Shown here: positions 1 to 29,910 of the stretch, piece after piece
Layout of the letters: the number at the start of each line of letters is the position of its first letter
How positions within the stretch are numbered: position 1 is the stretch's first letter
IMG/VR virus record: IMGVR_UViG_3300045988_123188
DNA length: 29,910 nucleotides
Reading direction: 5' to 3' (one strand)
Source: a virus
Lineage: Duplodnaviria; Heunggongvirae; Uroviricota; Caudoviricetes
Program-made: the position numbers and the translations under genes
The notes under the pieces: generated by a model
The model's database searches: none
Seen by the model: only the letters and a program-made list of their open reading frames with translations
What the model was told of the DNA's origin: nothing

Positions 1-94
1 CGCGGTTAATGGCCATTGCTGACGCACTAGGCACCGCCGTTTTGCTGATACGGCTGAGGTTTTCAACGGCCTGCTCAAGACCTTTTATGGCCAT
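1..94 (-). CDS. Z: tail protein Z, N-terminal fragment (gene continues beyond window start)
   Basis: Reverse complement of ~71-94 translates MAIKGLEQAVENLSRISK, lambda-Z-like N-terminus by recall; G-rich SD between Z start and FII stop; lambda gene order FII-Z. Confidence 0.6.
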   Translation of the reverse strand, partial: MAIKGLEQAVENLSRISKTAVPSASAMAINR

Positions 95-105
95 ACACCC
101 CCCTT

Positions 106-459
106 TCAGCGACGACGGTTAACGGCAGGCGGTACGCCCCGTCCAAGCCAGAGATGACAGCTTCCGCCATCATCCGGCGTAACCCGATCTACCCAGAAGT
201 TTTCCTCACCGATGGTCAGCGTGTCTCCGCGCCGCAGCTGCCGCACATCATCAGTCCGGACAAACAGGGACGGGCTGGAGCCTTCAACGCGCACGCCCTG
301 TCCGGCATAGCTGATATTTTCAGGGTCATCAAAAACACCACGTATCACAGCACCGGACTGCTCACCGGATGTCATGGTGGCTGACGTTCCCATGTACCCG
401 CGTATCGTTTCATCGGCGCGGGCAATAGCAGCATCGAACAGGTTATCGAAATCAGCCAC
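106..459 (-). CDS. FII: head-tail joining protein FII
   Basis: 117-aa ORF from track; length and position (after FI) match lambda gpFII. Confidence 0.85.
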   Translation of the reverse strand: MADFDNLFDAAIARADETIRGYMGTSATMTSGEQSGAVIRGVFDDPENISYAGQGVRVEGSSPSLFVRTDDVRQLRRGDTLTIGEENFWVDRVTPDDGGSCHLWLGRGVPPAVNRRR

Positions 460-470
460 AGCGCCTCCCG

Positions 471-857
471 TTATTGCATTCTGGCCAGGCCACGCTCTGT
501 CATTTCAGCTGCCACACCGGCAGAGACACGAAACGCCGTTCCCGGCAGCACAAATGCCACAGGTTCATCCCGCGTGGCGTGAAGTGCATCAGTATGCAGC
601 GTCACCAGTGCCACAACCGTGACCAGATCAGCCGTATCAGTCACGGTATCCGGCTGCGCTGATACCACCTCATTTTCATGTCCGGTCAGCGCATTTTCCG
701 GGCTGATAGGGGTATCCTGATCGGCAGTGTCATCAAGCTCCTCTTCCAGCTCTGCCACACGGAGCGCCAGTTCTTCTTTCGTTCCCGTCAAACTGACATC
801 GCGGTTCAGTTGCTCACCCAGCTCCTGAAGACGGGCAATCAGTTCATCTTTCGTCAT
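471..857 (-). CDS. FI: DNA packaging/head assembly protein FI
   Basis: Internal start MTKDELIARLQELGEQLNRDVSLTGTKEELALRVAEL, C-terminus VAFVLPGTAFRVSAGVAAEMTERGLARMQ match lambda gpFI by recall; GGAGG SD upstream of ATG at 857. Confidence 0.85.
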   Translation of the reverse strand: MTKDELIARLQELGEQLNRDVSLTGTKEELALRVAELEEELDDTADQDTPISPENALTGHENEVVSAQPDTVTDTADLVTVVALVTLHTDALHATRDEPVAFVLPGTAFRVSAGVAAEMTERGLARMQ

Positions 858-898
858 GGACTCCTCCACAGAGAAACAATGGCCCCGAAGGGCCATGA

Positions 899-1921
899 TT
901 ACGCCAGTTGTACAGACACGAACTCATCAGGGTCAGCCAGCAGCATCAGCGGTGCTGACTGAATCATGGTGAACTCACGCGCCGGATCGCCGGATGTCTT
1001 CCAGTTTTTCGGATAACGGGGAGACGCATTAATACCCTCACTCAATGCATCCGCATCCTGAATGCAGCCATAGGTGCGCAGACCGCGTGCATGAGTGTTA
1101 CCCAGCACCATCGTGTTGTCCGGCAGGAAGTTCTTTTTGACGCCGTTTTCCACGTACTGTCCGGAATACACGACGATGGCCACATCGCCATACATTCCCT
1201 TATAAGACACCGCTTTGCCCAGGTCTTTCACCGCTGTCTCCAGCTCGGAATGAGAGCCGCGACGGGTATCCAGCTTATCCTTGACGGCCTTGAAGGAACG
1301 GAACAGCGCCCAGCCTTTCGGATCAAACACGATGATATTCACCACACCGCTGGCGTTCAGCGCGTAGGCTTCGATATCGTCGGTCGGGTCATACGTGGAC
1401 TTGTCACGCTTGCTCCACGCCGTGCCGCCGGACTGCGTGATGTTGTTGGCCGCACTGCGGCCCATATCCACCTCAACCGGATCGAAGGCTTCACCGGTCA
1501 TGGTGTATTTGCCCTTGAGCACGGCAGAAACTGCCTGCATCTCTTCCACCTGGGCAATGGCCAGCTCTTCGTCACGCATGTTCTGCATGATGATGCGACG
1601 GCGACGGTAAGCCGGGTCCGCCAGATTCTGCGGATCTTCATCCGGCAGGCGACGCAGGGTCATCTGCGGATTCACTTCATGCTTCGGCTTGACATATCCC
1701 GGCGTAAATTCAGAGGAGCCGCCACGGGAACGGATAACCTCACCGGAAACAATCGGCGAAACGTACAGCGCCATGTTTACCAGTCCAGGAATTTGTGAGA
1801 GATAGACTTTCTCTGTAGTGAAGGGATAGCTCTCACGGAAAAAGAGACGCAGAAACAGCGGATCAAACTTAAATTTCTGCTCATTTGCCGCCAGCAGCTG
1901 GGCGGTTGTGTACATCGACAT
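899..1921 (-). CDS. E: major capsid protein E
   Basis: From MSMYTTAQLLAANEQKFKFDPLFLRLFFRESYPFTTEKVYLSQIPGLVNMALYVSPIVSGEVIRSRGG to DPDEFVSVQLA, near-identical to lambda gpE as recalled (340 aa); track ORF has a 9-codon upstream extension I trimmed. Confidence 0.92.
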   Translation of the reverse strand: MSMYTTAQLLAANEQKFKFDPLFLRLFFRESYPFTTEKVYLSQIPGLVNMALYVSPIVSGEVIRSRGGSSEFTPGYVKPKHEVNPQMTLRRLPDEDPQNLADPAYRRRRIIMQNMRDEELAIAQVEEMQAVSAVLKGKYTMTGEAFDPVEVDMGRSAANNITQSGGTAWSKRDKSTYDPTDDIEAYALNASGVVNIIVFDPKGWALFRSFKAVKDKLDTRRGSHSELETAVKDLGKAVSYKGMYGDVAIVVYSGQYVENGVKKNFLPDNTMVLGNTHARGLRTYGCIQDADALSEGINASPRYPKNWKTSGDPAREFTMIQSAPLMLLADPDEFVSVQLA

Positions 1922-1976
1922 AAAAAAATCCCGTAAAAAAAGCCGCACAGGCGGCCTTTAGTGATGAAGGGTAAGC

Positions 1977-2309
1977 TTAAACGATGCTGATTGCCGTTCC
2001 GGCAAACGCGGTCCGTTTTTTCGTCTCGTCGCTGGCAGCCTCCGGCCAGAGCACATCCTCATAACGGAACGTGCCGGACTTGTAGAACGTCAGCGTGGTG
2101 CTGGTCTGGTCAGCATCAACCGCCAGAATGCCAACGGCAGTACCGTCGGTGGTGCCATCCCACGCAACCAGCTTACGGGTGGAGGTGTCCAGCATCAGCG
2201 GGGTCATTGCAGGCGCTTTCGCACTCAATCCGCCGGGCGCGGTTGCCGTATGTGCCGGGTCACTGTTGCCCAGCGGCTGGTAATGGGTAAAGGTTTCTTT
2301 GCTCGTCAT
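1977..2309 (-). CDS. D: head decoration protein D
   Basis: [12 protein letters not shown]...[11 protein letters not shown], 110 aa, matches lambda gpD by recall. Confidence 0.9.
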
Positions 2310-2318
2310 AAACATCCC

Positions 2319-2924
2319 TTACACTGGTGTGTTCAGCAAATCGTTAACGGCATCAGATGCCGGGTTACCTGCAGCCAGCGGTGCCGGTGCCCCCTGCATC
2401 AGACGATCCAGCGCAGTGTCACTGCGCGCCTGTGCACTCTGTGGTGCAACTGCCAGAATGCGGCGGGCCGTTTCCACGGTCATACCGGGGGTTTCGGCCA
2501 GCACGCGAGCCTGTTCTTCGCGTCCGTGAGCCTCCTCACAGTTGAGGATCCCCATAATGCGGCTGTTTTCTGCCGCAACCGCAGCGGTGATCTGCGCGTT
2601 CACGTCCGGCTGCGCCGCGCTGGCGTTTTCGCCCTCCGTCGCTGGCACCACGTCAGTAACGTCAGCCTGCGAAGCAGTGGCTGAAACAGTTGTTGATTGA
2701 GTCTCTTTGGTCATTCGCCCTCCTGAGAGACGGGATTTACGTGCATCCAGTGCATCACGCATAACGGTGATCGCATCGGTGCTGTTGACAAGTTCATCAG
2801 CCAGTCCGGCATCAATGGCCTCCTGACCGCTGTACACTGCAGCCTCGGTATCCAGCACAGCCTGCACGGACAGGCCGGTATATGCCGACACCTTCTGCGC
2901 AAACATCCGGCGGGTTGCATCCAT
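2319..2924 (-). CDS. Nu3: scaffolding protein Nu3 (in-frame internal start within C)
   Basis: Internal ATG giving MDATRRMFAQKV..., same frame and stop as C, as in lambda Nu3. Confidence 0.55.
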   Translation of the reverse strand: MDATRRMFAQKVSAYTGLSVQAVLDTEAAVYSGQEAIDAGLADELVNSTDAITVMRDALDARKSRLSGGRMTKETQSTTVSATASQADVTDVVPATEGENASAAQPDVNAQITAAVAAENSRIMGILNCEEAHGREEQARVLAETPGMTVETARRILAVAPQSAQARSDTALDRLMQGAPAPLAAGNPASDAVNDLLNTPV

Positions 2925-3618
2925 CCGGGACTGCAGTGTCTCCCGGACGTCATCCGGAAGATGGCTGTAGGGATTGCCATCCACCTTATGGCTGCCGCTG
3001 TAAATCAGCGTGATTTCCACGCCCTGTTTCTCCAGCGCAGCACCGTAATTACTGTGAGCCATCATGACGCCGATGGAGCCTGTCCGGGCGGTCTGCGTGA
3101 CCAGACGCCGGGAGGCGGCACTGGCAAGCAGCTGACCTGCACTGCAGTTCATGTCGTTGGCCAGCGCCCATACCGGTTTTATGTCACGCACACGGGCGAT
3201 GATGTCAGCGCAGTCAAATGCCCCCGCCACCATCCCGCCGGGCGTGTCCATATCGAGCAGAATGCCGTCCACCATCGGATCGCTGGCAGCCTGTTGCAGA
3301 CGGGCGATAATGCCGTTGTAACCGGTCATCCCCGAATACGGCTGCAGCGCCCGCGTCCGGCTGACCAGCGTGCCGGACACCGGCAGCACGGCGATGCCGT
3401 TCATGACCTGATAACTGCGGGCCTGTCGTGGTCCGTTATCATCACCGGATAACGCCAGCGTCGCGGGTGCCTCCGGGGCAGTCAGGCTGTCACCGGACAC
3501 CGCATCTGTCAGGCGGCTGATCCCAAGCTGGCCTGCAAGCGCACAAAAGAAAACCCGCGCATAGGCGGGTTCAAGCATCAGCGGCTCATTAAAGGCCATG
3601 CTGGCAATATGCGGGAGA

Positions 3619-3638
<20 letters not shown>
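2319..3638 (-). CDS. C: head maturation protease / scaffold protein C
   Basis: 439-aa product (V)TAELRNLPHIASMAFNEPLMLEPAYARVFF...NDLLNTPV matches lambda gpC; lambda-equivalent start codon is GTG here (plus-strand cac at 3636-3638) with AGGAGGAGAA SD upstream; overlaps B by 20 nt as in lambda. Confidence 0.82.
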
Positions 3639-7319
<3,681 letters not shown>

Positions 7320-7345
<26 letters not shown>

Positions 7346-7865
7346 TCAGCAACCCCGGTATCAGTTCATCCAGCGCGGCTGCTTTGTTCATGGCTTTGAT
7401 AATATCCCGTTTCAGGAAATCAATATGCCGGTTATCCAGCTCAGGAAAACGTCGCTGCACCGACAGAGGAATACCGTCGAGAATACTGGATATTTCCCTT
7501 GCTATACGCGACAGCACGAAAGTACAGAATGCGGTTTCCACCACTTCAGCCGATTCTTTGGCATTTTTCAGTTCCTGCGCCGTCGCCTGAGCACGAGTCA
7601 GGCGATGGCGCTCAAATTCAAGTGTTCCGGGGTGAAGATCTGCCTCGCTGGCCAGCCGCAGTTCTTCAACCTCCCGGCGCAGCTTTTCGTTCTCAATTTC
7701 AGCATCCCTTTCGGCATACCATTTTATGACGGCGGCAGAATCATAAAGCACCTCATTACCCTTACCACCACCCCGCAGAACGGGCATTCCCTGCTCCTGC
7801 CAGTTCTGAATGGTACGGATACTCGCGCCGAAAATGTCAGCCAGCTGCTTTTTGTTGACTTCCAT
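7320..7865 (-). CDS. Nu1: terminase small subunit Nu1
   Basis: 181 aa, MEVNKKQLADIFGASIRTIQNWQEQGMPVLRGGGKGNEVLYDSAAVIKWYAERD..., lambda Nu1 with N-terminal wHTH. Confidence 0.92.
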
Positions 7866-8075
7866 TGTTCATTCCACGGACAAAAACAGAGAAAGGAAAC
7901 GACAGGGGCCAAAAAGCCCGTTTTCAGCACCTGTCGTTTCCTTTCTTTTCAGGGGGTATTTTAAATAAAAACATTAAGTTACGGCGAAGAAGAACGGAAA
8001 CGCCTTAAACCGGAAAATTTTCATAAATAGCGAAAACCCGCGAGGTCGCCGCCCCGTAACGGCCCGGATCGCCGG
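7866..8075. other. closed cos site (cosB next to Nu1, cosN cohesive-end sequence at ~8043-8054, cosQ side toward 8075)
   Basis: Plus strand carries AGGTCGCCGCCC, the reverse complement of the lambda 12-nt cohesive end GGGCGGCGACCT, flanked by sequence recalled from lambda left end (CGCGGGTTTTCGCTATTTATGAAAATTTTCCGG as reverse complement) and right end (CGTAACGG...CCGGAAAGGACCCGTAAA). Confidence 0.85.
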
Positions 8076-8127
8076 AAAGGACCCGTAAAAATGATAATGG
8101 TTATCATTTTCAATGTAGTCCGGTTTC

Positions 8128-8300
8128 TTCCACCATCGCACCGGACAGGCGACTATGAGGGGACAACGCCGCGCTCCGTTAACGCGGTAAACCCCGGTGT
8201 GTATCGTTTTTGATTATCCCCGCACACTCGCGCAGAGGAGTCTCCCTGTCGGGCTGCGGTCTCTGTTAATGAGGGAATACAGCGACGATACGGCGCATGA
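8128..8300. repeat. direct repeat copy A (~170 bp, ~80% identical to copy B at 9913-10090)
   Basis: Shared blocks CCGGTGTG(T/C)ATCGTTTTTGATTAT, CCGCACACTCGCGCAGAGGAGT, CGTCGGGCT, GGTTAATG, ACGGCGACGAT in the same order and orientation. Confidence 0.7.
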
Positions 8301-8412
8301 TGTGTCAGGCTTGAATACATTTATCCGTTAAAAGGGATATCAGTTAAGTTATCCCGTGTAGGGTATAAGCCATTATCAAAGCCACTCAGTAGCGAATGGC
8401 TTTTGTAATGGA

Positions 8413-8862
8413 CTATTTAATTAGTGATGCTGCGTATTCGATTAGATATAACTTAGGTGCCAACCAGATTTTTAACCATGTCATATTGGTTACTACAGCA
8501 ATAATAAAACTTACCCACAGAACAAAAACTGCTGCTAATGGTAAGATAAGAAAACTAATCTCACCGTTACTTTCCCAAATCATGGTCGGTTTGTATTTAG
8601 GCTTCCCTTTTTCCCATGACCATCCTTCATTATCGAACTTACCAATTTCAACTTTTTGGTACTGTTTCTTCATAAACCAAATAACCAGCGGGATTGTTGA
8701 AATGGCTATTAATGTTTTAATCAGGCTATCAACCATATTCCATACCAGCAACTGATGAACAACATCCGGAATCTGAGCCTGACTGAATGCAATGGCGGAA
8801 TCAATTCCATCGCTGGCCTTCTTCAATAAATCAACAAGAATTTTATTTGCTTCTTCTTGCAT
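8413..8862 (-). CDS. small membrane protein, two predicted TM helices, unknown function (cassette gene 2)
   Basis: Start moved to internal ATG (MQEEANKILVDLL...) because the track start is a TTG; AGGA SD upstream; hydrophobic segments IKTLIAISTIPLVIWFM and ISFLILPLAAVFVLWVSFIIAVV. Confidence 0.5.
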   Translation of the reverse strand: MQEEANKILVDLLKKASDGIDSAIAFSQAQIPDVVHQLLVWNMVDSLIKTLIAISTIPLVIWFMKKQYQKVEIGKFDNEGWSWEKGKPKYKPTMIWESNGEISFLILPLAAVFVLWVSFIIAVVTNMTWLKIWLAPKLYLIEYAASLIK

Positions 8863-8986
8863 GTTTATATCCTGTAAGTTGTAAGCCTGTTCGAGAAAAA
8901 TAAACAACTACGAGAGACAGAAAAAAATATCTCAGGCTCTCTTTCTATAAGCTTTTAGTTGAGGATGTTCTGCAAAACAAAACTGG

Positions 8987-9847
8987 TTAGTTATGTAACT
9001 GCTTCCGGAATACAACAGCCGACGAGCTACAACGTAAAATTCGTTTGATTGTGGCAGTTGAGGAAACAGACTTGCATTTCTCAACATCATCAATAATGAC
9101 CACATCCGGTACAGGAATGACGCGGGTATGCAATGTTTTTGCACTAATAACATCACAGCCATTCAGTGGTCGAATATCTGCATCTTCAGGCACTACCAGA
9201 AGCACACGTTTTTCCGGTGCAGAAAAGCCAGCAGCAAGAGTGCGTGACAATAAAGTCATTCCGCTGCGTGGCTTCATACAAATTTCAGAAATATGATTCT
9301 TTTCGTCCAAATGATGCTGGACATCATTTTTATCATCACTCAACAACTCTGCTGTTAATACAATCCCTGCTGTCTCAGATTTCCAGGAAATGCTGATATC
9401 CTGATCATCTGCATCAACATCATATTTCATCGAGTAAGGACTAAAGCTACGTCCAACGAACGCATCATTTACCAGTACACGCCCACCCTGTCTGACCTGA
9501 AAGTCAACGCGCCCGGAAAGCTGATTTGCTGTTACAAGCAATGCCTTTTTTCTTTTTGTTTTATTGCTCATTGCCACCAACTGTTCAGCCATCTCTCTTG
9601 TCACACTACCAGAAACTCTTCCTTGCATTTTCACAGAAAATTTTCTGGATGTAGTAGCATCGACATTAAAAAATCTGGATGTAATCAGGCAGTTATTAAC
9701 AATTGGCATCAGCTCACTTACGATTGTAAAAAATTCCCGGTAAAGCTCATTTTGCTTTTCAACACACAGCTTTCCACAATCGTCCAGCTTACGCTCAAGA
9801 GCACTTAACCTTTCCATTATTGAATTAATTTTTTGCAACTCTTTCAT
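8987..9847 (-). CDS. hypothetical 286-aa cytoplasmic protein, N-terminal coiled-coil-like region, no domain recognised (cassette gene 1)
   Basis: ATG at 9847 (MKELQKINSIMERLSALERKL...) preceded by AGGAGG; the 373-aa track ORF is an artefactual extension through repeat B and a palindrome; C-terminal VLLVVPEDADIRP...VIPVPDVVIIDDVEKCK is beta-rich and acidic. Confidence 0.55.
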   Translation of the reverse strand: MKELQKINSIMERLSALERKLDDCGKLCVEKQNELYREFFTIVSELMPIVNNCLITSRFFNVDATTSRKFSVKMQGRVSGSVTREMAEQLVAMSNKTKRKKALLVTANQLSGRVDFQVRQGGRVLVNDAFVGRSFSPYSMKYDVDADDQDISISWKSETAGIVLTAELLSDDKNDVQHHLDEKNHISEICMKPRSGMTLLSRTLAAGFSAPEKRVLLVVPEDADIRPLNGCDVISAKTLHTRVIPVPDVVIIDDVEKCKSVSSTATIKRILRCSSSAVVFRKQLHN

Positions 9848-9870
9848 CAAAACCTCCTGACAAAGATACC

Positions 9871-9888
9871 GTGCGACCACGGTCGCAC
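9871..9888. promoter_or_regulatory. sopC-like palindrome GTGCGACCACGGTCGCAC (putative SopB/ParB centromere site), ~25 bp upstream of the 286-aa gene start
   Basis: 8-bp inverted repeats around a 2-bp AC core; one of five near-identical copies; resembles the F sopC motif TGGGACCACGGTCCCA as I recall it. Confidence 0.6.
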
Positions 9889-9912
9889 GCTCCTGAATAC
9901 ATGCCCTGTTTC

Positions 9913-10090
9913 TTCCACCCTCGCACAGGACTGGCGAGCATGAGGGACAAACCCGCGAATCATTAGTGCGGTAAAAACCCGGTGTGCATCGTTTTTGATT
10001 ATTTCCGCACACTCGCGCAGAGGAGTTCCCCGTCGGGCTACGGTCATGGTTAATGCGGAAATACGGCGACGATGCAGCGCGGTATTTAAT
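9913..10090. repeat. direct repeat copy B (partner of 8128-8300)
   Basis: See copy A; copy B carries a perfect 9-bp inverted repeat TATTTCCGC...GCGGAAATA that is imperfect in copy A, with one compensatory pair. Confidence 0.7.
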
Positions 10091-10108
10091 GTGCGACCAC
10101 GGTCGCAA
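10091..10108. promoter_or_regulatory. sopC-like palindrome GTGCGACCACGGTCGCAA
   Basis: Second copy, directly abutting repeat B. Confidence 0.6.
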
Positions 10109-10127
10109 ACGAGAAACAAAGAGATTT

Positions 10128-10439
10128 TTATGCTACAGAGGAACAAGCTGGCGGGTAATTCAGCGTAGTGAATACCGGCATCTCCATCTTGTATGCGTAA
10201 TGATACTCAGCAGTTGCTCCAGCAGACGCTTTCCAGCCAGGAAGCATCAAAATAGCATCAGCACAACGAAGCATTGCAAAGCAAATATCCATGTATTCAC
10301 GTTGTGTCAAACCATTAGGCAAAGTGGCTGGATTCAAGACAGAGTGACCATGTCGTGACAAACGATCTGCCTCTTTATTAAAGGCGTCACGATTAAAGTT
10401 CTCATATCCCGTCATTGGCCCGGCAATATAAATTTTCAT
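10128..10439 (-). CDS. DUF4406-like / nucleoside 2-deoxyribosyltransferase-like small protein
   Basis: MKIYIAGPMTGYENFNRDAFNKEADRLSRHGHSVLNPATLP... pattern typical of this family by recall; ATG confirmed. Confidence 0.55.
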   Translation of the reverse strand: MKIYIAGPMTGYENFNRDAFNKEADRLSRHGHSVLNPATLPNGLTQREYMDICFAMLRCADAILMLPGWKASAGATAEYHYAYKMEMPVFTTLNYPPACSSVA

Positions 10440-10480
10440 TCACTATCCAACAAATTGAGCTCGTTTTTGATACAGAGGGA

Positions 10481-10918
10481 TTAATTCAGGCATTGCGTCT
10501 TGATGTATTCCTGCAAGTAGTTAACCTGCGCAGTTATCCTGTCGATCCCACTTCGGAGACGGTAATAATTGAGTTCAGCATCTGCTGTAAGTCTTGGGCT
10601 TTCTCCATCGCCCATGCTGCTGGCTCCGGTCGTTGACTTTGCACAGGTGGCGGCGACTTGCAGGCGCTTACGCCCAGCAGAAACATCAGCACGGAGGCTT
10701 TCGATAGTCGCGTTAGCATCAGCAAGCTCCTTTGTATATCTGGCATCGAGTTCTGCTACGTCACGTTGACGCTTCTGCATATCAGCGATTGTGGATGTGG
10801 CTTTATCGCGCTGCTCTTTGTAGGAGATGGCGTTATCACGGTAATGATTAACCGCCCATGACAGGCAGACGATGATGCAGATAACCAGAGCGGAGATAAT
10901 CGCGGTTAACCGACTCAT
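10481..10918 (-). CDS. Rz: spanin inner-membrane subunit Rz (i-spanin)
   Basis: [39 protein letters not shown]... nearly identical N-terminus to lambda Rz by recall; ATG at 10918. Confidence 0.85.
10534..10719 (-). CDS. Rz1: spanin outer-membrane lipoprotein Rz1 (o-spanin), embedded in Rz in the +1 frame
   Basis: [36 protein letters not shown]: signal peptide, lipobox Cys, proline-rich; nested-in-Rz architecture. Confidence 0.6.
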
Positions 10919-11006
10919 GACATCAACACCCCAACGGCCAGAAACCACGGCCACGCATCGTTGCCATTAAATGCGAGCAACGCTGCCATGAAAAAGAAAA
11001 TCATGC

Positions 11007-11507
11007 TCATTGCTGCCCCCACAAACAGACTTCACGCTCAATCTCACGACGAGTCATCAGGCCTTTCCATTGCTTACCGCCAGCAGATATCCAGCGACGT
11101 AGCTGATCACATGCGCCTTTGATATCGCCCTGGTTTATTTTGCGAAGAAGCGTCGATGTTCTGAAATTGCCAGCACCCACGTTGTAAACGAATGAGTAAA
11201 GAGCGCCGCGCGTTGTTTCCGGTATATCGACTTTGATGTACGGGTTAATTTGTCTGGCGACAGTGGCAAGGTCTTTATTCAGGAGAGCTTTGCATTCTGC
11301 TTCGGTATACGTTTTACCTAGCATGATGTCTTTTCCAGTGTGTCCGTAACATACAGTCCATACGCCAACAATATCTTTGTATGGTATGTAACTGACACCT
11401 TCCAGACCATCGTTACCACTTGGGCCAGTGATGAGCATAGACGCTATGGCAATAGCCCCGCCACCAATAGCAGCTGTGACAGCTTTGCGTAATGATGACT
11501 GCATCAT
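11007..11507 (-). CDS. R: SAR endolysin (phage lysozyme, P21 R-type)
   Basis: N-terminal SAR segment [20 protein letters not shown] followed by [25 protein letters not shown]... resembling P21 R as recalled. Confidence 0.85.
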
Positions 11508-11776
11508 ATTTCCTTCGGTGCTCTCTTCCCCAGCTCTCCAATAACCATCGCTGTAGCAGAAAGATTATTGGTATTAGTTTTATCCAATATGTCCTGCAAT
11601 ATCTTCGTGCGCTTCATCTGCTCGCGTTTATTGAGCCGGTATGTAAGCACACCGAGGATAATGCTGAACGCGACACCGATAATGAAGCTCCAATCCTGCA
11701 ATGACAGGCTGGCAAAGAACGCAGCAAGACCAGCGCTACCATAAGGTGCACTTCTGTATAGTTCATCCATCTTCAT
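11504..11776 (-). CDS. S: class II holin / pinholin with MKM dual-start motif
   Basis: Begins MKMDELY (two starts separated by a Lys, as in holin/antiholin pairs), two hydrophobic helices, 4-nt overlap with the endolysin. Confidence 0.65.
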
Positions 11777-11871
11777 ATCTCTTACCTCGCAATAGTTGCT
11801 GAGGTTTCGGCTTGGAAACTATATGGCGAAAATAACCCCTACCAAAAACGGCAGGGGAATATATTCTCCAG

Positions 11872-12948
11872 TTACTCAAATAACTTTTTCACTTCATCAA
11901 CTGTCTGAAGATAACGTTCGCCCTCAATCTCAATACCTATTGCCTGACGTCCTAACTTCAGCGCAGCTTTAATAGTTGAGCCTGATCCCATAAAGAAATC
12001 GGCAACGATATCTCCGGGGCGTGAACTACTCTTTATAATATGTTCCATCATCGCTGCAGGTTTTTCACATGGGTGCTTGCCAGGATAATATTGCACAGGA
12101 GGAAACTCCCATACATCGGTATAAGGTACATCAGCAGTAACATGAAATGGACGGCGTAAATTTTCATACTGAGCCTTCAAATCATCATACTGCTTCTTTA
12201 CTTCCTCATAATGCAATTTCAGATCGCTATAACGCTTTTCATGTTCTGAATAATCAACATTAAAAGGATATGGACACGGGACACCGAGTGAATCTGCCTT
12301 CCTGCGAAATAATTCGCATAGTTTATTAAAATCAATTAATGATGGAAGCCGCCACTGCGAATAAGAAAACCAGTGTGAACACATCTGCTTTCCTGTCGCT
12401 GAATTAATGTCTGCGGCTGATATATCTAACTGACGGCGAGCCAGCGAAAAAGCATCAATTAGTGGAGAAAAAATATTTTTTCTTAAATCTGCACATTTTG
12501 AAGCATAACCTGACTGACCTTTAGCATAACCTGACGCGCCGTAATGCTCTGCAAATAATATTCTTTCAGTAGCAGGAAAATAAGCCCTTAAACTTTCTTT
12601 ATGACAACCGCGCCACATACCACTTGGTTTAGCCCAAATGATATGGTTCAGAACATTGAAACGGTCGCGAGTTAATAATTCAATTTTTGACGCAAGGCGA
12701 GAGCCGGTAAACATATACAGGCTGCCATTAGGGGCCAATATCCGCCAAAATTCTGCCAAAAATTCGTCAATCCACCCCAAAAAGTCAGCATCGCTATCCC
12801 ACTGGTTATCCCATGCGTTAGCCTTTACGCCGAAGTATGGTGGGTCTGTTGCAATCAAATTGACCGAGTTATCAGGGATGGTTTTGATAAATTGCAGAGA
12901 ATCTGCGCAAACGAGTTGTGCGCCATGAATATTAGTGGTTTTGAACAT
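11872..12948 (-). CDS. DNA N6-adenine/N4-cytosine methyltransferase, no partner endonuclease evident
   Basis: DPPY motif (LIATDPPYFG) near the N-terminus and FMGSGST S-adenosylmethionine-binding motif near the C-terminus; ATG at 12948 (MFKTTNIHGAQL...). Confidence 0.8.
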   Translation of the reverse strand: MFKTTNIHGAQLVCADSLQFIKTIPDNSVNLIATDPPYFGVKANAWDNQWDSDADFLGWIDEFLAEFWRILAPNGSLYMFTGSRLASKIELLTRDRFNVLNHIIWAKPSGMWRGCHKESLRAYFPATERILFAEHYGASGYAKGQSGYASKCADLRKNIFSPLIDAFSLARRQLDISAADINSATGKQMCSHWFSYSQWRLPSLIDFNKLCELFRRKADSLGVPCPYPFNVDYSEHEKRYSDLKLHYEEVKKQYDDLKAQYENLRRPFHVTADVPYTDVWEFPPVQYYPGKHPCEKPAAMMEHIIKSSSRPGDIVADFFMGSGSTIKAALKLGRQAIGIEIEGERYLQTVDEVKKLFE

Positions 12949-13083
12949 AGCTATTATTTTTTTGCCTGGGTAAGCTAACCCGGCGATGCGCATCGCGGGT
13001 GGGCTTTAGGTTCAGCCTATAGCTCTGGCATGGGTTGACCGCAGGACAAGCTGCAACTTGTCCTGCGCCCACTTTTCAGGCAC

Positions 13084-13110
13084 AAAAAAACCGCCATAAA
13101 GGCGGCTTGT
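13084..13110 (-). terminator. rho-independent terminator (minus strand) in the late-operon leader, tR'-like
   Basis: Minus strand reads CAAGCCGCCTTTATGGCGGTTTTTTTGTG: GC stem, 6-nt loop, T7 tract. Confidence 0.55.
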
Positions 13111-13144
13111 TGGCTGTTGGGTACAAAAAACCCAACTTAACAAA

Positions 13145-13173
13145 ACAATAACTAAAAACCGTCATTTTGCCAA
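13145..13173 (-). promoter_or_regulatory. candidate sigma70 late promoter (PR'-like): TTGGCA -35, 17-bp spacer, TATTGT -10
   Basis: Read on the minus strand; lies ~40-60 bp upstream of the terminator hairpin, the geometry of lambda PR'/qut/tR'. Confidence 0.35.
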
Positions 13174-13192
13174 GCTTTTTCGTTTTTGTGCT

Positions 13193-13210
13193 GTGCGACC
13201 GTGGTCGCAC
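13193..13210. promoter_or_regulatory. sopC-like palindrome GTGCGACCGTGGTCGCAC (inverted core GT)
   Basis: Third copy, between the small-gene cluster and the late promoter. Confidence 0.6.
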
Positions 13211-13215
13211 AGCTT

Positions 13216-13443
13216 TTAGAAAGTTGCCTGCTTATATTCATCGGTCAAAGAATATCGACCAGATCCGCTACGCTTTGCAACCCCAAAACAGATCATCTGT
13301 TCGATGATAAATTCAACGGCAGCTTGACTCAAAAAACAGGCTTCGCTTAACTCTTTCAGGGAAATGCGTGGGTATCCACGCATAACACATTCCACACTCA
13401 GGGCCGCTTCAGTCATATTTCCACGAATTTCATTAATATTCAT
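13216..13443 (-). CDS. hypothetical small protein (75 aa)
   Basis: Track ORF MNINEIRGNMTEAALSVECVMRGYPRISLKELSEA...; immediately upstream of the late promoter; no recognisable domain. Confidence 0.4.
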   Translation of the reverse strand: MNINEIRGNMTEAALSVECVMRGYPRISLKELSEACFLSQAAVEFIIEQMICFGVAKRSGSGRYSLTDEYKQATF

Positions 13444-13456
13444 AACGCCTCTCTAA

Positions 13457-13696
13457 TCAATCTTGAAACTGGAAATCAACATCAGCCATAAAGCGGTTCA
13501 ACTCAGCCAGTTTTGGCCCCATAGTCCCAACTAAGCGACCAGCCAGTCGGTCTGTTAGGTTGGTACTGTTGAAACCATATTCCTTTTCGAAACGTTCAAC
13601 CTTCTGCCACAACTCATACAGTTCGTTAGCTATCTCCGCAACATCGTCGCGCATTTTTTCGTTACCTTGATAATTCATAATATCCTCCAAATTCAT
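13457..13696 (-). CDS. hypothetical small protein (79 aa)
   Basis: Track ORF MNLEDIMNYQGNEKMRDDVAEIANELYELWQK... Confidence 0.4.
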   Translation of the reverse strand: MNLEDIMNYQGNEKMRDDVAEIANELYELWQKVERFEKEYGFNSTNLTDRLAGRLVGTMGPKLAELNRFMADVDFQFQD

Positions 13697-13843
13697 ATAG
13701 TTAGTGGGTTATTGCCTCTCAATGACACGAACTGTAACTCTGCCAAACGAACACATCCAGTGTTATTTTTCGCTTTTTAGTGAAATTTTTAATTTGCGTT
13801 GTTTTCTTGTTTTGGTGTATTTTATGGATATGGAGGCTATAAT

Positions 13844-14155
13844 ATGTTTAACGTGATAACCCACCCTGCAGCACTGGATGAACTGCTTGAACTACCAGAT
13901 GATTTGCGAGGTCGCATGACCAGATTAATTGAGCGACTGGAGAAAGAAGGCAACAAACTGAAGATGCCCCATAGCCGTGTAATAGGTGGAGGGCTTTTTG
14001 AACTACGAGTAGGGGATAAAAACATCGCAAGAACGCTGTACGCCTACGCGACTGGTAACGAAATTTATCTATTGCATGCATTTGTAAAAAAGACACAGAA
14101 AACACCGGTGAAGGCTATCGAAATCGCCAGAACTCGCCTGAAGGAGATGAACTGA
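13844..14155 (+). CDS. type II toxin, RelE/ParE superfamily, Gp49-like/HigB-like
   Basis: ATG at 13844 with GGAGG SD (MFNVITHPAALDELLELPDDLRGRMTRLIERLEKEG...); ~100 aa; stop overlaps the start of the downstream HTH gene (TGATG). Confidence 0.7.
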   Translation: MFNVITHPAALDELLELPDDLRGRMTRLIERLEKEGNKLKMPHSRVIGGGLFELRVGDKNIARTLYAYATGNEIYLLHAFVKKTQKTPVKAIEIARTRLKEMN

Positions 14156-14442
14156 TGAAAGCGAAAGGCATCCCGTTTAACGAAGTAAAAGAAAAACTCC
14201 TCAACACTCCAGAAGCCGTCAAAGGATATGAAGAGGCCGACAAAGAGCTGGAGATGGTCGAAATGCTATACGAAATGAGGGAAAGAGCAGGTTTAACGAA
14301 ATCAGCTCTGGCTGAACGAATGGGGTTGCGACCGTCAGCCATCAGCCGCCTGGAAAGCAATCCTTTAGGGGCAAGTATGAAAACTTTGGCTAAATATGCT
14401 CATGCCTGCGGCGCAACCATCGATATTCGCGCTGTTTATTAA
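14155..14442 (+). CDS. HTH (XRE-family) antitoxin, HigA-like
   Basis: 95 aa with HTH signature TKSALAERMGLRPSAISRLE; translationally coupled to the toxin; toxin-first order typical of HigBA. Confidence 0.7.
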   Translation: MKAKGIPFNEVKEKLLNTPEAVKGYEEADKELEMVEMLYEMRERAGLTKSALAERMGLRPSAISRLESNPLGASMKTLAKYAHACGATIDIRAVY

Positions 14443-14457
14443 TTAGACTCTTTTACT

Positions 14458-14478
14458 ACCCCGTCCAGAAGGGCGGGG
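14458..14478. terminator. GC-rich hairpin CCCCGTCC-AGAA-GGGCGGGG between converging units (weak T tract)
   Basis: Perfect stem seen in sequence immediately after the antitoxin stop. Confidence 0.35.
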
Positions 14479-14484
14479 TGTGCA

Positions 14485-14688
14485 TCAATGATGTGAACGC
14501 TCAACAGCGATAGTTTTCTGACAATGCTGGGCAATCTCTCGCGACATGTTGATGAGTCGTGAAACCTCACCAATATGTAGGCTGGCTTCTGGAGAAGCCA
14601 GGGTGACGCTAACCAGATCCAGAACGGCGTCAATATCTCTTAAATTTGAATCGAGTTGTTCAAGAGTTGATACGGCTGCTTCAGACAT
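14485..14688 (-). CDS. hypothetical small protein (67 aa)
   Basis: Track ORF with ATG confirmed; weak SD. Confidence 0.35.
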   Translation of the reverse strand: MSEAAVSTLEQLDSNLRDIDAVLDLVSVTLASPEASLHIGEVSRLINMSREIAQHCQKTIAVERSHH

Positions 14689-14770
14689 TAGATCTCATAC
14701 CATTTAACTAAAAAAGGTTATTTATACTGTATAAAATTACAGGTTAAAACTCAAACTTGACGGTCAATTT

Positions 14771-15013
14771 TCAATGAATTAACTGCGTAAACTGCTGTGT
14801 GGCCCGATACTTATGCTCTCTCCCTATGCCACGATCAACTTTCTCAAGAAGTCCAGTACGGACAGCAGAATCAAGCATCCTTTTAACAATTCTGCTATTT
14901 AACCCAACATCAAAAGCAAGCATCGAAGCGAAAACAAACCCATCACCACCATCAGAAAAGCTCTTTTCGCTCCGTTTTCGTATCATTTCAAAAAGCAATG
15001 CCTTTTTATCCAT
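14771..15013 (-). CDS. hypothetical small protein (80 aa), possible winged-helix DNA-binding fold
   Basis: ATG with GGAGGG SD. Confidence 0.45.
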   Translation of the reverse strand: MDKKALLFEMIRKRSEKSFSDGGDGFVFASMLAFDVGLNSRIVKRMLDSAVRTGLLEKVDRGIGREHKYRATQQFTQLIH

Positions 15014-15031
15014 TTATCCCTCCGTGACCAG

Positions 15032-15358
15032 TCACGCTTTGAGCGCAAGTTTCAGCCTCGTGGTTGTAAGGTGGCATGACCCTTCGCCATCAAAAATGCA
15101 TTCTGAAACAGGCATTTTTTGACCACATCGCGGGCAAGTAGTAGATAGCTGCTTCTGCAGCTCCTTATAGTTTTTCCTGATCAGCAAACCAATGACTTCG
15201 TTCTCCGAATATGGAACTCGCCCTGGTCTACGCAATACACAAATTTCCCCCAACATACGTAACTCGTCAGGTTCTAGAATCCACTCCCGTCTTGATGTGC
15301 CTTCCTTCTTCAACCGTTCCCTGCGTCTCCTTTGCCGTTCTGCCGGTGTCAGCGCCAT
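15032..15358 (-). CDS. hypothetical protein (108 aa), Arg-rich N-terminus, CPRCG motif
   Basis: ATG with AGGAGG SD. Confidence 0.5.
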   Translation of the reverse strand: MALTPAERQRRRRERLKKEGTSRREWILEPDELRMLGEICVLRRPGRVPYSENEVIGLLIRKNYKELQKQLSTTCPRCGQKMPVSECIFDGEGSCHLTTTRLKLALKA

Positions 15359-15373
15359 AAATCCTCCTGAAAA

Positions 15374-15826
15374 TTACTTAACCCAATTAACTACACCGCC
15401 AGCGACCACAACCGCCCTTTCACAGTCACGCTCATATCTCAAAGGTTGAAATACACCATCAATAAAATATTTATCTCCACCAAACGCTGCAGGAAGTGAA
15501 ACAGAAAACTGAACATGACCATCCGGAGTTACCGGAGAGTTGCCAGCCTCATACGCCACACGCATCCAGTGCAGAAGCGTTTCAGTGCTCACACAGCCGC
15601 AATCAACATCAATTTTGCCGTGCTGCCGTTCCAGCCATTGCTCAAAAGTTAACTTGTAAGTTTGGCTTACAGGTTCTGCACTATCAGCTTCGCGCCGCTT
15701 CTGTAGCTCTGCTGCCATCGCTCTCACGACTTCAACTGGTGCCCTTGCAGCAAACTCTATGTTGGTGATCAGCTCATTAAGATATTGCTCGCCTGGATAC
15801 TGTTTCTTATCGGTTATAGTGGTCAT
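15374..15826 (-). CDS. hypothetical protein (150 aa)
   Basis: Start at internal ATG (MTTITDKKQYPGEQY...) with AAGGAGAGTGAT SD. Confidence 0.5.
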   Translation of the reverse strand: MTTITDKKQYPGEQYLNELITNIEFAARAPVEVVRAMAAELQKRREADSAEPVSQTYKLTFEQWLERQHGKIDVDCGCVSTETLLHWMRVAYEAGNSPVTPDGHVQFSVSLPAAFGGDKYFIDGVFQPLRYERDCERAVVVAGGVVNWVK

Positions 15827-15827
15827 A

Positions 15828-16214
15828 TCACTCTCCTTTTCCCTGAAGCATAGCAGCGCGGCAGGCATTCCAGCCTCTCACCTCTGCAATAGCGGCAACA
15901 GCATCAACCGCGTACATGCTAAGAGGATTAGGCATTGGTTTTTCTTCCGGTACTACTGGAACGGGTGGAGCGGCGTAGACCTCAATAATTCCATTATCAA
16001 TAGGCCATTCTCCATCCTTGAGGTAGTCACTTGTGCCGTCAACTTGCTGTTCTGCAATGTGGAATGCACCTATTGGTTTTGCTTCCAGCGATGCCAGAGC
16101 AATTCGTGCCAGTTCTTCCGCTTCTTCTGCTGGCAGTACAACGTTGCTACCAGGTCCGTATGTTTCGCGCCACTGTTTGATTGTCAGTAGTCGCTCTTTG
16201 GTAATAGTGGTCAT
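15828..16214 (-). CDS. hypothetical protein (128 aa)
   Basis: MTTITKERLLTIKQW...; ATG with AGGAG SD; 1-nt spacing to the downstream gene. Confidence 0.5.
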   Translation of the reverse strand: MTTITKERLLTIKQWRETYGPGSNVVLPAEEAEELARIALASLEAKPIGAFHIAEQQVDGTSDYLKDGEWPIDNGIIEVYAAPPVPVVPEEKPMPNPLSMYAVDAVAAIAEVRGWNACRAAMLQGKGE

Positions 16215-16224
16215 GTGTTACTCC

Positions 16225-16488
16225 TTAACCCGCAGTGCTTTCAACTGATGAGGGGAACAAAATCCTTTCATCAAATCCGGCATTCATATCATGGACAGCA
16301 ACACACCAATCCATCGACGAACGATTATCAAGAGCCTCCATGATTTCATCCATGCGGCGCAGGTCATACAGGTAAATGCTTTTATCGCCAATGGTGTAAA
16401 AACCAATTTTTTTCGGTGATGGGCAGCGATCAAGAACGTCCTGTAATTCGTTCAACCATGCCCGTTCTTTTTTTGTTAAAGTTGCCAT
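16225..16488 (-). CDS. hypothetical small protein (87 aa)
   Basis: Start at internal ATG (MATLTKKERAW...) preceded by the same AAGGAGAGTGAT SD block as the gene at 15826. Confidence 0.5.
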   Translation of the reverse strand: MATLTKKERAWLNELQDVLDRCPSPKKIGFYTIGDKSIYLYDLRRMDEIMEALDNRSSMDWCVAVHDMNAGFDERILFPSSVESTAG

Positions 16489-16489
16489 A

Positions 16490-17038
16490 TCACTCTCCTT
16501 TGATGCGAATGCCTGTTGCAATGCTGTTTATGATGCTGTCAGTGCATGGGGTAGAAAGCTGGGCATCTCCAGCAATTTTCATGACCTCAACATCTGCATA
16601 TCGAATACCGAGGTGTATCAGACCGGCTATGCCTGACTTAAGCCGAGCATTTTCCATAAATAGAACTTTTGCCCGCTGTTTTTCTGCTTCAAGCTCAACG
16701 CGCAGCTTCCCTACCGTTAGCGCAATATCCTCGTTCTCCTTGTCGCGGGATTTTATGTATTGCTGGTTTCTTTCCCGTTCATCCAGTAGTGCCAGCGCAA
16801 CATTTGGATTAAAGGCAGCAATAAATTCAGCGTTTGCGTAAGCCTGAGCATCTGTTTCAACCAGGCAGTTAACATGACATTCTGCAATCACGCCACCGGG
16901 TTCTCCTTTCCATTTTTGGCAAACAAAAACTCCTGTTAAATTGCCGTGCTGGTTAACAGATGTATGCCCTACGATGTAGCTCCCTTTCGTTGCCTTTTCT
17001 GCCGCATCACGCAGTGCCTGATAATTAATTTCGCTCAC
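16490..17038 (-). CDS. Ead/Ea22-like family protein
   Basis: Contains AEFIAAFNPNVALALLDE plus a coiled-coil, the Ea22-like signature by recall; GTG start with GGAGG SD. Confidence 0.55.
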   Translation of the reverse strand: MSEINYQALRDAAEKATKGSYIVGHTSVNQHGNLTGVFVCQKWKGEPGGVIAECHVNCLVETDAQAYANAEFIAAFNPNVALALLDERERNQQYIKSRDKENEDIALTVGKLRVELEAEKQRAKVLFMENARLKSGIAGLIHLGIRYADVEVMKIAGDAQLSTPCTDSIINSIATGIRIKGE

Positions 17039-17259
17039 TCTTCATCCTCCAAGTCGGCAACGGCGTCCATCACATCAGAACCGCGAATAACCTCAAAAGC
17101 ACGGCAGGCCATTTGAAATACCAGTTGCTCTTGCGGGTGAGGAGACTCCCAATATTTGAAGCCTGGGCGATGCGTGTACCCCATCATTGAATAAAAATCA
17201 CCAGCAAGCTTAATCGCGGCATCGACAAGCTCTCTGTTAGTCATTCTTTTTCCGCTCAC
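17035..17259 (-). CDS. hypothetical small protein (74 aa)
   Basis: GTG start with AGGAGG SD; 4-nt overlap with the downstream gene. Confidence 0.45.
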   Translation of the reverse strand: MSGKRMTNRELVDAAIKLAGDFYSMMGYTHRPGFKYWESPHPQEQLVFQMACRAFEVIRGSDVMDAVADLEDEE

Positions 17260-17551
17260 TGGCTGCCTCCTTTACTGGGCTTTCGAATGTATCAAACTCA
17301 AACAACTTAACTACGTCATCAAACAGGACATAATCGCCATCAGAATCTTCAGTCATGTCAGCGCCACAATCCTGACCGAACGAGTCACAACCATCCATAT
17401 CAAGCTCGTATCGCTTGAGTTTTGCGATATTTGATAAATTCAGCGCCAGTACAGCAAGGTCATAAACCTCATCAGCGGTATACCCGGCACCATGCCCATA
17501 CATTTCAATACGGGATATGATTTCTTCTACACGTTGTTTTGTGATCGTCAT
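17237..17551 (-). CDS. hypothetical acidic protein (104 aa)
   Basis: ATG confirmed; GGAAGGTGAG SD. Confidence 0.45.
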   Translation of the reverse strand: MTITKQRVEEIISRIEMYGHGAGYTADEVYDLAVLALNLSNIAKLKRYELDMDGCDSFGQDCGADMTEDSDGDYVLFDDVVKLFEFDTFESPVKEAASERKKND

Positions 17552-18180
17552 TTTTGCTCACCTTCCTGTTCTTCCAGAAAAATACGCATAGCCTCAAGCA
17601 TCTCTTCGGTATCATACGGAGACAGCTTGTCACGCAGGATGTGTTCAATGCTGTTAATGAACTTGCGGATTGCTTTGCGTTCAATTTCAGCCAGGAAAGC
17701 GTCGGTGGCTGGGGTTTCCGTGAAGTTGTCCTCCCAACCGTAGTACTCCTGACGACAGAAGTTATTAAATTCCTTCTCCGACTGTTTAAGCCCCGCATTC
17801 TCCGCCGCCAGCGCCGTGCGATTACCCTCCAGCTCTGCAATGCGCTGTTTTGCGGCATCCAGTTCAATCGACAATTTTTCCAACTGCTCTTTATGCTTCT
17901 TATATTCCTGATATGCGTGCCAAGACTGACCTTTGCGCACACTATCAGTGATATCAGCAACCTGCTCTGGTGTTAGCGTGGTCAGTGGCTGTGATGGAAA
18001 AATCAGCACTTTCCCGGAATCCCAATCAAAACCAGCGTGAATTGACTGAACCTCAACTGAGGGTGTTGAACCAATGCTGCCAGGCGAATGAATAACGATT
18101 GTTACATCCATATCGCGACGATGGCTGTGGTTGTTGGACAAAATACGATTCACCAACTCAGAAAATTTGGAAAATTTCAT
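17548..18180 (-). CDS. hypothetical protein (210 aa) with central coiled-coil, possibly Ea22-like
   Basis: ATG confirmed; coiled-coil segment LEKLSIELDAAKQRIAELEGNRTALAAENAGLKQSEKE. Confidence 0.45.
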   Translation of the reverse strand: MKFSKFSELVNRILSNNHSHRRDMDVTIVIHSPGSIGSTPSVEVQSIHAGFDWDSGKVLIFPSQPLTTLTPEQVADITDSVRKGQSWHAYQEYKKHKEQLEKLSIELDAAKQRIAELEGNRTALAAENAGLKQSEKEFNNFCRQEYYGWEDNFTETPATDAFLAEIERKAIRKFINSIEHILRDKLSPYDTEEMLEAMRIFLEEQEGEQK

Positions 18181-18467
18181 GCTGATTCCCCTTTCTCTGC
18201 TCTCTCCTGTCGGAACATCACTATCATCAGGTCGCCTTTTGTCGCTATCTTGGCTGTTGTGCCTGGCTCAATGCGGCTAAGTTCAAATGCGTCATAGAAC
18301 GCCTCTAACACTTTCTGGCGTCTTTCCTGTTTGCGGTGCTTTCCCCACTGCTTTAGAAAAACAGAGGCCGCCCACTTCCCCGCACTGAACATGATGTAAA
18401 ACCAACCGAGAAGTGCCAGACCGATATTTAGGGCCGTATCGATCGTTATCGTGGTGTCGATATTCAC
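18177..18467 (-). CDS. small membrane protein (96 aa)
   Basis: GTG start with AGGAGG SD; hydrophobic segment ALNIGLALLGWFYIMFSAGKWAASVFL. Confidence 0.45.
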   Translation of the reverse strand: MNIDTTITIDTALNIGLALLGWFYIMFSAGKWAASVFLKQWGKHRKQERRQKVLEAFYDAFELSRIEPGTTAKIATKGDLMIVMFRQERAEKGESA

Positions 18468-18886
18468 TACGCCACCTCCTGTAAATTTCCCTGATAAAAA
18501 GCCAGCACACGCTGCATAACTTCACTTTTCCGGCAATCGTGACAAATCATGTTCAAGCGCCTGTCGTAACGACGTATTTCTCCGTCAGGTAATGACCAGA
18601 TAAGGTCTGGATCAACCACTACCGATTTCTTCGGCTTTACTCTTGATAGTTTTTTACGGGCGTTTTGCCAGTCCTTGCGTGCTTGTGCAGACAGAAATAT
18701 CCCGGAGCCAGAGATATACAAATCACCACTGGCAGCAAGCTCTCTTGATAAACGACTAACAGCACACCGGCTAATACCAGTTTCATCCGCAAGTTGCCTA
18801 ACCGTTCCTCGTCCATTCAGGCGCACGAGTTCCACAATTTGTTTATTCAGTTCTTCCCTCTGTTCTGGTGTAAAAGCCTTTGCCAT
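18467..18886 (-). CDS. HTH-containing putative DNA-binding protein (139 aa)
   Basis: HTH-like segment TVRQLADETGISRCAVSRLSREL; AGGAG SD; start overlaps the upstream gene stop. Confidence 0.5.
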   Translation of the reverse strand: MAKAFTPEQREELNKQIVELVRLNGRGTVRQLADETGISRCAVSRLSRELAASGDLYISGSGIFLSAQARKDWQNARKKLSRVKPKKSVVVDPDLIWSLPDGEIRRYDRRLNMICHDCRKSEVMQRVLAFYQGNLQEVA

Positions 18887-19485
18887 TACGATTCTCCTTG
18901 CCCTTTTACAAGACGGGAGAAAATTGCGGATACATATTTAGCCTGATGAATAGCATCAGCCAAGGCATTGTGTCGTTCGCCATCAAATGGCATATCTTTT
19001 TTAGGATTAAAACCAATAAACTGACCAAGATTAACGATTGTTCGAACATCCTGATCATTAAAATATTCCCACGGACAGGCTAAGCCAACGCGCTCATAAG
19101 CACCGCGTAAAATTACATTATCGAACGTTGCTCCATTTCCCCATACTTTCAACTTTTTTAAATTACATGCATGGCAAGTAATAAAGTGTGATAATTCAAA
19201 AAGTGCATCCTTAATATCAAGGGCATCATTAGTACAAATAGCGGCTCTGGCTTCCTTGCTCTGTTTCAACCACCATAAAATGGTATCACCATCGGCGATA
19301 CCTCCATTCAACATCGAGCTTCTGAGATTCACTGGCACATAAAAAGTAGGACCTAATTCCTCACTTTCTGGAGAAAAAAACACTGCCCCGATAGAAACAA
19401 TTGGAGCACATGTGTTAGTACCCATTGTTTCAAGATCAATCATTACATCAGACCGTTTCCTGTCGTAAATAATCTGATTAGTCAC
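18886..19485 (-). CDS. DEDDh-type 3'-5' exonuclease (DnaQ/RNase T-like)
   Basis: Exo I motif MIDLETMG, Exo II FDNVIL, Exo III ERHNALADA; GTG start with GAGGAG SD. Confidence 0.7.
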   Translation of the reverse strand: MTNQIIYDRKRSDVMIDLETMGTNTCAPIVSIGAVFFSPESEELGPTFYVPVNLRSSMLNGGIADGDTILWWLKQSKEARAAICTNDALDIKDALFELSHFITCHACNLKKLKVWGNGATFDNVILRGAYERVGLACPWEYFNDQDVRTIVNLGQFIGFNPKKDMPFDGERHNALADAIHQAKYVSAIFSRLVKGQGES

Positions 19486-19508
19486 GAATAATTCTCCTCA
19501 ACGTTTAT

Positions 19509-19712
19509 CTATACCCAAATTTTCTGTTGATATGTTCTGGATGGTTTTGGCGTTCTTTCTGATTCAGGTAAATGAACATAAACGCAATATCCATCACCTA
19601 AAAAATCAGAACGAACAACCAGAACTTTCTTACCACGCCGCCGATAAGTATCTGAAAGACGCTCTGCTTCATCATGCGTCATCGGCCCCTGCTTAAATGG
19701 CGTTATTTTCAT
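19509..19712 (-). CDS. hypothetical small protein (67 aa)
   Basis: Start at internal ATG (MKITPFKQGPMTHDEAERL...); the track ORF N-terminal extension MRPWSH is translation of the palindrome. Confidence 0.4.
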   Translation of the reverse strand: MKITPFKQGPMTHDEAERLSDTYRRRGKKVLVVRSDFLGDGYCVYVHLPESERTPKPSRTYQQKIWV

Positions 19713-19938
19713 TTTCTTGTGCGACCACGGTCGCACCCTCTCTGATTTCCAAGTAACGCTTAATCCAAAGATTTTCTATATGCTTATTACCTGGCTGATT
19801 TGATAAATACCAATCGGCAATTACAGACTGCTTATTACTATCTGGTCGTGTCCTGTAACCACAAGTTGGACACCAGATAACATATTCATTTCTTACCCCC
19901 GAATACCTTAATTCTGGCTTCGACGGTTTCCTGAACAT
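19693..19938 (-). CDS. hypothetical zinc-ribbon-like small protein (81 aa, CLCK...CPTCG)
   Basis: Start at internal ATG (MFRKPSKPELRY...). Confidence 0.4.
   Translation of the reverse strand: MFRKPSKPELRYSGVRNEYVIWCPTCGYRTRPDSNKQSVIADWYLSNQPGNKHIENLWIKRYLEIREGATVVAQENENNAI
19719..19736. promoter_or_regulatory. sopC-like palindrome GTGCGACCACGGTCGCAC overlapping the RBS region of the gene at 19712 and the 3' end of the upstream gene
   Basis: Fourth copy. Confidence 0.6.
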
Positions 19939-19945
19939 AACTTGT

Positions 19946-20656
19946 TTACAAAGGCAGAATGGCACTTCCTGCCCGATGGCGTTTGATGATTTCACTGCGC
20001 TTCTCCGCCGCATTTAATAATGCAGTTCGATTTAAGCTCAGACATCGCGACTTAATTAAAAGCCAGCGTTCTTTATAATCTTGTCTCCAGCTATCAATAG
20101 ATATATTCAGTAGAAAACTCAGATGCCTGTCCTGTTCTCTCTCATCAACTGCCTCAGCACACGTAAGTTCTGATTTAACCTGCTGTGCCGCGTAATAAAT
20201 CAATTTCCGCATGGCTTTTTTCGTGGAGGCCTTCATTTTTTTAAAGCCGCCCCCCGAATGAGCAACCAGAAAATCAAGCCATAACCACTGACAAACAATC
20301 ACATCATTGTTGTAATCAGGCTTGCATCCGTAGCAATAATAAAGCCAGGCTGATTCCTCGTTATTCAACTGACCAATAGCCCTGCGCCAGCTGGCGCTCT
20401 GAAAATCAATATCAGTGAGCAACATTGATGATTGTTTAAATGTTTTCCCCTGGTGGAATCTAACCGGCTCAGCAGGAACGGACACTTCGTATGAGTTATC
20501 ATCCCCCACACTGATTGACCGGACTGGTTTATTGTTAAACCGTCCTGACCTACCGAGACGCATCTGCTCAAGCTGGACCTCCAGAATGCCACGCTGGCGA
20601 TAATGAACATCAGCCAATGCCGTAGAGACGCAGCTGCGTATATACTCAAGCTCCAC
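19946..20656 (-). CDS. hypothetical 236-aa protein first downstream of cro; possible Q-like late antiterminator by position only
   Basis: Track ORF; the Q assignment rests only on my recollection that N15 immB is cB-cro-Q and on the PR'-like leader at ~13.1 kb; no sequence motif recognised. Confidence 0.3.
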   Translation of the reverse strand: MELEYIRSCVSTALADVHYRQRGILEVQLEQMRLGRSGRFNNKPVRSISVGDDNSYEVSVPAEPVRFHQGKTFKQSSMLLTDIDFQSASWRRAIGQLNNEESAWLYYCYGCKPDYNNDVIVCQWLWLDFLVAHSGGGFKKMKASTKKAMRKLIYYAAQQVKSELTCAEAVDEREQDRHLSFLLNISIDSWRQDYKERWLLIKSRCLSLNRTALLNAAEKRSEIIKRHRAGSAILPL

Positions 20657-20867
20657 GCTTACGACTCTCCTTAATCGACTGCTTTACCCGCCGAGTTGTA
20701 AAGTCACTCTTCAGCTTATAAGCAGTACGAACTTCAATATCGCTTTGCCGCAATGAAGGAATCTCTCCAGCGGTTAACCATTGGTAAACAGCTCCGGGTG
20801 TTACACCTACCCCTGCCGCTGCTTTTTCTACACTGCCAAAGTGGCGAATAAGTTCTTCTGGTTTCAT
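20646..20867 (-). CDS. Cro-like HTH repressor
   Basis: Internal ATG (MKPEELIRHFGSVEKAAAGVGVTPGAVYQWLTAGEIP...), 73 aa, HTH; divergent from the repressor gene across an operator-bearing AT-rich region. Confidence 0.65.
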   Translation of the reverse strand: MKPEELIRHFGSVEKAAAGVGVTPGAVYQWLTAGEIPSLRQSDIEVRTAYKLKSDFTTRRVKQSIKESRKRGA

Positions 20868-20897
20868 GTTGTTATTATAAACAATAAACAACAATTA

Positions 20898-20936
20898 AAG
20901 CCAGCTATAATAAATAAATTTTATAGCCAGCTATAA
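20898..20936. promoter_or_regulatory. operator region: palindrome TTATAGC-CA-GCTATAA (~20921-20936) plus half-site copy AGCCAGCTATAA (~20898-20912) between cro and repressor genes
   Basis: Inverted 7-bp half-sites seen directly; position is that of OR/PR/PRM in lambdoid switches. Confidence 0.5.
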
Positions 20937-20958
20937 GAAGATCATTTATGATTACAGT

Positions 20959-21555
20959 ATGAAAACACGAGGCGAACGACTGAAAGCACGCCGTTTAGAG
21001 ATGAAGCTGACGTTGCGAGAAGTTGCTGAGGCTGTCGATATCTCTATAGCAGGCGTCCAAAACTTAGAACGTGGCGACGTAATGCCGTCACTGGAGATAG
21101 GTATTGCCCTGGCTAAGTGCTTACGCAAGCCAGTGCATTGGGTGCTATATGGGACAGAATATGACCCTGACCGCATTCCTGTTATTGGCACAACTGAAAG
21201 TGGGCCGGATGAAGAGTGGAAGCCGGGACAGGTTCCAAATACTGAGCGATTCCTGCCATTCATCAGCCAGCGCAATACTGTGTATGCGTTAACTATCAGC
21301 AATCTTACGCAGGGAAACTATCAGCCAGGCGATTTTCTCCTGGTCGATTCTGCGCTGGAACTGGTCCCCGGCGAGGATGTTCTGGTTCGTGATACTGCAG
21401 GAAATATCACTATCCAGCGCCTGGCCCGTTTTGATGATGAAAATTACTATCTGGATGGAACAAACTCACAACGCGCCATCTTCAGGAAAAGCGATCTTGA
21501 ATTTGTTCACCAAATAGTCGGAACGATCAAATCATTCATGGTTGAGGGTAGATGA
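20959..21555 (+). CDS. prophage repressor, CI/CB-like (N-terminal XRE HTH plus C-terminal S24/LexA-like fold)
   Basis: HTH LTLREVAEAVDISIAGVQNLERG; C-terminal region GDFLLVDSALELVPGEDVLVRD resembles the lambda CI C-terminal domain; ATG has no SD, suggesting a leaderless mRNA as for lambda cI from PRM. Confidence 0.7.
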   Translation: MKTRGERLKARRLEMKLTLREVAEAVDISIAGVQNLERGDVMPSLEIGIALAKCLRKPVHWVLYGTEYDPDRIPVIGTTESGPDEEWKPGQVPNTERFLPFISQRNTVYALTISNLTQGNYQPGDFLLVDSALELVPGEDVLVRDTAGNITIQRLARFDDENYYLDGTNSQRAIFRKSDLEFVHQIVGTIKSFMVEGR

Positions 21556-21656
21556 CTTAATACGGGGTTTATTGTTTGCTGTAAATCTGGTTTAATGCAG
21601 GGCATATGTTCTGTGGGTTGACTCAGGTTACAGCAGCAGAAAAAAGACGAAAAAAA

Positions 21657-21686
21657 ACCCGAGTCGGCAAACTCGGGTCCTTTTCA
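21657..21686. terminator. bidirectional rho-independent terminator ACCCGAGT-CGGCAA-ACTCGGGT flanked by A8 and TTTT
   Basis: Perfect 8-bp stem with T/A tracts on both sides; lies between the repressor gene and repA. Confidence 0.55.
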
Positions 21687-21800
21687 GGAAGCAGCCACAA
21701 CAACGCGACGGATTCCGTCAATTCAAGATGTGTTTATTGTGGCTGCTCCTGCGGATTTTTTCAACCCGAAAAAACATAATTCGCATGGAATGGCTAAAAA

Positions 21801-24800
21801 ATGACATTAAACGATTTCTATGCGGATCGCTTTGGCAGCGATCCGTTCTCGCTAATTGAAGCAGCACGGGATGAACTAACCGAGCTGGCACAGATGGCTG
21901 GTATCAACTGGCCTGCCTGTTCCGACAACATCCAACTCAACCCTCGCGGGGGGGTTGAGCGTTACTCTTCATACAATAAAACATCTCCAGAAGCTCTCGA
22001 AAAGAGCCTGAAAGGACGCGTAGAAATTTACTCCCGGCTGGAACACAGCAAAGGGATTGATTACCCGTTCATTAACTTCGTCCATAAAGGCAGCGATGCT
22101 GGCTCATGGAGCGGTTTCTCCTTCCTGTTTTCTGAATATCGCCGTGAGCAACAACGGAATAATGCGACCGTGGTCGCACAACCGGAAGAAGAACGGGAAA
22201 GAATAGAACGTCAGGCCGAAGCACGTCGTCGCCGTGAAGAACAAAAACGAATTAATGACCTGAAAAACAACCAAATGGACCATGAACGTTTGCTGGGATG
22301 GCTGGCATTCCACAGCGCGTGGGAACATGCTCCGGCTGAAGACGGCTCATGGCCATATGCGATTAAAAAAGGTATTCGTGACGTTTTTAGTTCATGTGAT
22401 GTGCGTCGCGTGACCAGTCACGACAGTGCGAAATGGAGTCGGGGACCAACCACATATATGGCTATCCCTCTGGCTCACCTGGACGGTCGTTACGATGGTC
22501 GTATTGTGGGTTGGCAGCGAATCGACAAACAAGGTGGGAAATACCAGACCAGCGCAGTAACCAGCGGCGATTTCGTCGGTGCCTGCTTTGTTATCGGTGA
22601 GCTGAAAGGGGCGCAAAACATCGCTGTTACAGAAGGTTTTGCTACTGGTGCATCCATCTGGCTTGCCACGAAAAAAGATAAACGCTTTGACGCTGTGGTT
22701 GTCGCTGTATCCGCTAACAACATGGTTCATGTTGTGGAACAACTGGTAAACATGTACCCGGCGGTAAAAATCACCTGCGCACTGGATAATGACCGGAAAT
22801 CTGCCACAGAAGGAAAAGGGAATACCGGCCTGCGGACTGGCTATGAAATCTTATCGAAATTCAACGATGTCCGCTGCGTCTATCCAACTTTTGAAGACGA
22901 TCCGCAAATGGAGTGCAGTGACTTCAACGACCTGCACAAACTACGTGGACTTCGTGAAACAGCACGTCAACTATTTGCAACAGCAAACCGCCTGAAAACC
23001 GGTACTGATTTGCTATCTCTGACGCTCAACCGCCTGAAGACAATTAAGCGGGATAACCGTCGTACTTTTGCCAAAGAGCTGCTGAGAGCGGTGGATATTG
23101 GCATGCTAACCTGCCCGGTTCCTAACAGTCCGTCAGATTTATTTAACATGTTCTGCATCGTTCTGCGTGAAATGGGACTGGAAAATATCTATCGCGCTAC
23201 GGTAAAAGACCACATTGCCCGTCGCCTGAATAAAAAGTGCCGTATTGCCCAGGCTCCGCGCTCTTTCAGCGAACGCATAACTGATCCCAATAAACGCCCT
23301 CAACATATCACCTATAAGCGTTTTGAAACTTCGGTAATGACCGATGATCTCCTGAAGTACGTGCAATCACTACAGGGGATAGTCATCGTCCGTGCTGGTA
23401 TGGGTTCCGGCAAATCTACTGGATTGTTACGACCGTTAATGCATAGCTCAGAACGTGGTATCTCTGTTGCTCACCGTGTCTCCCTTATTGGTGGCCTGTG
23501 GGAAATGATGACAGAAGGAAAAGGTGTAAAAGCCGATATCCTGCACTATCAGGACCCTGGCTATCAGGAAATGGCTCCATACGCCAGTAAACTGACCATC
23601 TGCATAAACTCGATTGTTAAAAACTGCTGGCAACCGTTGATGCGCCAGCACGACTATTTTGGCTTTGACGAGGCCACACAAGGGCTACGTGCCGTTCTTT
23701 CCGGTCGGGCTATGGAAAACCCAGTGGCTGTATTCAATACGCTAATTGACGCGCTGGCCAGAACGGAACAACACCCAATAATGGTGGATGCTGATGCGAA
23801 CGATCTGCTGGTTGACCTGGCTGAACTGGCTATGAAACGCCGTGAAGAACTAGGTTTACCGGCATGGCTGCAGATCCACGTAATTGAATTACCTGTTGAT
23901 GTTCGCAACCGCGAAACAGGTGAGCCAATCCGGGTTTTTTATACAGAAAAAGATCGCATCATGACCGAGGTGGTGAAAGCTGTATCGGATGGCGAAAAAA
24001 TCATGTTGGCCACCGACAGCTCCACCTTTGCAGAAGATGTGACAGCCACCCTGAGAATGCATTTTCCTGGTAAGAAATTTCTGTGTGTAAACCAGAAAAA
24101 CAAACCAGAGCCAGAAGTTGAAGCATTTACCAATCAACCGAAAAAGATGGTCAAAAAATACGACGGCCTGATTTATAGCCCGTCTATTTCATCCGGCGTG
24201 TCGATTGAGCAAAAACATTTTGACCGTCATTTCGGCATGTTCTGTGGTGAAGTTGTACCCAGCGACGCAGTGCAAATGCTACGCCGCGACCGTACAGCAA
24301 AAGAATTTATTATCGGCTTTGATAAAGCTCGTGCAAAACGTGAAACTGACCCGCAAAAAATAGAACGAGCATTCGCCCAGGCATTGCTTGCTACCGCAGG
24401 TATGAACGGTGAACTTACGGATGTCGTTTTCGATGGCGACCGTATATCAATGGGGGTGGCCAATACCGACTTTACCAGGATGAAAATTAAAGCAGCCGCA
24501 ATTGAAGCGACTGCGCGTAACGACTACGCCAGCAACATGATCTGCATCATGCACAGCGACGGTTATAAGGTATCACCGCTGGCCACCGATTATGCTGCGA
24601 ATGATATCGGTAAAGATCTGCGTAAAGAAGCGCGGGATATTGTGTGGGAACAGACACTGGATCTGCACCTCAATACAGAAACTCCACAAGAATCAGAGCG
24701 TGAAAAACTGCTAAAAAAACGCGCGCTGACGCTTGAAGAACAGGCAAAACTTGTCCGCTGGGATATTGAAAACGAACTGAAACTACCGGTTGAAGAAGGC

Positions 24801-25796
24801 ACGCTGAAATTCTATTTCGATGGTGCTCGAGACAAAGTTCGCCGCTATGAAACAATGCTTTTAGATGAGGTAACAGCTCGTCGTTACGACCGGGAAGAAG
24901 CAGCCATCAATTTTACCTACGCATACCGTCAGGCGGGACAGTGGCAATATTTTGTAGTGACCGCGATGACTCGCGAGCAGGCTGATGATGTCTTTAAAAC
25001 TAAATTCCCTGGAATAATCGATCACAAGGTAAAAGCTACTCCTACTGTTGAAGTCGGGGCGCGCGGTTTCTATGCGCTTAAATCAGCAACTCTCCGGCAG
25101 TACTTTATCGACTGCGGTATCAACCCTGAGACTATGACCGGCGAGGCGACTCAGGAGCGTCTCAAATTCGCTCGAGATAACCTCATGACAGCCGAACGCC
25201 GTGACCTGTTGAATAACGTTCTGCACATTGGTGGTTTTATGACGCCAAAAGGGAAGCCTAAAGTGCCGGAAGCGTTGTTTAAAAACATTTGCGACTCTCT
25301 TGGCCTTAAAACAGGTAAACGTCGCGGCAGAGACGGCGATAAGCGTCCAACCTTGCGTTTTGTTGAGCCTGAATCAGCGGCATTTATGCTGGATATTCTT
25401 GTTCAGCGTCAGAAAGATGGCCTAACCCTAAAAACGCGTAAAGCCGAGAAGACAGCCATCGAAATGGATCGCGATTTGGATCTCAATATATATATGGATG
25501 ATAAAACGCGATCCACAAACGAGCAGGTTCAAAACGCCCCTCATTCAGTAATTTCTGAGGCTTTGGCCGTGTTGCCAGTGGCTGTACCTGAGTCCTGGGC
25601 GATGAGTGCGCTTTCCAGTGAGGAGTTGGCCACTATGTCATCATGGTCATCAGCCAGCATAGCTATGACGTTTGCATCTCTGTACCTCACAGAGTTCATG
25701 GATCACCTTTCCAGCAATGAGCTGCGGCGGTTACGTGAATACATTACGGGGAATAGCTCATGCAGCTACGAAGAGCAGGGCGCTTTCTTTGGGTAA
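21801..25796 (+). CDS. repA: replication protein RepA, multidomain primase-helicase (N15 RepA-like)
   Basis: 1331 aa; Toprim/primase-like segment (NIAVTEGFATGASIW...TCALDNDRKSATEGKGNTG), Walker A GMGSGKST, Walker B-like FGFDEA; size and architecture match my recollection of N15 RepA (~1320 aa). Confidence 0.8.
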   Translation: MTLNDFYADRFGSDPFSLIEAARDELTELAQMAGINWPACSDNIQLNPRGGVERYSSYNKTSPEALEKSLKGRVEIYSRLEHSKGIDYPFINFVHKGSDAGSWSGFSFLFSEYRREQQRNNATVVAQPEEERERIERQAEARRRREEQKRINDLKNNQMDHERLLGWLAFHSAWEHAPAEDGSWPYAIKKGIRDVFSSCDVRRVTSHDSAKWSRGPTTYMAIPLAHLDGRYDGRIVGWQRIDKQGGKYQTSAVTSGDFVGACFVIGELKGAQNIAVTEGFATGASIWLATKKDKRFDAVVVAVSANNMVHVVEQLVNMYPAVKITCALDNDRKSATEGKGNTGLRTGYEILSKFNDVRCVYPTFEDDPQMECSDFNDLHKLRGLRETARQLFATANRLKTGTDLLSLTLNRLKTIKRDNRRTFAKELLRAVDIGMLTCPVPNSPSDLFNMFCIVLREMGLENIYRATVKDHIARRLNKKCRIAQAPRSFSERITDPNKRPQHITYKRFETSVMTDDLLKYVQSLQGIVIVRAGMGSGKSTGLLRPLMHSSERGISVAHRVSLIGGLWEMMTEGKGVKADILHYQDPGYQEMAPYASKLTICINSIVKNCWQPLMRQHDYFGFDEATQGLRAVLSGRAMENPVAVFNTLIDALARTEQHPIMVDADANDLLVDLAELAMKRREELGLPAWLQIHVIELPVDVRNRETGEPIRVFYTEKDRIMTEVVKAVSDGEKIMLATDSSTFAEDVTATLRMHFPGKKFLCVNQKNKPEPEVEAFTNQPKKMVKKYDGLIYSPSISSGVSIEQKHFDRHFGMFCGEVVPSDAVQMLRRDRTAKEFIIGFDKARAKRETDPQKIERAFAQALLATAGMNGELTDVVFDGDRISMGVANTDFTRMKIKAAAIEATARNDYASNMICIMHSDGYKVSPLATDYAANDIGKDLRKEARDIVWEQTLDLHLNTETPQESEREKLLKKRALTLEEQAKLVRWDIENELKLPVEEGTLKFYFDGARDKVRRYETMLLDEVTARRYDREEAAINFTYAYRQAGQWQYFVVTAMTREQADDVFKTKFPGIIDHKVKATPTVEVGARGFYALKSATLRQYFIDCGINPETMTGEATQERLKFARDNLMTAERRDLLNNVLHIGGFMTPKGKPKVPEALFKNICDSLGLKTGKRRGRDGDKRPTLRFVEPESAAFMLDILVQRQKDGLTLKTRKAEKTAIEMDRDLDLNIYMDDKTRSTNEQVQNAPHSVISEALAVLPVAVPESWAMSALSSEELATMSSWSSASIAMTFASLYLTEFMDHLSSNELRRLREYITGNSSCSYEEQGAFFG
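22163..22178. promoter_or_regulatory. sopC-like palindrome TGCGACCGTGGTCGCA embedded in repA coding sequence (encodes NATVVAQ)
   Basis: Fifth copy; the only one inside a gene. Confidence 0.55.
25466..25514. other. candidate replication origin inside the 3' part of repA: inverted repeats GGATCGCG/CGCGATCC flanking (AT)5, with three GATC sites
   Basis: Seen in sequence; N15 ori is reported to lie within the 3' region of repA (recall). Confidence 0.35.
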
Positions 25797-25854
25797 TCAG
25801 TGGATATTATCGTATGTGGAAATCGTGATTTTTCGGTGAACGGGGAGTAAGAAT

Positions 25855-26184
25855 ATGTCGACGACTGCATTTTTAGACAAACTTGATTACCGTCAGCTGC
25901 AGTTCTGCCGGGATGAATGCGATCGACGCATTAAGGCTATTCAGGAAGAAGAGAAGAAAGTAGCTTGGGCGATCACTGATGGTGGGATTAATTTGGGTTG
26001 GTTCAGGACAGAAAACTACGTGAAAGCGGCTGAGCGTTTAGCTTCTTTAGCTTCTGAATTGTGGGAGGAGGAGCCAGATAAGGAACACCCATCTACCCGT
26101 TTGGGGCTTAATCTGGCAATTGAGGGGCATCATTTACCATTATCAGAGTATAACGCTTTGTTTGCTGATGGTGAGTGGGGTTAA
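25855..26184 (+). CDS. hypothetical protein (109 aa)
   Basis: ATG with GGGGAG SD directly downstream of repA. Confidence 0.45.
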   Translation: MSTTAFLDKLDYRQLQFCRDECDRRIKAIQEEEKKVAWAITDGGINLGWFRTENYVKAAERLASLASELWEEEPDKEHPSTRLGLNLAIEGHHLPLSEYNALFADGEWG

Positions 26185-26186
26185 AA

Positions 26187-26582
26187 ATGGCTGTTCAATC
26201 ATACAAATACGAATCCCCTTTGGATAAGGGATACATTCGTATCAAGTTAAGTCGTTCTCAGCATAAGGCTATTTTTAAGGTAAGGAAAATTCGCATATTG
26301 GATGCGTATGCGTATTACTACAACGGTGAAAATGTTGTTGTTGAACACTTTATTGCACGATGGTTTGTAGCTCTGATTTTTGTCCCTCTCCTGTTAATTG
26401 GTACTTTTGTGGATGGTTTTCCTAGTACATGGCGGGAGATAAAGAAAGGCCTATTCCCGCGTAAGTACGGCAGATTTTCGCAAGATAGCTGGCGAGTTAT
26501 ACCTGGTAAACATTCTGTAGATGAGCAACCGATTGTTGATTTCTGGTTGAATCGTATGGCTGATGCTAAAAAAGTTGATTGA
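26187..26582 (+). CDS. hypothetical single-pass membrane protein (~132 aa)
   Basis: ATG 2 nt after the upstream stop; TM segment WFVALIFVPLLLIGTFV. Confidence 0.45.
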   Translation: MAVQSYKYESPLDKGYIRIKLSRSQHKAIFKVRKIRILDAYAYYYNGENVVVEHFIARWFVALIFVPLLLIGTFVDGFPSTWREIKKGLFPRKYGRFSQDSWRVIPGKHSVDEQPIVDFWLNRMADAKKVD

Positions 26583-26609
26583 ATTGTGATGACTGTTACA
26601 GGAGATAAA

Positions 26610-26897
26610 GTGAAGAGTTTTATTTTTGTTTTATGTTTTGCCTTTTCTGCTGCGGTTTATGCCCAGGAAGATAGCATTTCTGTTATTAACTCATCAGCGG
26701 ACCTTGCATGTAAAAATAATCCCGATGCTGCATCAAAAGAGTCATGCAAAGAGCTGCTCCTTTCGACGGCTGCTTTTGCTTCTGAAAATGCAAAATTTTA
26801 TTCAGCCTTTTGTCGCGGCTATGTTAAGGACGAAGATAAAGAAAAATGTGATGATGCCGGTAAGTTAGTTAGGTATTTCCAATCTCTTAATCAATAA
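26610..26897 (+). CDS. small secreted cysteine-rich protein (~95 aa)
   Basis: GTG start 5 nt after AGGAG; signal peptide KSFIFVLCFAFSAAVYA then QEDS; 6 Cys in the mature part. Confidence 0.5.
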   Translation: MKSFIFVLCFAFSAAVYAQEDSISVINSSADLACKNNPDAASKESCKELLLSTAAFASENAKFYSAFCRGYVKDEDKEKCDDAGKLVRYFQSLNQ

Positions 26898-26999
26898 TGG
26901 CCTTTGATTAACGATCAACTTCTGATCACTCGTTCAAGCAAACTATAAAAACACCTGTCCCCGTGACTGGTCACGGGGTAAAATGTCTTTGCAAATTAT

Positions 27000-27110
27000 T
27001 GACGTGCGCGTCGTTTTGACGGTAAAGTTTACTCCGCTACGGTAAATCCCGTAGCCGGGCGTAGGAACCCGAGTAAATGAAGCGCACAACACGCGCCAGC
27101 GTGTTTTTTT
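27000..27110 (+). ncRNA. candidate small antisense regulatory RNA (c4/CA-like) of the anti-repressor locus, ending at an intrinsic terminator
   Basis: Hairpin GCTACGG-TAAATC-CCGTAGC (~27036-27055), terminator AACACGC-GCCA-GCGTGTT + T7 (~27088-27110); 7-nt blocks CGGTAAA and GTAGGAA are complementary to TTTACCG and TTCCTAC ~130 bp downstream in the icd leader (~27181-27200). Confidence 0.3.
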
Positions 27111-27273
27111 GTGTGTAAAATCTGCGTACACCAAATTTATGGTGGCTCAGATGGGGCAGCTTTTAGCTGGCCGGTTTCTTCGTTTACCGGTATTCCTACC
27201 CCCGTCTGGGCTACCGCCATATAGAGCGTAGGAACTCTGGTGGTAGCACGACCAATTAAACGGAGTGCATACC

Positions 27274-27438
27274 ATGTTCAAATTCAAATTTGCGGCAATC
27301 GTTCGCACAGACAAAAAGTCACACATCCATCATCTTTCCACCATCGCGTCATCTGAACGGGAAGCTCGTCGCCAGTTCGCCAGCCGGTTTGTCCTGGTAT
27401 TGTCTGCCCGTATTCCGGTGCGCGAGGTGGCTGCATGA
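27274..27438 (+). CDS. Icd-like small protein (54 aa), putative cell-division inhibitor
   Basis: MFKFKFAAIVRTDKKSHIHHLSTIASSEREARRQFASRFVLVLSARIPVREVAA; SD GGAG 8 nt upstream; ATGA overlap with the next gene; not in the ORF track (<60 aa); family assignment from recall of Icd-like proteins. Confidence 0.4.
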   Translation: MFKFKFAAIVRTDKKSHIHHLSTIASSEREARRQFASRFVLVLSARIPVREVAA

Positions 27439-27668
27439 ATCAGGTAAAAATGAACACTGTTGGCCTGCTGGAATCGTTGGATGAACGTCTGGCTCAGGTC
27501 TATGCGCTCGTATCATCAGCCCATCGGACAATCTCCAGTTGTGAGGCGTCGATTTATCTCTCAGAAGCAGGGAAACTCCTTCAAATTGCGTGTGAGCTAA
27601 CACACGAAGCACAGGGTTATTCAGCATCGCTCTCGTCGCAATTGCTGCACGATAAGGAGGCTGAATGA
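27435..27668 (+). CDS. hypothetical protein (77 aa), AntA-position gene of the anti-repressor operon
   Basis: Track ORF; translationally coupled on both sides. Confidence 0.4.
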   Translation: MNQVKMNTVGLLESLDERLAQVYALVSSAHRTISSCEASIYLSEAGKLLQIACELTHEAQGYSASLSSQLLHDKEAE

Positions 27669-27829
27669 GCGCGTTAGCAGTCTTTTCCTTTCAGGAAGAG
27701 CATCAGGTTCGTGTAGTGATGATTAACGGCGAACCGTGGTTTGTTGCATCTGATGTGTGTATGGCGGCGGGTATTGATTCTACGGCCATCAGAAAGTTGG
27801 ATGAGGACGAAAAGGGGCAGGCGAGGTAG
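27665..27829 (+). pseudogene. truncated Bro-N/AntA-type antirepressor N-terminal domain (54 codons)
   Basis: MSALAVFSFQEEHQVRVVMINGEPWFVASDVCMAAGIDSTAIRKLDEDEKGQAR resembles Bro-N domains but stops after ~54 aa, whereas Bro-N proteins are usually over 100 aa. Confidence 0.4.
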
Positions 27830-27839
27830 ACCACACAAC

Positions 27840-27865
27840 AAGGCACCGATAATTCGGTGCCTTTA
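27840..27865. terminator. hairpin AAGGCACCG-ATAATT-CGGTGCCTT between converging ant operon and telN
   Basis: Perfect 9-bp stem seen in sequence; T-rich flank is modest. Confidence 0.4.
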
Positions 27866-27874
27866 CCGTATGCT

Positions 27875-29788
27875 TTATCCGAAATATGTCAGCCATGCTA
27901 ACTGCATTGCTGATATAGGGCTGTTTGCACTGCCGGACCAAGCATAATTCTGGCCATTATAATGAAACTCAACAACGTATGAGCCATCACCAATATTTCT
28001 CACAGGCTTAAATACCGGCTTAGATACAGGTGAAGAAGGCGCGGGCGGTTGCTGTTCTTCTACGCTCTCTTCCTCTTCCTCTTCCTCTTCCTCTTCCTCT
28101 TCCTCTATCTCAATTTCGTCGTCATCCAGATCGTCATCCTCTGATAATTCATCCGTCTGTTCAGGTATTGCTTCCAGCTCTTCTTCGTCAGGCATAACGA
28201 TTTCTGGAGAATCTATTTTCAGCTGCCATTGTCCATTTTCGCCAACAAATTGCCCCAGAGCATCAGCAGCAAATTCCAGGTATCGACTAATCATTGTAGG
28301 GCTAAATTTGAATGCTCTTAGAGTGCTGTTCGTGATTTTTATAGAGGGGTCATGCTCTACCAGCTGCTTAACTGTGTTATGCAGACGAACCCCGGCATCT
28401 CCTCTGGCGAATCCTGGCATTTCGTCATCAAGCTGCTGCAATGCTTCCAGCCTGGTATTTTCGTTTCCAGTATTTGGCCTCCATGTCTTTGAGAAGTTGG
28501 CCAGCTTGAATTGCTTATAGTGTAATTGAGTGTTTTCATCGTCATGGCCTAAAATTTCCATAAAGAAAACATCCTCATCTACGTTTTTCCAACGAGGATC
28601 TACGCGGAAAAACATTTCATACGCAATACGGGCATAAATAGCACGACTATCTTTATAAACACGGCGGTCATCTTTGAAAAATGATTTAACCCACGGGTTA
28701 AAAGCCTTTGCTAATATGGCATTAATCCGTCCGTTTTCAGAGCGTGTGTCGTTATCTCCATAACCTTTAACGACATCATCAAAATCAGATGCTGCTGGGC
28801 ATGAGCGAAGTACATTTATTAAATAAACAAATGTTTTTGCTTCGCATAATGTATATATTTTTCTGGTTATATCATCAGAAGTTCTTTTTTTTGCTTGGCC
28901 TAAAAAATCAACGGTATACTTACCAGAAACAGTAAATGTACCTTGATACATAATCTCAATCATTCGTCTTCCTGACAATGCAGCAAGTGCAAATGCCAAA
29001 GGAGCCATACCTGAACGAGTGTTTAGATTATTTAATGTAGCAGGGCTATTTATAATATCGTAAATAGCTTGCATATATTTAGGGTAATCAATGACCACCA
29101 CGTTACGTTTCTTATTGTGCAGAACGTCCGCCCATCGTTGCTGGATAGATGCGCGTTCGGCAGGGCTTAGTTGAAGATGATAGAGAATCTCATGGTTAAC
29201 TTTTAGCTGATTCAACTCCTCAAGTAAGGCAGATCCTTGCTGTAGTAATTTATATAAATAATCGCGCTTATCTTTCCAGTTATCGCTAGTTAAATCAGAT
29301 ATGGCGAATTGCCACTCTTTATATTTATTTGATAATTTTAATAACTTATTATGACTTTTGTTATCACCAATTCTGATATTAGATAAATCTTCTGATAAAG
29401 GGAGAATTAATTTTAATTTTGCCTGTAAAGCTGACATTCTCTGGCGAATATCGGCAGCAGGTAGAGAAAGCCATGACAATAGCTCCTCATTATATAAAGG
29501 ATACTTTTCAGATAGGCGATGTATATTTTTTTCAAAGCTATGATGAAGTTTATCATCAAACCGTTTTCTGGCCCTGCTCATATAGGCATTGAAGGTGTTG
29601 GCTGTAATTCTTTTTTCTAATCCTTTCCCCCTAAACTTTCGCTTATCATTAAATAATGCATTTTTAAATTTTAATGCAACAGCCTTTATTTTTTTTGTTT
29701 TTTCCCCTTGAGGACGGTCAGAGTTATCTATTGACTCAACATCGCTAACAAGTGAGTTTATTAATTCACCGATTTTTACTTTGCTCAT
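27875..29788 (-). CDS. telN: protelomerase TelN (telomere resolvase)
   Basis: 637 aa; MSKVKIGELINSLV...KRITANTFNAYMSRARKRFDDKLHHSF..., YLYKLLQQGSALLEELNQLKVNHEILYHLQLSPAERASIQQRWADVL, NTRSGMAPLAFALAALSGRRMIEIM, RINAILAKAFNPWVKSF...RVYKDSRAIYARIAYEMFF (catalytic Tyr region) match N15 TelN as recalled; SD GGAGAGGAAA. Confidence 0.9.
   Translation of the reverse strand: MSKVKIGELINSLVSDVESIDNSDRPQGEKTKKIKAVALKFKNALFNDKRKFRGKGLEKRITANTFNAYMSRARKRFDDKLHHSFEKNIHRLSEKYPLYNEELLSWLSLPAADIRQRMSALQAKLKLILPLSEDLSNIRIGDNKSHNKLLKLSNKYKEWQFAISDLTSDNWKDKRDYLYKLLQQGSALLEELNQLKVNHEILYHLQLSPAERASIQQRWADVLHNKKRNVVVIDYPKYMQAIYDIINSPATLNNLNTRSGMAPLAFALAALSGRRMIEIMYQGTFTVSGKYTVDFLGQAKKRTSDDITRKIYTLCEAKTFVYLINVLRSCPAASDFDDVVKGYGDNDTRSENGRINAILAKAFNPWVKSFFKDDRRVYKDSRAIYARIAYEMFFRVDPRWKNVDEDVFFMEILGHDDENTQLHYKQFKLANFSKTWRPNTGNENTRLEALQQLDDEMPGFARGDAGVRLHNTVKQLVEHDPSIKITNSTLRAFKFSPTMISRYLEFAADALGQFVGENGQWQLKIDSPEIVMPDEEELEAIPEQTDELSEDDDLDDDEIEIEEEEEEEEEEEEESVEEQQPPAPSSPVSKPVFKPVRNIGDGSYVVEFHYNGQNYAWSGSANSPISAMQLAWLTYFG
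28067..28102. repeat. perfect hexanucleotide microsatellite (CTCTTC)6 inside telN, encoding a poly-Glu run
   Basis: Six tandem perfect units on the plus strand, equal to (GAAGAG)6 on the coding strand, giving EIEEEEEEEEEEEEESVEE. Confidence 0.85.
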
Positions 29789-29799
29789 CTTTCCTCTCC

Positions 29800-29835
29800 T
29801 GATTATCAGCTCTGATTATCGTAACACAATTTGAG
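29800..29835. promoter_or_regulatory. direct repeats TGATTATC x2 and TATCAGC...ACACAATT, resembling the arm of the N15 telRL/tos site; putative TelN-binding/telN promoter region
   Basis: CCTGATTATCAGCTCTGATTATCGTAACACAATTTGAG; the N15 telRL arm is recalled as TATCAGCACACAATTG. Confidence 0.3.
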
Positions 29836-29910
29836 AATAAGATAACTAATAACGCGTTAACTTAGCTTCAAACTAACAGAACATAATGACGGATAATAAA
29901 CAAAAACACA

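Follow-up and report, generated by a model that had tools for sequence, protein, structure and literature searches.

T7 R-sites and lambda sib are RNase III processing and retroregulation signals in the polycistronic mRNAs of phages. A second group of phage RNAs is formed by the prophage sRNAs of pathogenic Escherichia coli, which include the anti-sRNAs AgvB and AsxR, the Pas sRNAs, Esr41, STnc100, and StxS. The anti-sRNAs and StxS are encoded just downstream of PR', and the Pas sRNAs have been reported near Q and the holin-lysozyme genes or near phage structural genes. Lambdoid phages also carry morons (Juhala, Hendrix), of which lambda bor is an example: genes present or absent between conserved neighbours and deviating from them in base composition. 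Finally, the phage N15 has SopB-binding centromere sites, IR1 to IR4, which lie in several dispersed copies, some of them within late-gene regions. The sequence of IR1 and IR4 is GTGCGACCACGGTCGCAC (Table 4, PMC7205306).

The stretch of viral DNA analysed here (29,910 nucleotides, referred to as the window) has features that can be compared with these systems. The window encodes a protelomerase (TelK/TelN-type, 27875-29788), a RepA-like protein, a repressor, and Q, and we read its source replicon as a linear plasmid prophage of the N15 kind whose late genes are of lambda type. A first-pass annotation had singled out two genes next to cos as a candidate defence cassette, bracketed by direct repeats and guarded by palindromes. 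We propose instead, with a probability of about 0.75, that this N15-like prophage carries two unrelated morons, a duplicated structured RNA, and dispersed SopB sites (Table 1). The cassette would then be ordinary mosaic cargo and not an undescribed two-gene defence system.

Table 1. Features of the interval next to cos, with positions in the window
Feature	Position	Strand	Remarks
cosN cohesive-end sequence	8043..8054	-	reverse complement of lambda GGGCGGCGACCT; sequence read and aligned with relatives
RNA motif copy 1, ~181 nt	8119..8299	-	P1-P7 with P6/P7 pseudoknot; covariance-model match 8110-8309, 237 bits; adjoins cosQ/cosN
Hairpin-rich spacer (GGGATA...TATCCC; GCCATT...AATGGC+TTTT)	8330..8410	.	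between cargo and RNA copy 1; read directly
149-aa protein, two hydrophobic segments (43-64, 106-124), phrog_3054	8413..8862	-	read as an independent single-gene moron
286-aa soluble ORFan, phrog_2571	8987..9847	-	ATG at 9847, AGGAGG 6 nt upstream
IR palindrome GTGCGACCACGGTCGCAC	9871..9888	.	identical to N15 IR1/IR4; 24 nt upstream of 286-aa start
RNA motif copy 2	9904..10088	-	covariance-model match 9895-10093, 206 bits; 57 nt upstream of 286-aa gene
Second IR copy	10091..10108	.	one mismatch, at last base; far side of RNA copy 2
DUF4406 (nucleoside 2-deoxyribosyltransferase-like) gene	10128..10439	-	neighbouring cargo; homologue of N15 gene 57

Cargo between Rz and cos

Both open reading frames are as the first-pass annotation described them, on the minus strand between Rz/DUF4406 and cos. 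The assignment of cosN relies on the lambda cohesive-end sequence, and the cosQ-side sequence extends to about position 8095. The stretch from the lysis genes to cos had been called a site for cargo, and its contents elsewhere bear this out. The corresponding interval holds the unrelated gp59 in N15 and bor in lambda, and nothing or different genes in other relatives, many of which show the order Rz, RNA element, cos with nothing between. Moreover, the GC content is 35 to 44% across positions 8400 to 9900, compared to 49 to 55% in the flanking phage genes. Comparison of the Rz-cos interval with N15 and lambda upheld the slot. The Rz-cos stretch is a mosaic cargo slot with two unrelated single-gene morons, the 286-aa soluble ORFan and the 149-aa membrane protein.

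As in other lambdoid morons, each of the two genes is known from other contexts, with homology confined to the gene itself. Unlike those morons, the cargo genes of the window yielded no promoter or terminator of their own in consensus and terminator scans. No convincing promoter was found upstream of either gene by the consensus scan, and hairpins lie 3' of the 149-aa gene. The hairpin-rich spacer on that side is common to relatives and precedes the RNA element in 51 of the collected loci; the terminator scan made no call there because its loops exceed 8 nt.

The 286-aa reading agrees with the lengths of full-length homologues (276 to 286 aa); a mechanical ORF of 373 aa (8987-10108) reads through the second repeat and is an artefact. 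The protein has no hydrophobic segments. Its family comprises 15 clusters, found only in Escherichia. An exhaustive HMMER search of 1.84 billion representatives revealed no distant relatives beyond Escherichia fragments, save a 32%-identical partial match (P0144) in a Q-holin moron site. N15 gp59, considered as a possible relative, is unrelated (E = 2.2). Neither cargo protein matched a Pfam, NCBIfam, or PDB profile, and PHROGs assigns both to families of unknown function. Structural models of the 286-aa and 149-aa proteins were of low confidence (pLDDT 57.7 and 62.5, respectively) and are therefore uninformative on the function of either; the former suggests a coiled coil at the N-terminus, followed by a middle part rich in beta structure and a C-terminal part of alpha/beta type. 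The C-terminal motif that had been put forward as a possible degenerate nuclease core, PD248...D254-V-E-K257, has an atypically short spacing when measured against that of PD-(D/E)xK enzymes, whose core fold is alpha-beta-beta-beta-alpha-beta with D...(D/E)xK on adjacent strands. No Pfam or PDB profile matched a nuclease core in this C-terminus, and fold searches with the low-confidence model gave only helical-hairpin matches.

The 149-aa family is far larger, with 488 clusters compared to 15. Its members mostly stand alone between N/sieB and cIII/kil in the PL operons of P22-like and lambdoid phages, and these copies include ones that are 89 to 90% identical to that of the window. Homology ends at the gene's own start and stop codons. 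Many temperate phages of the Enterobacteriaceae have a member of the family in their N-sieB-cIII accessory region, and the C-terminal amphipathic helix of the protein is conserved. This recurrence and the conserved helix, together with the moron position and low GC of the cargo, would suit a role of one or both genes as stand-alone exclusion or defence genes, the 149-aa protein having for example a Sie-like early or lysogenic function. Such a role is compatible with our main explanation. However, the proteins show no homology to known defence or exclusion proteins and many morons serve other roles, and we regard it as possible but somewhat doubtful.

A structured RNA in the late operon

The direct repeats had been reported as about 80% identical, at 8128-8300 and 9913-10090. 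They are real, with a mean column identity of 86% in a pairwise alignment of the two ~230-nt stretches containing them, and their boundaries are shifted to those of Table 1. A covariance model finds exactly two copies in the window, both on the minus strand, and the 25-nt core pattern occurs twice, compared to an expectation of 0.00.

Aligned with their homologues, the repeats fold so that a long irregular rod at the 5' end (P1-P2-P3) is followed by a P4/P5 stem-loop and, at the 3' end, by an H-type pseudoknot (P6/P7). Across 70 unique homologues, covariation supports seven helices, including the pseudoknot, on the late-transcript strand only. Nearly all of the 3270 helix cells are paired (98.7%), with compensatory changes at 10 pairs. 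None of 500 shuffles reached the observed pairing or covariation score, and slid controls gave 33 to 62%. A diverse set of 17 sequences revealed 16 compensatory pairs. On the late strand 352 cells are G·U, compared to 14 on the opposite strand, where the same helices, mirrored, would be only 80 to 95% paired. The compensatory and wobble changes that mark a conserved structured RNA are therefore present, strand specific, and beyond what shuffled and slid controls give. Invariant unpaired stretches include AAUCAAAAACGAU and GGAAGAAAC. The alignment was required for this result, as single-sequence folding of either repeat was uninformative (z-scores of +0.35 to -2.3). Judged from the aligned sequences, the element is selected as RNA on the late-transcript strand, and it is very probably a functional structured RNA.

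The element was detected in 398 phage records, 391 of them at full length. Of 5426 E. coli genomes, at least 1892 carry it, at 4524 places. Among the eight E. coli matches listed, none has an annotated feature under the element. Carriers include lambda, where the copy lies between bor and lambdap78 at about 46,860-47,035, K-12 DLP12, Sakai Sp10, phages 21 and 434, 933W-like Stx phages, Salmonella S107, and Intestinirhabdus. A degenerate 21-mer scan of genome contigs gave mostly chance matches; the true copies among them were confined to Escherichia and Intestinirhabdus, apart from contigs that look like contaminants. In relatives, the element is normally single-copy and usually follows the lysis module and precedes cos or the small-terminase gene, often starting 10 nt past the Rz stop codon. 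Its boundaries are sharp, and the flanks are variable up to both ends. N15 does not have the element in its corresponding interval, a deletion in phage 21 takes out the 5' strand of P6, and lambda and DLP12 have mismatches in P6. Some phages can therefore dispense with the whole element or at least with its pseudoknot. A search of the repeats against Rfam 15 gave no match at the gathering threshold and nothing relevant at E≤10, and a literature search found no paper describing the element, checks that cannot prove that it was never described. What the repeats bring to light is thus a structured RNA, backed by covariation and not annotated so far, that belongs to the late operon in lambda-like phages, among them lambda, K-12 DLP12, and Shiga-toxin phages.

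Possible roles of the RNA

According to our model, the RNA would be made only within the Q-antiterminated late transcript and would act in cis, at the boundary between lysis and packaging, as a processing or stability signal. Its position and shape suggest that it probably serves in cis processing or stability. As to the mechanism, an RNase III/E-type site or a 3' barrier, comparable to the T7 processing sites or lambda sib, is a tentative proposal. Like these signals, the element has a long irregular hairpin (~27 bp) with conserved internal loops, and its place on an antiterminated transcript is an untranslated gap that separates functional modules. Unlike them, it is much larger, with an additional stem-loop and a pseudoknot, and it resembles none of the curated families by sequence or covariance model.

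With the prophage sRNAs the element shares a conserved position in lambdoid prophages. However, those are Hfq-type sRNAs of 50 to 90 nt with their own promoters and terminators. The Rfam families AgvB, AsxR, Esr41, and STnc100 had no match in the element region. We also considered the EcOnc Hfq peaks (Tree et al. 2014) as possible traces of the element RNA. Once the coordinates are shifted by ~140 nt, the closest of them, EcOnc11 of Sakai Sp10, falls on the terminator of a convergent gene; it lies next to the element, not on it, and on the opposite strand.

With its seven helices, its pseudoknot, and the invariant stretches that stay unpaired, the architecture goes beyond the needs of a simple RNase III hairpin, and the window keeps one copy 5' of a cargo gene. 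Both observations would fit an RNA that works in trans or via a specific partner, for instance as a processed regulatory RNA, as a sponge for a protein, as an RNA that is catalytic or binds a ligand, or as a decoy against defence, and not as a passive cis signal. Against this, no promoter or terminator is conserved along with the element, since its flanks are variable as far as both boundaries, and a scan found no consensus promoter site. Moreover, a search of the window for a complement to the conserved loop GGUGGAAGAAA found none, and no riboswitch or ribozyme family matched. We consider such a mode of action unlikely. In a wider form, the pseudoknotted ~181-nt element may be an unrecognised functional RNA class of lambdoid phages with a specific partner or activity (a protein, a ligand, a ribonuclease, or catalysis), controlling the hand-over of expression from lysis to packaging or countering a host function. 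This is conceivable, and we would sooner bet against it. If it were true, the class would be one shared by lambda, Stx-converting phages, and at least a third of E. coli genomes. Should the element, by whichever mechanism, control late mRNA processing or the balance of lysis and packaging, it would bear on lysis timing and on late expression in Stx phages. The element is directly testable in lambda.

The cassette and its borders

In the first-pass annotation, the 286-aa and 149-aa proteins formed one abortive-infection or superinfection-exclusion system, a soluble sensor with a membrane effector, delimited by the repeats. The genes are indeed neighbours with a shared orientation, their GC content is low, they occupy a cargo slot, and the membrane-protein family usually neighbours sieB. 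They are also found together in at least 25 E. coli genomes, and a functional link, as opposed to recent common descent, could be the reason. However, the two families are distributed independently, as their cluster numbers and the solitary 149-aa genes of the PL operons indicate. The 286-aa family also occurs without the 149-aa gene, in a homologue of 79% identity; in locus L142 the 276-aa homologue sits alone. In the window the genes are separated by a gap of 124 nt, and the homology of the 149-aa gene, as noted, stops at its own codons. The resemblance to defence modules did not hold up either, since PADLOC (0 families at E≤1) was, like the profile databases, without matches. The repeats, for their part, also occur where the cassette does not. 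A single two-gene system is thus improbable, and by sequence comparison the genes are low-GC cargo and not a conserved pair.

The repeats could alternatively mark where a mobile cassette ends or attaches, for example as target duplications or recombinase sites, with the duplicated 17-18-nt palindrome as the target-site duplication. Cargo does sit between direct repeats, and compared to the relative L002, which has the same cassette with only one copy of the element, the window carries an exact 220-bp insertion that consists of RNA copy 2 and one extra IR and is flanked by the same palindrome. However, the element is single-copy, with many different flanks, in almost all relatives, so the repeats do not bracket the cassette as had been thought. 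Further, the neighbouring ORFs include no recombinase or transposase, the longest identical run between the two RNA copies is only 22 nt, and the palindrome is a known centromere site found in five dispersed places. Among ~140 loci, none had the element and palindrome at unrelated sites outside the late operon with fresh duplications. These observations make a mobile cassette very improbable. The duplication would instead have arisen by recombination among mosaic phages carrying cargo upstream or downstream of the element. The order seen at RNA copy 2 recurs in L142, with the element, the IR, and then the 276-aa homologue.

The palindrome upstream of the first gene had been called sopC-like and placed at about 25 bp, which agrees with the position and identity given in Table 1. 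It has the 18-bp form GTGCGACC-NN-GGTCGCAC, matching IR1-IR4, and occurs in five copies in the window, compared to 0.01 expected. As known N15 centromere sites in five dispersed copies, the palindromes are not guards of the cassette. We predict that they are N15-type SopB-binding centromere sites dispersed over the replicon. The place of the palindrome at 9871 is equivalent to that of N15 IR4, which follows the DUF4406/methylase genes and is itself followed by the last cargo gene and cos. The arrangement differs from that of N15 in that two copies lie only 220 bp apart, flanking an RNA element absent from the N15 interval, and in that the sop operon is outside the window. The terminator stem-loop label on N15 IR4 is a misread feature.

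We give almost no credence to the repeat working from the opposite strand, whether in the 3' UTR of ylcI/ybcV-type genes or as the gene of a small protein, for although some records annotate hypothetical proteins of 44 to 58 aa over the element and it follows ylcI/ynfO-ybcV on that strand in L002 and L003, about 340 A·C mismatches would replace G·U pairs, no frame is open across all copies, indels and lengths (169 to 182 nt) are not multiples of 3, and many phages have only Rz, the element, and cos, without any gene on that strand. A mini-ORF at the 5' end of the element, MRRIVAVFPH, was also rejected, as its start codon is missing in copy 2 and the frame is interrupted in lambda. The small "hypothetical proteins" over the element are accordingly misread features.

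Distribution of the repeat

The first-pass annotation had described the cargo genes as a cassette bounded by direct repeats. The repeats are real: the two ~230-nt stretches containing them align pairwise at 86% mean column identity, and a 25-nt core is found at two places in the window, with none expected. Searching with a covariance model gave these two minus-strand copies and no others. They are not the ends of a cassette, as a relative with the same two genes (locus L002) carries a single copy and the element stands as an independent unit in relatives. In L002 and PhiR70_1, a single copy follows ylcI/ynfO(-ybcV), with those genes on the other strand. Among 70 unique copies, both ends are sharp and the flanks diverse. 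The repeat itself is the most interesting item of the region and is apparently an undescribed structured RNA motif of lambdoid late operons.

At about 30 collected loci, the element begins 10 nt past the Rz stop codon, on its upstream side in the late direction; downstream, it often directly abuts cosQ/cosN. At its simplest, the locus thus reads Rz, element, cos, Nu1. The 933W-like Stx phages have a different terminase; in them, the element is found immediately upstream of the gene for the small terminase. Scanning for the core pattern returned more than 120 IMG/VR loci, a lower bound, and BLAST found the element in 398 phage records (391 at full length), including 434, 21, mEp460, Stx1 and Stx2 phages, and Salmonella S107. 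Among 5426 complete E. coli genomes, near-identity searching alone located the element at 4524 places, in at least 1892 of the genomes; none of the 8 matches listed overlaps an annotated feature. Lambda itself carries the element at about 46,860-47,035 (46,863-47,038 by the copy in L136, 1464-1639), between bor and lambdap78; K-12 DLP12 has it between borD and ybcV, and Sakai Sp10 directly after Rz. It is absent from the corresponding interval of N15 proper. A scan of one genome per species yielded true copies only in Escherichia, Intestinirhabdus, and a few apparent contaminant contigs. Contamination or mis-binning probably explains near-perfect copies on two tiny contigs, a 351-bp one assigned to Pseudomonas yangonensis and a 468-bp one assigned to Thiomicrorhabdus, as well as those on metagenome-assembled contigs assigned to Collinsella and Nanosynbacter (jointly L150, L187, and L169-L171).

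Structure and possible role of the RNA

We derived a consensus fold of the late-direction strand with RNAalifold and added P4, P5, and the pseudoknot helix P6 by hand. Across 70 distinct sequences, standard pairs filled 98.7% of 3270 cells, and 10 pairs were changed on both sides. No shuffled control (0/500) reached the observed pairing or covariation score, and pairing fell to 33-62% when the 3' partners were slid. P6 (GUCGC/GCGAU; variants CUCGC/GCGAG and CCAG/CUGG) crosses P7 (UCCGG/CCGGA; variant UCCUG/CAGGA), and both helices covary. In the Salmonella copy, P2 differs at three successive pairs and P7 at several, with pairing retained. A more diverse set of 17 sequences showed 16 compensatory pairs, in an alignment fitted to the model and hence biased towards structure. 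The strand assignment is clear: G·U cells numbered 352 on the late strand versus 14 on the other, where the same helices, mirrored, were only 80-95% paired. None of the reading frames stays open across all copies, and their lengths (169-182 nt) differ by amounts that are not multiples of three. No Rfam 15 family matched the element at the gathering threshold or at E<=10, and the literature yielded only other prophage sRNAs, at other positions. Judged by these comparisons, the element is a predicted structured RNA on the late strand.

The element occupies the untranslated gap from the lysis module to the packaging module. No promoter or terminator is conserved with it, so it would have to be made within the Q-antiterminated late transcript. 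Its 5' half is a ~27-bp rod with conserved internal loops. T7 R-sites and lambda sib are signals for RNase III processing and retroregulation; the shape of the rod and its position recall such signals. Of two possible roles, we tentatively favor one in cis, in processing or stability (probability about 0.35). Beyond what those signals have, the element carries a stem-loop, the pseudoknot, and invariant unpaired stretches, and these suggest a more specific partner; a role in trans, or one dependent on a partner, seems to us unlikely.

The lambda and DLP12 copies have two P6 mismatches and a shorter middle domain, and a deletion in the phage 21 copy (L139) takes out the 5' strand of P6. Laboratory phages may carry partly degenerate versions of the motif.

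EcOnc11, the nearest Hfq CRAC peak in Sakai, was considered as a signal of the element. The published coordinates (Tree et al. 2014) are ~140 nt off NC_002695.2; after allowing for this shift between genome versions, the peak adjoins the element on the opposite strand and corresponds to the terminator of a convergent small gene, so we rejected it. The abundant peaks EcOnc10/11/12 (Tree et al. 2014; L206 6446-6511, Sakai Sp10 about 1,946,945-1,947,010) appear to represent the terminator or 3' UTR of a small convergent gene of the ECs_1967 type that abuts the motif.

Cargo genes

The interval between the lysis genes and cos is well supported as cargo, as the first-pass annotation proposed: GC content drops to 35-44%, and slot content varies among relatives. 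Many have an empty slot, and N15 has the unrelated gp59 there.

Both cargo ORFs are present as described. The 286-aa frame starts at an ATG at 9847 preceded by AGGAGG, and its length and N terminus agree with homologues. Hydrophobic segments are found at 43-64 and 106-124 of the 149-aa protein; the 286-aa protein has none. Neither matched Pfam, NCBIfam, PDB sequences, or PADLOC, the last a check proposed earlier. In PHROGs they belong to separate families without assigned function (phrog_2571 for the 286-aa protein, phrog_3054 for the 149-aa protein).

The 286-aa family comprises 15 clusters at 90% identity, Escherichia throughout. Scanning 1.84 billion representatives exhaustively with HMMER added nothing but fragments and a single partial relative of 32% identity (P0144), located in a Q-holin moron site. 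The 286-aa protein is close to an ORFan. In the prophage carrying P0144 (L014 2109-5001), this protein resembles the beta domain of the 286-aa protein and lies between Q and holin; no genes are called along 2.9 kb upstream. The 149-aa family comprises 488 clusters from Escherichia, Salmonella, Cronobacter, Citrobacter, Klebsiella, and Pantoea. Its gene usually lies in the early-left operon, in the N/sieB to cIII/kil interval, as do copies 89-90% identical to the one in the window; in Klebsiella it is flanked by KilA-N and endonuclease genes. Across contexts, homology ends at its own start and stop codons. Locus L142 encodes a homologue of the 286-aa protein (79% identical) in its Rz-cos interval and has no gene for the membrane protein. 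The two genes are 124 nt apart in the window and are neighbours in at least 25 E. coli genomes. From the separate distributions, the limits of homology, L142, and the gap, we infer two independent single-gene morons, neighbours by chance, and no conserved two-gene system. The proposed two-gene abortive-infection or exclusion module was not borne out. The "PD...DVEK" nuclease core suggested for the 286-aa protein gained no support: there was no Pfam or PDB match, and the AlphaFold models of both proteins were of low confidence (pLDDT 57.7 and 62.5), with uninformative fold searches. The relative L142, whose homologue has 276 aa, also carries a HicA/HicB toxin-antitoxin pair between methylase and holin (1238-1876).

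Palindromes, duplication, and replicon type

A palindrome lies 24 nt upstream of the 286-aa start, with an identical 17-nt copy on the far side of repeat 2. Its sopC-like character, noted in the first-pass annotation, stands: the sequence GTGCGACCACGGTCGCAC exactly matches IR1 and IR4, two SopB centromere sites of N15 (PMC7205306, Table 4), and the window holds five copies versus 0.01 expected. In N15, IR4 is in the equivalent place, with DUF4406 and methylase genes before it and the last cargo gene after. The N15 record labels IR4 (L207 4061-4085; N15 45,560-45,584) as a "putative rho-independent terminator" stem-loop.

Comparison with L002 shows an exact insertion of 220 bp in the window, consisting of one RNA element and one extra palindrome. 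The order element, palindrome, 286-aa-type gene is also found in L142, and element, palindrome, cos in three further loci (L018-L020). On the simplest account, the duplication would have arisen by recombination among mosaic relatives. The two RNA copies share no identical run longer than 22 nt, so recombination between them should only rarely delete the cassette.

Features of the window, with the late genes in order of transcription
Feature	Position	Strand	Remark
DNA methylase	11872-12993	-	first in late order
Holin	11504-11776	-	after methylase
Lysozyme	11007-11507	-	after holin
Rz	10481-10954	-	after lysozyme
DUF4406/nucleoside 2-deoxyribosyltransferase-like gene	10128-10439	-	between Rz and RNA copy 2
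cosN	8043-8054		after the cargo region; read from sequence
Nu1	7320-7865	-	after cos
Terminase A	5420-7345	-	after Nu1
Protelomerase	27875-29788		further along the window
N15-type SopB centromere palindrome (predicted)	9871		upstream of 286-aa gene
N15-type SopB centromere palindrome (predicted)	10091		beyond repeat 2
N15-type SopB centromere palindromes (predicted)	13193-13210, 19719-19736, 22162-22179		dispersed, late and early regions

The late region is of the lambda type, on the minus strand. The window also encodes a 1331-aa RepA-like protein, a repressor, and a Q antiterminator, which together with the protelomerase identify the source replicon as a predicted N15-like linear plasmid prophage. 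The top full-length DNA matches, ~46-62-kb E. coli extrachromosomal records, phage PhiR46_1, and Ravinvirus YDC107_1, are consistent with this type. The DUF4406 gene is homologous to N15 gene 57 and is a further accessory gene of the same slot. On the plus strand, Rfam matches to isrK (27036-27109, 62.5 bits) and C4 antisense RNA (27135-27221, 73.6 bits) adjoin each other and the protelomerase gene; this stretch resembles an immI-like antisense control region of the P1/P7 type, here in an N15-like phage.

Follow-up and report, generated by a model that had tools for sequence, protein, structure and literature searches.

A conserved non-coding element at the lysis/packaging junction of lambdoid phages, with a candidate fold in the late transcript

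In the phage sequence IMGVR_UViG_3300045988_123188 (29,910 nt; "the window" hereafter means this whole stretch), two direct repeats flank a two-gene cassette. An earlier note, made from the letters alone, proposed that the repeats may be a structured element under selection for a stem, either as RNA or as the site of a dimeric protein, and that they could equally be recombination scars delimiting the cassette. Do the repeats belong to the cassette, or are they copies of something more general, and is the pairing within them conserved?

The two copies and their surroundings

We located the direct repeats by repeat search and alignment, nhmmer, and a covariance model; both are copies of a non-coding element of ~183 bases, here called E. 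Copies A and B share 81% identity in a global pairwise alignment (149/184), and the covariance model identified no third copy in the window. The following features are relevant to the locus.

8117-8299, minus strand: element E, copy A (nhmmer 204.6 bits; covariance model 215.6 bits)
9902-10082, minus strand: element E, copy B (nhmmer 190.7 bits; covariance model 202 bits)
8987-9847, minus strand: cassette gene 1, 286 aa (ORF)
8413-8862, minus strand: cassette gene 2, 149 aa (ORF)
8381-8405: terminator-like hairpin (GCCACTC...GAATGGC, then TTTTG) between the cassette and copy A
8043-8054, minus strand: presumed 12-nt cosN overhang, reverse complement of GGGCGGCGACCT; lambda-type right end beside copy A
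7323-7865, minus strand: Nu1 (Pfam)
9871-9888: SopB-type inverted repeat GTGCGACCACGGTCGCAC, terminase side of copy B (perfect 17-nt repeat)
10091-10107: second SopB-type inverted repeat, Rz side of copy B (perfect 17-nt repeat)
27878-29788: telN

The minus strand of the window encodes Q, S, R, Rz, and Nu1. In the sense of the late transcript, copy B follows Rz and a DUF4406 gene and precedes the 286-aa cassette gene; copy A lies 3' of the cassette and the terminator-like hairpin, ~60 nt before cos and Nu1. We take positions 8043-8054 to be cosN by comparison with the lambda cos sequence. Neither cassette protein had a match in Pfam or PADLOC; from its hydrophobic stretches, the product of cassette gene 2 looks like a putative membrane protein. 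The hairpin at 8381-8405 was not called as a terminator by a consensus scan of the window. It lies within a ~110-bp flank common to Ayreon-type phages, and the homologous flank of phage Ayreon carries a terminator annotation.

Judged by their sequence, the 17-nt repeats bracketing copy B are SopB centromere sites of the N15 type, as GTGCGACC(AC/GT)GGTCGCAC is identical to the N15 IR1/IR4 core (PMC7205306, Table 4); we therefore rejected them as a target-site duplication. The sequence GTGCGACCNNGGTCGCAC occurs in five dispersed copies in the window (at 9871, 10091, 13193, 19719, and 22162), and the centromere sites of N15 are likewise dispersed. The closest known systems are thus IR1-IR4 of N15 and the SopB-binding repeats of F sopC. 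However, the corresponding place in N15 holds only one IR4 and no E (searches with nhmmer and with the covariance model both failed to find E in N15), whereas in the window the site occurs twice, once on each side of copy B. The window also encodes a protelomerase and a RepA-like protein. In N15 the sop genes adjoin telN, and their counterparts here would presumably fall past the right end of the window.

Distribution of E and its use as a recombination joint

Phage records with a match to E numbered 424; the element is present once in 422 of these and twice in the other 2. Among complete E. coli genomes, 1912/5426 carry E, with a median of 2 and a maximum of 9 copies and a total of ~4500, and PGAP annotated nothing under E in the E. 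coli genomes sampled. The usual carriers are lambdoid and Stx phages of Escherichia and Shigella, and a divergent copy is present in lambda and in K-12 DLP12. A genome-wide scan of GTDB yielded genuine chromosomal copies from Escherichia only; we read most hits outside the genus as contamination of assemblies with lambda DNA, and two short contigs bearing copies that are not of the lambda type are probable contaminants.

Across its carriers, E always lies 3' of Rz (with or without morons) and 5' of terS or cos, in a single orientation; in 933W/Sp5 and Ayreon-type phages, for instance, it lies directly between Rz and terS. Because the distance from E to the next gene varies widely, no one target downstream stands out. 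The duplication of E is confined to one lineage of N15-like linear-plasmid prophages, and in every double-copy locus the same cassette lies between the two copies. We considered YDC107_1/L010 as the carrier of a different cassette; in fact it has the same cassette with an internal deletion of ~830 bp, and so no cassette exchange was seen. We also rejected E as a MITE or other mobile element: no inverted repeat joins its ends, and its flanks differ without a common duplication.

The repeats thus do not belong to the cassette as such; they mark the lysis/packaging junction in general and happen to be duplicated in an N15-like plasmid prophage. The occurrence of single copies elsewhere, named in the earlier note as an outcome that would count against it, refutes E as a delimiter of the cassette and leaves the idea of a structured element untouched. 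Similarly, the proposed recombination scars are only half right: E pre-existed and is not a scar of this cassette, but it is a joint at which recombination takes place. The flanks at E fall into 21 x 19 types, seen in 55 combinations, and 555/1596 site pairs fail the four-gamete test, with an Rmin of 18 within E. E therefore combines the features that define a module-boundary homology patch (a conserved block, non-homologous flanks on both sides, and crossovers), and it is a heavily used mosaic joint between lysis-side and packaging-side flanks. Efficient exchange between lambda and DLP12 across the region that contains E has been shown experimentally (De Paepe et al. 2014, PMC3945230).

Module-boundary patches of lambdoid phages are already known as short, conserved non-coding blocks between unrelated modules, with many flank combinations and internal recombination, and E resembles them in these respects. 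The idea of a "boundary/linker sequence" is reportedly that of Juhala and colleagues in 2000 and Clark and colleagues in 2001. Unlike a mere linker, however, E is ~183 nt long, has fixed ends and a fixed orientation, and shows conserved pairing that is specific to one strand. E is absent from Rfam 15, and we found no published description of it, the literature on prophage sRNAs and on ybcV/borD included; nor did we find a published transcript, cleavage, or phenotype for it. In a search of the whole window with Rfam 15, no family matched E at the gathering threshold, and the matches elsewhere were C4 and isrK, near 27 kb. A permissive search of positions 9850-10140 returned only Twister-P5 on the plus strand, at 12.4 bits (threshold 37.6; E = 3.9).

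Conservation of pairing on the minus strand

The perfect 9-bp inverted repeat originally seen in copy B is present, with arms TATTTCCGC at 10000-10008 and GCGGAAATA at 10055-10063; one inner A-T pair extends it to 10 bp (10000-10009 / 10054-10063), enclosing 44 nt. When copy B was shuffled 1000 times with dinucleotides preserved, a perfect inverted repeat of at least 10 bp arose in just 13 cases. The corresponding arms of copy A are TATCCCCGC (8215-8223) and GAGGGAATA (8271-8279). On the plus strand, 7/9 of their pairs are Watson-Crick; on the minus strand, 8/9 pair, one of them as G.U. At the fifth pair, copy A has C-G where copy B has T-A, and the compensatory change that had been pointed out between the copies is thus real. 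The longest perfect inverted repeat in copy A is 7 bp, a length equalled in 430/1000 shuffles. The earlier note also proposed folding both copies; single-sequence folding of each copy on each strand gave z-scores of -1.1, -0.5, -1.0, and +0.2, which are no better than shuffles, so thermodynamics alone proves nothing. Copies A and B by themselves are weak evidence for a stem, and it is the wider family that supplies the support.

We assessed pairing in 84 distinct copies of E, amounting to 3379 pair cells. Minus-strand pairs form in 95.4% of the cells, compared with 92.2% in shuffles (0/500 reached 95.4%) and 33-56% in slid-register controls, and pairs changed on both sides number 11, compared with 7.0 ± 1.6 in shuffles (10/500). 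When identical pairs are read on the plus strand, 87.6% are paired. Unaided, RNAalifold found the stems H1, H2, and S2 described below, with an energy of -24.7 kcal/mol on the minus strand versus -4.5 kcal/mol on the plus strand. Minimum free energy is lower on the minus strand in 74/84 copies, and pairing is better on that strand in 80/84. Paired columns carry 2.13 substitutions per column, versus 3.19 in unpaired columns. As a null model, we permuted substitutions among paired columns only, having set aside placement in any column as too lenient; this left 75.1 ± 2.7% of cells paired, versus the 95.4% observed. Changes mapped on a tree from Watson-Crick to G.U numbered 58 on the minus strand and 15 on the plus strand, with a ratio of 94:79 in unpaired columns (Fisher p = 2e-4, although p-values here are rough because recombination inflates event counts). 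A further 26 distinct copies replicated the pattern, with 97.1% paired versus 88.8% and one new G-C to A-U double change.

Homologues of the repeats thus show compensatory and wobble series across the 84 copies. Conserved, strand-specific pairing with changes of both kinds is what defines a structured cis-acting RNA. The support is moderate, as the copies come from one genus and differ little (85% mean column identity; effective sequence number of 1.53) and recombination is frequent. Double-changed pair states were canonical in 12 cases and not in 6, which is moderately above the chance expectation of 44%, and the two phylogeny-robust measures are modest (10/500 and 27/500). The fit to the model is poor for the lambda/DLP12-type copy, which forms 30/40 pairs and slightly prefers the plus strand. 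In the window, 39/41 of the modelled pairs form on the minus strand in copy A and 40/41 in copy B. The view that the flanking repeats may be a structured element is accordingly strengthened: they are two 81%-identical copies of a conserved element whose minus-strand pairing is kept in the family.

In the modelled fold, a long interrupted hairpin and a small one are followed by an H-type pseudoknot at the 3' end. The long hairpin would comprise H1 (7 bp), H2 (9-10 bp), and H3 (5 bp), and the pseudoknot S1 (5 bp) and S2 (7 bp). The predicted stems are positioned as follows.

9986-9992 (GCATCGT) / 10069-10075 (ACGATGC), minus strand: H1, copy B (A4 columns 11-17/95-101; 99.1% paired)
10000-10009 / 10054-10063, minus strand: H2, copy B (A4 columns 23-31/79-87; 97.2% paired)
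10016-10020 / 10038-10042, minus strand: H3, copy B (A4 columns 44-48/67-71; 98.3% paired)
9953-9957 / 9967-9971, minus strand: H5, small hairpin, copy B (A4 columns 116-120/130-137; ~90% paired, with uncertain alignment in VT2-type and lambda-type copies)
9903-9938, minus strand: H-type pseudoknot, copy B (S1 9920-9924 / 9934-9938; S2 9903-9909 / 9925-9931)
8201-8207 / 8285-8291 (GTATCGT / ACGATAC), minus strand: H1, copy A (compensatory relative to copy B)
8215-8223 / 8271-8279, minus strand: H2, copy A (sequence and alignment)
8118-8153, minus strand: pseudoknot, copy A (S2 8118-8124 / 8140-8146; S1 8135-8139 / 8149-8153; sequence)

H2 is the inverted repeat from which the idea of selection on a stem arose, and with homologues in hand this idea gains ground. 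H2 pairs in 97% of cells across the 84 distinct copies, shows a U-A / U.G / C-G series at three pairs, has 3 pairs changed on both sides, is predicted independently by RNAalifold, and stacks on a second conserved 7-bp stem, H1. H1 encloses H2 and is also predicted by RNAalifold; its pair 12-100 is U-A in 39 copies, U.G in 36, and C-G in 5. In H3, pair 46-69 is C-G in 45 copies versus U.G in 37. Together, H1, H2, and H3 would amount to 21-23 bp, with two internal loops breaking the helix. H4, a weak 3-bp apical stem within H3 (82.7% paired), is doubtful. An alternative plus-strand helix, GTGTGY/GCACAC, was dropped, as it clashes with H1 and H2.

The predicted pseudoknot has the H-type order S1a-L1-S2a-L2-S1b-L3-S2b: in the RNA, the 5' arm of S1 is followed by 2 nt (L1), the 5' arm of S2, 0 nt (L2), the 3' arm of S1, 10 nt (GGUGGAAGAA; L3), and the 3' arm of S2. 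These loop lengths could span the grooves. S1 is 95.0% paired, with double changes at 3/5 of its pairs; S2 is 95.9% paired, and its pair 164-184 occurs as G-C (47), U-A (20), and G.U (10). Two loops of the model, AUCAAAA and GGUGGAAGAA, are invariant. RNAalifold, which cannot draw pseudoknots, recovers just a 5-bp core of S2.

Possible roles of E

We put the probability at about 0.5 that E is a folded cis segment of the Q-dependent late transcript that is also a recombination patch and has been duplicated in one lineage. E would fold in the Q-dependent late mRNA, which has the sense of the window's minus strand, and the fold would act in cis on this polycistronic message. By analogy, its most likely role would be that of an endonuclease processing or stability signal of the RNase III type, splitting the lysis message from the morphogenesis message. 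The intercistronic RNase III signals of T7 and lambda sib are cis-acting hairpins in long polycistronic phage transcripts, and RNase III signals span some two turns of a largely double-stranded RNA helix, in which an internal loop is frequent. E may likewise form an interrupted hairpin of ~20 bp between gene blocks, and we use these sites as a working analogy; however, E has no sequence similarity to them, and its model has an extra hairpin and a pseudoknot. Because E is conserved, it would double as a homology patch for Red/RecA recombination that swaps modules and morons, and in one lineage of N15-like plasmid prophages such recombination may have left two copies around the two-gene cassette.

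There is roughly an even chance that E, its copies in lambda and K-12 included, is a functional RNA of the late operon that has escaped description. Should the fold prove functional, one third of sequenced E. coli genomes would hold an unannotated RNA element, situated in the best-studied phage operon and carried by lambda, K-12 DLP12, and every Stx-converting phage examined in detail. Such a fold would provide a handle on how the 25-kb late message divides between lysis and virion assembly, as well as on why recombination between lysis and packaging modules is focused on a single, exact site.

It is also possible, though in our judgment considerably less probable, that E has no RNA function and is a DNA homology patch ("linker") that persists since recombinants through E get sampled. 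The stems would then be leftover palindromes, and the wobble bias would reflect mutation bias on the non-template strand. The sharp boundaries of homology, the variety of flanks, the crossovers inside E, and the efficient homeologous recombination measured in this region (PMC3945230) are all consistent with such a patch, as are the insignificant folding z-scores and an excess of C>T over G>A in unpaired columns on the minus strand (58 vs 31). However, the wobble asymmetry of paired columns is clearly above that of unpaired columns, paired columns change less and their changes keep pairing, and several helices show full compensatory series; moreover, a functionless block should decay or drop out, yet the ends and orientation of E are fixed. 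A discrete trans-acting sRNA with its own promoter, produced by lysogens or during induction and acting on host or phage mRNAs, appears improbable. In its favour, prophage late regions are rich in sRNAs (PMC4104026), the Pas sRNAs among them, C4 and isrK occur elsewhere in the window, and a genome can hold up to 9 copies of E. Against it, the terminator-like hairpin 5' of copy A would keep E silent without Q antitermination. Consensus scans identified neither a sigma-70-like promoter at either copy or immediately 5' of it nor an intrinsic terminator at the 3' end of E, the only terminator-like calls beside E being overlapping calls on one SopB palindrome (9871-9888, minus strand). AgvB, AsxR, Pas, Esr41, STnc100, isrK, and C4 come from a similar setting, as RNAs of lambdoid prophage late or immunity regions that are restricted to Escherichia/Shigella; however, they are located near Q/PR' or within the immunity region and possess promoters and terminators, whereas E lacks such signals and matches none of them in Rfam.

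A fold in minus-strand single-stranded DNA, serving as a priming or recombination signal in late rolling-circle replication or as a site of DNA capture, seems more doubtful still. E does lie at a hotspot, with extra genes on either side, and strand asymmetry cannot separate RNA from single-stranded DNA because folded single-stranded DNA tolerates G.T pairs. However, no recombinase, primase-recognition motif, or HUH-type nuclease accompanies E, and its sequence is conserved, not its structure alone; RNA is the simpler reading because the structured strand is the sense of a very strong late transcript. A particular form of capture site, a strand-specific folded site for lambdoid cassette exchange that resembles integron attC but has no known integrase, is very improbable. 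It is compatible with a fold that may be DNA or RNA, with the accumulation of genes at E, and with dozens of flank combinations, and the window would in that case contain a cassette captured between two such sites. Integron attC sites are comparable in that direct repeats surround a cassette, the strand-specific fold tolerates non-Watson-Crick pairs, and accessory genes collect there; however, attC conserves structure and not sequence, whereas E is conserved in sequence and single-copy in nearly all phages. We rejected E as an attC site proper, since its ~183 nt compare with 57-141 nt and its ends (GTCCGGT... / ...CAGCGCA) lack RYYYAAC/GTTRRRY cores by eye, and no integron integrase was seen among the lysis, terminase, and accessory genes examined around E. 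A functional RNA of the late operon is more likely than an attC-like capture site.

We give scant credence to the 9-10-bp inverted repeat as the site of a dimeric DNA-binding protein. The perfect, palindrome-like repeat of copy B and the directly adjoining palindromes of the SopB-binding type would suit it, but the arms are 44 nt apart, far beyond a simple dimer operator, and they covary rather than hold one sequence. The mismatches are strand-specific, nearly all being C.A on the plus strand and thus G.U on the minus strand, and recognition of double-stranded DNA leaves G.U departures on one strand unexplained. This strand-specific pairing points to an RNA with the sense of the late transcript (or to single-stranded DNA) rather than to a protein-binding palindrome. 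The lowest credence of all goes to a small protein-coding gene or its remnant. E is overlain by annotations such as "hypothetical protein" and "Rz-like spanin" (e.g., VT2-Sakai orf48), and in copy B one minus-strand frame is open across E into the 286-aa gene. However, no frame is open in all copies, E shows no 3-base periodicity, and the sampled genomes have no PGAP annotation there. Indels of 1, 2, and 16 nt occur commonly, and the major variants differ by 1-nt indels that shift the frame (column 110: 43/84; column 143: 30/84).

Genomic setting and distribution of the element

The window carries a protelomerase of the TelK/TelN family, a protein resembling N15 RepA and a lambda-type Q antiterminator; this combination identifies it as an N15-like linear-plasmid prophage whose late genes are lambda-type, rather than an integrated lambdoid prophage. 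It is a lambda-like prophage in reverse reading: the Q-dependent late transcript is the minus strand, on which the lysis genes are followed by the region of element E (a conserved sequence of ~183 nt), cos and the terminase genes.

Features of the window (genes on the minus strand assigned with Pfam)
7323-7865, minus strand, Nu1
8043-8054, lambda cos overhang sequence
8117-8299, E copy A, direct repeat
9902-10082, E copy B, direct repeat
10484-10954, minus strand, Rz
19949-20656, minus strand, lambda-type Q antiterminator
21801-25796, plus strand, 1331-aa Toprim/origin-helicase protein resembling N15 RepA
27878-29788, minus strand, protelomerase (TelK/TelN family)

Matches to isrK (27036-27109, plus strand, 62.5 bits) and, adjacent to it, C4 antisense RNA (27135-27221, plus strand, 73.6 bits) both lie above the Rfam gathering score; we presume that this pair forms the region of anti-repressor control, as in P1/N15-type immunity.

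A search with copy B matched 424 phage records, mostly Stx-converting and lambda-like Escherichia and Shigella phages, and E is single-copy in all but two of them. Of 5426 complete E. coli genomes, 1912 had matches to copy A, 4545 in total and as many as nine in a single genome; in every row listed, no annotation lies beneath the match. A scan in which each bacterial species was represented by a single genome yielded genuine chromosomal copies from Escherichia only. Lambda-type E was present in about 27 assemblies of unrelated bacteria (Pseudomonas, Cohnella, Flavobacterium, Kitasatospora and others; loci L124-L160), where it sits on contigs of ~3.5 kb or ~48 kb that we read as contaminating lambda control DNA; the contigs of two further non-Escherichia matches, which are not lambda-type, were also taken as contaminants.

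In every annotated example, E has a constant orientation, with Rz upstream of it and the small terminase gene or cos downstream, and accessory genes (bor, Rha/ant, DUF4406) sometimes intervene. Lambda and HK629 have a divergent copy between bor and lambdap78. Within the K-12 MG1655 genome, the cryptic prophage DLP12 has a lambda-type copy (NC_000913, 579008-579177; L168:3009-3178) between borD and ybcV; it begins a few nucleotides past the ybcV stop, upstream of borD, with no annotated feature there. No E was found in N15 itself.

E is non-coding: every frame, on both strands, is interrupted in at least one copy, its common variants are separated by frameshifting indels of 1, 2 and 16 nt, and 3-base periodicity was not seen in its variability. 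No Rfam 15 family matched E, and the literature searched contained no paper printing its sequence or describing an RNA at its locus. We class E as a probable cis-acting structured RNA of a phage operon, one that doubles as a module-boundary homology patch. The element is widespread and lies in the most studied phage operon, and its function is read here by comparison across shallow diversity.

Conserved pairing on the late-sense strand

Copies A and B are 81% identical. The perfect inverted repeat that the earlier note described in copy B was confirmed, with one pair more than reported (10000-10009 / 10054-10063, enclosing 44 nt); a perfect repeat of this length arose in only 13 of 1000 dinucleotide shuffles. 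In copy A (arms 8215-8223 / 8271-8279), three pairs are different, including the T-A/C-G compensatory change that had been noticed. The two copies alone are unconvincing, because their folding energies are no better than those of shuffles. An alignment was built from 84 distinct copies in late-sense orientation; pair numbers below are its columns.

Structural elements modelled in E
H1, 7 bp, in the tested model
H2, 9 bp, the inverted repeat of the earlier note
H3, 5 bp, capped by a doubtful 3-bp stem
H5, small hairpin, in the tested model
H-type pseudoknot, S1 of 5 bp, 2-nt loop, S2 of 7 bp, 10-nt loop

Standard pairs fill 95.4% of 3379 pair cells, compared with 92.2% when partners were shuffled (0 of 500 shuffles reached the observed value) and only 33-56% in slid-register controls. 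Changes on both sides occur at 11 pairs, versus 7.0 ± 1.6 in shuffles (10 of 500). Pairs 12-100, 26-84 and 154-170 show the full series U-A / U.G / C-G (39/36/5, 41/40/3 and 47/17/15 copies, respectively), and pair 164-184 is G-C in 47 copies, U-A in 20 and G.U in 10. RNAalifold recovered H1, H2 and S2 without hints. The alignment also contains invariant unpaired stretches, UAAUCAAAAACGAU and GGAAGAAAC, which suggests that some factor recognises the sequence of E as well as its shape.

Read on the plus strand, only 87.6% of the modelled cells are paired, compared with 95.4% on the minus strand, because nearly all departures are C.A on the former and G.U on the latter. With the identical alignment, the RNAalifold energy was -24.7 kcal/mol on the minus strand, compared with -4.5 kcal/mol on the plus strand. 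Folded singly, 74 of 84 copies did better on the minus strand, and 80 of 84 formed more model pairs there; the three copies favouring the plus strand are lambda-type. When substitutions were mapped on a neighbour-joining tree, changes in paired columns from Watson-Crick to minus-strand wobble numbered 58 and to plus-strand wobble 15, whereas the corresponding transitions in unpaired columns numbered 94 and 79 (Fisher p = 2e-4). Re-dealing substitutions among paired columns only left 75.1 ± 2.7% of cells paired, versus 95.4% observed. The same asymmetry held in 26 further distinct copies, retrieved as a second sample by means of a different anchor pattern: they were 97.1% paired on the minus strand and 88.8% on the plus strand, and they added a G-C to A-U double change in H1.

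A double-stranded protein-binding palindrome cannot give this asymmetry. RNA of the late-sense strand can produce it and, in principle, so can single-stranded DNA. We consider it probable (roughly 0.6) that selection acts on E as a folded RNA of the late-sense strand. The family is shallow, spanning one genus, with a mean column identity of 85% and an effective sequence number of 1.53, and the counted events are non-independent because E recombines freely. Of the measures used, the two that relatedness affects least exceed the null only modestly (10/500 and 27/500); of the pair states with both sides altered, 12 are canonical and 6 non-canonical, and the lambda-type copy fits the model poorly (30 of 40 pairs).

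Lambda-type copies (HK629, L002:1784-1810, and the lambda equivalent) have a near-consensus promoter, TGGACA then TACAAT, at the plus-strand 3' end; it is annotated upstream of bor, and most other copies are without it. The copies with this acquired promoter are the same ones whose minus-strand fold is degraded.

E would be transcribed only within the antiterminated late message, since it has no promoter-like site and copy A is preceded by a terminator-like hairpin, and it may act in cis. By analogy with the T7 intercistronic RNase III sites and lambda sib, our best guess is that it could serve as a processing or stability signal at the border of the lysis and morphogenesis messages, although we regard this specific role as unlikely.

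Recombination and duplication at E

E serves as a recombination joint: the 199 copies whose flanks were usable show 21 distinct terminase-side and 19 distinct Rz-side flanks in 55 combinations. Within the element, the four-gamete test is failed by 555 of 1596 informative site pairs, which implies at least 18 recombination events. Lambda and DLP12 were shown to swap lysis and terminase genes by Red/RecA recombination across a 3.35-kb homology (PMC3945230), and this homology contains E. Such a joint is compatible with an RNA role, as exchange driven by homology is expected precisely at a functional block that is conserved.

The two copies in the window enclose a two-gene cassette, located between the DUF4406 gene and cos, a site where accessory or defence genes are often found.

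Cassette genes (both within 8413-9847, between copies A and B)
Minus strand, 286 aa, no Pfam or PADLOC match
Minus strand, 149 aa, looks membrane-bound, likewise no Pfam or PADLOC match

Layout and cassette are the same in all double-copy loci found (the window, PhiR46_1, YDC107_1, and L010 and L036 from IMG/VR), so the duplication belongs to one N15-like lineage. In YDC107_1 and L010, an internal cassette deletion of ~830 bp fuses the two genes into a 198-aa ORF with an unchanged N-terminus; no evidence of cassette swapping between E copies was seen among these loci. In the position-A copy of L010 (L010:6003-6188, compared with L010:5053-5238), the late-sense 5' half (hairpin domain) carries the diagnostic variants of copy B (TATTTCCGC/GCGGAAATA, GCATCGT/ACGATGC) and the 3' half (pseudoknot domain) is A-type, a pattern that looks like gene conversion or crossover between its two copies. 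The position-A copy of L036 (L036:10744-10856) is shortened to model positions 104-185.

A 373-aa ORF was rejected as spurious. It arises because the minus-strand frame of the 286-aa gene has no stop in the 87 codons upstream (9848-10108), back to a TTG, an extension that crosses all of copy B and a SopB site; the PhiR46_1 annotation starts the 286-aa gene at ATG 9847.

SopB-type palindromes beside E

SopB-type palindromes in the window
9871-9888, terminase-side bracket of copy B
10091-10107, Rz-side bracket of copy B
13193-13210, 19719-19736 and 22162-22179, three further copies

All five read GTGCGACC(AC/GT)GGTCGCA(C), identical to the N15 SopB centromere sites IR1/IR4, GTGCGACCACGGTCGCA(C) (PMC7205306, Table 4). 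The 17-nt perfect repeats at 9871 and 10091 are such sites and not a target duplication. Besides the two bracketing copy B, one site lies just downstream of Q and one inside the RepA-like gene; the window has five such sites, compared with only four in the whole N15 genome. In N15, the equivalent position, beyond its DUF4406 and methylase genes, has a single IR4, whereas the window has a site on both sides of copy B. In 16 loci, a SopB site lies within 40 nt flanking the terminase-side end of E, and the two seem to travel together in N15-like phages. In L036, a third SopB palindrome abuts the shortened position-A copy.

Follow-up and report, generated by a model that had tools for sequence, protein, structure and literature searches.

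Five dispersed palindromes in an N15-like phage-plasmid of E. coli are predicted SopB partition sites

A viral DNA stretch of 29,910 nucleotides (the window, which was analysed as a whole) carries an 18-bp palindrome that recurs at widely separated places, which raises the question of what this repeat serves. The first-pass annotation had described five dispersed palindromes, and this was borne out. When the window was searched with GTGCGACCNNGGTCGCAC, allowing at most two mismatches, the motif GTGCGACC-NN-GGTCGCAC was found five times, starting at positions 9871, 10091, 13193, 19719 and 22162. No copy is expected by chance, and none of 100 dinucleotide-preserving shuffles contained any match. 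Three copies are perfect 18-mers (9871-9888, 13193-13210 and 19719-19736), and the remaining two carry a single outer-base change, to A at the final base of the site at 10091-10108 and to A at the initial base of the site at 22162-22179. The latter had been reported to start at 22163; the site is real, but this is the start of its perfect 16-bp core and not of the site itself. Rescanning the window with up to four mismatches did not reveal a sixth site, and the 8-bp half-sites did not occur in the window outside the five copies. The distance between sites ranges from 220 to 6500 bp. In a scan of 185,579 species genomes we found mostly single matches in unrelated GC-rich bacteria, at about the number that chance would give for 16 fixed bases in 596 Gb, while clustering of the motif was specific to N15-like contigs.

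The window itself belongs to an N15-like linear phage-plasmid of E. coli and is 97-98% identical to PhiR46_1 and pCAVP367-48; its best match reached 98.4-98.6% identity, and the collections of phages, plasmids and complete E. coli genomes contained no identical sequence. A protelomerase gene with four Pfam TelK/ResT domains is located at 27875..29788 on the minus strand. This enzyme is the hallmark of the linear phage-plasmid lifestyle, which needs active partition. By comparison with PhiR46_1, about 80 nt are missing between the end of the window and the telomere, and the position of the lambda-type cosN (GGGCGGCGACCT; 8043..8054, minus strand) indicates that the window is in the plasmid-prophage permutation. 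A repA-type replicase gene of 1331 aa (21801..25796, plus strand) encodes Pfam Toprim and origin-binding helicase domains, and in pCAVP367-48 the homologous product is listed as a CyRepA1 family plasmid replication protein. The Q antiterminator gene is found at 19946..20656 on the minus strand (Pfam Phage_antiter_Q, E-value 4e-84).

The same 18-mer is present four times in N15, as the centromere sites IR1-IR4 (Ravin & Lane 1999; Grigoriev & Lobocka 2001); the window sites have the identical 16-bp core TGCGACC-NN-GGTCGCA and mostly keep the outer G/C. The N15 centromere oligonucleotides IR1-IR4 have been printed (PMC7205306, Table 4), and the window sites match them base for base; N15 SopB forms foci on these sequences (PMC7205306). 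The layout in N15 is likewise dispersed and unclustered, and the positions are homologous: one in repA, one past Q, one 19-20 nt ahead of the late-promoter -35, and one close to where the lysis/accessory block ends. We also found the 18-mer at the same four positions in phiKO2 of Klebsiella oxytoca (Casjens et al. 2004), whose GenBank record (NC_005857) labels all four as putative plasmid partitioning sites. The elements differ in other respects. The DNA around the sites is about 75% identical to N15 in the repA-cB-Q block only, the late genes of the window are lambda-like, and N15 gene 58, a cytosine methylase located ahead of IR4 there, is missing from the window. phiKO2 in turn has another host, another late-gene module and a single IR4. 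Together, these comparisons make it highly probable that the five palindromes are the dispersed partition (centromere) sites of an N15-like linear phage-plasmid, served by SopAB.

The F plasmid sopC belongs to the same partition family (type Ia SopA/SopB), and the central AC/GT dinucleotide predominates in both F sopC and the window sites. It had been claimed that the window sites differ from F by one base per half-site, which is correct for all five when compared with the F sopC core TGGGACCNNGGTCCCA; the same difference of one nucleotide per half-site separates the N15 and F sites (PMC2910045). At half-site position 4, F sopC has G, whereas every half-site of the window has C and none has G. 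F sopC consists of tandem sites clustered downstream of sopB, in 10 copies (PMC7205306) with a repeat length of 43 bp (PMC2910045). We therefore rejected an F-type sopC, with tandem 43-bp repeats containing TGGGACCACGGTCCCA beside sopB, in view of the wide spacing of the window sites and the C at position 4. F SopB works only with its own centromere and not with the N15 sites (PMC7205306).

The sopA and sopB genes had been predicted to lie outside the window, and this is supported by both the window and its relatives. Neither gene is present in the window, and the complete replicons PhiR46_1 and pCAVP367-48 each contain exactly these five sites together with a sopA-parB operon by the other telomere. 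From these near-identical relatives we infer that the replicon of the window also encodes SopAB. Using the SopB proteins of the relatives as a stand-in for that of the window replicon, we compared the specificity helix. These proteins are 73% identical to N15 SopB, in which residues 179-200 carry specificity (PMC2910045). The recognition helix reads G(V/I)DRNII(S/T)RCIN in the relatives, GIDRNIVNRCMN in N15 and NISRKIITRCIN in F. Around the base-contacting arginine, the relatives share D-R-N with N15, whereas F has S-R-K.

The first predicted SopB site, equivalent to IR1 (ATGCGACCGTGGTCGCAC), lies at 22162..22179 inside the repA coding sequence, and its flanks are homologous to those of N15 IR1 at 33479 and of the phiKO2 site at 37905. 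The codon wobble positions of repA are frozen within IR1 and variable in the flanks. In alignments of 14-29 distinct relatives, 15 of the 18 columns were invariant within the IR. Of the flanking columns, about half were invariant for IR1 and IR2, and about 15% for IR3. The palindromes could in principle act as RNA hairpins (intrinsic terminators or attenuators) instead of protein-binding sites, and the N15 record indeed annotates the IR4 region (45560-45584) as a putative rho-independent terminator stem-loop. A terminator scan scored a weak terminator-like hairpin at IR4b on the minus strand. This was the only site flagged as a candidate rho-independent terminator; IR2 and IR3 were not flagged by the terminator scans, and reading the flanks by eye revealed no T-run after IR1, IR2, IR3 or IR4a, so that only one of the five sites has one. 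Two sites moreover lie within coding sequences, those of repA and of a small ORF. All sites have the same 16-bp sequence without compensatory variation in the stem, which points to a sequence-specific protein site, and among the relatives we saw no stem variants in which pairing was kept while the sequence had changed. A hairpin function in place of protein binding is therefore highly improbable. A terminator role of IR4b could coexist with SopB binding as a secondary property.

Two further predicted SopB sites, IR2 and IR3, lie near Q and the late promoter, respectively. The stop codon of Q is followed 210 nt downstream by the IR2-equivalent site (19719..19736), which aligns with N15 35930 and phiKO2 40345. 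It falls within the 3′-terminal part of a small conserved minus-strand ORF (19693-19938), and the next small ORF has its ATG (19712) 7 nt downstream of the site; no Pfam family was found for either ORF. The IR3-equivalent site (13193..13210) is positioned 19 nt upstream of the -35 of a p52-like late promoter (13145..13173, minus strand), which the promoter scan identified as TTGGCA and TATTGT separated by a 17-nt spacer. IR3 aligns with N15 IR3/p52 and with the phiKO2 site, the gap to the -35 being 19-20 nt in all three, and the promoter lines up with the -35/-10 elements annotated in N15 (41162/41185) and in phiKO2. Between this promoter and the methylase gene (11872-12993), the terminator scan found an intrinsic terminator at 13088..13108 on the minus strand. 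It is kept in N15 and phiKO2 and is presumably the target of Q antitermination.

The fourth position follows the DUF4406 gene (10128-10439, minus strand; Pfam). IR4a (GTGCGACCACGGTCGCAA; 10091..10108) is a predicted SopB site 20 nt past the stop codon of this gene, which is the position of phiKO2 IR4, as the latter also directly follows a DUF4406-family gene. The fifth predicted SopB site, IR4b (9871..9888), lies 24 nt ahead of the start codon (ATG, 9847) of a gene for a 286-aa protein, for which no Pfam family was found.

With all five sites placed, we could examine the suggestion that SopB represses neighbouring promoters. One site had been located in repA, which is correct, and the other four in promoter- or RBS-proximal positions, which is only partly right. 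The start codons downstream of IR2 and IR4b are indeed close. However, positions 9847 and 19712, which had been taken for promoters, are these start codons, and a consensus scan found no sigma-70-like promoter beside either. Spreading of SopB from its sites might still silence accessory and late genes next to them during lysogeny. A weak promoter some 50 bp away from an artificial 4xIR array is silenced when N15 SopB is induced (PMC7205306), and IR3 is 19 nt from the late-promoter -35. This array with induced SopB is the sole setting in which N15 SopB silencing has been demonstrated (PMC7205306), whereas the natural sites are single or paired. The promoter scan showed no promoter-like site adjoining IR2, IR4a or IR4b, leaving the late promoter downstream of IR3 as the sole promoter beside a site, and the terminator that follows this promoter already keeps the late operon off. 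In N15, one study reports that the Sop system facilitates late gene expression (Ravin et al. 2008, as cited in PMC11652158). IR2 and IR3 reportedly promote late transcription there, and this natural effect speaks against silencing. The proposed repression is unsupported as it was stated, and we consider silencing of adjacent genes unlikely.

The window differs from N15 in having five sites instead of four, since the fourth position is a doublet in which IR4a and IR4b lie 220 bp apart around a non-coding spacer. This 202-bp spacer (9889..10090) is non-coding and repeats the cos-proximal segment 8120-8297 in degenerate form. It was rejected as a gene, as stop codons occur in every reading frame, and as a structured RNA, as it matched no Rfam family and folded without excess stability (z of -0.3 and -0.07). 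We also observed that sites are locally duplicated in different lineages.

The first-pass annotation had asked whether the motif occurs at similar density in unrelated E. coli chromosomes. It is present in some of them, but only within prophage modules homologous to the window region. Of 5426 complete E. coli genomes, 40 matched a junction query, which hit 27 chromosomal places, and the spacer-plus-IR unit was full-length in 15 genomes. A lambdoid prophage integrated at dusA carries the IR4 doublet, a second chromosomal prophage has just one IR, bordered by the outer flanks of the doublet, and in other phage contigs the spacer-plus-IR unit lies 83 nt upstream of cosN. A new side result is that about 1% of complete E. 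coli genomes carry the fourth-position site in an integrated lambdoid prophage. Because this site also travels in integrated prophages, it might have a Sop-independent function in lambdoid late regions or be a mosaic recombination joint, and the finding of doublet, single IR and spacer-plus-IR unit in other prophages or phage contigs fits such a role. The integrated prophages, however, carry IR4-type sites only, always in DNA that is 93-99% identical to the phage-plasmid late region. IR1-IR3 are confined to N15-like replicons, and recent module exchange explains the prophage sites without a new function. Either reading is thus quite improbable. We give equally little weight to the related idea that the fourth-position site, riding late-gene modules into prophages, could be a chromosome-borne decoy centromere there, and that mosaic recombination may use the 18-bp IRs as joints, which would account for the doublet. 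No sopAB was found in the stretch examined of the IR4-carrying integrated prophages, and the presence of IR4-type sites in such prophages means that a site alone is no proof of partition function.

The reading of the five palindromes as dispersed N15-type, sopC-like centromeres, which had also been proposed in the first-pass annotation, is supported by sequence identity with the validated N15 sites, by positional homology, by constraint at the DNA level, and by sopAB with an N15-type helix in near-identical replicons. For the element of the window, we infer binding, partition and a regulatory role from these comparisons. A dimer of the ParB-family protein SopB would bind each 16-18-bp inverted repeat via its helix-turn-helix, SopB and SopA presumably being encoded beyond the window, at the far end of the replicon. 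Bound SopB would nucleate partition complexes, which SopA, a Walker-type ATPase, would distribute to the daughter cells, and the low-copy linear prophage would thereby be kept stable. By homology with N15, IR2 after Q and IR3 before the late promoter probably also aid late transcription in lytic growth, and SopB-mediated pairing of the two sites would bring the distant Q gene region to the late promoter.

Apart from the doubled site, which is out of the ordinary, the sites are the already known N15 design in a close E. coli relative. There is little new biology in this; the N15-like phage-plasmids of E. coli, which are now common among clinical and animal isolates, keep the dispersed-centromere design of N15 together with its connection to Q and the late promoter. 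The exact 18-bp sequence provides a marker for annotation, as the records of PhiR46_1 and pCAVP367-48 leave the sites unmarked. If the decoy centromere were true, it might exert partition incompatibility against incoming N15-like phage-plasmids, or allow their SopB to act on a resident prophage. The local duplication of sites in different lineages and the occurrence of one site type in integrated prophages are small leads for studies of plasmid incompatibility and phage mosaicism.

When searching the window (29,910 bp) for the pattern GTGCGACCNNGGTCGCAC, we found five matches, which are named here after the N15 sites IR1-IR4. Three of them are perfect: IR4b (9871-9888), followed after 24 nt by the ATG of a 286-aa gene to which no function was assigned, IR3 (13193-13210), 19 nt upstream of the late-promoter -35, and IR2 (19719-19736), 210 nt downstream of the stop codon of the antiterminator gene Q. 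The other two each carry one outermost-base change: IR4a (10091-10108), 220 bp from IR4b, lies 20 nt after the DUF4406 gene, as does IR4 of phiKO2, and IR1 (22162-22179) lies within repA. These are the positions listed in the first-pass annotation, in which 22163 marks the point where the last copy's perfect 16-bp core begins; the difference of one base per half-site from the F site, stated there, was seen at all five sites. The pattern was absent from 100 dinucleotide-preserving shuffles of the window, and in the window itself no extra site appeared when the search was loosened to four mismatches, nor were 8-bp half-sites present outside the five sites.

The same 18-mer occurs four times in N15, at 33479 inside repA (gene 37), 35930 after Q (gene 40), 41124, which is 20 nt before the annotated late-promoter -35, and 45561 between genes 58 and 59. 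These copies are the N15 centromere sites IR1-IR4, whose sequences are given in Table 4 of PMC7205306, where N15 SopB formed foci on an array of them. N15 is a known example of dispersed centromere-like sites (PMC3235114). Its SopB sites are one nucleotide (position 4/4′) per half-site apart from those of F, and the specificity of N15 SopB is carried by residues 179-200 (PMC2910045). In the phiKO2 GenBank record, the four homologous positions are labelled "putative plasmid partitioning site", and homology to the N15 and phiKO2 flanks can be recognised around IR1, IR2 and IR3 in the window.

The window encodes a four-domain protelomerase (27875-29788, minus strand), a RepA-type primase/helicase of 1331 aa (21801-25796), the Q antiterminator (19946-20656, minus strand), a cB-like repressor, an N6/N4 DNA methylase and a DUF4406 protein, together with lambda-type head genes and the lambda cosN GGGCGGCGACCT at 8043-8054. 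Its permutation is that of the plasmid prophage, and it ends ~80 nt short of the telomere. Identity to the linear E. coli phage-plasmids PhiR46_1, YDC107_1 and pCAVP367-48 is 97-98% over most of the length, and identity to N15 and phiKO2 is ~75% in the repA-cB-Q block only; no identical record was present in the collections searched. The interval from cosN to the start of terS holds an inverted repeat of 26 nt (88% complementary, 7890-7946), a probable part of cosB. Rfam matches above the gathering score were obtained for isrK (27036-27109, plus strand, 62.5 bits) and C4 antisense RNA (27135-27221, plus strand, 73.6 bits) in the stretch that separates the protelomerase from the repA-side accessory genes, presumably an N15/P1-type anti-immunity control RNA region. 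In YDC107_1 (L125, CP025712.1) the telN-repA arm is apparently duplicated in inverted orientation at 34650-46701, repeating protelomerase, BRO, gp31 and repA fragments with an extra IR1 copy at 45080, which suggests that the assembly read through the hairpin telomere.

The partition genes sopA and sopB are absent from the window. They would lie outside it, as the first-pass annotation predicted. In the complete relatives PhiR46_1 (46,290 bp) and pCAVP367-48 (47,626 bp) these five sites, and no others, are present, each of them in the arm that the window covers, and the other telomere is flanked by a sopA-parB operon. Their SopB is 73% identical to that of N15. The recognition helix reads (V/I)DRNII(S/T)RCIN in the relatives, IDRNIVNRCMN in N15 and ISRKIITRCIN in F, indicating that the relatives' SopB shares with N15 the D-R-N around the base-contacting arginine, in agreement with the N15-type C at position 4 of the sites.

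We then compared homologous regions from a viral-contig scan and reference genomes, with 14-29 distinct sequences for each site. Of the 18 IR columns, 15 do not vary, and changes are confined to the outermost base and the dinucleotide at the centre. AC or GT makes up this dinucleotide in 188 of the 207 instances. In the flanks, invariant columns account for about half of the total around IR1 and IR2, and for ~15% around IR3. The repA flanks of IR1 vary every third base, as coding sequence does, whereas the wobble positions inside IR1 are frozen. A similar motif density in unrelated E. coli DNA, raised earlier as an argument against the sites, was not found: the motif occurs in ~1% of complete E. 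coli genomes, in homologous phage modules only. Scanning 596 Gb of species genomes gave mostly singletons in GC-rich, unrelated bacteria, in a number close to the chance expectation for 16 fixed bases.

The fourth site is doubled in the window. IR4b and IR4a are separated by a 202-bp spacer, a degenerate copy (~86-92% identity) of a cos-adjacent segment; the two form a direct repeat of ~175 bp (8120-8297 and 9905-10082, ~88-92% identical). Neither repeat copy holds an open frame, with stops in all frames, so the spacer was rejected as a gene; as a structured RNA it was rejected for lack of an Rfam match or excess RNA structure. The doublet junction was found in 40 of 5426 complete E. coli genomes, in 27 chromosomal places and 16 on plasmids. 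A dusA-integrated lambdoid prophage in the NZ_OY757949 chromosome (L126 21872-22109) has a doublet of perfect sites, and another lambdoid prophage, in the NZ_CP148507 chromosome (L127 14202-14219), has a single perfect IR with the outer flanks of the doublet. The late-region DNA around both is 95-98% identical to the window, and no sopAB was seen in the stretches examined. Further lambdoid contigs, namely L035 (2039-2056), L045, L010, L030, L061, L089 and L051, carry a spacer-like segment and one IR 83 nt upstream of cosN, without the DUF4406 and 286-aa genes and with no second IR nearby; this unit is full-length in 15 of the 5426 genomes. The IR4-type site thus travels with late-region modules into integrated prophages, for which mosaic exchange between late regions of lambda-like type is the simplest reading; the site might also have a function of its own, although nothing supports this. 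Other N15-like contigs have IR3 pairs spaced by 47 bp shortly before the late-promoter -35 (L011 1784/1831, L080 96/143, L081 5554/5601) or an IR4 pair with 181-bp spacing (L053 8642/8823). Sites thus multiply locally and repeatedly in different lineages.

The late promoter (TTGGCA, 17-nt spacer, TATTGT; 13173-13145, minus strand) is followed by an intrinsic terminator (13108-13088) and then the methylase gene. The order of IR3, promoter and terminator is that annotated in N15 and phiKO2, and the IR-to-(-35) spacing is 19-20 nt in all three. IR2 lies at two overlapping minus-strand ORFs: the 3′ end of one (19693-19938; 81 aa, zinc-ribbon-like) runs through the site, encoding ...EGATVVAQ..., and the next (19509-19712; 67 aa) has its ATG 7 nt after it. 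Both are kept in N15 and phiKO2, where the substitutions follow a codon-like pattern, and neither matches a Pfam family; they are not annotated in RefSeq N15 and appear as 'orf QD1' in older records.

The shared 18-mer, the homologous positions and the relatives' sopA-parB support the reading of the five sites as N15-type centromere sites. SopB dimers would bind every IR, and SopA would then segregate the SopB-IR complexes; this known N15 mechanism is the best-supported account. By homology with N15, IR2 and IR3 probably also aid Q-dependent late transcription. Such Sop-linked aid was reportedly described by Ravin, Rech and Lane in 2008 (title cited in PMC11652158). In their study, lysis is said to have been delayed in ir2 or ir3 mutants and expression from the late promoter p52 raised by IR3, IR2, Q and SopAB together. 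The first-pass annotation had also suggested that SopB at the sites may silence adjacent genes, placing one site in repA, which is correct, and the others near promoters or ribosome-binding sites. Our promoter scans found none beside IR2, IR4a or IR4b, and of the natural sites just one adjoins a promoter, the late promoter, on which the effect documented is a positive one. In PMC7205306, a weak promoter lying 50 bp from an artificial 4xIR array was silenced by induced N15 SopB, but for the natural sites silencing, although possible, is unsupported and runs somewhat counter to the N15 literature. The dispersed N15-type sites are thus of a well-described kind, of which the doubled fourth site is a minor variant.

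What the first reader, a model, noticed from the sequence alone, without database searches (positions are those of the whole stretch)
11872..12948. Solitary DNA methyltransferase leading the lysis cassette
The MTase has a DPPY motif and no adjacent restriction endonuclease. Orphan phage MTases protect phage DNA from host restriction and can influence replication timing. A cluster of GATC sites in the candidate ori inside repA would be relevant if the enzyme is Dam-like.
Basis: partly seen in the sequence, partly recalled or inferred. Interest (0 to 1): 0.4.

Follow-up and report, generated by a model that had tools for sequence, protein, structure and literature searches.

The report
Late-expressed non-specific phage adenine methylase
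This is a real, intact, solitary DNA adenine methyltransferase, the counterpart of gene 52 of the linear plasmid-phage N15; it belongs to the known M.EcoGII family of phage enzymes that methylate adenines in almost any sequence, and it is not a Dam-like GATC enzyme, so the finding is correct but ordinary.

Summary
ORF 11872-12948 (- strand, 358 aa) is an intact beta-class amino-methyltransferase (Pfam PF01555, E 1.2e-46). DPPY is near the N-terminus and FxGxG near the C-terminus. No nuclease was detected among the ORFs searched from about 3.5 kb downstream to about 9 kb upstream, and holin, endolysin and Rz/Rz1 follow directly.

The window is an N15-like telomere phage-plasmid of E. coli. The gene is the ortholog of N15 gp52 (about 83% identity), phiKO2 gp52 and PY54 ORF60.

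It is not Dam-like. It is homologous over its full length, recognition domain included, to the non-specific adenine methyltransferase M.EcoGII (57-58%) and to ARM81ld_p56 (56%, also reported non-specific). It is 69% identical to a reconstructed ancestor that is active in vitro.

Upstream lies the conserved N15 late-control region: a SopB-type centromere palindrome, a promoter-like site, a hairpin, a terminator and a second stem-loop. The Q antiterminator gene lies about 6.8 kb further upstream.

Most likely mechanism: the gene is silent in the lysogen and switched on by Q late in lytic growth, when the enzyme methylates progeny DNA broadly to evade host restriction.

A conserved three-GATC element does exist at the 3' end of repA, but host Dam would methylate it.

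Novelty is low: a new member of a known kind.

The parts
11872..12948 (-). Methyltransferase gene, 358 aa; ortholog of N15 gene 52. Beta-class N6-adenine methyltransferase of the M.EcoGII family. An alternative in-frame ATG at 12993 would give 373 aa.
12835..12846 (-). Codons for the catalytic motif IV, DPPY (residues 35-38)
   Evidence: invariant in 51 homologs
12283..12510 (-). Codons for the helical target-recognition domain (residues about 147-222, including the invariant SHWF..QW.LP)
   Evidence: AF2 model helices 148-174, 178-185, 190-194, 204-221. Invariant columns. Matches the four-helix recognition domain described for M.EcoGII (PMC11551740).
12157..12252 (-). Codons for the long charged helix of the interdomain linker (residues 233-264; HEKRYSDLKLHYEEVKKQYDDLKAQYENLRR)
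   Evidence: This linker is present in M.EcoGII and reported absent from the site-specific M.PflMI (PMC11551740).
12058..12075 (-). Codons for the conserved HPCEKP motif (residues 292-297)
   Evidence: Aligns with HPTQKP of M.RsrI; five of its six residues (H, C, E, K, P) are invariant and the first P is at least 90% conserved
11977..11997 (-). Codons for the SAM-binding motif I, FFMGSGS (FxGxG; residues 318-324)
13193..13210 (.). 18-bp palindrome GTGCGACC(NN)GGTCGCAC just after the gp51 stop codon. It corresponds to the SopB-type dispersed centromere site (the site I recall as N15 IR3) upstream of the late promoter.
   Evidence: Five copies in the window against 0 expected. The same site is annotated 'putative plasmid partitioning site' in phiKO2. 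Invariant in N15 and phiKO2.
13145..13173 (-). Late promoter-like site (equivalent of N15 p52): TTGGCA, 17 nt, TATTGT
   Evidence: Aligns with the annotated -35/-10 of N15 and the 'putative late promoter' of phiKO2.
13116..13136 (-). Hairpin at the 5' end of the leader: GTTGGG-TTTTTTGTA-CCCAAC
   Evidence: leader fold, z = -5.08; largely conserved in the alignment
13081..13108 (-). Intrinsic terminator in the leader: GCCGCC-TTTAT-GGCGG followed by a run of T
   Evidence: The stem is invariant while the loop varies in N15 and phiKO2. Annotated as a terminator in N15 and phiKO2.
13040..13068 (-). Second G+C-rich stem-loop of the leader: GCGCAGGACAAG..CTTGTCCTGCG (no T run)
   Evidence: N15 keeps the helix with changes on both arms (my reading of the alignment).
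11836..11857 (-). Terminator-like hairpin between the methyltransferase and holin genes
   Evidence: stem-loops are annotated at the same place in N15 and phiKO2
11504..11776 (-). Holin gene
   Evidence: phrog_1350 holin, E 1.2e-28; weak Pfam holin hits
11007..11507 (-). Endolysin gene (phage lysozyme)
   Evidence: PF00959, E 4.5e-46
10481..10954 (-). Rz spanin gene with an embedded Rz1 lipoprotein ORF (10534-10746, lipobox LLGVSAC)
   Evidence: PF03245, E 5.6e-37; ORF list
19946..20656 (-). Q antiterminator gene, about 6.8 kb upstream of the late promoter-like site
   Evidence: PF06323 Phage_antiter_Q, E 4e-84; a centromere palindrome lies just downstream at 19719-19736

Best explanation
The gene encodes the gp52 ortholog of an N15-like telomere phage-plasmid. 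It is a beta-class N6-adenine DNA methyltransferase of the M.EcoGII family and most likely has little or no sequence specificity.

It is the first ORF of the late operon. In the plasmid-prophage state, transcripts from the late promoter-like site (13173..13145) should stop at the leader terminator and second stem-loop, so the potentially toxic enzyme is not made. After induction, Q (19946-20656) should modify RNA polymerase so that it reads through into the methyltransferase, holin, endolysin and spanin genes and on through cos into the head genes. The enzyme, probably a dimer, would then methylate adenines broadly on replicating and packaged phage DNA. Progeny genomes would enter the next host already protected against many adenine-methylation-sensitive Type I, II and III restriction systems.

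Shown here: gene integrity, enzyme class, family membership, synteny, and the conserved promoter, terminator and palindrome architecture.

Inferred: non-specific activity, by homology to tested enzymes; Q-dependent late expression, by correspondence with N15; and the anti-restriction benefit.
For: Class and fold:
- PF01555, E 1.2e-46.
- Motif order is DPPY, then recognition domain, then FxGxG.
- The best PDB sequence matches are RsrI, M.BceJIV, HpyAVI, MboIIA and CcrM.
- The AF2 model (pLDDT 82) matches only beta-class methyltransferases at E<=1e-10.

Family:
- 57% identity over 357 aa to the phage 1720a-02 enzyme, which the M.EcoGII paper calls very similar to M.EcoGII (PMC5778455).
- About 56% to the M.EcoGII sequence printed in PMC11551740, and 69% to the reconstructed ancestor Anc250.
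- That paper reports DNA and RNA methylation by all the purified ancestors (five of six could be purified), with little variation in DNA activity.
- 56% to ARM81ld_p56 of an Aeromonas linear plasmid-prophage. That enzyme is described as having no sequence specificity, and its relative PhiOS31_p25 protected DNA against HinfI, Hin1II, Tru1I, TasI and MboI (PMC7556043).
- ARM81ld_p56 and the M.EcoGII-like enzyme are 52.7% identical to each other. That is further apart than either is from the window protein.
- The model has a helical recognition domain (148-221) and a long charged helix (233-264), as described for M.EcoGII. The charged linker is reported absent from the site-specific M.PflMI.

Timing:
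- The order palindrome, promoter, hairpin, terminator, stem-loop, methyltransferase is conserved with N15 and phiKO2 and is annotated there as late promoter and terminators.
- The 267-nt leader is 83% identical to N15, while third codon positions of the methyltransferase gene are only 45% identical.
- A Q gene is present.
- M.EcoGII itself is silent in its lysogen and slows growth when over-expressed.

Synteny:
- The methyltransferase directly precedes the lysis genes in N15, phiKO2 and ARM81ld and, per PMC7556043, in OS31.
- In Stx phage 1720a-02 it lies downstream of Q and upstream of the lysis genes.
Against: - No enzyme of the E. coli N15 clade has a reported specificity in the literature I could search.
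- Identity to tested relatives drops to 46-54% in the recognition domain and 35-40% in the linker, so a narrower specificity cannot be excluded.
- The evidence for Anc250 is bulk methyl transfer, not a mapped specificity.
- The start codon has no recognisable Shine-Dalgarno sequence.
- A transposon insertion in the ortholog of Yersinia phage vB_YenS_P840 affected neither lysis nor lysogeny in the laboratory host (PMC10612081), so any benefit depends on the host.
- Q-dependent read-through and the identity of p52 were shown experimentally for N15 by Ravin, Rech and Lane 2008. I could not read that paper here and cite its content from memory.
Confidence: 0.75

Rival explanations
1. It is a site-specific beta-class adenine methyltransferase with one defined recognition sequence. 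It would protect the phage only against restriction systems that share that site.
For: Most PF01555 enzymes are site-specific. NCBIfam's best model is the YhdJ-type equivalog, well below its cut-off (118 against 292 bits). The recognition domain is only 46-54% identical to tested non-specific relatives. M.PflMI, in the same similarity cluster as M.EcoGII, is site-specific.
Against: M.PflMI is only about 27% identical to M.EcoGII and is reported to lack the charged linker, which this protein has. The window protein lies between two tested non-specific enzymes in sequence space. The deeper ancestor Anc250 (69% identical) still showed bulk DNA and RNA methylation.
Confidence: 0.15
2. It is a Dam-like GATC methyltransferase that methylates the GATC cluster in the repA-internal origin and so influences replication timing.
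For: A conserved inverted repeat with three GATC in 47 bp lies at 25465-25515, in the 3' part of repA. Several database records label orthologs 'DNA adenine methylase'. A non-specific enzyme would also methylate GATC; PhiOS31_p25 made DNA MboI-resistant and DpnI-sensitive.
Against: Motif order, Pfam family and fold are beta class, not the alpha-class Dam family. The gene lies behind a late promoter-like site with a scanned terminator and a second stem-loop. The host Dam already methylates GATC (established knowledge). GATC is under-represented in the window and the cluster is not significant by count (plus my estimate).
Confidence: 0.03
3. It is the modification half of a restriction-modification system whose endonuclease has not been recognised, or it is an inactive remnant.
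For: A 287-aa ORF of unknown function (8987-9850) with no family assignment lies 2 kb downstream. Its model was too poor to classify.
Against: That ORF is separated from the methyltransferase by the whole lysis cassette and a DUF4406 gene. It is restricted to close E. coli relatives. In N15 the slot holds a different gene, a C5-cytosine methyltransferase, while the methyltransferase-plus-lysis arrangement is conserved. No nuclease family was hit in any neighbour searched. Inactivity is unlikely: all invariant residues are kept and third codon positions are near saturation while first and second positions are conserved.
Confidence: 0.03

Closest known systems
M.EcoGII (and M.EcoGI), prophage-encoded non-specific adenine methyltransferase of E. 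coli O104:H4 (PMC5778455)
   Same: Beta-class motif order. Homology over the full length, including the recognition domain and charged linker (57-58% to the near-identical 1720a-02 enzyme). About 350 aa. Orphan and phage-borne. Placed downstream of Q and upstream of the lysis genes. Expected to be silent in the lysogen.
   Different: Carried on a linear plasmid-prophage, not an integrated lambdoid prophage. Q is about 6.8 kb away from the late promoter, which has a partition-site palindrome beside it. The linker carries a 7-residue insertion shared with phiKO2 gp52 and the Anc250/Anc242 reconstructions. Activity has not been tested.
ARM81ld_p56 of the Aeromonas linear plasmid-prophage phiARM81ld, and PhiOS31_p25 of Serratia phage OS31 (PMC7556043)
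   Same: 56% identity over 347 aa to ARM81ld_p56. Same type of element (telomere phage) and same position directly before the holin gene. Both are reported to have relaxed or absent sequence specificity.
   Different: phiARM81ld has a Com-like zinc-finger ORF overlapping the start of its methyltransferase gene. No such ORF exists upstream here; a structured, conserved leader takes its place.
N15 gp52, phiKO2 gp52 and PY54 ORF60 (methyltransferases of telomere phages)
   Same: Orthologs at about 83%, 62% and 59% identity. Identical synteny: gp50, gp51, palindrome, late promoter, terminator, methyltransferase, holin.
   Different: Only sequence divergence. The holin and spanin genes downstream are of a different type from N15's (45% nucleotide identity in the holin gene).
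Dam family (E. coli Dam, T4 Dam; alpha class)
   Same: N6-adenine methylation with a DPPY catalytic motif; often orphan and often phage-borne.
   Different: Opposite motif order, different Pfam family and no detectable homology outside the shared Rossmann core. Dam enzymes are GATC-specific.
Hia5 / Hin1523 non-specific adenine methyltransferases (Drozdz et al. 2012, as cited in PMC5778455)
   Same: Phage-derived enzymes with promiscuous adenine methylation.
   Different: Alpha class with reversed motif order; not homologous in the recognition domain.
Phage Mu Mom with its translational activator Com
   Same: A late, tightly controlled and potentially toxic adenine-modifying function placed at the end of the regulatory cascade (from my own knowledge of Mu).
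   Different: Different chemistry and a different protein family. No Com ORF is present here.

Membership tests
Beta-class N6-adenine/N4-cytosine DNA methyltransferases (Pfam PF01555) | Score above the Pfam gathering threshold | tested here: met
   159.8 bits against a cut-off of 26.7, E 1.2e-46, residues 44-361 of the 373-aa form
Beta-class N6-adenine/N4-cytosine DNA methyltransferases (Pfam PF01555) | Motif order: catalytic (D/S)PP(Y/F) N-terminal, then recognition domain, then FxGxG C-terminal | tested here: met
   DPPY at residues 35-38, FFMGSGS at 318-324
Beta-class N6-adenine/N4-cytosine DNA methyltransferases (Pfam PF01555) | Fold similar to solved beta-class enzymes | tested here: met
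   Foldseek hits CcrM 8.9e-15, M.BceJIV, MboIIA, RsrI, PvuII and HpyAVI; no alpha-class Dam among the 50 hits listed
M.EcoGII family of non-specific adenine methyltransferases | Full-length homology, recognition domain included, to characterised members | tested here: met
   57% over 357 aa to 1720a-02; 56% to ARM81ld_p56; recognition domain 46-54%
M.EcoGII family of non-specific adenine methyltransferases | Helical (HTH-containing) recognition domain joined to the Rossmann core by a long, highly charged helical linker | tested here: met
   AF2 model helices 148-221 and 233-264. The 48-residue linker has 8 K/R and 9 D/E. Feature as described in PMC11551740.
M.EcoGII family of non-specific adenine methyltransferases | Methylates adenine in essentially any sequence context | not testable with these tools
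   Needs a methylome or biochemistry. Inferred from the tested relatives on either side of it in sequence space.
M.EcoGII family of non-specific adenine methyltransferases | Phage-borne orphan gene that is silent in the lysogen | tested here: inconclusive
   Phage-borne and orphan status are shown. Silence is only inferred from the late promoter-like site, the scanned terminator and the second stem-loop.
Dam family (alpha class; GATC) | Motif order FxGxG, then recognition domain, then DPPY, and a match to the Dam Pfam family | tested here: not met
   Reverse order. PF01555 is the only Pfam hit. PDB sequence and fold hits contain no Dam.
Dam family (alpha class; GATC) | GATC-specific methylation | not testable with these tools
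   No activity data are available
Type II restriction-modification system | A cognate restriction endonuclease gene adjacent to the methyltransferase | tested here: not met
   No nuclease family in the ORFs searched between 8413 and 20656, using Pfam, NCBIfam, PHROGs and PADLOC, each on a subset of ORFs. The only sizeable unknown ORF (8987-9850) is not adjacent and its model was unusable.
Late operon of N15-like telomere phages (gene 52 position) | Synteny gp50, gp51, centromere palindrome, late promoter, terminator(s), methyltransferase, holin, with Q encoded several kb upstream | tested here: met

The most novel reading that the evidence does not exclude
The enzymes of the E. coli N15 clade differ from M.EcoGII by a longer linker and a diverged recognition domain. 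They might have acquired a distinct, narrower specificity, or a second role beyond anti-restriction. Examples would be marking late-replicated DNA for packaging or telomere resolution, acting on the conserved GATC-bearing inverted repeat in repA during lytic replication, or methylating late RNA. The unusually conserved, highly structured 190-nt leader, which has no Com protein, could act as a translational control element.
Probability: 0.1. Interest if true: 0.55.

Novelty: new member of a known kind. Interest (0 to 1): 0.2.

Why it matters
The practical value is in annotation.
- Database records for this gene and its orthologs carry generic or misleading labels: 'DNA adenine methylase', 'site-specific DNA-methyltransferase', and 'dpnA' or 'Modification methylase DpnIIB' for more distant family members. 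Family evidence points instead to a non-specific, late-expressed, hyper-methylating enzyme.
- If that is right, virions of these E. coli phage-plasmids carry heavily m6A-modified DNA. That would help them cross restriction barriers and spread. The gene was found in 16 of 5426 complete E. coli genomes, always on plasmids. Such DNA would also be a target for m6A-dependent Type IV nucleases.
- The N15 clade would be a natural source of M.EcoGII-like enzymes close to the thermostable ancestors engineered for epigenomic tools.

None of this is conceptually new.

Tried and rejected
- Dam-like reading: rejected on motif order, Pfam family and fold.
- Hidden restriction partner: family searches of the flanking ORFs found no nuclease. 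I then tried the one sizeable unknown ORF nearby (8987-9850). It has only 15 homologs, almost all close E. coli relatives, and the AF2 model had pLDDT 55, too poor for a fold search. This went nowhere.
- Com-like translational activator upstream, as in phiARM81ld: the small upstream ORFs lack the CxxC..CxxC pattern. Rejected.
- Known RNA family in the leader: nothing reaches a gathering score (best is AgrB at 27 bits against 40).
- 373-aa start at 12993: disfavoured, because the ATG is absent in phiKO2 and characterised homologs start at the second Met.
- GATC cluster as a statistical signal: not significant by count (plus my estimate), although the element is conserved.
- dN/dS against N15: dS could not be computed because synonymous differences are saturated (pS 0.84 against pN 0.11). 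I report identity by codon position instead.
- Primary N15 late-promoter paper (Ravin, Rech and Lane 2008; reference confirmed): not held in the library.
- Supplementary table of M.EcoGII homologs: not held.
Full report
**What the window is.** The region around the finding is 97-98% identical at the nucleotide level to Escherichia phages PhiR46_1 and YDC107_1 (genus Ravinvirus) and to many roughly 46-kb E. coli plasmids. It has the gene order of the N15-like telomere phage-plasmids:
- lambda-like head genes, then a lysis cassette;
- a block of small genes including a RelE/Gp49-type toxin and its HTH antitoxin;
- a Q antiterminator (19946-20656, PF06323, E 4e-84);
- cI/cro-like genes and a 1331-aa RepA (21801-25796).

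The exact methyltransferase locus occurs in 16 of 5426 complete E. coli genomes, always on plasmids.

**Checking the observation.** The ORF is real.
- On the minus strand, 11872-12993 is open (373 aa). The finding's coordinates, 11872-12948, correspond to the second ATG (358 aa).
- The second ATG is the better start. M.EcoGII, the 1720a-02 enzyme and phiKO2 gp52 align from it, and the upstream ATG is ATT in phiKO2.
- DPPY is encoded at 12835-12846. It is the only such motif inside a long ORF anywhere in the window. FFMGSGS is at 11977-11997.
- Pfam gives PF01555 N6_N4_Mtase at E 1.2e-46.
- The protein keeps every invariant column of a 51-member family alignment.
- Against N15 gene 52, codon positions 1, 2 and 3 are 83%, 91% and 45% identical. 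The gene is therefore under strong purifying selection and is not a remnant.
- Family searches of the ORFs between 8413 and 20656 found no nuclease. Pfam covered nearly all of them, NCBIfam five and PADLOC eight.
- Holin (phrog_1350), endolysin (PF00959) and Rz/Rz1 (PF03245) follow on the same strand.

So 'solitary methyltransferase with DPPY leading the lysis cassette' is confirmed.

**What kind of methyltransferase.** It is beta class.
- The motif order is catalytic motif, then recognition domain, then SAM-binding motif. Dam enzymes have the reverse order.
- Sequence search of the PDB finds M.RsrI, M.BceJIV, HpyAVI, MboIIA, CcrM and N4-cytosine enzymes.
- An AlphaFold2 model (mean pLDDT 82) matches the same set by fold, with CcrM best at 8.9e-15 and no Dam among the hits listed.

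More specifically, the protein is homologous from end to end to the M.EcoGII family.
- It is 57% identical over 357 residues to the methyltransferase of phage 1720a-02. The M.EcoGII paper names that enzyme as very similar to M.EcoGII.
- It is about 56% identical to the M.EcoGII sequence printed in the SUPREM paper, and 69%, 64% and 61% identical to the reconstructed ancestors Anc250, Anc242 and Anc284. Those sequences come from machine-read PDFs and carry a few reading errors, so the percentages are approximate.
- M.EcoGII methylates adenine in any context, is not expressed in its lysogen, and slows growth when over-expressed (PMC5778455).
- The SUPREM paper reports that all the purified ancestors (five of six could be purified) methylate DNA and RNA with little variation in DNA activity. 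It also reports that M.EcoGII has a four-helix recognition domain joined by a long charged linker, and that the linker is missing from the nearest site-specific relative, M.PflMI, which is 27% identical.
- The model here shows the same layout: a Rossmann core (1-134 and 277-357), a helical domain (148-221) and a long helix (233-264) rich in charged residues.

**Independent experimental anchors within telomere phages.**
- PMC7556043 states that ARM81ld_p56, from the Aeromonas linear plasmid-prophage phiARM81ld, has no sequence specificity.
- The same paper shows that its relative PhiOS31_p25 protects DNA against HinfI, PfeI, SchI, Hin1II, Tru1I, TasI and MboI.
- ARM81ld_p56 is 56% identical to the window protein and also sits directly before the holin gene.
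- ARM81ld_p56 and the M.EcoGII-like enzyme are only 52.7% identical to each other. The window protein is therefore closer to each tested enzyme than they are to one another.

This is the main reason to infer relaxed specificity here. The caveat is that identity in the recognition domain is only 46-54%.

**Orthology and regulation.** By tblastn the protein is 83.7% identical to N15 gene 52 (82.7% in a global alignment), 62% to phiKO2 gp52 and 59% to PY54 ORF60. All are in the same position.

The 267-nt stretch between the gp51 stop codon and the methyltransferase ATG aligns with N15 and phiKO2. It contains, in order:
- an 18-bp palindrome (13193-13210), present five times in the window against none expected and annotated in phiKO2 as a plasmid partitioning site;
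- a promoter-like TTGGCA, 17 nt, TATTGT (13173..13145), matching the annotated -35/-10 of N15 and the 'putative late promoter' of phiKO2;
- a 5' hairpin;
- an intrinsic terminator (13108..13088);
- a second G+C-rich stem-loop (about 13068-13040), which N15 keeps with changes on both arms (my reading).

As RNA the leader folds far better than shuffled controls (z = -5.08). It is 83% identical to N15, although synonymous sites in the flanking genes are near saturation, so it is under functional constraint.

From memory, Ravin, Rech and Lane (J Bacteriol 2008; reference confirmed) reported the following for N15:
- this promoter, p52, is the major late promoter;
- terminators lie between it and the first ORF;
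- Q, encoded about 6 kb upstream, antiterminates there;
- the neighbouring SopB sites stimulate late expression.

I could not read that paper here. The window matches that description point by point, including a palindrome just downstream of Q (19719-19736).

**Mechanism.** Putting this together, the methyltransferase is the first gene of the Q-dependent late operon.
- It is probably off in the plasmid-prophage, which would avoid genome-wide adenine methylation of the host.
- It would be made together with the lysis and morphogenesis proteins.
- It would then methylate progeny DNA broadly before packaging, protecting it from adenine-methylation-sensitive restriction in the next host.

Steps shown here: gene integrity, class, family, synteny and regulatory architecture. 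Steps inferred: non-specificity, late-only expression and the anti-restriction benefit.

A transposon insertion in the ortholog of Yersinia phage vB_YenS_P840 left lysis and lysogeny intact. That fits an accessory, host-dependent function.

**The GATC and ori suggestion.**
- A conserved element does exist in the 3' part of repA: an inverted repeat, TGGATCGCGATTT / AAAACGCGATCCA, flanks an AT-rich core at 25465-25515 and holds three GATC sites. All three are kept in N15 while the flanking sequence diverges.
- By count alone it is unremarkable. GATC is under-represented in the window (69 against about 115 expected), and by my estimate about 0.4 such triplets would arise by chance.
- Host Dam would methylate these sites in the lysogen, and the phage enzyme is neither Dam-like nor expected to be expressed then.

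**Novelty.** N15 gp52 has been annotated as a possible adenine methylase. The M.EcoGII family, its non-specificity, its phage location and its silence in lysogens are published. A telomere-phage member has been reported as non-specific.

What is not in the literature I could search is a direct assay of the E. coli N15-clade enzyme. This is a new, uncharacterised member of a known kind, and interest is low.

Noticed in passing
window 9871-9888, 10091-10108, 13193-13210, 19719-19736, 22162-22179: There are five dispersed copies of the 18-bp palindrome GTGCGACC(NN)GGTCGCAC (two of them with one mismatch), against 0 expected by chance. They correspond to the dispersed SopB-type centromere sites of N15 and phiKO2. 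One flanks the late promoter-like site, one lies just downstream of Q, and one lies inside the 5' part of repA.
   Followed up: partly
window 25465-25515 (inside repA, 21801-25796 +): An inverted repeat, TGGATCGCGATTT / AAAACGCGATCCA, flanks an AT-rich core (TCAATATATATATGGATGAT) and holds three GATC sites in 47 bp. The block and all three GATC sites are conserved in N15 repA while the flanks diverge. It is a candidate ori core.
   Followed up: partly
window 27036-27109 and 27135-27221 (+): Rfam matches above the gathering score to isrK (62.5 bits) and C4 antisense RNA (73.6 bits). They lie side by side, downstream of repA.
   Followed up: no
L006 (N15, NC_001901) 2956-4089; record 41342-42475: The RefSeq/GenBank CDS for N15 gene 52 starts at an internal ATG (record 41621, 284 aa) and omits the N-terminal part that carries DPPY. 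The open frame is 377 aa, or 362 aa from the conserved Met.
   Followed up: yes
window 8987-9850 (-), in a lower-GC stretch (about 0.42-0.43): A 287-aa ORF (phrog_2571, unknown function) has no Pfam, NCBIfam or PADLOC match. Its homologs are almost all close E. coli relatives, on contigs about the size of N15-like phage-plasmids. In N15 the same slot, after the DUF4406 gene, holds a C5-cytosine methyltransferase (gene 58). The AF2 model was too poor to classify (pLDDT 55).
   Followed up: partly
window 12949-13215 (-): The non-coding leader upstream of the methyltransferase is 83% identical to N15, while third codon positions of the methyltransferase gene are only 45% identical and the gp51 gene is 64% identical overall. 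The stretch between the second stem-loop and the ATG (about 13040-12949) has no assigned function. It is highly conserved and lacks a Shine-Dalgarno sequence.
   Followed up: partly
L005 (phiARM81ld) 14001-14216: A Com-like zinc-finger ORF (CGNC..CPRC) overlaps the start of the M.EcoGII-like methyltransferase in the Aeromonas telomere phage. This suggests Mu Com/Mom-style translational control in that lineage. No equivalent ORF exists in the window.
   Followed up: partly
window 13799-14442 (+): A RelE/Gp49-family toxin (PF05973, E 3.9e-29) and an HTH antitoxin (PF01381) form an oppositely oriented pair inside the early-to-late gene block, as in N15 genes 48-49.
   Followed up: no
whole window: GATC is under-represented: 69 sites against about 115 expected from mono- or dinucleotide composition.
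   Followed up: no

Follow-up and report, generated by a model that had tools for sequence, protein, structure and literature searches.

A probable Q82-family-dependent late transcription unit with an adjoining SopB-binding site in an N15-type phage-plasmid

How a tailed phage might switch on its late genes from a leader that no Q antiterminator gene directly precedes is the question raised by positions 13084–13215 of a 29,910-nucleotide stretch of caudoviricete DNA (IMG/VR record IMGVR_UViG_3300045988_123188; hereinafter the window). A preliminary description had likened this interval to the lambda PR'-qut-tR' late leader. Comparison with the Escherichia phages YDC107_1 and PhiR46_1 identifies the window as part of an N15-like phage-plasmid (98.8% identity, measured for PhiR46_1 across window positions 12000–14000), and its leader can be aligned to those of N15, phiKO2, and PY54. 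We consider it very probable that late transcription in an N15-type linear plasmid-prophage is controlled from this region, in dependence on a Q82-family antiterminator. The novelty that the preliminary description implied for this arrangement does not hold, as the layout is already known from earlier annotation of the N15 family: the N15 record (AF064539; Ravin et al. 2000) carries −35, −10, and 'putative rho-indep. transcription terminator' features before the gene 52 methylase, and the phiKO2 record (AY374448; Casjens et al. 2004) has a 'putative late promoter', a terminator, and a 'putative plasmid partitioning site' before gene 52. Deposited records of Escherichia coli phage-plasmids in the present lineage are without promoter, terminator, or partition-site features at this place; in PhiR46_1 a 53-aa CDS is called across the promoter and terminator, and the Q gene is labelled 'hypothetical protein'.

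The genes on either side, all on the minus strand, set the frame for the locus. The first late gene is a methyltransferase, as had been proposed: the protein encoded at 11872–12948 is a DNA N6/N4 methyltransferase homologous to the gene 52 product (PF01555, E=1e-46; phrog_67). Its start is probably the ATG at 12948, the homologue of which begins the gene in RefSeq and GenBank relatives. On the same strand, the methylase gene is followed downstream by holin, lysozyme, Rz, terminase, and head genes (methylase, holin, and lysozyme recognized by Pfam; Rz, terminase, portal, head, and tail taken from the annotation of the near-identical PhiR46_1), such that the late operon is continuous in the prophage orientation. 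Immediately upstream, the two small ORFs have the expected sizes of 75 aa (13443–13216) and 79 aa (13696–13457), and neither is a Q gene: they are homologues of gp51 (phrog_331) and gp50 (phrog_4830), respectively, both belonging to families of unassigned function. The gp51 homologue displays a weak match to HTH_24, and its relatives are annotated as 'winged helix-turn-helix domain-containing protein'.

Between gp51 and the methylase, a sigma-70 promoter, a short hairpin, and an intrinsic terminator were all recovered on the minus strand where the preliminary description had placed them. The promoter (13145–13173), the equivalent of the N15 'p52', was detected by a consensus scan and by homology to the N15 and phiKO2 −35 and −10 features; it consists of a −35 TTGGCA (13173–13168), a 17-bp spacer, and a −10 TATTGT (13150–13145). 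It agrees with the consensus at 9 of 12 positions; matches of this quality are not enriched in the window (17 found against 17.4 expected from shuffles), and the significance of the promoter accordingly derives from its conservation across lineages rather than from the consensus match itself. In a gap-free comparison of 13 lineages, TTG..A of the −35, TA...T of the −10, and TA.GTTGG are invariant, with variable flanks. PY54-type lineages use other hexamers (TTGCAA/TAAAAT and TTGATA/TACTGT), with the 17-bp spacer and the register to TAAGTTGG kept exactly. Directly 5′ of the −35 lies an A-rich tract, CACAAAAACGAAAAAGC (13174–13190, minus strand), whose terminal AAAAA abuts the −35 and is invariant in a 14-sequence alignment; its composition and position make it possibly UP-element-like.

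At the predicted start site (A13138), the motif TAAGTTGGG (13131–13139, minus strand; −1 to +8) combines the −10-like hexamer TAAGTT with a discriminator-like GGG, and TA(A/T)GTTGG is kept in all lineages, including PY54 with a Q only ~31% identical. [quoted passage not shown] We regard it as a candidate SDPE for Q loading. The window has no more TAWGTTGGG matches at one mismatch than expected (10 against 10.6), and so the meaning of the motif rests solely on its position and conservation. An alternative promoter with TAAGTT as its −10 was considered and ruled out, there being no −35 at 16–18 bp. The 3′ half of the −35/−10 spacer, TTTTTAG, is kept where Q is at least 66% identical and differs in the PY54-type lineages; this pattern is no more than suggestive of a putative Q-binding element.

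The transcript predicted from this start would open with hairpin 1 (GUUGGGU-N7-ACCCAAC; 13116–13136, minus strand; +3 to +23; 7 bp, ΔG −8.9 kcal/mol), which can form in 13 of 13 lineages, with G-U wobble changes and, in PY54 and L072, one G-C to C-G swap. It is followed by the tR'-equivalent terminator, AAGCCGCC-UUUAU-GGCGGUUU and seven T (13084–13108, minus strand; ΔG −12.3 kcal/mol); its 8-bp stem is GC-rich, its loop measures 5 nt, seven U follow in the RNA, and it is annotated likewise in N15 and phiKO2. Of the 52 runs of six or more T in the window, counting both strands, only one is directly preceded by a stronger hairpin; a lenient terminator scan showed no enrichment (12 found, 9.3 expected). 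A ranking by folding of 43-nt windows was swamped by unrelated long hairpins and was replaced by this anchoring on runs of at least six T. In the 14-sequence alignment the loop varies between sequences, whereas the stem CCGCC/GGCGG and the T7 run do not, and the leader as a whole (13145–13060) folds better than 200 of 200 shuffles (z = −4.4). The predicted terminated RNA, with its two hairpins, is ~55 nt long here and 53–57 nt in all lineages compared (13–15 lineages). A scan of viral contigs with GGCGGTTTTTTTRTGCCT recovered the N15-type leader in 10 of 120 loci, the remainder being mostly unrelated terminators. Beyond the leader, a second intrinsic terminator (9-bp stem with six GC pairs) occupies the methylase-holin gap at 11836–11857 on the minus strand, at a place homologous to terminators annotated in N15 and phiKO2, and the late strand carries more terminator-like hairpins downstream.

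If these terminators are to be overcome by a Q protein, its gene has to be sought elsewhere, and the preliminary description's suggestion of the 236-aa protein next to cro is well supported by sequence profile searches. The gene (19946–20656, minus strand), a homologue of N15 gene 40 that is found 6.8 kb 5′ of the promoter at 13173, is predicted to encode a full-length antiterminator of the PF06323 family (E=4e-84, 282 bits against a cutoff of 25; residues 2–229 on profile positions 2–219 of 220), that is, the Q82 family (PMC9388147). The protein also matches phrog_304, 'anti-termination protein Q-like' (E=2e-72), is 66.5% identical to N15 gp40 (annotated as 'Q: antiterminator' and 'late transcription activator'), and aligns to the Q of the 82-like PhiR47_2 with 28% identity over 220 residues (E=8e-29). 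WRR, AWL, and QW motifs are invariant in Q alignments of five and 37 sequences. A PDB sequence search with the 236-aa Q gave no match, which required a fold comparison instead: its predicted model finds Q-lambda and AlpA as the closest among solved structures, in agreement with PMC9371919.

Although Q genes are described as holding 'equivalent positions in bacteriophage genomes' (PMC9388147), this one is not immediately 5′ of the late promoter; its 5′ end shares 11 nt with the 3′ end of cro. N15, phiKO2, and PhiR46_1 show the same displacement. As Q is a diffusible protein, we see in it a positional habit and not a functional requirement. The cro gene (20646–20894, minus strand; P22_Cro family, PF14549, E=2.5e-22) is preceded by repeated operator-like TTATAGCTGGCT(A/T)TAA boxes and a TATAAT, in the same layout as N15 genes 38–40; cro and Q are thus predicted to be co-transcribed from a repressor-controlled promoter.

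The nearest described counterpart is N15 itself, which has the same order of gene 51, inverted repeat (IR), −35 TTGGCA, 17 bp, −10, TAAGTTGGG, hairpin, terminator, methylase, terminator, and holin, and shares the IR core and the Q family next to cro. It differs in leader nucleotide sequence (identity ~75%), in having four IR sites genome-wide as opposed to five in the window, in its Q of 248 rather than 236 aa, and in a gene 52 annotated from a later start. In phiKO2 the three features occupy homologous positions and the first late gene is likewise a DNA adenine methylase; it differs in sequence (73–75% identity), with TATGTTGGG as the SDPE-like element and other hairpin and loop sequences. 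With lambda PR'-qut-tR' the locus shares an activator-free promoter, a −10-like element with GGG at the start, a short terminated leader, and, as we propose here, Q-dependent read-through into lysis and morphogenesis genes. The lambda SDPE lies at +1 to +6, with a pause at +16/+17 (bioRxiv 10.1101/2022.01.24.477500). Unlike in lambda, where the Q gene adjoins the promoter and Q belongs to PF03589, the Q gene here is not adjacent and its product belongs to PF06323, the late genes begin with a methylase, the promoter has a ParB-type site at its flank, and the leader is ~55 nt in length. The lambda 6S RNA measures 194 nt. Phage 82, whose pause is reported at +25, has a Q of the same PF06323 family, which aligns over its full length when represented by that of the 82-like PhiR47_2; in 82-like phages, however, Q is directly upstream of the promoter, and in PhiR47_2 the −10-like element (GATATT, ~+7 to +12) is apparently further downstream. 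The Pseudomonas AlpA differs in lacking sequence similarity and in its role, which is to regulate cell death from the chromosome and not to switch on phage late genes.

Two further features of the locus go beyond this switch. One is the read-through leader between the terminator and the methylase (12949–13083, minus strand), which is itself structured, with a hairpin 3 (13067–13040) and a hairpin 4 (12999–12979). RNAalifold on 10 diverse leaders yielded 24 pairs, and compensatory double changes occur in 10 of these. Rfam returned nothing at or near gathering scores for this leader or for the phiKO2 and PY54 loci, and ARAGORN found no tRNA-like gene in the leader. This covarying RNA 3′ of the terminator seems to be undescribed.

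The other is the 'sopC-like palindrome' noted beside the promoter, which can be specified further as an N15-type SopB (ParB)-binding site, the equivalent of N15 IR3. The inverted repeat CTGTGCGACC-AC-GGTCGCACAG (13191–13212, no strand assigned; 10+2+10 bp) starts 3 nt past the TAA of the 75-aa ORF, and its core, GTGCGACCACGGTCGCAC, is identical to those of N15 IR1 and IR4 (PMC7205306, Table 4, experimental IR oligonucleotides). Together with the F sopC and N15 IR1–IR4 sites it belongs to the type Ia ParB SopB sites, 16–18 bp inverted repeats of the form (T)G(C/G)GACC-NN-GGTC(G/C)C(A); N15 and F sites differ solely at position 4 of each half-site (PMC2910045). F sopC is a tandem 43-bp array, whereas here single copies are dispersed, one of them at the promoter. 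The repeat GTGCGACC-NN-GGTCGCAC, matched exactly at 13210–13193, occurs five times in the window (9871, 10091, 13193, 19719, and 22162) against 0.01 expected. N15 has its four sites at 33481, 35932, 41126, and 45563; the first three of these are matched here by the repA copy, the copy after Q, and the late-promoter copy, and the 9871/10091 pair we take as the counterpart of that at 45563. The palindrome at 13212–13191 lines up with the N15 site at 41126 as well as with the phiKO2 'putative plasmid partitioning site'. The window stops shortly beyond the protelomerase gene and does not include the genes for SopA and SopB; the PhiR46_1 annotation has ParA and ParB next to telR, and in N15 SopA and SopB are genes 28 and 27.

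Centromere sites of the N15 type are dispersed (four in N15, five in the window) and some are intragenic, as in repA, so that the palindrome could be solely a partition site whose place beside the late promoter is without regulatory meaning. We find this unlikely: in every lineage sampled the site is immediately 5′ of the −35, and it stays there where the specificity has changed from N15-type (GCGACC) to F-type (GGGACC). In the F-type-site lineages the A-rich tract is missing and the site stands 11 bp nearer; the distance from its center to the −35 takes two values, 28.5–29.5 or 17.5 bp, one helical turn apart. This two-valued spacing also seems to be undescribed. Some Klebsiella plasmids have the site duplicated beside the promoter, which again speaks against a bystander, whereas the site of an Escherichia fergusonii relative, 5–6 bp out of phase, fits a purely centromeric role. 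Ravin, Rech, and Lane are said to have linked Sop to late gene expression in N15 in 2008, as the title of that published study indicates, and to our knowledge the connection between plasmid partition and the late program has been studied only in N15. That the locus unites two hitherto undescribed features, namely a SopB site helically phased with the late promoter and a ~130-nt covarying multi-helix RNA without an Rfam family, is a reading of which we are doubtful.

Some of the same observations could be turned against Q, with read-through of the terminator brought about instead by the winged-helix gp51, by SopB, or by a cis-acting put-like leader RNA. The Q gene is 6.8 kb distant, gp51 abuts the SopB site and gives a weak winged-HTH signal, the leader and the region downstream are highly structured and covarying, and the Sop system is reported, by a title, to influence late expression. 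We nevertheless hold such Q-independence to be very improbable, given that a complete Q82-family gene is kept next to cro in every family member examined and that the leader looks like a Q-loading site, with a −10-like element and GGG at the start and a terminator behind them. Constitutive late expression would moreover follow from a put-like RNA that needs no factor, and hairpin 1 and the terminator are unlike the two-stem put architecture and match no Rfam family.

Scarcely credible is the notion that the terminator merely ends a gene 50-51 operon (the two genes share the strand, stop 3 nt short of the palindrome, and lack a terminator of their own upstream of 13108), with a chance 'promoter' match at the frequency expected for 9-of-12 hits and late transcription by read-through or from another promoter, considering that non-coding TTG..A, TA...T, and start-site motifs are invariant in 13 lineages while their neighbors drift, that PY54-type lineages preserve spacer and register exactly with changed hexamers, and that those who described the N15 and phiKO2 genomes marked a late promoter at this place. 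Ending the gene 50-51 operon and serving the late promoter are compatible functions, not mutually exclusive ones.

The Q82-dependent switch that we favor builds on what is directly observed: the elements in the sequence and how they are conserved, what the genes encode, and which annotated features of N15 and phiKO2 are homologous. The start site, the pausing, and the loading of Q, like the position of its binding element, are what we infer from this. The sigma-70 promoter TTGGCA-17-TATTGT would initiate at about A13138, and TAAGTTGGG, as a −10-like element with GGG, is expected to pause the sigma-containing RNA polymerase close to the promoter. When no phage factor is present, transcription would stop at the intrinsic terminator and yield the two-hairpin ~55-nt RNA as a counterpart of the lambda 6S RNA. 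Inactivation of the repressor would allow joint transcription, 6.8 kb upstream, of cro and the Q82-family gene that overlaps it, and Q, acting in trans, may then load on the paused complex. The Q-loaded complex is predicted to resist the leader terminator, the post-methylase terminator, and the further terminator-like hairpins, and a single long operon would carry expression from the methylase through the lysis, terminase, head, and tail genes. Through the SopB centromere site (the IR3 equivalent), a partition complex may adjoin the late promoter and modulate late expression, in a direction left to inference.

The main value of these results lies in the correct annotation of the region. The N15-type switch would account for how ~28 kb of late genes come under two-step control, by repressor and then by Q, with no N-like stage. 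The compact ~55-nt leader may also be a handy substrate for structural work on Q82-family loading, an open priority according to PMC9388147. If it is borne out as such, the ~130-nt RNA would be an unrecognized regulatory element of the read-through transcript, with methylase translation, processing, stability, or protection from Rho as possible targets. The region further places the site of a plasmid partition protein at a phage late promoter, joining plasmid maintenance to the lytic program, and the phasing, specificity switch, and duplication offer testable predictions for the link between Sop and late expression. If the phasing proves functional, SopB would be a positioned co-factor of late-promoter or Q-loading activity across the family, beyond N15.

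In this part of the window almost every gene is on the minus strand, and the interval 13084–13215, earlier singled out as a PR'/tR'-like late leader, exactly frames a promoter-leader-terminator unit. Read on that strand, the stop codon of a 75-aa ORF (13218–13216) is followed by the palindrome CTGTGCGACC-AC-GGTCGCACAG (13212–13191), an A-rich tract (13190–13174), a −35 hexamer TTGGCA (13173–13168), a 17-bp spacer, a −10 hexamer TATTGT (13150–13145), a start-site element TAAGTTGGG (13139–13131), hairpin 1 (GUUGGGU-N7-ACCCAAC, 13136–13116; dG −8.9 kcal/mol) and a terminator, AAGCCGCC-UUUAU-GGCGGUUU plus seven U (13108–13084; dG −12.3 kcal/mol). Scored by the hairpin immediately preceding each run of six or more T (52 runs on the two strands of the window), this terminator ranks second, and the leader fold beats 200 of 200 shuffles (z = −4.4). 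Promoter matches of this quality number 17 against 17.4 expected; the match alone is not significant, and we therefore built the case for the promoter on context and conservation. A second minus-strand terminator follows the methylase gene (11857–11836), with more terminator-like hairpins along the late strand.

The late-promoter region is 98.8% identical to that of the Escherichia phages YDC107_1 (genus Ravinvirus) and PhiR46_1, and 73–77% identical to that of N15, phiKO2 and Enterobacter phage MStein-2023a. A further 96 records, of non-mobilizable plasmids in Escherichia, Klebsiella, Enterobacter, Citrobacter and Shigella, contain the leader. Judged by these matches, the source of the window is an N15-like linear plasmid-prophage. 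The PhiR46_1 prophage has the order telL, protelomerase, repA, cI-like repressor, cro, Q, early genes, genes 50-51, leader, methylase, holin, lysozyme, Rz, terminase, head, tail, ParB, ParA, telR, so that the late genes form a single unbroken block of ~28 kb 3' of the leader in prophage orientation. The Q start and the methylase ORF are 7.66 kb apart in the window and 5.52 kb apart in PhiR46_1, which gives the window ~2.1 kb of extra early-region DNA (~14500–19900) despite the 98.8% identity at the late promoter. Between the early genes and genes 50-51 lies a divergent toxin-antitoxin-like pair (13799–14442, plus strand), a Gp49/RelE-ParE-like protein (PF05973, E = 4e-29) and an HTH_3 protein, homologous to N15 genes 49 and 48. 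The YDC107_1 record (CP025712.1) lacks sopAB and has its protelomerase, antirepressor-region and repA genes doubled and inverted around 36.7 kb; it looks like an assembly run through a hairpin telomere and not a true genome map.

To assess conservation we used a gap-free alignment, anchored on the start-site motif, of 13–15 lineages (the window, N15, phiKO2, KpLi5, PY54, MStein, plasmids from E. fergusonii, Citrobacter, Enterobacter and three Klebsiella species, and four IMG/VR contigs). Invariant throughout are TTG..A of the −35, the T, A and final T of the −10, the 17-bp length of the spacer, TA.GTTGG at the start site, and the terminator stem CCGCC/GGCGG with its T-run, while the bases of spacer, loop and linker vary. 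The PY54-type lineages carry other hexamers in identical register (TTGCAA/TAAAAT, TTGATA/TACTGT and TTGCAA/TATCAT). Invariant key bases together with hexamers changed in a fixed register are what a functional promoter should show and a chance match should not, and we give little credence to the reading that the unit is only an operon-end terminator with a promoter-like sequence before it by chance, to which the unexceptional number of promoter matches would be no obstacle.

The element at −1 to +8 of the predicted start A13138 reads TA(A/T)GTT followed by GG(G/C). Sigma-dependent pause elements consist of a −10-like sequence, often with a discriminator-like sequence, and that of lambda PR' lies at +1 to +6 and causes the +16/+17 pause (bioRxiv 10.1101/2022.01.24.477500). 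The conserved motif fits a candidate element of this kind, and its retention even in PY54, whose Q is only ~31% identical, is in keeping with host sigma-70, not Q, being what recognises it. Conversely, TTTTTAG in the 3' half of the −35/−10 spacer is common only to phages with closely related Q, a weak pointer to a place where Q might bind, as in lambda. The terminated RNA predicted for each lineage is 53–57 nt long and always folds into the same pair of hairpins (dG −17 to −23 kcal/mol). The 5' arm of hairpin 1 is held constant by its overlap with the start-site motif; the 3' arm varies, by G-U wobbles and a single exchange of G-C for C-G, changes that suggest base pairing in the RNA. The hairpin may serve as a 5'-terminal stabilising stem-loop.

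The preliminary description had proposed the 236-aa protein next to cro as the probable antiterminator, acting in trans, with no Q gene immediately upstream of the leader, and the analysis supports both points. Operator-like repeats and a TATAAT box precede the ORF (20656–19946, minus strand), which overlaps a P22_Cro-family gene at that gene's end, and a cI-like HTH/S24 repressor is encoded divergently from the ORF. The product of the ORF matches Pfam PF06323 along its full length (E = 4e-84) and phrog_304 ('anti-termination protein Q-like'), and it shares 66.5% identity with N15 Q. The Pfam entry stands for the Q82 family, one of three Q families unrelated in sequence (PMC9388147, PMC7171158); the protein, called Q here, is 28% identical over 220 residues (E = 8e-29) to the Q of an 82-like lambdoid phage, in which the Q gene holds the classical place directly before the late promoter. 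We looked for this usual lambdoid arrangement in the window and found instead, directly before the leader, two small ORFs encoding homologues of gp50 and gp51; a displaced Q is likewise a known trait of N15, phiKO2 and PY54. We also made the structural comparison suggested in the preliminary description. In an AlphaFold2 model built on a 37-sequence alignment, residues ~85–225 are confident (pLDDT mostly 81–93) and the N-terminal 80 poor; its top two Foldseek matches are Q-lambda in loading complexes, at E-values that are non-significant. The outcome is consistent with what has been remarked of 82Q, whose AlphaFold models are said to resemble lambda Q and AlpA (PMC9371919), and is not new in this respect. 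The unrelated Escherichia phage LLS has a Q82-family gene in the classical position and a similarly compact arrangement (TTGCAA-17-GATATT, a −10-like TAATTT at the predicted start and a terminator ~55 nt downstream; locus L017, 1900–2000), with a DNA adenine methylase among the genes after the leader.

The palindrome before the −35 has the core GTGCGACCACGGTCGCAC, that of IR1 and IR4 among the SopB-binding centromere repeats of N15; its positional counterpart in N15 is IR3, whose flanks in Table 4 of PMC7205306 match N15 41124. Five copies occur in the window against 0.01 expected: in repA (22162–22179), ~210 bp downstream of Q (19719–19736), at the late promoter (13193), and as two sites 220 bp apart near 10 kb (10091–10108 and 9871–9888). 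N15 has four in its whole genome, at equivalent places, so the IR4 equivalent seems doubled in the window (9871/10091). The copy at 9871 is in addition a terminator-like hairpin by score. The SopA/SopB (ParA/ParB) pair, annotated in PhiR46_1 and N15, lies outside the window. The F and N15 SopB sites differ solely at position 4 of each half-site (PMC2910045); in PY54 and three IMG/VR lineages the site that stands in this place before the late promoter is of the F type, TGGGACC-NN-GGTCCCA. Measured in the window (13212–13168) and the relatives' loci L001, L003–L008, L010, L013, L063, L072, L080, L083 and L096, the distance from site centre to −35 is 28.5–29.5 bp in ten lineages with the N15-type site (GCGACC), exactly 17.5 bp in five F-type loci (GGGACC; PY54 and four IMG/VR contigs) and, exceptionally, 34.5 bp in one E. 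fergusonii plasmid. The two main distances are about one helical turn apart; a partition site without regulatory role is improbable in our estimation. Some Klebsiella N15-like plasmids have the SopB site before the late promoter duplicated, 47 bp apart (K. pneumoniae pCRKP-1215_3, L014 370–432; also L063), reminiscent of the 43-bp repeat of F sopC. In PY54 a degenerate SopB-like sequence, GTGGGACCGTGGTCAC, lies within the third leader hairpin (L006, ~1585–1600).

Between the terminator and the methylase ATG at 12948, ~130 nt (13083–12949, minus strand) form a conserved multi-helix RNA, comprising a GCCU/GGGC helix, hairpin 3 (13067–13040), a helix around the invariant ACCCAUGCC and hairpin 4 (12999–12979). 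RNAalifold on 10 diverse leaders gave a consensus of 24 pairs, and compensatory double changes occur at 10 of these; an Rfam search of the leader returned no family match and a tRNA search found none. The longest methylase ORF opens at an ATG within hairpin 4 (12993), and the relatives' annotation and the alignment point to 12948 (358 aa) as the start.

We consider it very probable that the whole is a Q-dependent late switch with SopB modulation. The promoter would be active without phage factors and yield a terminated RNA of ~55 nt; derepression of the cro-Q operon would supply Q in trans, which would load onto a sigma-dependent paused complex at the leader start. The modified polymerase would then pass the terminators at 13108–13084 and 11857–11836 and the further late-strand terminator-like hairpins, and express the methylase, lysis and morphogenesis genes, a step that SopB bound beside the −35 would modulate. 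Read-through by gp51, by SopB alone or by a put-like RNA we rate as unlikely beside a complete Q82-family gene conserved next to cro. In function the unit would work like lambda PR'-qut-tR'; unlike lambda, it would involve a cascade of two steps (repressor, then Q), and its Q gene has shifted to the immunity region. Its ancestry is that of the N15 late control region, with a Q82-family protein.

Much of this stands in the records of relatives. That of N15 (AF064539) marks a −35 at 41162, a −10 at 41185, a 'putative rho-indep. transcription terminator' at 41229–41250, and gene 52 as a 'possible adenine-specific modification methylase', followed by a second terminator and the holin; gp40, adjoining cro (gp39), is a 'late transcription activator' there and 'Q: antiterminator' in the earlier record U45242. 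The phiKO2 record (AY374448) has at the homologous place a 'putative plasmid partitioning site', a 'putative late promoter' (−35, −10), a terminator and gene 52, 'putative DNA adenine methylase'. Every element is in register when the window is aligned with both records; the earlier observation is thus real and was correctly interpreted, yet describes something already known. Only the structured leader and the SopB-site spacing may go beyond existing descriptions, an advance we rate as modest. The PhiR46_1 record names Q a 'hypothetical protein' and has a 53-aa CDS, probably spurious, spanning promoter and terminator (window 13173–13012). For the window's lineage, whose deposited records carry no promoter, terminator or partition-site features, the use of these results lies in annotation.

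Follow-up and report, generated by a model that had tools for sequence, protein, structure and literature searches.

What role falls to two genes that read rightward inside a block of about 12 kb in which their neighbours read leftward? The pair occurs in a stretch of 29,910 nucleotides of tailed-phage DNA (IMG/VR record IMGVR_UViG_3300045988_123188), called the window throughout. A sequence-only reading had described it as a toxin-antitoxin (TA) module, inserted in reverse orientation and suited to plasmid maintenance or to anti-phage defence.

Among the genes of the window are a lambda-like set for head and tail, others for lysis, a methylase gene, Q, cro and cB. RepA is 1331 aa long, and the protelomerase ORF (telN, 27875-29788) encodes 637 aa. 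Five copies of the palindrome annotated in phiKO2 as the plasmid partition site are also present. RepA, the protelomerase, cB, the partition-site palindromes and the phage genes together identify the replicon as an N15-type (Ravinvirus) linear plasmid-prophage. The plasmid-prophage lifestyle assumed in the sequence-only reading is thus borne out by protelomerase, repA, cB and centromere sites found in the window itself. Around the pair, identity to the window is ~99% in two Escherichia phages, YDC107_1 (genus Ravinvirus) and PhiR46_1, and ~76% in phiKO2, a phage of Klebsiella. Collinearity with the YDC107_1 record ends at ~15.4 kb. Matches to C4/isrK lie upstream of telN, in the anti-immunity region, and not antisense within the protelomerase gene.

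Layout of the pair and its signals

An ORF survey from ~9.0 to 20.9 kb placed all credible neighbours on the minus strand and left the two genes as the sole plus-strand pair of a leftward block of ~12 kb. The GC skew is positive across 13750-14500 only. The order gp51-gp50, gp49-gp48, gp47-like, with the middle pair reversed, is common to N15, phiKO2, YDC107_1 and 32 IMG/VR loci. The features of the locus are the following.

13768-13785, no strand assigned: imperfect palindrome TTTCGC-TTTTTA-GTGAAA, candidate operator of the helix-turn-helix (HTH) antitoxin
13794-13823, plus strand: candidate sigma-70 promoter of the TA operon, with -35 TTGCGT (13794-13799) and -10 TGTATT/TATTTT (13816-13823)
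13832-13836, plus strand: Shine-Dalgarno sequence GGAGG of the toxin gene, 7-nt spacing to the ATG at 13844, conserved across all related loci
13844-14155, plus strand: toxin gene, N15 gp49 orthologue, 103 aa, ATG start, TGA stop at 14153-14155
14141-14146, plus strand: Shine-Dalgarno sequence AAGGAG of the antitoxin gene, 8 nt from the ATG at 14155, within the 3' end of the toxin gene
14155-14442, plus strand: antitoxin gene, N15 gp48 orthologue, 95 aa, ATG at 14155-14157
14457-14480, no strand assigned: GC-rich hairpin, 10-bp stem including G-U pairs, 4-nt loop AGAA

The positions first proposed for both ORFs agree with the ORF listing and with direct reading of the sequence, and their orientation against the neighbours is equally clear. 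The left edge of the locus, set at 13799 in the sequence-only reading, has to be moved. It is a mere TTG of a longer mechanical ORF, and the records of N15, phiKO2 and YDC107_1 annotate the ATG equivalent to 13844. The toxin stop and the antitoxin start overlap by one base (TGATG, with the A at 14155 common to both). Taken with the Shine-Dalgarno sequence inside the toxin gene, this overlap is compatible with the translational coupling that had been claimed.

Upstream, gp50 and gp49 are separated by a gap of 147 bp that can be aligned well between the window, N15 and phiKO2. Of its palindrome, the right arm (GTGAAA) does not vary among the 25 distinct upstream sequences compared. The left arm is mostly TTTCAC, with one variable position in some variants, this window (TTTCGC) included, which gives the general form TTTCRC-N6-GTGAAA just ahead of the putative -35. 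The palindrome is missing from related loci in which the HicA/HicB pair described below occupies the place of gp49/gp48, and it is therefore part of the cassette, not of the backbone. The N15 record annotates the equivalent palindrome as a terminator stem-loop. Antitoxins of the HigA type bind palindromes in their own promoters (PMC11980606). Because of this habit, and because the palindrome is absent where the slot holds another TA pair, a role as operator of the HTH antitoxin seems more likely than the annotated terminator.

The promoter of the TA operon was assigned by alignment with N15 and phiKO2, where the promoter-like equivalent reads TTGTGT/TTGCGT, 17 nt, TATATT. The putative element matches the consensus weakly. 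A sigma-70 consensus scan called no promoter immediately upstream of the toxin gene, so the assignment is a comparative one. An inverted repeat (13680-13697 and 13823-13840) was considered as a regulatory element and rejected, since its arms are the two divergent ribosome-binding sites. A search with Rfam over the TA region gave nothing at gathering score. A RyhB-like match at 13721-13792 (23.9 bits against a gathering score of 55, E=0.15) was treated as chance.

Downstream, the hairpin sits in a 42-bp gap between the convergent gp48 (plus strand) and gp47-like (minus strand) genes. The 58-nt segment that contains it folds at -22 kcal/mol, with z=-2.6 against shuffled sequences. A U-tract was sought on both strands and none was found, and a terminator scan gave no call. 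The terminator that N15 carries at the same place is canonical and rho-independent, with a U-run after a stem of 14 bp. Of the GC hairpin claimed after the pair, the structure itself stands at 14457-14480, but terminator function does not follow from it.

The encoded proteins

The HMM search proposed with the first description gave matches far beyond chance for both proteins. The toxin matches the Pfam family Gp49 (PF05973) with E=2.5e-29 and 101.6 bits (cutoff 23.9) over model positions 1-90 of 90, and the same domain is present in all full-length toxin homologues recovered. The family takes its name from N15 gp49. An NCBIfam search with the toxin returned zero matches. Among PDB sequences, phmmer found HigB of Streptococcus pneumoniae (6af3, E=5.5e-5) and HigB1 of Mycobacterium tuberculosis (7nbu/7awk).

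In addition to an alignment of 39 homologues, an AlphaFold2 model of the toxin was made, which reached a pLDDT of 89.2 and a pTM of 0.83. The model consists of a short N-terminal strand (3-6), helices at 8-15 and 19-38, four strands within 44-82 and a C-terminal helix (89-102). In a Foldseek comparison with the PDB, the best match was ribosome-bound M. tuberculosis HigB1 (7nbu_Y, E=2e-6, TM 0.79), followed by S. pneumoniae HigB (6af4, TM 0.74), then YoeB and RelE. The toxin is thus predicted to have a RelE-type fold that ends, as is typical of Gp49-like toxins, in a long C-terminal helix. The structural matches of this model to HigB1, HigB, YoeB and RelE speak against a pair without a toxin fold, an outcome that had been named as fatal to the original proposal.

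For HigB1 a catalytic pocket of K58, E66, R68, N73, R77, F93, K95, Q98 and K99 has been proposed (PMC9098466). In the phmmer alignment, HigB1 K58, E66, R68, N73, F93, K95, Q98 and K99 correspond to toxin R45, E53, R55, N60, F80, K82, Q85 and K86, an identical or equivalent counterpart for eight of the nine residues. The ninth, R77, aligns with T64, and an invariant arginine (R63) lies one position away. Toxin residues E53, R55, R63, F80 and K82 are invariant in the 39 homologues. The Pfam match, the predicted RelE/HigB fold and the retained pocket residues agree with the claim of a Gp49/HigB-like toxin of the RelE superfamily.

M. tuberculosis HigB1 (HigB-TAC, Rv1955; 7NBU/7AWK) and S. pneumoniae HigBA (6AF3/6AF4) share with the pair a RelE-type toxin fold with a long C-terminal helix (24-28% identity; TM 0.79 and 0.74 for the predicted model) and a HigA-type HTH antitoxin. 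Both are chromosomal systems, unlike the pair. HigB1 belongs moreover to a tripartite module with a SecB-like chaperone, and this chaperone is absent here.

The antitoxin matches Pfam HTH_3 (PF01381) with E=2.8e-12 over residues 38-90. Its matches among PDB sequences were M. tuberculosis HigA2 (7ewc, E=0.0015), HipB and S. pneumoniae HigA (6af3_B, E=0.009). The last of these is the partner of a Gp49-type HigB. An NCBIfam search with the antitoxin gave generic HTH matches only, all below threshold. Toxin-first order is the rule in the Gp49 TA family (PMC5906591, PMC11980606). With the HTH_3 match, this gene order and the orthology to N15 gp48, the assignment as an XRE-HTH antitoxin holds.

The toxin is 92% identical to N15 gp49 and 91% identical to phiKO2 Gp49 at the same position, and the antitoxin is 85% identical to N15 gp48 and 80% identical to phiKO2 Gp48. 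The alignments with N15 gp49 and gp48 run over the full length without internal gaps. Given this high identity and the conserved flanks and orientation, the pair is, on sequence grounds, the orthologue of N15 gp49/gp48. It shares with the N15 pair the lengths of 103 and 95 aa, the stop/start overlap, the slot between gp50 and the gp47-like gene, the reverse orientation, the upstream palindrome and promoter architecture, and a Ravinvirus linear phage-plasmid as host. It differs in DNA identity, which is just 77-80% with synonymous sites saturated, in the hairpin without a U-tract where N15 has its canonical terminator, and in the palindrome, the left arm of which is perfect in N15 (TTTCAC-N6-GTGAAA) and has one mismatch in the window. 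The pair is already known. RefSeq labels identical or near-identical copies 'type II toxin-antitoxin system RelE/ParE family toxin' and HTH regulator, so that annotation is routine, and the N15 orthologue is published.

Selection on the pair was assessed from the window, N15 and phiKO2. Coding DNA is 74-81% identical among them, against 80-92% for the proteins. Where computable, dN/dS is 0.016-0.094 overall, with 0.02-0.04 for the toxin and ~0.09 for the antitoxin (N15 against phiKO2), and synonymous sites were saturated in the other comparisons. Measured against N15, no protein of the neighbourhood is as well conserved as the toxin (92%; gp50 82%, gp51 75%, gp47-like 56%).

These values bear on a degenerate, non-toxic relic, in which gp49 would lack harmful mRNA cleavage and gp48 would merely be an autoregulating HTH protein. 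Certain Gp49-family toxins, e.g. M. tuberculosis HigB2 and HigB3, are non-toxic upon expression (PMC9098466), so family membership alone is no proof of toxicity. Such members lend the relic a precedent, as does the apparent weakness of the TA promoter. It is countered by strong purifying selection on both genes (dN/dS 0.02-0.09), by a toxin conserved at 92% where gp47, gp50 and gp51 range over 55-82%, by counterparts for eight of nine catalytic-pocket residues, and by the N15 orthologue, 92% identical, which is reported as a functional stabilizing TA system. A relic is considered very improbable.

Exchange of cassettes between gp50 and the gp47-like gene

Searching IMG/VR with gp50 recovered 36 loci. 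The gp49/gp48 pair stands in the same place in 32 of them, one locus ends at a contig edge, and three (L028, L029 and L037) are without the pair. In these three the slot holds HicA (PF07927) followed by HicB (PF15970), in the same reverse orientation. An empty slot was sought among the 36 loci and none was seen. In a three-way alignment, homology between the window and the HicAB loci restarts right after the stop of the gp47-like gene and at a backbone block (~13718-13764) upstream of gp50. These limits on both sides bound a cassette at ~13765-14484.

The GC content of the cassette is that of its neighbours. The insertion claimed in the sequence-only reading holds in so far as the pair forms a discrete cassette that is swapped for HicAB in relatives. 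A recent horizontal event was rejected because of the neighbour-like GC, the saturated synonymous divergence between lineages and the lack of an empty site. These same observations make the pair an old resident of the phage lineage.

The HicAB variant occurs in ~47-50 kb plasmids of Citrobacter and Enterobacter. Its cassettes share with gp49/gp48 the slot, the reverse orientation and the toxin-first order, and differ in that their toxin and antitoxin families are unrelated to those of the window. Cassettes on other replicons match the HicAB core at 78-80% identity (~80% on large Klebsiella plasmids and ~78% on ~90 kb E. coli plasmids). HicAB in the same slot and orientation indicates that TA function is conserved there. 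This argues that the slot would be under selection for 'a TA module' rather than for one particular regulator, and it speaks against gp48 as a regulator of the backbone.

Such a regulator has some plausibility, as XRE-HTH proteins are typical phage repressors and the pair diverges from gp50 across a conserved intergenic region. Here gp48 would act primarily as a phage transcription factor on the divergent gp50-gp51 or in the lysis-lysogeny decision, with gp49 as a co-regulator and no addiction module at all. The block upstream of gp50 is, however, retained in the HicAB relatives, and the palindrome and promoter are not. As the backbone block is kept without the gp48 cassette, the backbone is independent of gp48. 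The predicted fold of gp49 is that of RelE/HigB with catalytic residues and not that of a regulator, and the immunity functions of the window lie elsewhere (cB at ~20959-21555, the anti-immunity RNA at 27036-27221). The transcription-factor reading is barely credible.

What is new here is that the very slot of gp49/gp48 is filled by another TA family in related loci, a minor comparative point. It invites a doubtful, tentatively offered generalization: the junction of the gp47-like gene and gp50 in N15-type linear phage-plasmids might be a dedicated hotspot of TA exchange, occupied by Gp49/HTH in elements of Escherichia and Klebsiella and by HicA/HicB in those of Citrobacter and Enterobacter. 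The cassettes, always reversed and toxin first, would come from the TA pairs carried by plasmids in general, and a resident module might also provide defence or exclusion against competing phages or phage-plasmids. The swap offers a natural system for asking whether 'any TA' is needed at this place and whether the type of cassette affects incompatibility or competition.

Probable plasmid addiction and possible anti-phage defence

The gp49/gp48 pair very probably serves an N15-like linear plasmid-prophage as a type II addiction module of the Tad-Ata or Gp49-HigBA type. Dziewit et al. (2007, J Bacteriol 189:1983) reportedly stated that N15 and SXT encode TA stabilizing systems homologous to tad-ata of pAMI2. 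Later papers describe N15 gp49-gp48, citing that work, as an experimentally identified TA stabilizing system of the Tad-Ata type (PMC5906591, PMC2701414, PMC3581621, PMC3606827, PMC12977533). Modules of this type, a COG4679 toxin with a COG5606/COG1396 antitoxin, stabilize mobile replicons (PMC2701414, PMC3606827, PMC4489591). Tad-Ata of Paracoccus aminophilus pAMI2 and s044/s045 of the SXT ICE resemble the pair in their architecture, in which the gene of a Gp49/DUF891 toxin precedes that of an XRE-HTH antitoxin, and differ in host and replicon (a circular plasmid and an ICE, respectively). Tad-type toxins are only distantly similar to other Gp49 toxins (PMC5906591). A functional analogue is phd-doc of P1, likewise a type II addiction module of a temperate phage that persists as a plasmid of low copy number (PMC12977533). 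Its proteins are unrelated to gp49 and gp48 (Doc is a kinase with a Fic fold, Phd an antitoxin resembling YefM), and its antitoxin gene comes first. The role in plasmid maintenance suggested for the pair is thus favoured, by analogy, by the orthology and synteny with N15, the phage-plasmid context and the published stabilizing activity of the N15 TA system.

The proposed mechanism would start at the pair's own weak promoter, from which both genes would be transcribed rightward, against the surrounding leftward operon, and translated in a coupled manner with the toxin first. The toxin would act as a RelE-fold ribosome-dependent endonuclease, cleaving mRNA at the A site of the ribosome. A ribosome-dependent mRNase activity has been reported for Gp49-family members (PMC9098466; PMC11980606 Table 1), and in a survey of 2025 the PF_gp49 toxins are entered as mRNases that depend on the ribosome, with the toxin gene placed first (PMC11980606). 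The XRE-HTH antitoxin would bind and neutralize the toxin and, alone or together with it, probably represses the operon via the palindrome upstream of the promoter. Upon loss of the linear low-copy plasmid, the unstable antitoxin would not be replaced in the daughter cell. The freed toxin would then arrest translation and growth, and plasmid-free segregants would be counter-selected. Autoregulation and antitoxin lability, as well as any interplay with antisense leftward transcription, are steps that we infer.

The distribution of the pair was examined in two collections. Close copies were found in 16 of 5426 complete E. coli genomes, all 16 on plasmids and none on a chromosome. This location, like the lack of an empty slot among the related loci, agrees with a module that would stabilize its own replicon. 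Of the carrying records in PLSDB, 28 of 29 are non-mobilizable, and most among the matches listed are ~46-48 kb in size.

A main role in anti-phage defence, by abortive infection or superinfection exclusion, would be compatible with addiction, and is held to be unlikely. An infecting phage would shut down host transcription or trigger loss of the antitoxin, whereby the mRNase would be freed, the infection aborted and the resident protected. TA modules are common as prophage morons with defence roles, and a gp49-family HigB in a tripartite TAC module is reported to act in abortive infection (PMC11980606). The latter example needs a SecB-like chaperone, however, which is lacking at this locus. 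The exchange of Gp49/HTH for HicAB in the slot resembles that of defence hotspots. Weak domain-level matches to PADLOC models were obtained as well, to NsnC for toxin residues 43-95 (2.6e-7) and to HTH regions of HTH_VI, capH and RmrA. These are partial domain resemblances and not system membership; the search of PADLOC-DB v2 found no membership in a defence system, the toxin matching only the C-terminal end of the 293-position NsnC model and the antitoxin giving generic HTH matches. The activity published for the N15 orthologue is plasmid stabilization, which likewise tells against defence as the main role.

As a probable addiction module, the pair has little significance beyond correct annotation. 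Through it the window can be recognized as an N15-type phage-plasmid in which a classical addiction module accompanies the Sop partition system, and such modules help to account for the persistence of ~46-kb linear plasmids in Escherichia, Shigella and Klebsiella. N15-type plasmids also have the Sop partition system with its dispersed centromere sites. Beside Sop partition, the contribution of the TA pair to plasmid stability may be small.

The toxin-antitoxin slot and its flanks

The slot between gp50 and the gp47-like ORF holds a different cassette in some relatives. A HicA/HicB pair replaces gp49/gp48 in three IMG/VR loci (L028, L029 and L037, at about 2150-2900) and in the plasmids NZ_CP032182.1 and NZ_CP056423.1, which are Citrobacter-type N15-like elements. 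Reverse orientation and toxin-first order are common to this cassette and the gp49/gp48 pair of the window. Large Klebsiella plasmids and ~90-kb E. coli plasmids carry the HicAB core as well, with ~78-80% identity.

Features flanking the slot in the window

about 13718-13764: conserved block of ~45 nt (…CTCAATGACACGAACTGTAACTCTGCCAAAC…CACATCCAG), opposite strand, ahead of gp50
14485-14688: gp47-like ORF of 67 aa, adjoining the antitoxin gene

The block upstream of gp50 is kept in the window, N15, phiKO2 and the HicAB-variant loci. Because the latter retain it too, it is assigned to the phage backbone. It may serve as promoter or leader for gp50-gp51; no Rfam match in it is significant.

The 67-aa ORF is named 'gp47' in the Escherichia phage YDC107_1. 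Its counterpart in N15 (NC_001901; 3188-3376, minus strand) is 56% identical and falls between genes 48 and 47, in a stretch without an annotated gene in the N15 record. The next ORF of the window, 14771-15013, is presumably the equivalent of N15 gene 47 proper.

Terminator and putative partition sites

An intrinsic terminator of canonical form lies between gp51 and the methylase gene.

13088-13108, minus strand: AAGCCGCC-TTTAT-GGCGGTTT, followed by TTTTTGTG

It corresponds to the terminator annotated in N15 and phiKO2 ahead of their putative late promoter. The palindrome TGTGCGACCGTGGTCGCACA is present in five copies in the window, none being expected by chance.

Copies of the palindrome (at most two mismatches, better strand scored)

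9870-9889
10090-10109
13192-13211, directly downstream of gp51, ~630 bp from the toxin start
19718-19737
22161-22180

The five copies are probably dispersed centromere sites of the N15 type, since the phiKO2 record labels the same sequence 'putative plasmid partitioning site'.

Early region and small RNAs

To the right of the toxin-antitoxin region, the window and YDC107_1 (CP025712.1) are not collinear (compared over about 15400-21800). The start of RepA lies at 21801 in the window versus the equivalent of 19654 in YDC107_1. Between gp46 and Q, the window therefore contains early-region genes, ~2.1 kb in all, that are extra or different.

Two adjoining RNA matches exceed the Rfam gathering score. 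Both precede small ORFs on the plus strand and the protelomerase ORF, which runs on the minus strand (27875-29788).

27036-27109, plus strand: isrK RNA (62.5 bits)
27135-27221, plus strand: C4 antisense RNA (73.6 bits)

An anti-immunity locus under small-RNA control is known from P1 and P7 and has been described for N15 as well. The region 27036-27221 is probably the counterpart of this locus.

Follow-up and report, generated by a model that had tools for sequence, protein, structure and literature searches.

The prototype telomere phage is N15 (NC_001901), whose genes follow the order telN-immA-repA-cB-cro-Q, toxin-antitoxin pair, late promoter, methylase, lysis, cos and heads, and which has a centromere within repA (PMC2847241). 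Its head genes are themselves homologues of those of lambda, in the same order. The Klebsiella telomere phages phiKO2 and NAR688, from another host genus, share the telomere-phage organisation (PMC12042878). The lifestyle of lambda (NC_001416) is integrative, whereas the lineage described here is extrachromosomal and linear. A lambda-like structural cassette on N15-like phage-plasmids was described in a 2025 preprint, and the hybrid lineage is not new, having already been sequenced, named and described.

The window analysed here, a stretch of 29,910 nucleotides from a tailed-phage record (IMGVR_UViG_3300045988_123188), very probably (about 0.93) represents some two thirds of the genome of a temperate N15-group siphophage of E. 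coli (a “telomere phage,” or linear phage-plasmid) carrying the lambda version of the virion module. A sequence-only reading had proposed that head and packaging genes of the lambda type accompany an N15-class backbone, and every gene assignment in it passes: the named genes are all found where it placed them, TelN and RepA are supported by sequence comparison, and no integration through an integrase was found. Its N15-like extent (20646-29910) does hold the backbone, but blastn detects N15-like patches already from ~10128 onward. The features in Table 1, including cos, operators, RNA elements and repeated sites, are read directly from the window; the completeness and topology of this copy are judged from its relatives.

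Table 1. Features of the window, with positions, strand and basis of assignment (nt, nucleotide; aa, amino acid).
Feature	Position	Strand	Basis or remark
Head and packaging module, FII to Nu1, then cosB to cosN	1-8054	-	lambda nt match; Pfam
FII	106-459	-	lambda homologue
FI	471-896	-	lambda homologue
E	899-1948	-	lambda homologue
D	1977-2315	-	lambda homologue
C/Nu3	2319-3638	-	lambda homologue
B	3619-5220	-	lambda homologue
W	5217-5423	-	lambda homologue
A	5420-7345	-	Pfam GpA_ATPase, GpA_nuclease
Nu1	7320-7865	-	Pfam Phage_Nu1
cosN, 12-nt cohesive end GGGCGGCGACCT	8043-8054	-	read directly against lambda and N15 ends
Accessory late-region ORF	8413-8907	-	phrog_3054; no Pfam match
Accessory late-region ORF	8987-10108	-	phrog_2571; likely real start near 9847; no Pfam match
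DUF4406 protein, N15 gp57 homologue	10128-10439	-	84% aa to N15; Pfam DUF4406
Rz (lysis cassette 10481-11776)	10481-10954	-	Pfam Phage_lysis
Lysozyme R	11007-11507	-	Pfam Phage_lysozyme
Holin	11504-11776	-	Pfam holin family
DNA N6/N4 methyltransferase, N15 gp52 homologue	11872-12993	-	84% aa to N15; Pfam N6_N4_Mtase
N15-type late promoter region	13060-13215	-	alignment to annotated N15 promoter and terminator, 41115-41345
Gp49/HigB-like toxin, N15 gp49 homologue	13799-14155	+	Pfam Gp49; pair 85-86% aa to N15
HTH antitoxin, N15 gp48 homologue	14155-14442	+	Pfam HTH_3; pair 85-86% aa to N15
Accessory block specific to the window vs PhiR46_1 and YDC107_1	15675-17828	-	blastn map gap
DEDDh 3'-5' exonuclease, Rv2179c-like	18886-19485	-	Pfam 229 bits
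Q-type late antiterminator	19946-20656	-	Pfam Phage_antiter_Q 282 bits; 67% aa to N15 gp40
Cro lytic repressor	20646-20894	-	Pfam P22_Cro 78.9 bits; 87% aa to N15 gp39
cro-cB operator region, N15-type palindromes	20895-20958	.	alignment to N15 CB operators, 34729-34793
CB prophage repressor	20959-21555	+	78% aa to N15 gp38; Pfam HTH_3 and weak S24-like C-terminal region
Stem-loop terminator between cB and repA	21651-21684	+	repeat analysis; N15 alignment
RepA, multidomain replication protein	21801-25796	+	1331 aa; N15 gp37 homologue
Three small ORFs downstream of repA, position of N15 gp33-gp36	25855-26897	+	PHROGs of unknown function only
isrK-like leader RNA	27036-27109	+	Rfam 62.5 bits, above gathering score
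C4 antisense RNA, leader of immA-type operon	27135-27221	+	Rfam 73.6 bits, gathering score 45
Icd-like ORF, anti-immunity operon	27274-27438	+	ORF list; PGAP names in relatives
gp31-like anti-repressor family ORF	27435-27668	+	phrog_10889 anti-repressor; 66% aa to N15 gp31
Bro-N remnant, 54 aa, truncated	27665-27829	+	third gene of anti-repressor operon
TelN protelomerase (telomere resolvase)	27875-29788	-	637 aa; BLAST, Pfam, TelK structure match
telN upstream region toward telL	29789-29910	.	last 122 bp of the window, preceding telN
Centromere-like 16-mer TGCGACCACGGTCGCA, five identical copies	9872-9887, 10092-10107, 13194-13209, 19720-19735, 22163-22178	.	last copy inside repA

The head module aligns with lambda (positions 8070-1) in one HSP at 96.8% nucleotide identity, which stops at lambda base 1, that is, at cosN; the head genes of N15 reach only 75-77%. 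The virion proteins, thought from the outset to be near-identical to those of lambda, were each compared with both phages, with identities for FII to Nu1 of 89-100% to lambda as against 43-88% to N15. The cohesive end is that of lambda, from which the N15 end differs (record note and end sequences), and is flanked by cosB sequence and a cosQ-like element (ACGGGTCCTTTCC) ~30 nt upstream on the minus strand (~8077-8089). With the Nu1/A terminase, this end and the gene order Nu1-A-W-B-C/Nu3-D-E-FI-FII, packaging is of the lambda type. Backbone proteins, on the other hand, are 67-87% identical to those of N15 (nucleotides, only ~73%). In all three complete relatives compared over their full length with lambda, the lambda-like sequence continues from cos to J (~18 kb, 96.3-96.9%). 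The suggestion of a recent mosaic therefore holds relative to N15 but not for the genome in the window, where the block is the trait of an established lineage and no private event.

PhiR46_1 (PV340565.1, 46,290 bp) is collinear with the window at 97-98% nucleotide identity over 1-15675 and 17828-29910, and shares the lambda-type Nu1-to-FII genes, the cos-adjacent accessory genes, telN, repA, cB, cro and Q. PhiR46_1 is without the 2.15-kb block between these segments, its Rz is only 58% identical in amino acids, and its counterpart of ORF 25855-26184 only 78%. YDC107_1 (CP025712.1; Ravinvirus in the NCBI taxonomy) has the same hybrid architecture and 96-99% identity over most of the window; it lacks some small ORFs, and the deposited assembly folds back on itself, with sequence duplicated in inverted orientation through telL. 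Megablast matches to phiKO2 and NAR688 are confined to window positions 19680-27557, with ~74-77% identity across repA, cB and the Q region.

The lysis cassette lies ~2.4 kb from cosN, which is on its downstream side. Between them, the accessory region 8413-10108 (GC ~42%) occurs in PhiR46_1 but in neither lambda nor N15. R and Rz, separately from the head block, are likewise of lambdoid origin, and are 93% and 95% identical in nucleotides to the integrative lambdoid phage PhiR49_1. The late promoter region includes a centromere-like site, a -35 element (TTGGCA) and a terminator (GCCGCCTTTATGGCGGTTTTTTT), and is presumably the target of Q antitermination. The accessory genes in the Q-gp46 interval of N15 differ from those in the window, where the additional block contains an Ead/Ea22-like gene (16490-17038, Pfam Ead_Ea22) and several unknown ORFs. 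Pfam and PHROGs profiles showed no colicin- or telocin-like product among the ORFs scanned.

The predicted CB-like switch is present as divergent cB and cro-Q with CB operators (immB type), one of which (TTATAGCCAGCTATAA, 20921-20936) is identical to an N15 operator; a further palindrome (TTAAAGCCAGCTATAA) occupies 20895-20910. The locus next to telN is an immA-type anti-immunity operon with a C4-type antisense RNA and a truncated third gene. The Bro-N gene is full-length in N15 and YDC107_1, and anti-immunity control may differ.

This truncation, together with a frameshifted J in one relative and the position of tail genes, sopAB and telomeres beyond the window, could suggest that the source is a linear plasmid, now defective or cryptic, which has kept the N15-type maintenance genes and no longer makes infectious particles. 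Such decay is improbable, however. The head, packaging, lysis and regulatory ORFs in the window are all intact and, except for the exchanged Rz (58%), are 89-100% identical to lambda or, for lysis and regulatory ORFs, to PhiR46_1, a deposited phage with the same truncated Bro-N arrangement. Moreover, a near-identical contig (1 mismatch in 12,036 bp) has full phage size, 47.6 kb.

The protelomerase assignment is secure: TelN is 77% identical to N15 gp29, contains the TelK_N, muzzle, ResT-TelK_cat and stirrup Pfam domains, all far above cut-off, and matches the TelK crystal structure 2v6e (E=8.6e-295). Its active site (R275, K300 and the HY nucleophile motif) is conserved with N15. The telO core (CCATTATACGCGCGTATAATGG), identical in N15 and the relatives of the window, was not found in the window even when up to 3 mismatches were allowed; gauged on 99.98-99.99% identical contigs, PhiR46_1 and YDC107_1, the window ends ~58 bp from telO and, by those contigs, ~69 bp from the hairpin tip. 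At least 23 draft contigs encode the exact TelN protein; in each of the eight shown, telN lies 169-268 bp from the contig end, and two of the eight read through the telO palindrome (...CCCATTATACGCG joined to CGTATAATGGG...), folding back exactly at the telO centre. The fold-back of YDC107_1 is likewise at the centre of telO, within a perfect 343-bp palindrome, and the PhiR46_1 record presents the phage genome as linear and annotates telL and telR. These contig ends and fold-backs in relatives point indirectly to a linear replicon with covalently closed hairpin ends. An internal cos with lysis genes running into head genes had been taken as the prophage arrangement; cos is indeed internal, but this is not diagnostic by itself, because circularised or concatemeric assemblies show it too. 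The diagnostic mark is the split tel site at the ends, outside the window. The prophage form is supported by the proximity of the window end to the point where near-identical contigs stop or fold back through telO.

RepA agrees with the expected primase-helicase of ~1330 residues, being 75% identical to N15 gp37 and scoring 260 bits against NCBIfam CyRepA1 (cut-off 200; domain at 525-1034). It has a Toprim-like region (~residues 274-383) and a P-loop (AGMGSGKST, 532-540) conserved with N15. Homologues of lambda O and P are absent from the window, and RepA, of the large multifunctional primase/helicase type, is the only replication gene found there. The stem-loop preceding repA is conserved with N15, whose record annotates one at 33979-34013, and downstream, ORF 25855-26184 is 63% identical to N15 gp35.

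The backbone (20646-29910) occurs at 96-98.7% identity in 16 of 5,426 complete E. coli genomes and on at least 23 plasmids in PLSDB. Repeat-induced misjoining of a chromosomal lambdoid prophage to an N15-like plasmid through shared late-region sequence is conceivable, since integrative lambdoid prophages, which are common in E. coli, match the head genes, R and Rz at 93-97% identity; such a chimera is nonetheless extremely unlikely, as the same joins recur in independent assemblies (the genome of an isolated phage, complete plasmids from long reads, and draft contigs of many different strains) and the three complete relatives all hold the whole cos-to-J block between N15-like arms. An integrated lambdoid prophage with telN and repA as cargo, its integrase lying, as is possible in principle, past FII and beyond the 29.9 kb visible, can be set aside with near certainty: O/P, cI, N and int are all absent from the window, the complete relatives PhiR46_1, pCAVP367-48 and pEC21Z151-46K (97-98% identity) have sopAB and no annotated integrase, contigs end at telN, and among the 5,426 genomes no chromosomal place covers more than ~1% of the backbone, the 16 that carry at least 80% of it all doing so on separate 27-75 kb records. 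As the sequence-only reading had stated, int/xis and O/P are missing, tblastn with lambda Int, Xis, O and P giving no match in the window at E<=0.01; with the full query set (also cI, cII, N, Q, S, R, Exo, Bet and Gam) only Rz was found. Nor are the red or nin genes of lambda present, and no window ORF scanned belongs to an integrase Pfam family. The window thus falls outside the integrative lambdoid class, with its integrase/excisionase and O/P.

The centromere-like 16-mer is found five times in the window (0.14 expected), at positions syntenic with four similar N15 sites. These sites are putative SopB targets; sopAB itself lies outside the window. With the mechanism of N15 as a model (PMC2847241), virion DNA would circularise at cos through its lambda-type 12-nt cohesive ends, and TelN would cut the telRL palindrome adjoining telN and seal both ends as covalently closed hairpins, giving a linear plasmid prophage with cos internal and telN at one end. 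RepA would initiate bidirectional replication inside its own gene, TelN would resolve the replicated telomeres, and SopAB would segregate the plasmid via the dispersed sites. CB is expected to repress cro/Q and repA, and the C4-type antisense RNA to restrain the Icd/anti-repressor operon. Upon induction, Q would antiterminate the late operon, from methylase through holin, lysozyme, Rz and cos to Nu1, A and the heads.

Compared with its 97%-identical relatives, the window has a swapped Rz and has gained the ea22 block. Tentatively, these changes, the lambda block with its left edge at cosN and the separately lambdoid R/Rz suggest that recombination has been repeated and is still going on, in place of a single old event, and that it may start from cos ends cut by terminase. 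On this view, late genes may pass in E. coli between lambdoid prophages of the integrative kind and linear plasmid-prophages, with the lineage serving as an active bridge.

The backbone of the window is of N15 type. When 47 window ORFs are used as tblastn queries against lambda, N15 and two close relatives, TelN, RepA, CB, Cro and Q all match N15 proteins (see the table), and none has a lambda match. TelN carries four of four protelomerase Pfam domains, far over the cut-offs, matches the TelK crystal structure 2v6e (E=8.6e-295), and has R275, K300 and the HY nucleophile motif in common with N15 TelN. RepA scores 260 bits against NCBIfam CyRepA1 (cut-off 200) and shares with N15 RepA the P-loop AGMGSGKST, found with a loose pattern and missed by a strict Walker A expression; the PDB holds no sequence relative of RepA. 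The TelN and RepA assignments, proposed from the sequence alone, are thus upheld by tblastn, Pfam, NCBIfam and the 2v6e match. In Pfam, Cro and Q match P22_Cro and Phage_antiter_Q, respectively, and CB combines an HTH_3 domain with a weak S24-like tail. Up to about 20,900 nearly every gene lies on the minus strand, the HigB/HTH pair excepted, while cB, repA and the anti-immunity operon occupy the plus strand. The sequence-only reading had placed the N15-like part at 20646-29910; it is present there, but these are not its limits, as N15-like patches span about 10128 to 29841.

Features of the window and their relationships
Feature	Position	Strand	Relationship
cosN	8043-8054		12-nt end exactly that of lambda
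Two conserved late-operon ORFs	8413-8907 and 8987-10108	-	phrog_3054, phrog_2571; GC about 42%; between lysis cassette and cos
16-mer TGCGACCACGGTCGCA, five identical copies	9872-9887, 10092-10107, 13194-13209, 19720-19735, 22163-22178		near-palindromic
Rz	10481-10954	-	58% aa to Rz of PhiR46_1 and YDC107_1
Gp49/HigB-like toxin + HTH antitoxin	13799-14442	+	homologous to N15 gp49/gp48; opposite orientation within late/early accessory region
2.15-kb block with Ead/Ea22-like gene	15675-17828	-	missing from PhiR46_1 and YDC107_1
RepA, 1331 aa		+	75% to N15 gp37 (tblastn)
CB		+	78% to N15 gp38 (tblastn)
Cro		-	87% to N15 gp39 (tblastn)
Q		-	67% to N15 gp40 (tblastn)
isrK-like RNA	27036-27109		Rfam, 62.5 bits; plus strand
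C4 antisense RNA	27135-27221	+	Rfam, 73.6 bits; directly downstream of isrK-like RNA
Icd-like ORF	27274-27438	+	downstream of isrK-like/C4 RNAs
gp31-like ORF	27435-27668	+	downstream of isrK-like/C4 RNAs
Bro-N remnant, 54 aa	27665-27829	+	N15 gene 30 homologue, downstream of isrK-like/C4 RNAs
TelN	27875-29788	-	77% to N15 gp29 (tblastn)
PhiR49_1-shared: head genes to just beyond cos	61-8107		96.7% nt
PhiR49_1-shared: short patch beyond cos	8182-8411		89%
PhiR49_1-shared: short patch beyond cos	9975-10080		91%
PhiR49_1-shared: Rz	10480-10918		95% nt
PhiR49_1-shared: R	11004-11497		93% nt

The head module, by contrast, is far nearer to lambda. FII, FI, E, D, C, B, W, A and Nu1 show 89-100% identity to the lambda proteins and only 43-88% to those of N15 (tblastn), and window 1-8054 aligns with lambda 8070-1 in a single alignment of 8,071 columns at 96.8% nucleotide identity, against 69-77% for N15 over the same head and packaging genes. 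The near-identity of the virion proteins to lambda, proposed by the sequence-only reading, is thus correct. The GC content of 54-60% over 1-7000 drops to 40-50% in the remainder of the window, which fits two origins. The alignment stops at lambda base 1, where the minus strand reads ACGGGTCCTTTCCGGCGATCCGGGCCGTTACG, GGGCGGCGACCT and CGCGGGTTTTCGC, with cosQ-like and cosB-like flanks. The cos site is internal, as had been noted, although this arrangement alone is no proof of the prophage form.

The combination of an N15-type backbone with a lambda-type head module is confirmed, but it is already known from PhiR46_1, YDC107_1, PLSDB plasmids and a 2025 preprint, and the head genes of N15 are themselves lambda homologues in unchanged order. 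PhiR46_1 (PV340565.1) matches window 1-15000 with 97% coverage at 97.4% identity and 15001-29910 with 86% coverage at 97.1%, and YDC107_1 (CP025712.1, filed under Ravinvirus) shows similar coverage and identity. In PLSDB, no fewer than 23 plasmids match the backbone at 94-98.7% with at least 80% of its length covered; their hosts are E. coli, Shigella sonnei, E. fergusonii and E. albertii. Three complete relatives (PhiR46_1, pCAVP367-48 and pEC21Z151-46K) have in common a lambda-like block that starts at cos, reaches into gene J and spans about 18 kb, with 96.3-96.9% identity. The hybrid is a trait of the lineage, and of the “recent mosaic” suggested by the sequence-only reading the mosaic stands while “recent” has to be qualified. 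For N15-like phage-plasmids from Escherichia and Shigella, the preprint (10.1101/2025.09.12.675607) reports a structural cassette of considerable lambda identity and a plasmid region (repA, sopAB, telN) like that of phiKO2 and NAR688. No paper on PhiR46_1/PV340565 was found in the literature, and the YDC107 genome paper gives the contig merely as “phage.” The finding alters little: it correctly annotates a member of a known, moderately common Escherichia/Shigella phage-plasmid lineage, present in roughly 0.3% of the complete E. coli genomes.

Integrative functions are lacking, as had been claimed for int/xis and O/P. A tblastn search of the window with lambda Int, Xis, O, P, cI, cII, N, Q, S, R, Exo, Bet and Gam matches only Rz, and Pfam scans of 40 ORFs, all those outside the already lambda-matched W-to-FII genes, detect no integrase. 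The window holds no tel site or telO palindrome; the sequence breaks off 122 bp upstream of telN, short of telO, at a point homologous to base 81 of PhiR46_1, whose record starts with an annotated telL. At least 23 public draft contigs encode exactly this TelN, and in all eight shown the contig ends 169-268 bp from telN. Over 12 kb, two such contigs, L008 and L012, agree with the window at 99.98-99.99%; L008 and a third, L007, continue through CCCATTATACGCG into CGTATAATGGG. In the YDC107_1 record, a perfect palindrome of 343 bp has its centre at the same dinucleotide as this fold, and N15 telRL has an identical 22-bp core. Folded-back or cut-off contig ends are expected from hairpin telomeres or head-to-head replication intermediates, and the position of telN at the contig end explains truncated or hairpin-folded assemblies. 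In the 16 complete E. coli genomes with at least 80% of the backbone covered, it always lies on a separate record of 27-75 kb; chromosomal matches reach about 1% coverage only, at the C4/icd region. Complete relatives carry sopA/sopB and no annotated integrase. Together, the contig ends at telN, the separate records and the presence of sopA/sopB without an integrase make a linear-plasmid prophage well supported for the lineage and, via near-identity, for the window copy.

Several deposited “complete” records of the lineage are fold-back assemblies, some of 61-91 kb; in YDC107_1 the fold-back palindrome lies at 36400-37085 and the telN-repA arm is duplicated. Other records reach 1.3-2 times the unit length and match at two places each, and one relative is labelled circular. 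All of these seem to be database artefacts caused by hairpin telomeres. The practical use is annotation hygiene, such elements often being filed as “plasmid” or “circular.”

Further control elements follow N15. The cro-cB spacer carries the palindromes TTAAAGCCAGCTATAA and TTATAGCCAGCTATAA, the latter identical to a portion of the annotated N15 CB operator, and the N15 stem-loop terminator is kept in the cB-repA spacer. The isrK-like and C4 RNAs with the Icd-like, gp31-like and Bro-N ORFs make up the N15 immA anti-immunity layout; Bro-N is cut down to a 54-aa remnant also in PhiR46_1, but YDC107_1 and N15 retain the complete gene. Upstream of the methylase, the late promoter, terminator and leader align with the annotated -35/-10 and terminator of N15, and the HigB/HTH pair, the methylase and a DUF4406 gene are all N15 homologues. 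The toxin-antitoxin pair is likely a plasmid-addiction module. The five copies of TGCGACCACGGTCGCA compare with 0.14 expected by chance, and N15 has four similar, syntenic sites (within repA, past Q, ahead of the late promoter and close to the right end). A centromere of N15 has been located within repA (PMC2847241), and the TGCGACCACGGTCGCA sites are probably SopB-binding centromeres. The window carries one copy more than N15, and two of its copies are 220 bp apart, upstream of gene 8987-9847.

While the gene content is observed directly, a life cycle can be proposed by homology with the N15 mechanism (PMC2847241). The cos ends would circularise the DNA, and TelN would cut and reseal telRL into hairpin ends. 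RepA would prime bidirectional replication from inside repA, TelN would resolve the replicated telomeres, and SopAB would partition the plasmid via the dispersed 16-mer sites. CB would keep repression, overridable by the anti-repressor operon, itself checked by the antisense RNA. Late transcription, driven by Q, would run through the lysis genes and past cos to reach the packaging and head genes of lambda type.

The late region is itself a patchwork. The integrative lambdoid phage PhiR49_1 shares R, Rz and short patches beyond cos, and cos as the only left junction of lambdoid DNA is therefore rejected. Being 95% identical to PhiR49_1 at the nucleotide level but only 58% in amino acids to its counterparts in the closest telomere-phage relatives, the Rz spanin appears to be a separate small cassette exchange. 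The divergent Rz and the ea22-like block suggest that, besides the common large block, several small pieces were exchanged with co-resident lambdoid prophages. This lambdoid/N15-like patchwork is a clean case of modular exchange across differing lysogenic lifestyles. The two conserved late-operon ORFs have no Pfam or PADLOC match and occupy a moron-like position, equivalent to the bor region of lambda. Among the uncharacterised ORFs of the window, PADLOC detects no defence system and PHROGs matches are to function-less families only; about four ORFs of the 2.15-kb block have no Pfam or PADLOC match. Stx phages contain DNA resembling this block, as does a phage record of about 108 kb.

Follow-up and report, generated by a model that had tools for sequence, protein, structure and literature searches.

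The question raised by this locus is where a phage-plasmid of the N15 type begins to replicate, and whether its origin could lie within the gene for its own replication initiator. On the evidence of sequence comparison, the stretch of DNA analyzed here (29,910 nt, hereafter the window) is an N15-like linear telomere phage-plasmid. Over the part that holds the candidate, it shared 97% nucleotide identity with Escherichia phage PhiR46_1, 81-84% with YDC107_1, approximately 76% with a Klebsiella group (48ST307 and others) and approximately 66% with N15 and phiKO2, while comparison of the RepA proteins gave 41% identity for PY54 and P840 and 25% for VP882 and phiHAP-1. We consider it likely, with a probability of roughly 80%, that a 56-bp segment at 25461-25516 represents the replication origin core of this replicon, lying within the gene that encodes its initiator. 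The sequence relationships described below indicate that this core, carried by a PhiR46_1-like phage-plasmid, is very probably orthologous to the known intragenic origin of N15 and PY54, and the result is in this respect largely expected.

The repA gene and its surroundings

The candidate core is located in the 3' part of repA, an open reading frame on the + strand (21801..25796) that encodes a multidomain replication initiator of 1331 aa, the last 498 aa of which are 62% identical to N15 gp37. RepA matched the Pfam family Herpes_ori_bp at aa 522-674 and the NCBIfam family CyRepA1 at aa 525-1034 (260 bits), and a match to Pfam Toprim_3 at aa 274-383 was weak and below threshold (21.1 bits against a cutoff of 27.2 bits). 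Single-sequence structure prediction of the RepA C-terminus gave a mean pLDDT of 41, which is too poor to use; in this low-confidence model the coil with the lowest pLDDT comprised query residues 205-247, corresponding to 25416-25544 of the window. The segment of RepA encoded by the candidate origin is weakly conserved and probably unstructured.

Several other features of the window were observed in the course of this analysis. A 16-bp palindrome, TGCGACC(GT/AC)GGTCGCA, is present in five perfect copies (9872-9887, 10092-10107, 13194-13209, 19720-19735 and 22163-22178) compared to 0.14 expected by chance, and the last of these copies lies inside repA. By their sequence, the five palindromes look like dispersed partition sites of the N15 type (sopC-like). 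Downstream of repA, Rfam searches returned an isrK Hfq-binding RNA (27036-27109, + strand, 62.5 bits) and a C4 antisense RNA (27135-27221, + strand, 73.6 bits), both above the gathering score, and these two RNAs presumably belong to an antirepressor or secondary immunity locus. In addition, the C-terminal tail of RepA, comprising approximately the last 30 codons (window ~25700-25796), is a mosaic among relatives. A tail of the type ...LSSNELRRLREYITG is common to the window and 48ST307, and YDC107_1, which is otherwise 88% identical to the window, changes to an N15-type tail (FMDLLS..LLKAF); this change in YDC107_1 suggests a putative recombination junction directly downstream of the candidate origin.

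Anatomy of the candidate core

The original prediction had described, within the repA coding sequence, inverted repeats that flank an (AT)5 tract and contain three GATC sites, and a reading of the sequence against the open reading frame proved this description accurate. The core as delimited here, with limits set by the invariant columns of a codon alignment of five lineages, lies at 92-93% of the length of repA and 280 nt upstream of the stop codon, and the sequence from 25460 to 25520 reads CGAAATGGATCGCGATTTGGATCTCAATATATATATGGATGATAAAACGCGATCCACAAAC. Its left arm, TGGATCGCGATTT, is found at 25465..25477 on the + strand and includes the GATC at 25467-25470, and its right arm, AAAACGCGATCCA (reverse complement TGGATCGCGTTTT), is found at 25503..25515 on the - strand and includes the GATC at 25510-25513. 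These 13-nt arms are complementary at 12 of their 13 positions, are 25 nt apart and contain the 8-nt cores GGATCGCG (25466-25473) and CGCGATCC (25507-25514). The spacer between them (25478..25502) consists of 72% A+T, carries the (AT)5 tract at 25486-25495 and is the proposed unwinding element. The TGGATCNC motif recurs in direct orientation at 25477..25484 (TGGATCTC, + strand), where this second copy starts 12 bp after the first and includes the GATC at 25479-25482. All three GATC sites of the core (25467, 25479 and 25510) are thus located within repA, and three of the six occurrences of the TGGATCNC motif in the 30 kb are found in the core. The second direct copy is the homologue of the second repeat annotated in N15 and is missing in YDC107_1 and pS142-3; since it has been lost in these two relatives, it is probably dispensable. 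Read as sequence, the anatomy of the core is that of an origin, with two inverted candidate initiator half-sites arranged around an easily melted AT-rich spacer and with one extra direct putative half-site in both the window core and N15.

Searches for elements known from other replication and regulatory regions gave largely negative results. No DnaA box (TTATNCACA) was found at one mismatch or less in 25400-25560, and a match with two mismatches, CGATCCACA, is not kept in N15. Likewise, a scan with the IHF consensus identified no site that is present or conserved at the core, and tandem direct iterons (at least three, of about 17-22 bp) were not found, the core having two direct 8-bp copies of TGGATCNC and one inverted copy. 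Scans of the core for promoters and for T-run terminators, as well as an Rfam search, returned no promoter, terminator or family at this position, and two terminator-like matches at 25374-25392 were at chance level. A further GATC at 25701, together with TGGATCAC at 25699, was considered as part of the element and rejected, as neither is conserved in relatives. Cumulative GC skew was also discarded as an origin marker: its minimum at 20837, away from the core, tracks a switch in gene orientation and is uninformative on the origin.

Within the window, GATC is depleted, with 69 sites found versus 112.5 ± 9.7 expected from dinucleotide-preserving shuffles. The three sites of the core fall within 47 bp, and no other triple in the window is as tight (the closest to it spans 125 bp), while the remaining 828 nt of the 3' part contain only two more, and the scarcity of GATC over the whole window makes the cluster at the candidate origin stand out. 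Taken by itself, this clustering of GATC does not reach significance (P ~0.26), as a triple of this tightness was obtained in 26% of trials when 69 sites were placed uniformly, and the 8-bp inverted repeat alone is likewise unremarkable. The 13-nt inverted repeat is the best short-range one in the last 1.5 kb of repA, and the AT tract is the least stable duplex of repA at lengths of 13, 20 and 30 bp. The strong evidence against a chance origin of the element is its conservation across relatives, as judged from the sequence comparisons presented below, and not these statistics from within the window.

Conservation among relatives and alternative explanations

The original prediction had pointed to the reported location of the N15 origin inside the 3' part of repA. 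This placement in the 3' part is in line with the repeats annotated in GenBank. The location within repA is documented in the literature, according to which bidirectional replication of N15 begins at an origin inside this gene (PMC4165912; PMC2847241). The GenBank record of N15 repA, U63085, carries only three repeat_region features, each of 11 bp and all at the end of repA as then annotated. Alignment with the N15 region, which had been proposed as a check on the prediction, supported it, since in the codon alignment the candidate core falls exactly on these three repeats. The N15 sequence at the equivalent site is GTGGATCGCGATTTGGATCTAAATATAGATATACATGGTAACCCTCGATCCAAAAC, and GGATC, AATATA and CGATCC are invariant at the core in the codon alignment of the five enterobacterial lineages. 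The homologous coordinates are 30139-30194 in N15 (NC_001901), 34568-34620 in phiKO2 (NC_005857) and 27863-27909 in PY54 (NC_005069), and the equivalent cores of these three phages are each located 232-280 nt upstream of the repA stop codon. The PY54 origin has reportedly been assigned to 212 bp within the 3' portion of repA. The candidate and the N15 and PY54 origins share the same replicon family, the same place (~250-280 nt before the repA stop) and alignable sequence. They differ in detail: the centre is (AT)5 here and ATATAGATATA in N15, the best partner of the right arm is the first left repeat here and the second left repeat in N15, and PY54 shows a fixed arrangement of four GATCs, GATC-N9-GATC-N14-GATC-N8-GATC, compared to the three GATCs of the window core.

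To separate constraint on the DNA from constraint on the protein, full-length repA genes of five enterobacterial lineages (the window, YDC107_1, 48ST307, phiKO2 and N15) and of PY54 were aligned by codon. In the 15 codons beginning at 25458, 11 of 15 third positions were invariant, which is the maximum over all 1364 columns of repA and compares to a gene mean of 0.22, while only 6 of the 15 encoded amino acids were invariant versus a gene mean of 0.67 per column (~10/15). Moreover, for invariant degenerate residues at the core, six of eight codons were identical, as against 24% over the gene as a whole (Fisher P = 0.003). The scan also recovered, as a positive control, 22131-22190, which includes the palindrome TGCGACCGTGGTCGCA at 22163-22178, the homologue of a partition site annotated in phiKO2 repA. 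The second highest peak of third-position invariance, with 9-10 of 15, was found at 23610-23670, where the protein sequence is highly conserved as well. This second stretch shows no obvious repeat, and its peak could be due to constraint on codons or on the protein, or to a further cis site. According to the codon alignment, selection at the core acts on the DNA and not on the protein.

The comparison was extended by adding relatives from PLSDB (222 records by protein, of which five were taken), two genome contigs and 68 IMG/VR loci. This yielded 48 distinct core sequences from E. coli, Klebsiella, Yersinia, Salmonella, Pantoea, Vibrio vulnificus and IMG/VR contigs, with RepA C-terminal identities of 29-100%. 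Every one of the 48 variants has two to five GATCs around a centre of the TATA(G/T)AT type, and the enrichment of GATC relative to the rest of the 3' part reached P values between 3e-6 and 0.03 in the individual lineages. GATC-bearing arms were present in the best core repeat of 16 of 19 representative lineages, and in 15 of those 16 the arms, which are 10-15 nt long and have no more than one mismatch, enclose a spacer of 21-33 nt with 66-78% A+T. In 13 of the 19 lineages, the last 1.2-1.5 kb of repA contains no better short-range inverted repeat. In four of the 19 (L070, L076, L077 and L081), the best repeat under the rule of at most one mismatch is just 7-8 nt long, and six or seven other places in the 3' part outscore it. 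The arm sequences themselves vary from lineage to lineage, reading GATCCAGATC ... GATCTGGATC in Pantoea-like elements and TGATCCACG ... CGTGGATCA in a Vibrio vulnificus plasmid, and in the PY54-like group the frame of four GATCs with their N9, N14 and N8 spacings is rigid while the intervening bases vary. In the PY54 group, two arm pairs are altered on both sides (GATTG/CAATC versus ACTTG/CAAGT), a score reached by 1 of 500 shuffles, and two sequences of the group have mixed arms; this apparent covariation is small and possibly reflects a single evolutionary event.

A search with a 91-bp core query found 213 plasmids in PLSDB, the majority of them from Klebsiella and E. coli, and among the matches listed the core was always located within repA or repA fragments. 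In VP882 and phiHAP-1, whose RepA proteins are distant, no equivalent GATC/AT-rich site was found at the 3' end of repA. Some records contain the region twice. In YDC107_1 the second copy of repA, which is annotated as several CDSs, was considered as a second origin and rejected, as it belongs to an inverted duplicate of the whole region and is probably an assembly artefact caused by read-through of a hairpin telomere. Records in which the entire repA region is present as two inverted copies include L024 (CP025712.1 39150-44759) and IMG/VR contigs with two loci each, namely L035/L036, L058/L060, L052/L066, L048/L072, L069/L086 and L089/L093. These double repA records are probably hairpin-telomere read-through assemblies or head-to-head dimers and not true second origins.

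Three other explanations of the conserved segment were weighed against an origin. The repeats and GATCs might be mere by-products of a conserved peptide (E-V-D-R-D-L-D-L-N-I) and of chance, with no cis element at all, since several GATCs do come from codon pairs for Asp-Arg or Asp-Leu (GAT-C..) and the statistics within the window are weak. However, the peptide is poorly conserved (6/15 versus the average of ~10/15) just where third positions are maximally conserved, and PY54, Pantoea and Vibrio differ in their amino acids and in how the GATCs are read, yet retain the GATC/AT-rich/GATC layout. In addition, the conserved-codon GATC at 25701 lies in a better conserved peptide (FMD) and is not kept in relatives, so that an origin of the element from coding alone appears hardly credible. 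The segment could instead form a DNA or RNA hairpin with a regulatory function unrelated to initiation, such as translation of the RepA C-terminus, expression of the downstream genes, or pausing and attenuation. In line with a hairpin, the core strand folds as single-stranded DNA better than shuffled controls (z = -3.5), and the complementarity of the arms is kept as their sequence changes across lineages. On the other hand, arms of 10-15 nt around an AT-rich loop of 21-33 nt would make only a weak RNA hairpin, the core lacks a T-run terminator, a promoter and an Rfam family, and two PY54-group sequences have mixed arms. Moreover, RNA structure would leave unexplained both the invariance of the palindromic GATCs in otherwise diverging arms and the extra direct TGGATC copy, and we regard a regulatory hairpin as very unlikely.

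A cluster of sites for Dam and SeqA or for another host protein could likewise serve a role other than initiation (in sequestration or attachment to the membrane, in segregation, or as a mark for mismatch repair), with the true origin elsewhere in or near repA. GATC is indeed the most conserved feature of the core, and the GATC spacings of 12 and 31 bp are within the range that would favor SeqA binding. However, an easily melted AT-rich centre with dyad arms is classic origin anatomy, the palindrome of the partition sites, present in five copies, is a different one, and comparable non-coding constraint elsewhere in repA is limited to the partition palindrome and one protein-conserved stretch, which makes a non-initiation role of the cluster unlikely. 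The reading of the segment as the origin core, and with it the original prediction of a candidate origin in the 3' end of repA, is supported by the homology to the N15 repeats, by the third-position constraint and by the GATC/AT-rich/GATC layout that was kept across lineages.

A model for initiation and comparison with known origins

[quoted passage not shown] The (AT)5 or TATA-rich centre would then melt, allowing RepA to be loaded as helicase and to prime both strands. The expected outcome is bidirectional replication of the theta type, after which the protelomerase TelN would resolve the replicated hairpin telomeres. The GATCs of the arms, as Dam targets, would be hemimethylated after passage of the fork and would probably be sequestered by SeqA, or alternatively the binding of RepA might be sensitive to methylation; either sequestration or methylation-sensitive binding could limit re-initiation and thereby keep the copy number low. 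Dam methylation may be read at this origin because the GATCs are fixed while the arms drift and because the hosts are Dam-positive gamma-proteobacteria. A broader proposal, which we put forward tentatively and by analogy, is that origins of the N15 type respond to Dam methylation, either by SeqA sequestration or by a RepA binding that depends on methylation, as at V. cholerae oriCII. Replication of the prophage-plasmid would thereby be coupled to the cell cycle of the host, and arms that are specific to each lineage might then set the specificity between RepA and origin and, as a consequence, define incompatibility groups among the N15-like plasmids that are common in Klebsiella and E. coli.

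In the literature covered by our search, outside of which lie the N15 and PY54 origin-mapping studies, we found no statement of the GATC invariance over 48 variants or of lineage-specific arms that keep their dyad symmetry in most lineages. These two observations together seem to provide a modest but testable lead. For N15-like linear phage-plasmids, a widespread group, the analysis narrows the probable origin to a core of 56 bp and adds a comparative picture of GATC-bearing dyad arms, a TATA-rich centre and invariant GATCs; the system that it describes is not of a new kind. It could be used for annotation and for the design of linear vectors of the N15/pJAZZ type and of compatible variants, and it frames the question of Dam/SeqA control over the copy number of phage-plasmids.

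At E. coli oriC, P1 oriR and Vibrio cholerae oriCII, all of which function in Dam-positive gamma-proteobacteria, GATCs are clustered in and around the unwinding region or the region of initiator binding. The candidate core appears similar in its GATC cluster, which in the sequences compared is conserved among relatives while the flanking bases drift, as would be expected if methylation or SeqA is read there. In contrast to oriC and P1 oriR, it has no DnaA boxes, and its variants contain just two to five GATCs. An origin that lies inside the gene for its own initiator is also known from phage lambda, where gene O contains the origin and initiator-binding repeats adjoin an AT-rich unwinding region. 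Moreover, the lambda origin presumably encodes a linker of the O protein, and the segment of RepA encoded by the candidate origin is likewise poorly conserved as protein and is a coil in the low-confidence model. However, lambda has four tandem 19-bp O-binding repeats, compared to a single dyad with one extra half-site here, and recruits the host DnaB via P, whereas RepA itself carries primase and helicase, the proteins of the two systems being non-homologous. In the latter respect RepA resembles the alpha protein of phage P4, a single primase-helicase-origin-binding protein that acts on short origin repeats. The P4 origin, which is located outside the alpha gene, uses direct octamer iterons and needs a second site, crr, differs from the candidate site of the window, which is intragenic and dyad-symmetric.

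What the first reader, a model, noticed from the sequence alone, without database searches (positions are those of the whole stretch)
25855..26897. Three small lysogeny-side genes downstream of repA, including a secreted Cys-rich protein and a single-pass membrane protein
These genes are co-oriented with the repressor and repA and so are likely expressed in the lysogen. A 95-aa signal-peptide protein with six cysteines and a 132-aa membrane protein are typical of lysogenic-conversion or exclusion factors. None is recognisable to me.
Basis: inference. Interest (0 to 1): 0.45.

Follow-up and report, generated by a model that had tools for sequence, protein, structure and literature searches.

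The report
Small cargo genes behind N15-type repA
Three real small genes sit at the end of the replication operon of an N15-like linear plasmid-prophage: one is a conserved backbone gene, and two (a membrane protein and a small secreted protein) are imported cargo of untested, probably envelope-related function, in the slot where related Klebsiella phages carry bacteriocin cassettes.

Summary
The window is an N15-like telomere phage: cB repressor, repA, a c4-icd-ant immA region and protelomerase.

All three ORFs are real genes. They are tightly packed, have Shine-Dalgarno sites, and show dN/dS of 0.1-0.3 across ten E. coli relatives.

- **ORF1** (25855-26184, 109 aa) is the homolog of N15 gp35. 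It is a conserved backbone gene, not cargo.
- **ORF2** (26187-26582, 131 aa, one hydrophobic segment) belongs to a small phage family. The family also sits beside replication or early genes in Gorganvirus, Swiduovirus and P22-like phages, so it is not tied to lysogeny.
- **ORF3** (26610-26897, 95 aa) has a Sec signal peptide. The 77-aa mature protein is acidic and helical, with four invariant Cys (five in total, not six).

ORF2 and ORF3 are AT-rich (GC 38-40% against 49%). They fill a hypervariable slot between gp35 and immA, the position of the telocin/immunity cassette in Klebsiella phage NAR688.

The 'Spackle' label on the ORF3 ortholog in GenBank PV340565 is not supported: only the signal peptides align, and there is no fold match. 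ORF3's few distant relatives lie at other accessory-gene sites in prophages.

A protective envelope role for ORF3 (exclusion or immunity) is plausible but only inferred. This is ordinary prophage cargo with unknown biochemistry.

The parts
20959..21555 (+). cB-type prophage repressor (context; start of the co-oriented block)
   Evidence: Pfam HTH_3 at 3e-11 plus Peptidase_S24. The cB-repA intergenic region aligns with that of N15, which holds the CB OL operators.
21801..25796 (+). repA (1331 aa primase / origin-binding replication protein)
   Evidence: Toprim_3 and Herpes_ori_bp hits. Orthologs are annotated as replication protein or CyRepA1.
25855..26184 (+). ORF1: homolog of N15 gp35, an acidic (pI 4.8) cytoplasmic protein of 109 aa; conserved backbone gene of the repA operon
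26187..26582 (+). ORF2: 131-aa basic (pI 9.8) membrane protein with one hydrophobic segment (residues ~55-78) flanked by two basic domains
   Evidence: phrog_15458 at 1e-90 and phrog_28641 at 9e-11. Kyte-Doolittle peak 2.27 at residues 60-78. dN/dS about 0.3. Relatives in Yersinia P840, Ravinvirus, Swiduovirus, Gorganvirus, Lederbergvirus and an Aeromonas phage. GC 39.6%.
26610..26897 (+). ORF3: 95-aa precursor. Signal peptide 26610-26663; mature 77-aa acidic helical periplasmic protein 26664-26894 with invariant Cys34, Cys46, Cys68, Cys80
   Evidence: Sequence and Cys count. Alignment with distant relatives. AF2 model with three helices, pLDDT 67.8. phrog_26765 at 1e-61. dN/dS about 0.2. GC 37.8%, GC3 28%. 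Mature pI 4.8.
26909..27030 (+). Right boundary of the variable slot: start of the conserved immA leader. It holds GATCAACTTCTGATCA (26913-26928), hairpin CCCCGTGA-CTGG-TCACGGGG (26959-26978) and a Pa-like promoter (26999-27028)
   Evidence: Near-invariant block shared with N15, NAR688, YDC107_1 and L007, although their upstream cargo is unrelated. Promoter-like site. The N15 match starts at window 26909.
27023..27221 (+). immA regulatory RNAs: a1/b1 target and isrK-like element with terminator (27023-27109), and C4 antisense RNA (27135-27221)
   Evidence: Rfam C4 73.6 bits (gathering score 45), isrK 62.5 bits (gathering score 50), c4-a1b1 34.3 bits (below its gathering score). Terminator-like site 27088-27105.
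27265..27829 (+). icd-like (27265-27438), gp31-like (27435-27668) and a truncated Bro-N antirepressor-like ORF (27665-27829, 54 aa)
   Evidence: Orthologs annotated Icd-like and BRO-N. Bro-N hit at 5e-7. N15 gene 30 is 264 aa.
27875..29788 (-). telN protelomerase (context; convergent with the block)
   Evidence: TelK_muzzle, TelK_stirrup, TelK_N and ResT-TelK_cat hits.

Best explanation
The stretch is the distal end of the repA (early-left) operon of an N15-like telomere phage. It has a conserved part and a cargo part.

**ORF1.** This is the N15 gp35 ortholog, a small acidic cytoplasmic alpha/beta protein present in N15-like phages of Escherichia, Salmonella, Citrobacter and Klebsiella. It belongs to the phage backbone. 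Its role is unknown; I infer a replication-accessory or host-interaction role.

**ORF2 and ORF3.** These are AT-rich acquired genes. They fill a hypervariable slot bounded on the left by gp35 and on the right by the conserved immA (c4-icd-ant) leader.

**ORF2 function.** ORF2 is a small inner-membrane protein of a family that phages carry in early or replication operons. Within this slot it alternates with the N15 gp33 family. I infer that it acts at the cytoplasmic membrane early after derepression or infection, and at a low level in the lysogen.

**ORF3 function.** ORF3 is exported by Sec and cleaved after AVYA. It is predicted to fold into a three-helix periplasmic protein of about 8.5 kDa, probably stapled by two disulfides. 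It is the truly variable cargo gene. I infer that it protects the lysogen's envelope by binding and blocking an incoming periplasm-acting protein, such as a phage tail or ejection protein or a peptidoglycan-degrading bacteriocin. That is how T4 Spackle works, but ORF3 is not a Spackle homolog.

**Shown:** gene reality, homologies, localisation signals, slot architecture and composition.
**Inferred:** co-transcription with repA, expression pattern, disulfides and the protective function.
For: **Element identity and order**
- N15-like identity and gene order.
- Purifying selection on all three genes.
- The module is on plasmid records only, in 12 of 5426 complete E. coli genomes.

**ORF1 is backbone**
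- Homology to gp35 and family size.
- Also present in NAR688.

**Slot survey**
- 24 distinct slot sequences of 460-2400 bp in 34 N15-like loci.
- ORF2-family or gp33-family comes first, never both.
- The last position is variable cargo: ORF3, lipoproteins of 270 and 138 aa, a RelE-like pair, or TelA/ImmA.
- The right boundary is conserved across phages with unrelated cargo.
- GC drops to 38-40%.

**Same locus in Klebsiella**
- The telocin locus lies between RepA and protelomerase, and TelA and ImmA are detected in lysogens: PMC12042878.

**ORF3**
- Signal peptide, four invariant Cys and helical model.
- Relatives sit just upstream of immA in another N15-like phage (L007), between gpI and gpJ next to a lipoprotein in lambda-like tails (L004, L030, L031), and between ant genes and the tape measure gene (L011).

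**ORF2**
- Family in early or replication modules.

**Operon control**
- CB control of the repA promoter in N15 and phiKO2: PMC4997575.
- The intergenic region is conserved here.
Against: - No functional data exist for any of the three families. There is no Pfam, NCBIfam, PADLOC or PDB match.
- No transcript data for this element. Co-transcription rests on spacing and on a simple promoter/terminator scan.
- The OR-type operator sequence of this phage (TATAGCCAGCTATA) is not found upstream of repA within 3 mismatches. CB control of the operon here is assumed from N15.
- The NAR688 ortholog of ORF1 (a hypothetical protein in that paper's annotation, by gene order) was not among the nine phage proteins detected in lysogens. 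RepA was not detected either.
- ORF2 topology is ambiguous because both flanks are basic.
- The ORF3 model is of medium confidence (pLDDT 67.8), and disulfide pairing was not computed.
- Several database copies of ORF3 are frameshifted. This could be sequencing error or real decay.
Confidence: 0.6

Rival explanations
1. ORF3 is a Spackle homolog, as its ortholog is annotated in Escherichia phage PhiR46_1. It would exclude superinfecting phage by inhibiting a tail-associated lysozyme.
For: GenBank PV340565 labels the 95%-identical ortholog 'Spackle exclusion protein'. The physical class is the same: Sec signal peptide, mature protein of 75-77 aa, acidic (pI 4.8 against 4.6), helical, disulfide-bonded.
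Against: - phmmer and profile searches of the PDB do not find Spackle (6x6o, 7cn6) even at E up to 10. The Spackle sequence itself retrieves those entries.
- hhalign aligns only residues 1-16, the signal peptides.
- The Cys pattern differs: four invariant Cys against one C29-C81 pair.
- No gp5-type lysozyme partner was looked for in this phage.
Confidence: 0.04
2. ORF2 and/or ORF3 are orphan bacteriocin (telocin/colicin) immunity proteins left in the telocin slot. They would protect the lysogen from toxins made by neighbouring strains.
For: - This is the slot where TelA/ImmA sits in NAR688.
- TelB, TelC and TelD are related to peptidoglycan-degrading bacteriocins. From general knowledge of pesticin and colicin M immunity proteins, their immunity proteins should act in the periplasm, where ORF3 is predicted to be.
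Against: - No toxin gene or remnant is in the slot.
- ORF2 has no similarity to ImmA or to any other slot protein. Its family sits beside replication genes in phages with no toxin nearby.
- ORF3 relatives lie in tail modules and beside ant genes, not next to bacteriocins.
- ImmB, ImmC and ImmD sequences could not be fetched for comparison.
Confidence: 0.12
3. ORF1 and ORF2 are not lysogen-benefit genes. They would serve the phage's own early programme, for example replication accessory function, membrane anchoring of replication, or host takeover. Only ORF3 would be cargo.
For: - ORF1 is conserved in N15-like phages of four genera, right behind repA.
- ORF2-family genes follow the DNA polymerase gene in Gorganvirus, lie in the nin region of a Lederbergvirus, and follow repA in Yersinia P840.
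- The operon promoter is CB-repressed in N15 and phiKO2.
- ORF2 alternates with gp33, as if one such membrane protein is usually needed.
Against: - Some slots have neither ORF2 nor gp33 (NAR688, L066, L081), so the function is dispensable.
- ORF2 is AT-rich like imported cargo.
- There is no direct evidence for any replication link.
Confidence: 0.3
4. The ORFs are chance open frames or decaying pseudogenes with no function.
For: Several database copies of ORF3 are frameshifted. The families are small and narrow: 9, 7 and 32 clusters.
Against: - dN/dS is well below 1 for all three.
- Intact copies exist in all ten fetched relatives, with conserved starts and Shine-Dalgarno sites.
- Distant homologs conserve four Cys (ORF3) or R23/H26/R33/D100 (ORF2) at 20-45% identity.
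Confidence: 0.02

Closest known systems
N15 genes 33-36 (distal repA operon of phage N15)
   Same: Same position between repA and immA. ORF1 is the ortholog of gp35 (63% identity). gp33, like ORF2, is a small protein with one hydrophobic segment containing a central Pro, and occupies the same place in the slot.
   Different: N15 has gp36, gp34 and gp33 instead of ORF2 and ORF3. ORF2 against gp33 is not significant by hhalign (probability 3.5%). None of these N15 genes has a known function.
Telocin/immunity cassette (TelA/ImmA) of Klebsiella telomere phage NAR688 (PMC12042878)
   Same: Same insertion slot, directly downstream of the gp35 homolog and upstream of the immA leader. It encodes envelope-acting proteins, which are expressed in the lysogen.
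   Different: There is no toxin here. ORF2 (1 hydrophobic segment, 131 aa) is unrelated to ImmA (4 TM, 181 aa), and ORF3 is unrelated to TelA.
T4 Spackle (gp61.3)
   Same: Sec-exported, about 75-aa, acidic, helical, disulfide-containing periplasmic protein made by a phage. This is the working model for how ORF3 could act.
   Different: No sequence or fold similarity beyond the signal peptide. ORF3 has four conserved Cys rather than two, and three long helices rather than a flat five-helix bundle. T4 is virulent, and its target (gp5 lysozyme) has no known counterpart here.
P1 simABC superinfection-exclusion locus next to c4-icd-ant (immI)
   Same: Secreted phage proteins encoded immediately beside the homologous c4-icd-ant module.
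   Different: The sim genes are divergently transcribed. SimC is 264 aa. There is no sequence similarity.
Accessory genes (morons) in lambdoid tail modules, such as HK97 gp15 and Cor-type exclusion genes (from general knowledge)
   Same: ORF3 relatives sit between gpI and gpJ, or before the tape measure gene, next to a lipoprotein gene. These are typical places for envelope-acting exclusion genes.
   Different: No homology to gp15 or Cor was tested or found. The function is unproven.

Membership tests
N15 gp35 family (phrog_10878) - ORF1 | Full-length sequence similarity to N15 gp35 | tested here: met
   63% identity over 108 aa, E 5e-49. phrog_10878 at 2e-42, covering residues 1-105 of ORF1 and 1-104 of the 104-position profile.
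N15 gp35 family (phrog_10878) - ORF1 | Position downstream of repA in an N15-like telomere phage | tested here: met
   Same order in N15, PhiR46_1, NAR688 and 37 viral contigs.
T4 Spackle (gp61.3) - ORF3 | Sequence homology to the mature Spackle domain | tested here: not met
   No PDB hit to 6x6o or 7cn6 at E up to 10. hhalign aligns only signal-peptide residues 1-16.
T4 Spackle (gp61.3) - ORF3 | Compact flat five-helix bundle fold | tested here: not met
T4 Spackle (gp61.3) - ORF3 | Sec signal peptide and a small acidic periplasmic mature protein with a disulfide | tested here: met
   Signal peptide, 77-aa mature protein, pI 4.8, four invariant Cys. Disulfide formation is inferred.
T4 Spackle (gp61.3) - ORF3 | Binds and inhibits a tail-associated lysozyme (gp5) | not testable with these tools
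   Needs biochemistry. No gp5-like partner was looked for in this phage.
Telocin immunity proteins (ImmA type) - ORF2 | Similarity to ImmA, and pairing with an adjacent bacteriocin gene | tested here: not met
   BLASTP of ORF2 against all slot proteins, including NAR688 ImmA, gives no hit. No toxin ORF is in the slot.
Telocin immunity proteins (ImmB/C/D type, periplasmic) - ORF3 | Similarity to ImmB, ImmC or ImmD | not tested
   The sequences (WP_110096655.1, WP_225376636.1, WP_154905061.1) were not retrievable with the tools used.
P1 Sim proteins - ORF2/ORF3 | Sequence similarity to SimA, SimB or SimC | tested here: not met
   Profile scores of 3.5 bits or less, and BLASTP E of 0.2 or worse.
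phrog_15458 / phrog_28641 small phage membrane proteins - ORF2 | Full-length profile match and conserved motifs (R23, H26, R33, hydrophobic segment, GFPxT, D100) | tested here: met
   phrog_15458 at 1e-90 over residues 1-131. 12-sequence alignment down to 20% identity.
phrog_26765 / phrog_21025 secreted four-Cys proteins - ORF3 | Profile match, signal peptide and four conserved Cys | tested here: met
   phrog_26765 at 1e-61 and phrog_21025 at 2e-4. Relatives P0052 and P0053 hit both PHROGs. C34, C46, C68 and C80 are invariant.

The most novel reading that the evidence does not exclude
ORF3 and its few relatives (phrog_26765/21025) would be a new, Spackle-unrelated class of disulfide-stapled three-helix periplasmic proteins. 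Temperate phages would use them for superinfection exclusion or toxin immunity, by binding a periplasm-transiting tail-tip or ejection protein or a peptidoglycan hydrolase. This would explain why they sit next to tail-tip or tape-measure genes and antirepressor modules. ORF2 and N15 gp33 would be interchangeable members of a second unknown class of early phage membrane proteins.
Probability: 0.22. Interest if true: 0.55.

Novelty: new member of a known kind. Interest (0 to 1): 0.3.

Why it matters
- It defines a precise cargo slot in E. coli N15-like telomere phages, running from gp35 to the conserved immA leader at about 26909. This is the slot that carries telocins in Klebsiella, so other accessory genes can be mined there.
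- It corrects a misleading public 'Spackle' annotation, which appears to rest on signal-peptide similarity only.
- It gives two small, tractable candidates for exclusion or immunity tests: a 77-aa periplasmic protein and a 131-aa membrane protein.

No new principle is shown. The genes are typical uncharacterised prophage cargo.

Tried and rejected
- **Family libraries.** Pfam, NCBIfam and PADLOC gave nothing for all three proteins. The weak DUF2385/TIGR02301 hit for ORF3 (E about 0.1) was not shared by any other family member.
- **PDB sequence and profile searches.** No significant match for any of the three. The best for the ORF3 profile was a plant invertase inhibitor at E 0.73, which I treat as chance.
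- **Spackle.** Rejected.
- **Exhaustive HMMER for ORF3.** A search of 1.84 billion representatives found only three real distant relatives. Most close 'homologs' are frameshift variants.
- **Genome scan.** The GTDB genome scan with the ORF3 profile found nothing.
- **ORF2 against N15 gp33.** hhalign probability 3.5%.
- **ORF1 against N15 gp34 and a 128-aa slot protein.** Not significant, at 0.2% and 17.6%.
- **P1 Sim proteins.** No similarity.
- **Lysogen proteome.** The 'gp35' detected in NAR688 lysogens is a RelE/ParE toxin under that paper's own numbering, not the N15 gp35 homolog. It therefore gives no expression evidence for ORF1.
- **Literature.** No paper on PhiR46_1 or on N15 genes 33-36 turned up in the three library searches run.

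Full report
**What the element is.** The window is an N15-like linear plasmid-prophage (telomere phage). The region around the finding matches Escherichia phage PhiR46_1 (91%), YDC107_1 and N15. Pfam identifies a Q antiterminator (19946-20656, minus strand), a cB-type repressor (20959-21555, plus), RepA (21801-25796, plus) and protelomerase (27875-29788, minus). Downstream of the finding lies the N15 immA / P1 immI-type module. It holds a C4 antisense RNA (27135-27221, 73.6 bits), an isrK-like element with the a1/b1 target and a terminator (27023-27109), an icd-like ORF, a gp31-like ORF and a truncated Bro-N ORF.

**Check of the observation.** The three ORFs exist as described.
- ORF1 is 25855-26184, 109 aa.
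- ORF2 is best read from the ATG at 26187, two bases after the ORF1 stop. That gives 131 aa, not 132.
- ORF3 is best read from the GTG at 26610 behind AGGAG, giving 95 aa. Public annotations use the same start.
- ORF3 has five Cys, not six. One lies in the signal peptide and four in the mature protein.

These are real genes. Across ten related E. coli elements, pairwise dN/dS is about 0.1 (ORF1), 0.3 (ORF2) and 0.13-0.36 (ORF3). Alleles of the three genes are reshuffled between elements. The three-gene module occurs in 12 of 5426 complete E. coli genomes, always on plasmid records of about 46 kb.

**ORF2.** It is basic (pI 9.8). One hydrophobic segment (about residues 55-78, with a central conserved Pro) lies between two basic domains, so its topology is ambiguous. 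Close relatives are confined to E. coli N15-like elements. tblastn finds more distant ones:
- Yersinia telomere phage P840 ORF32 (44%), the last gene before telN
- a Ravinvirus from Enterobacter
- Swiduovirus CF-SP1, phages 15G/15b and EcoIv28_Lewi
- an Aeromonas phage
- Proteus Gorganvirus, directly after the DNA polymerase gene
- the nin region of the P22-like phage Brookers

A 12-sequence alignment keeps R23, H26, R33, the hydrophobic segment, GFPxT and D100. The family is thus a small phage membrane protein of early or replication operons. By genus it extends beyond temperate phages (Gorganvirus, Swiduovirus); that these two genera are virulent is my own knowledge, not a tool result.

**ORF3.** It has a Sec-type signal peptide (cleavage after AVYA). 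The 77-aa mature protein is acidic (pI 4.8). The exhaustive HMMER search found only three real distant relatives: P0049 (45%), P0052 (41%) and P0053 (34%). All have signal peptides and share invariant Cys34, Cys46, Cys68 and Cys80. Many close database copies are frameshift variants. The model shows three helices at medium confidence (pLDDT 67.8).

The relatives sit at typical accessory-gene sites:
- P0049 lies immediately upstream of immA in another N15-like phage.
- P0052 lies between gpI and gpJ of lambda-like tails, next to a lipoprotein gene.
- P0053 lies between Arc/Bro-N/ORF6N antirepressor genes and the tape measure gene.

**The Spackle label.** The ortholog in GenBank PV340565 is annotated 'Spackle exclusion protein'. 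I verified the T4 Spackle sequence against PDB 6x6o and compared it with ORF3.
- hhalign aligns only the first 16 residues, the signal peptides.
- PDB sequence and profile searches do not find Spackle.

Spackle is a 75-aa, flat five-helix bundle with one disulfide, and it binds gp5 lysozyme (PMC7677548). ORF3 shares its physical class but is not a member of the family.

**The slot.** I fetched 37 N15-like loci through ORF1 and located the C4 RNA in each. The DNA between gp35 and immA has 24 distinct versions, 460-2400 bp long.
- The first position holds either an ORF2-family gene or an N15 gp33-family gene, never both. Both families have a similar hydrophobic motif, but hhalign is not significant.
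- The last position is variable. It holds ORF3, lipoproteins of 270 or 138 aa, a RelE-like/HTH pair, small cytoplasmic ORFs, or the ImmA/TelA telocin cassette.

In NAR688 the telocin cassette sits exactly here. TelA and ImmA are among only nine phage proteins detected in lysogens (PMC12042878).

The right boundary is sharp. From about 26909 onward, N15, NAR688, YDC107_1, L007 and the window share a near-invariant leader with a hairpin at 26959-26978 and a Pa-like promoter. ORF2 and ORF3 have GC of 39.6% and 37.8% (GC3 of 35% and 28%). repA and immA have 49-50%.

**Expression.** The scan found no promoter-like or terminator-like site between repA and ORF3, and the gene spacing is tight. Co-transcription with repA is therefore the simplest reading, but it is inferred.

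In N15 and phiKO2 the repA promoter overlaps two CB operators and is repressed by CB (PMC4997575). The cB-repA intergenic region here aligns closely with that of N15. However, this phage's own OR operator sequence is not repeated there. The operon is thus best seen as an early-left operon, leaky in the lysogen and strongly on after derepression, rather than a dedicated lysogenic unit.

The 'gp35' seen in the NAR688 lysogen proteome is a RelE toxin under that paper's numbering, not the ORF1 homolog.

**Function.** Nothing ties any of the three genes to a known biochemical activity. The best-supported reading is as follows.
- ORF1 is a backbone accessory protein.
- ORF2 is an early phage membrane protein of unknown role.
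- ORF3 is a periplasmic cargo protein that most likely protects the lysogen's envelope, through superinfection exclusion or immunity to a periplasm-acting toxin. This rests on its export, its disulfide-stabilised small helical build, its location in a slot used for envelope-acting genes, and its relatives next to tail-tip, tape-measure and antirepressor genes.

P1 offers a positional parallel. Its secreted SimABC exclusion proteins abut c4-icd-ant, but they are unrelated in sequence.

**Verdict.** The finding is ordinary prophage cargo in a now well-defined slot. It adds one useful correction (not Spackle) and offers testable candidates.

Noticed in passing
window 27023-27221: Complete P1/N15-type secondary-immunity RNA module: a1/b1 target and isrK-like element with terminator (27023-27109), and C4 antisense RNA (27135-27221, 73.6 bits).
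   Followed up: partly
window 27665-27829: The Bro-N antirepressor-like gene is only 54 aa here, as in PhiR46_1 and most E. coli relatives. It is 264 aa in N15 gene 30 and 259 aa in NAR688. This lineage appears to carry a truncated ant-operon gene, which might affect induction.
   Followed up: no
window 26909-27030: Near-invariant block shared by five telomere phages with unrelated upstream cargo: inverted repeat GATCAACTTCTGATCA (26913-26928), hairpin CCCCGTGA-CTGG-TCACGGGG (26959-26978), then a Pa-like promoter. The hairpin may terminate the repA operon or be a protein-binding site.
   Followed up: partly
window 25797-25854; L001 3090-3281; L020 4467-4727: Relatives (PhiR46_1, pS159-3, NAR688) have a 63-86-aa hydrophobic ORF overlapping the 3' end of repA. 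The window (and p23GD35035_P4) lacks it and has only a 58-bp spacer before ORF1.
   Followed up: no
loci L053-L089 (slot between gp35 homolog and C4 RNA): Other cargo in the same slot: lipoproteins of 270-272 aa (L054, L060, L075), a 138-aa lipoprotein (L085), a RelE-like toxin plus HTH protein on the minus strand (L073), a 212-aa minus-strand ORF (L065), and TelA/ImmA cassettes (L066, L067, L081). ORF2-family and N15 gp33-family genes never co-occur.
   Followed up: partly
window 26626-26868 (alternative frame) and proteins P0003, P0005, P0007, P0008, P0009: Many database copies of ORF3 are frameshifted into the overlapping +1 frame. This could be assembly error in long-read-only assemblies or real decay. 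All ten loci fetched here are intact.
   Followed up: partly
L007 3291-4045: In a divergent N15-like contig, the ORF3 relative P0049 is preceded by about 750 bp with no convincing ORF. This could be an RNA, a degraded gene or the gene's own promoter region.
   Followed up: no
L004 5310-5723; L030 6373-6786; L031 6317-6730: In lambda-like tail modules, the ORF3 relative is always followed by a 137-aa lipoprotein (phrog_6823, unknown function) before gpJ. This is a conserved two-gene insert.
   Followed up: partly
window 27875-29788 (minus strand), around 28030-28200: The protelomerase has a long acidic tract near its C-terminus (...DDDLDDDEIEIEEEEEEEEEEEEESVEE...). This explains the repetitive PLPLPL/LFLFLF ORFs seen on the opposite strand.
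   Followed up: no
window 21650-21685: A strong hairpin with A/T runs on both sides lies between cB and repA, identical to the 'putative rho-independent terminator' annotated in N15. It may attenuate read-through from cB into repA.
   Followed up: no
N15 gp34; L077 240-626 and 1043-1360; YDC107_1 5404: Several other small slot proteins resemble ORF1/gp35 in layout (N-terminal helix, beta hairpin, helix, strand). One gave BLASTP E 3e-4 in a tiny database. hhalign probabilities are only 0.2-18%, so paralogy is unproven.
   Followed up: partly
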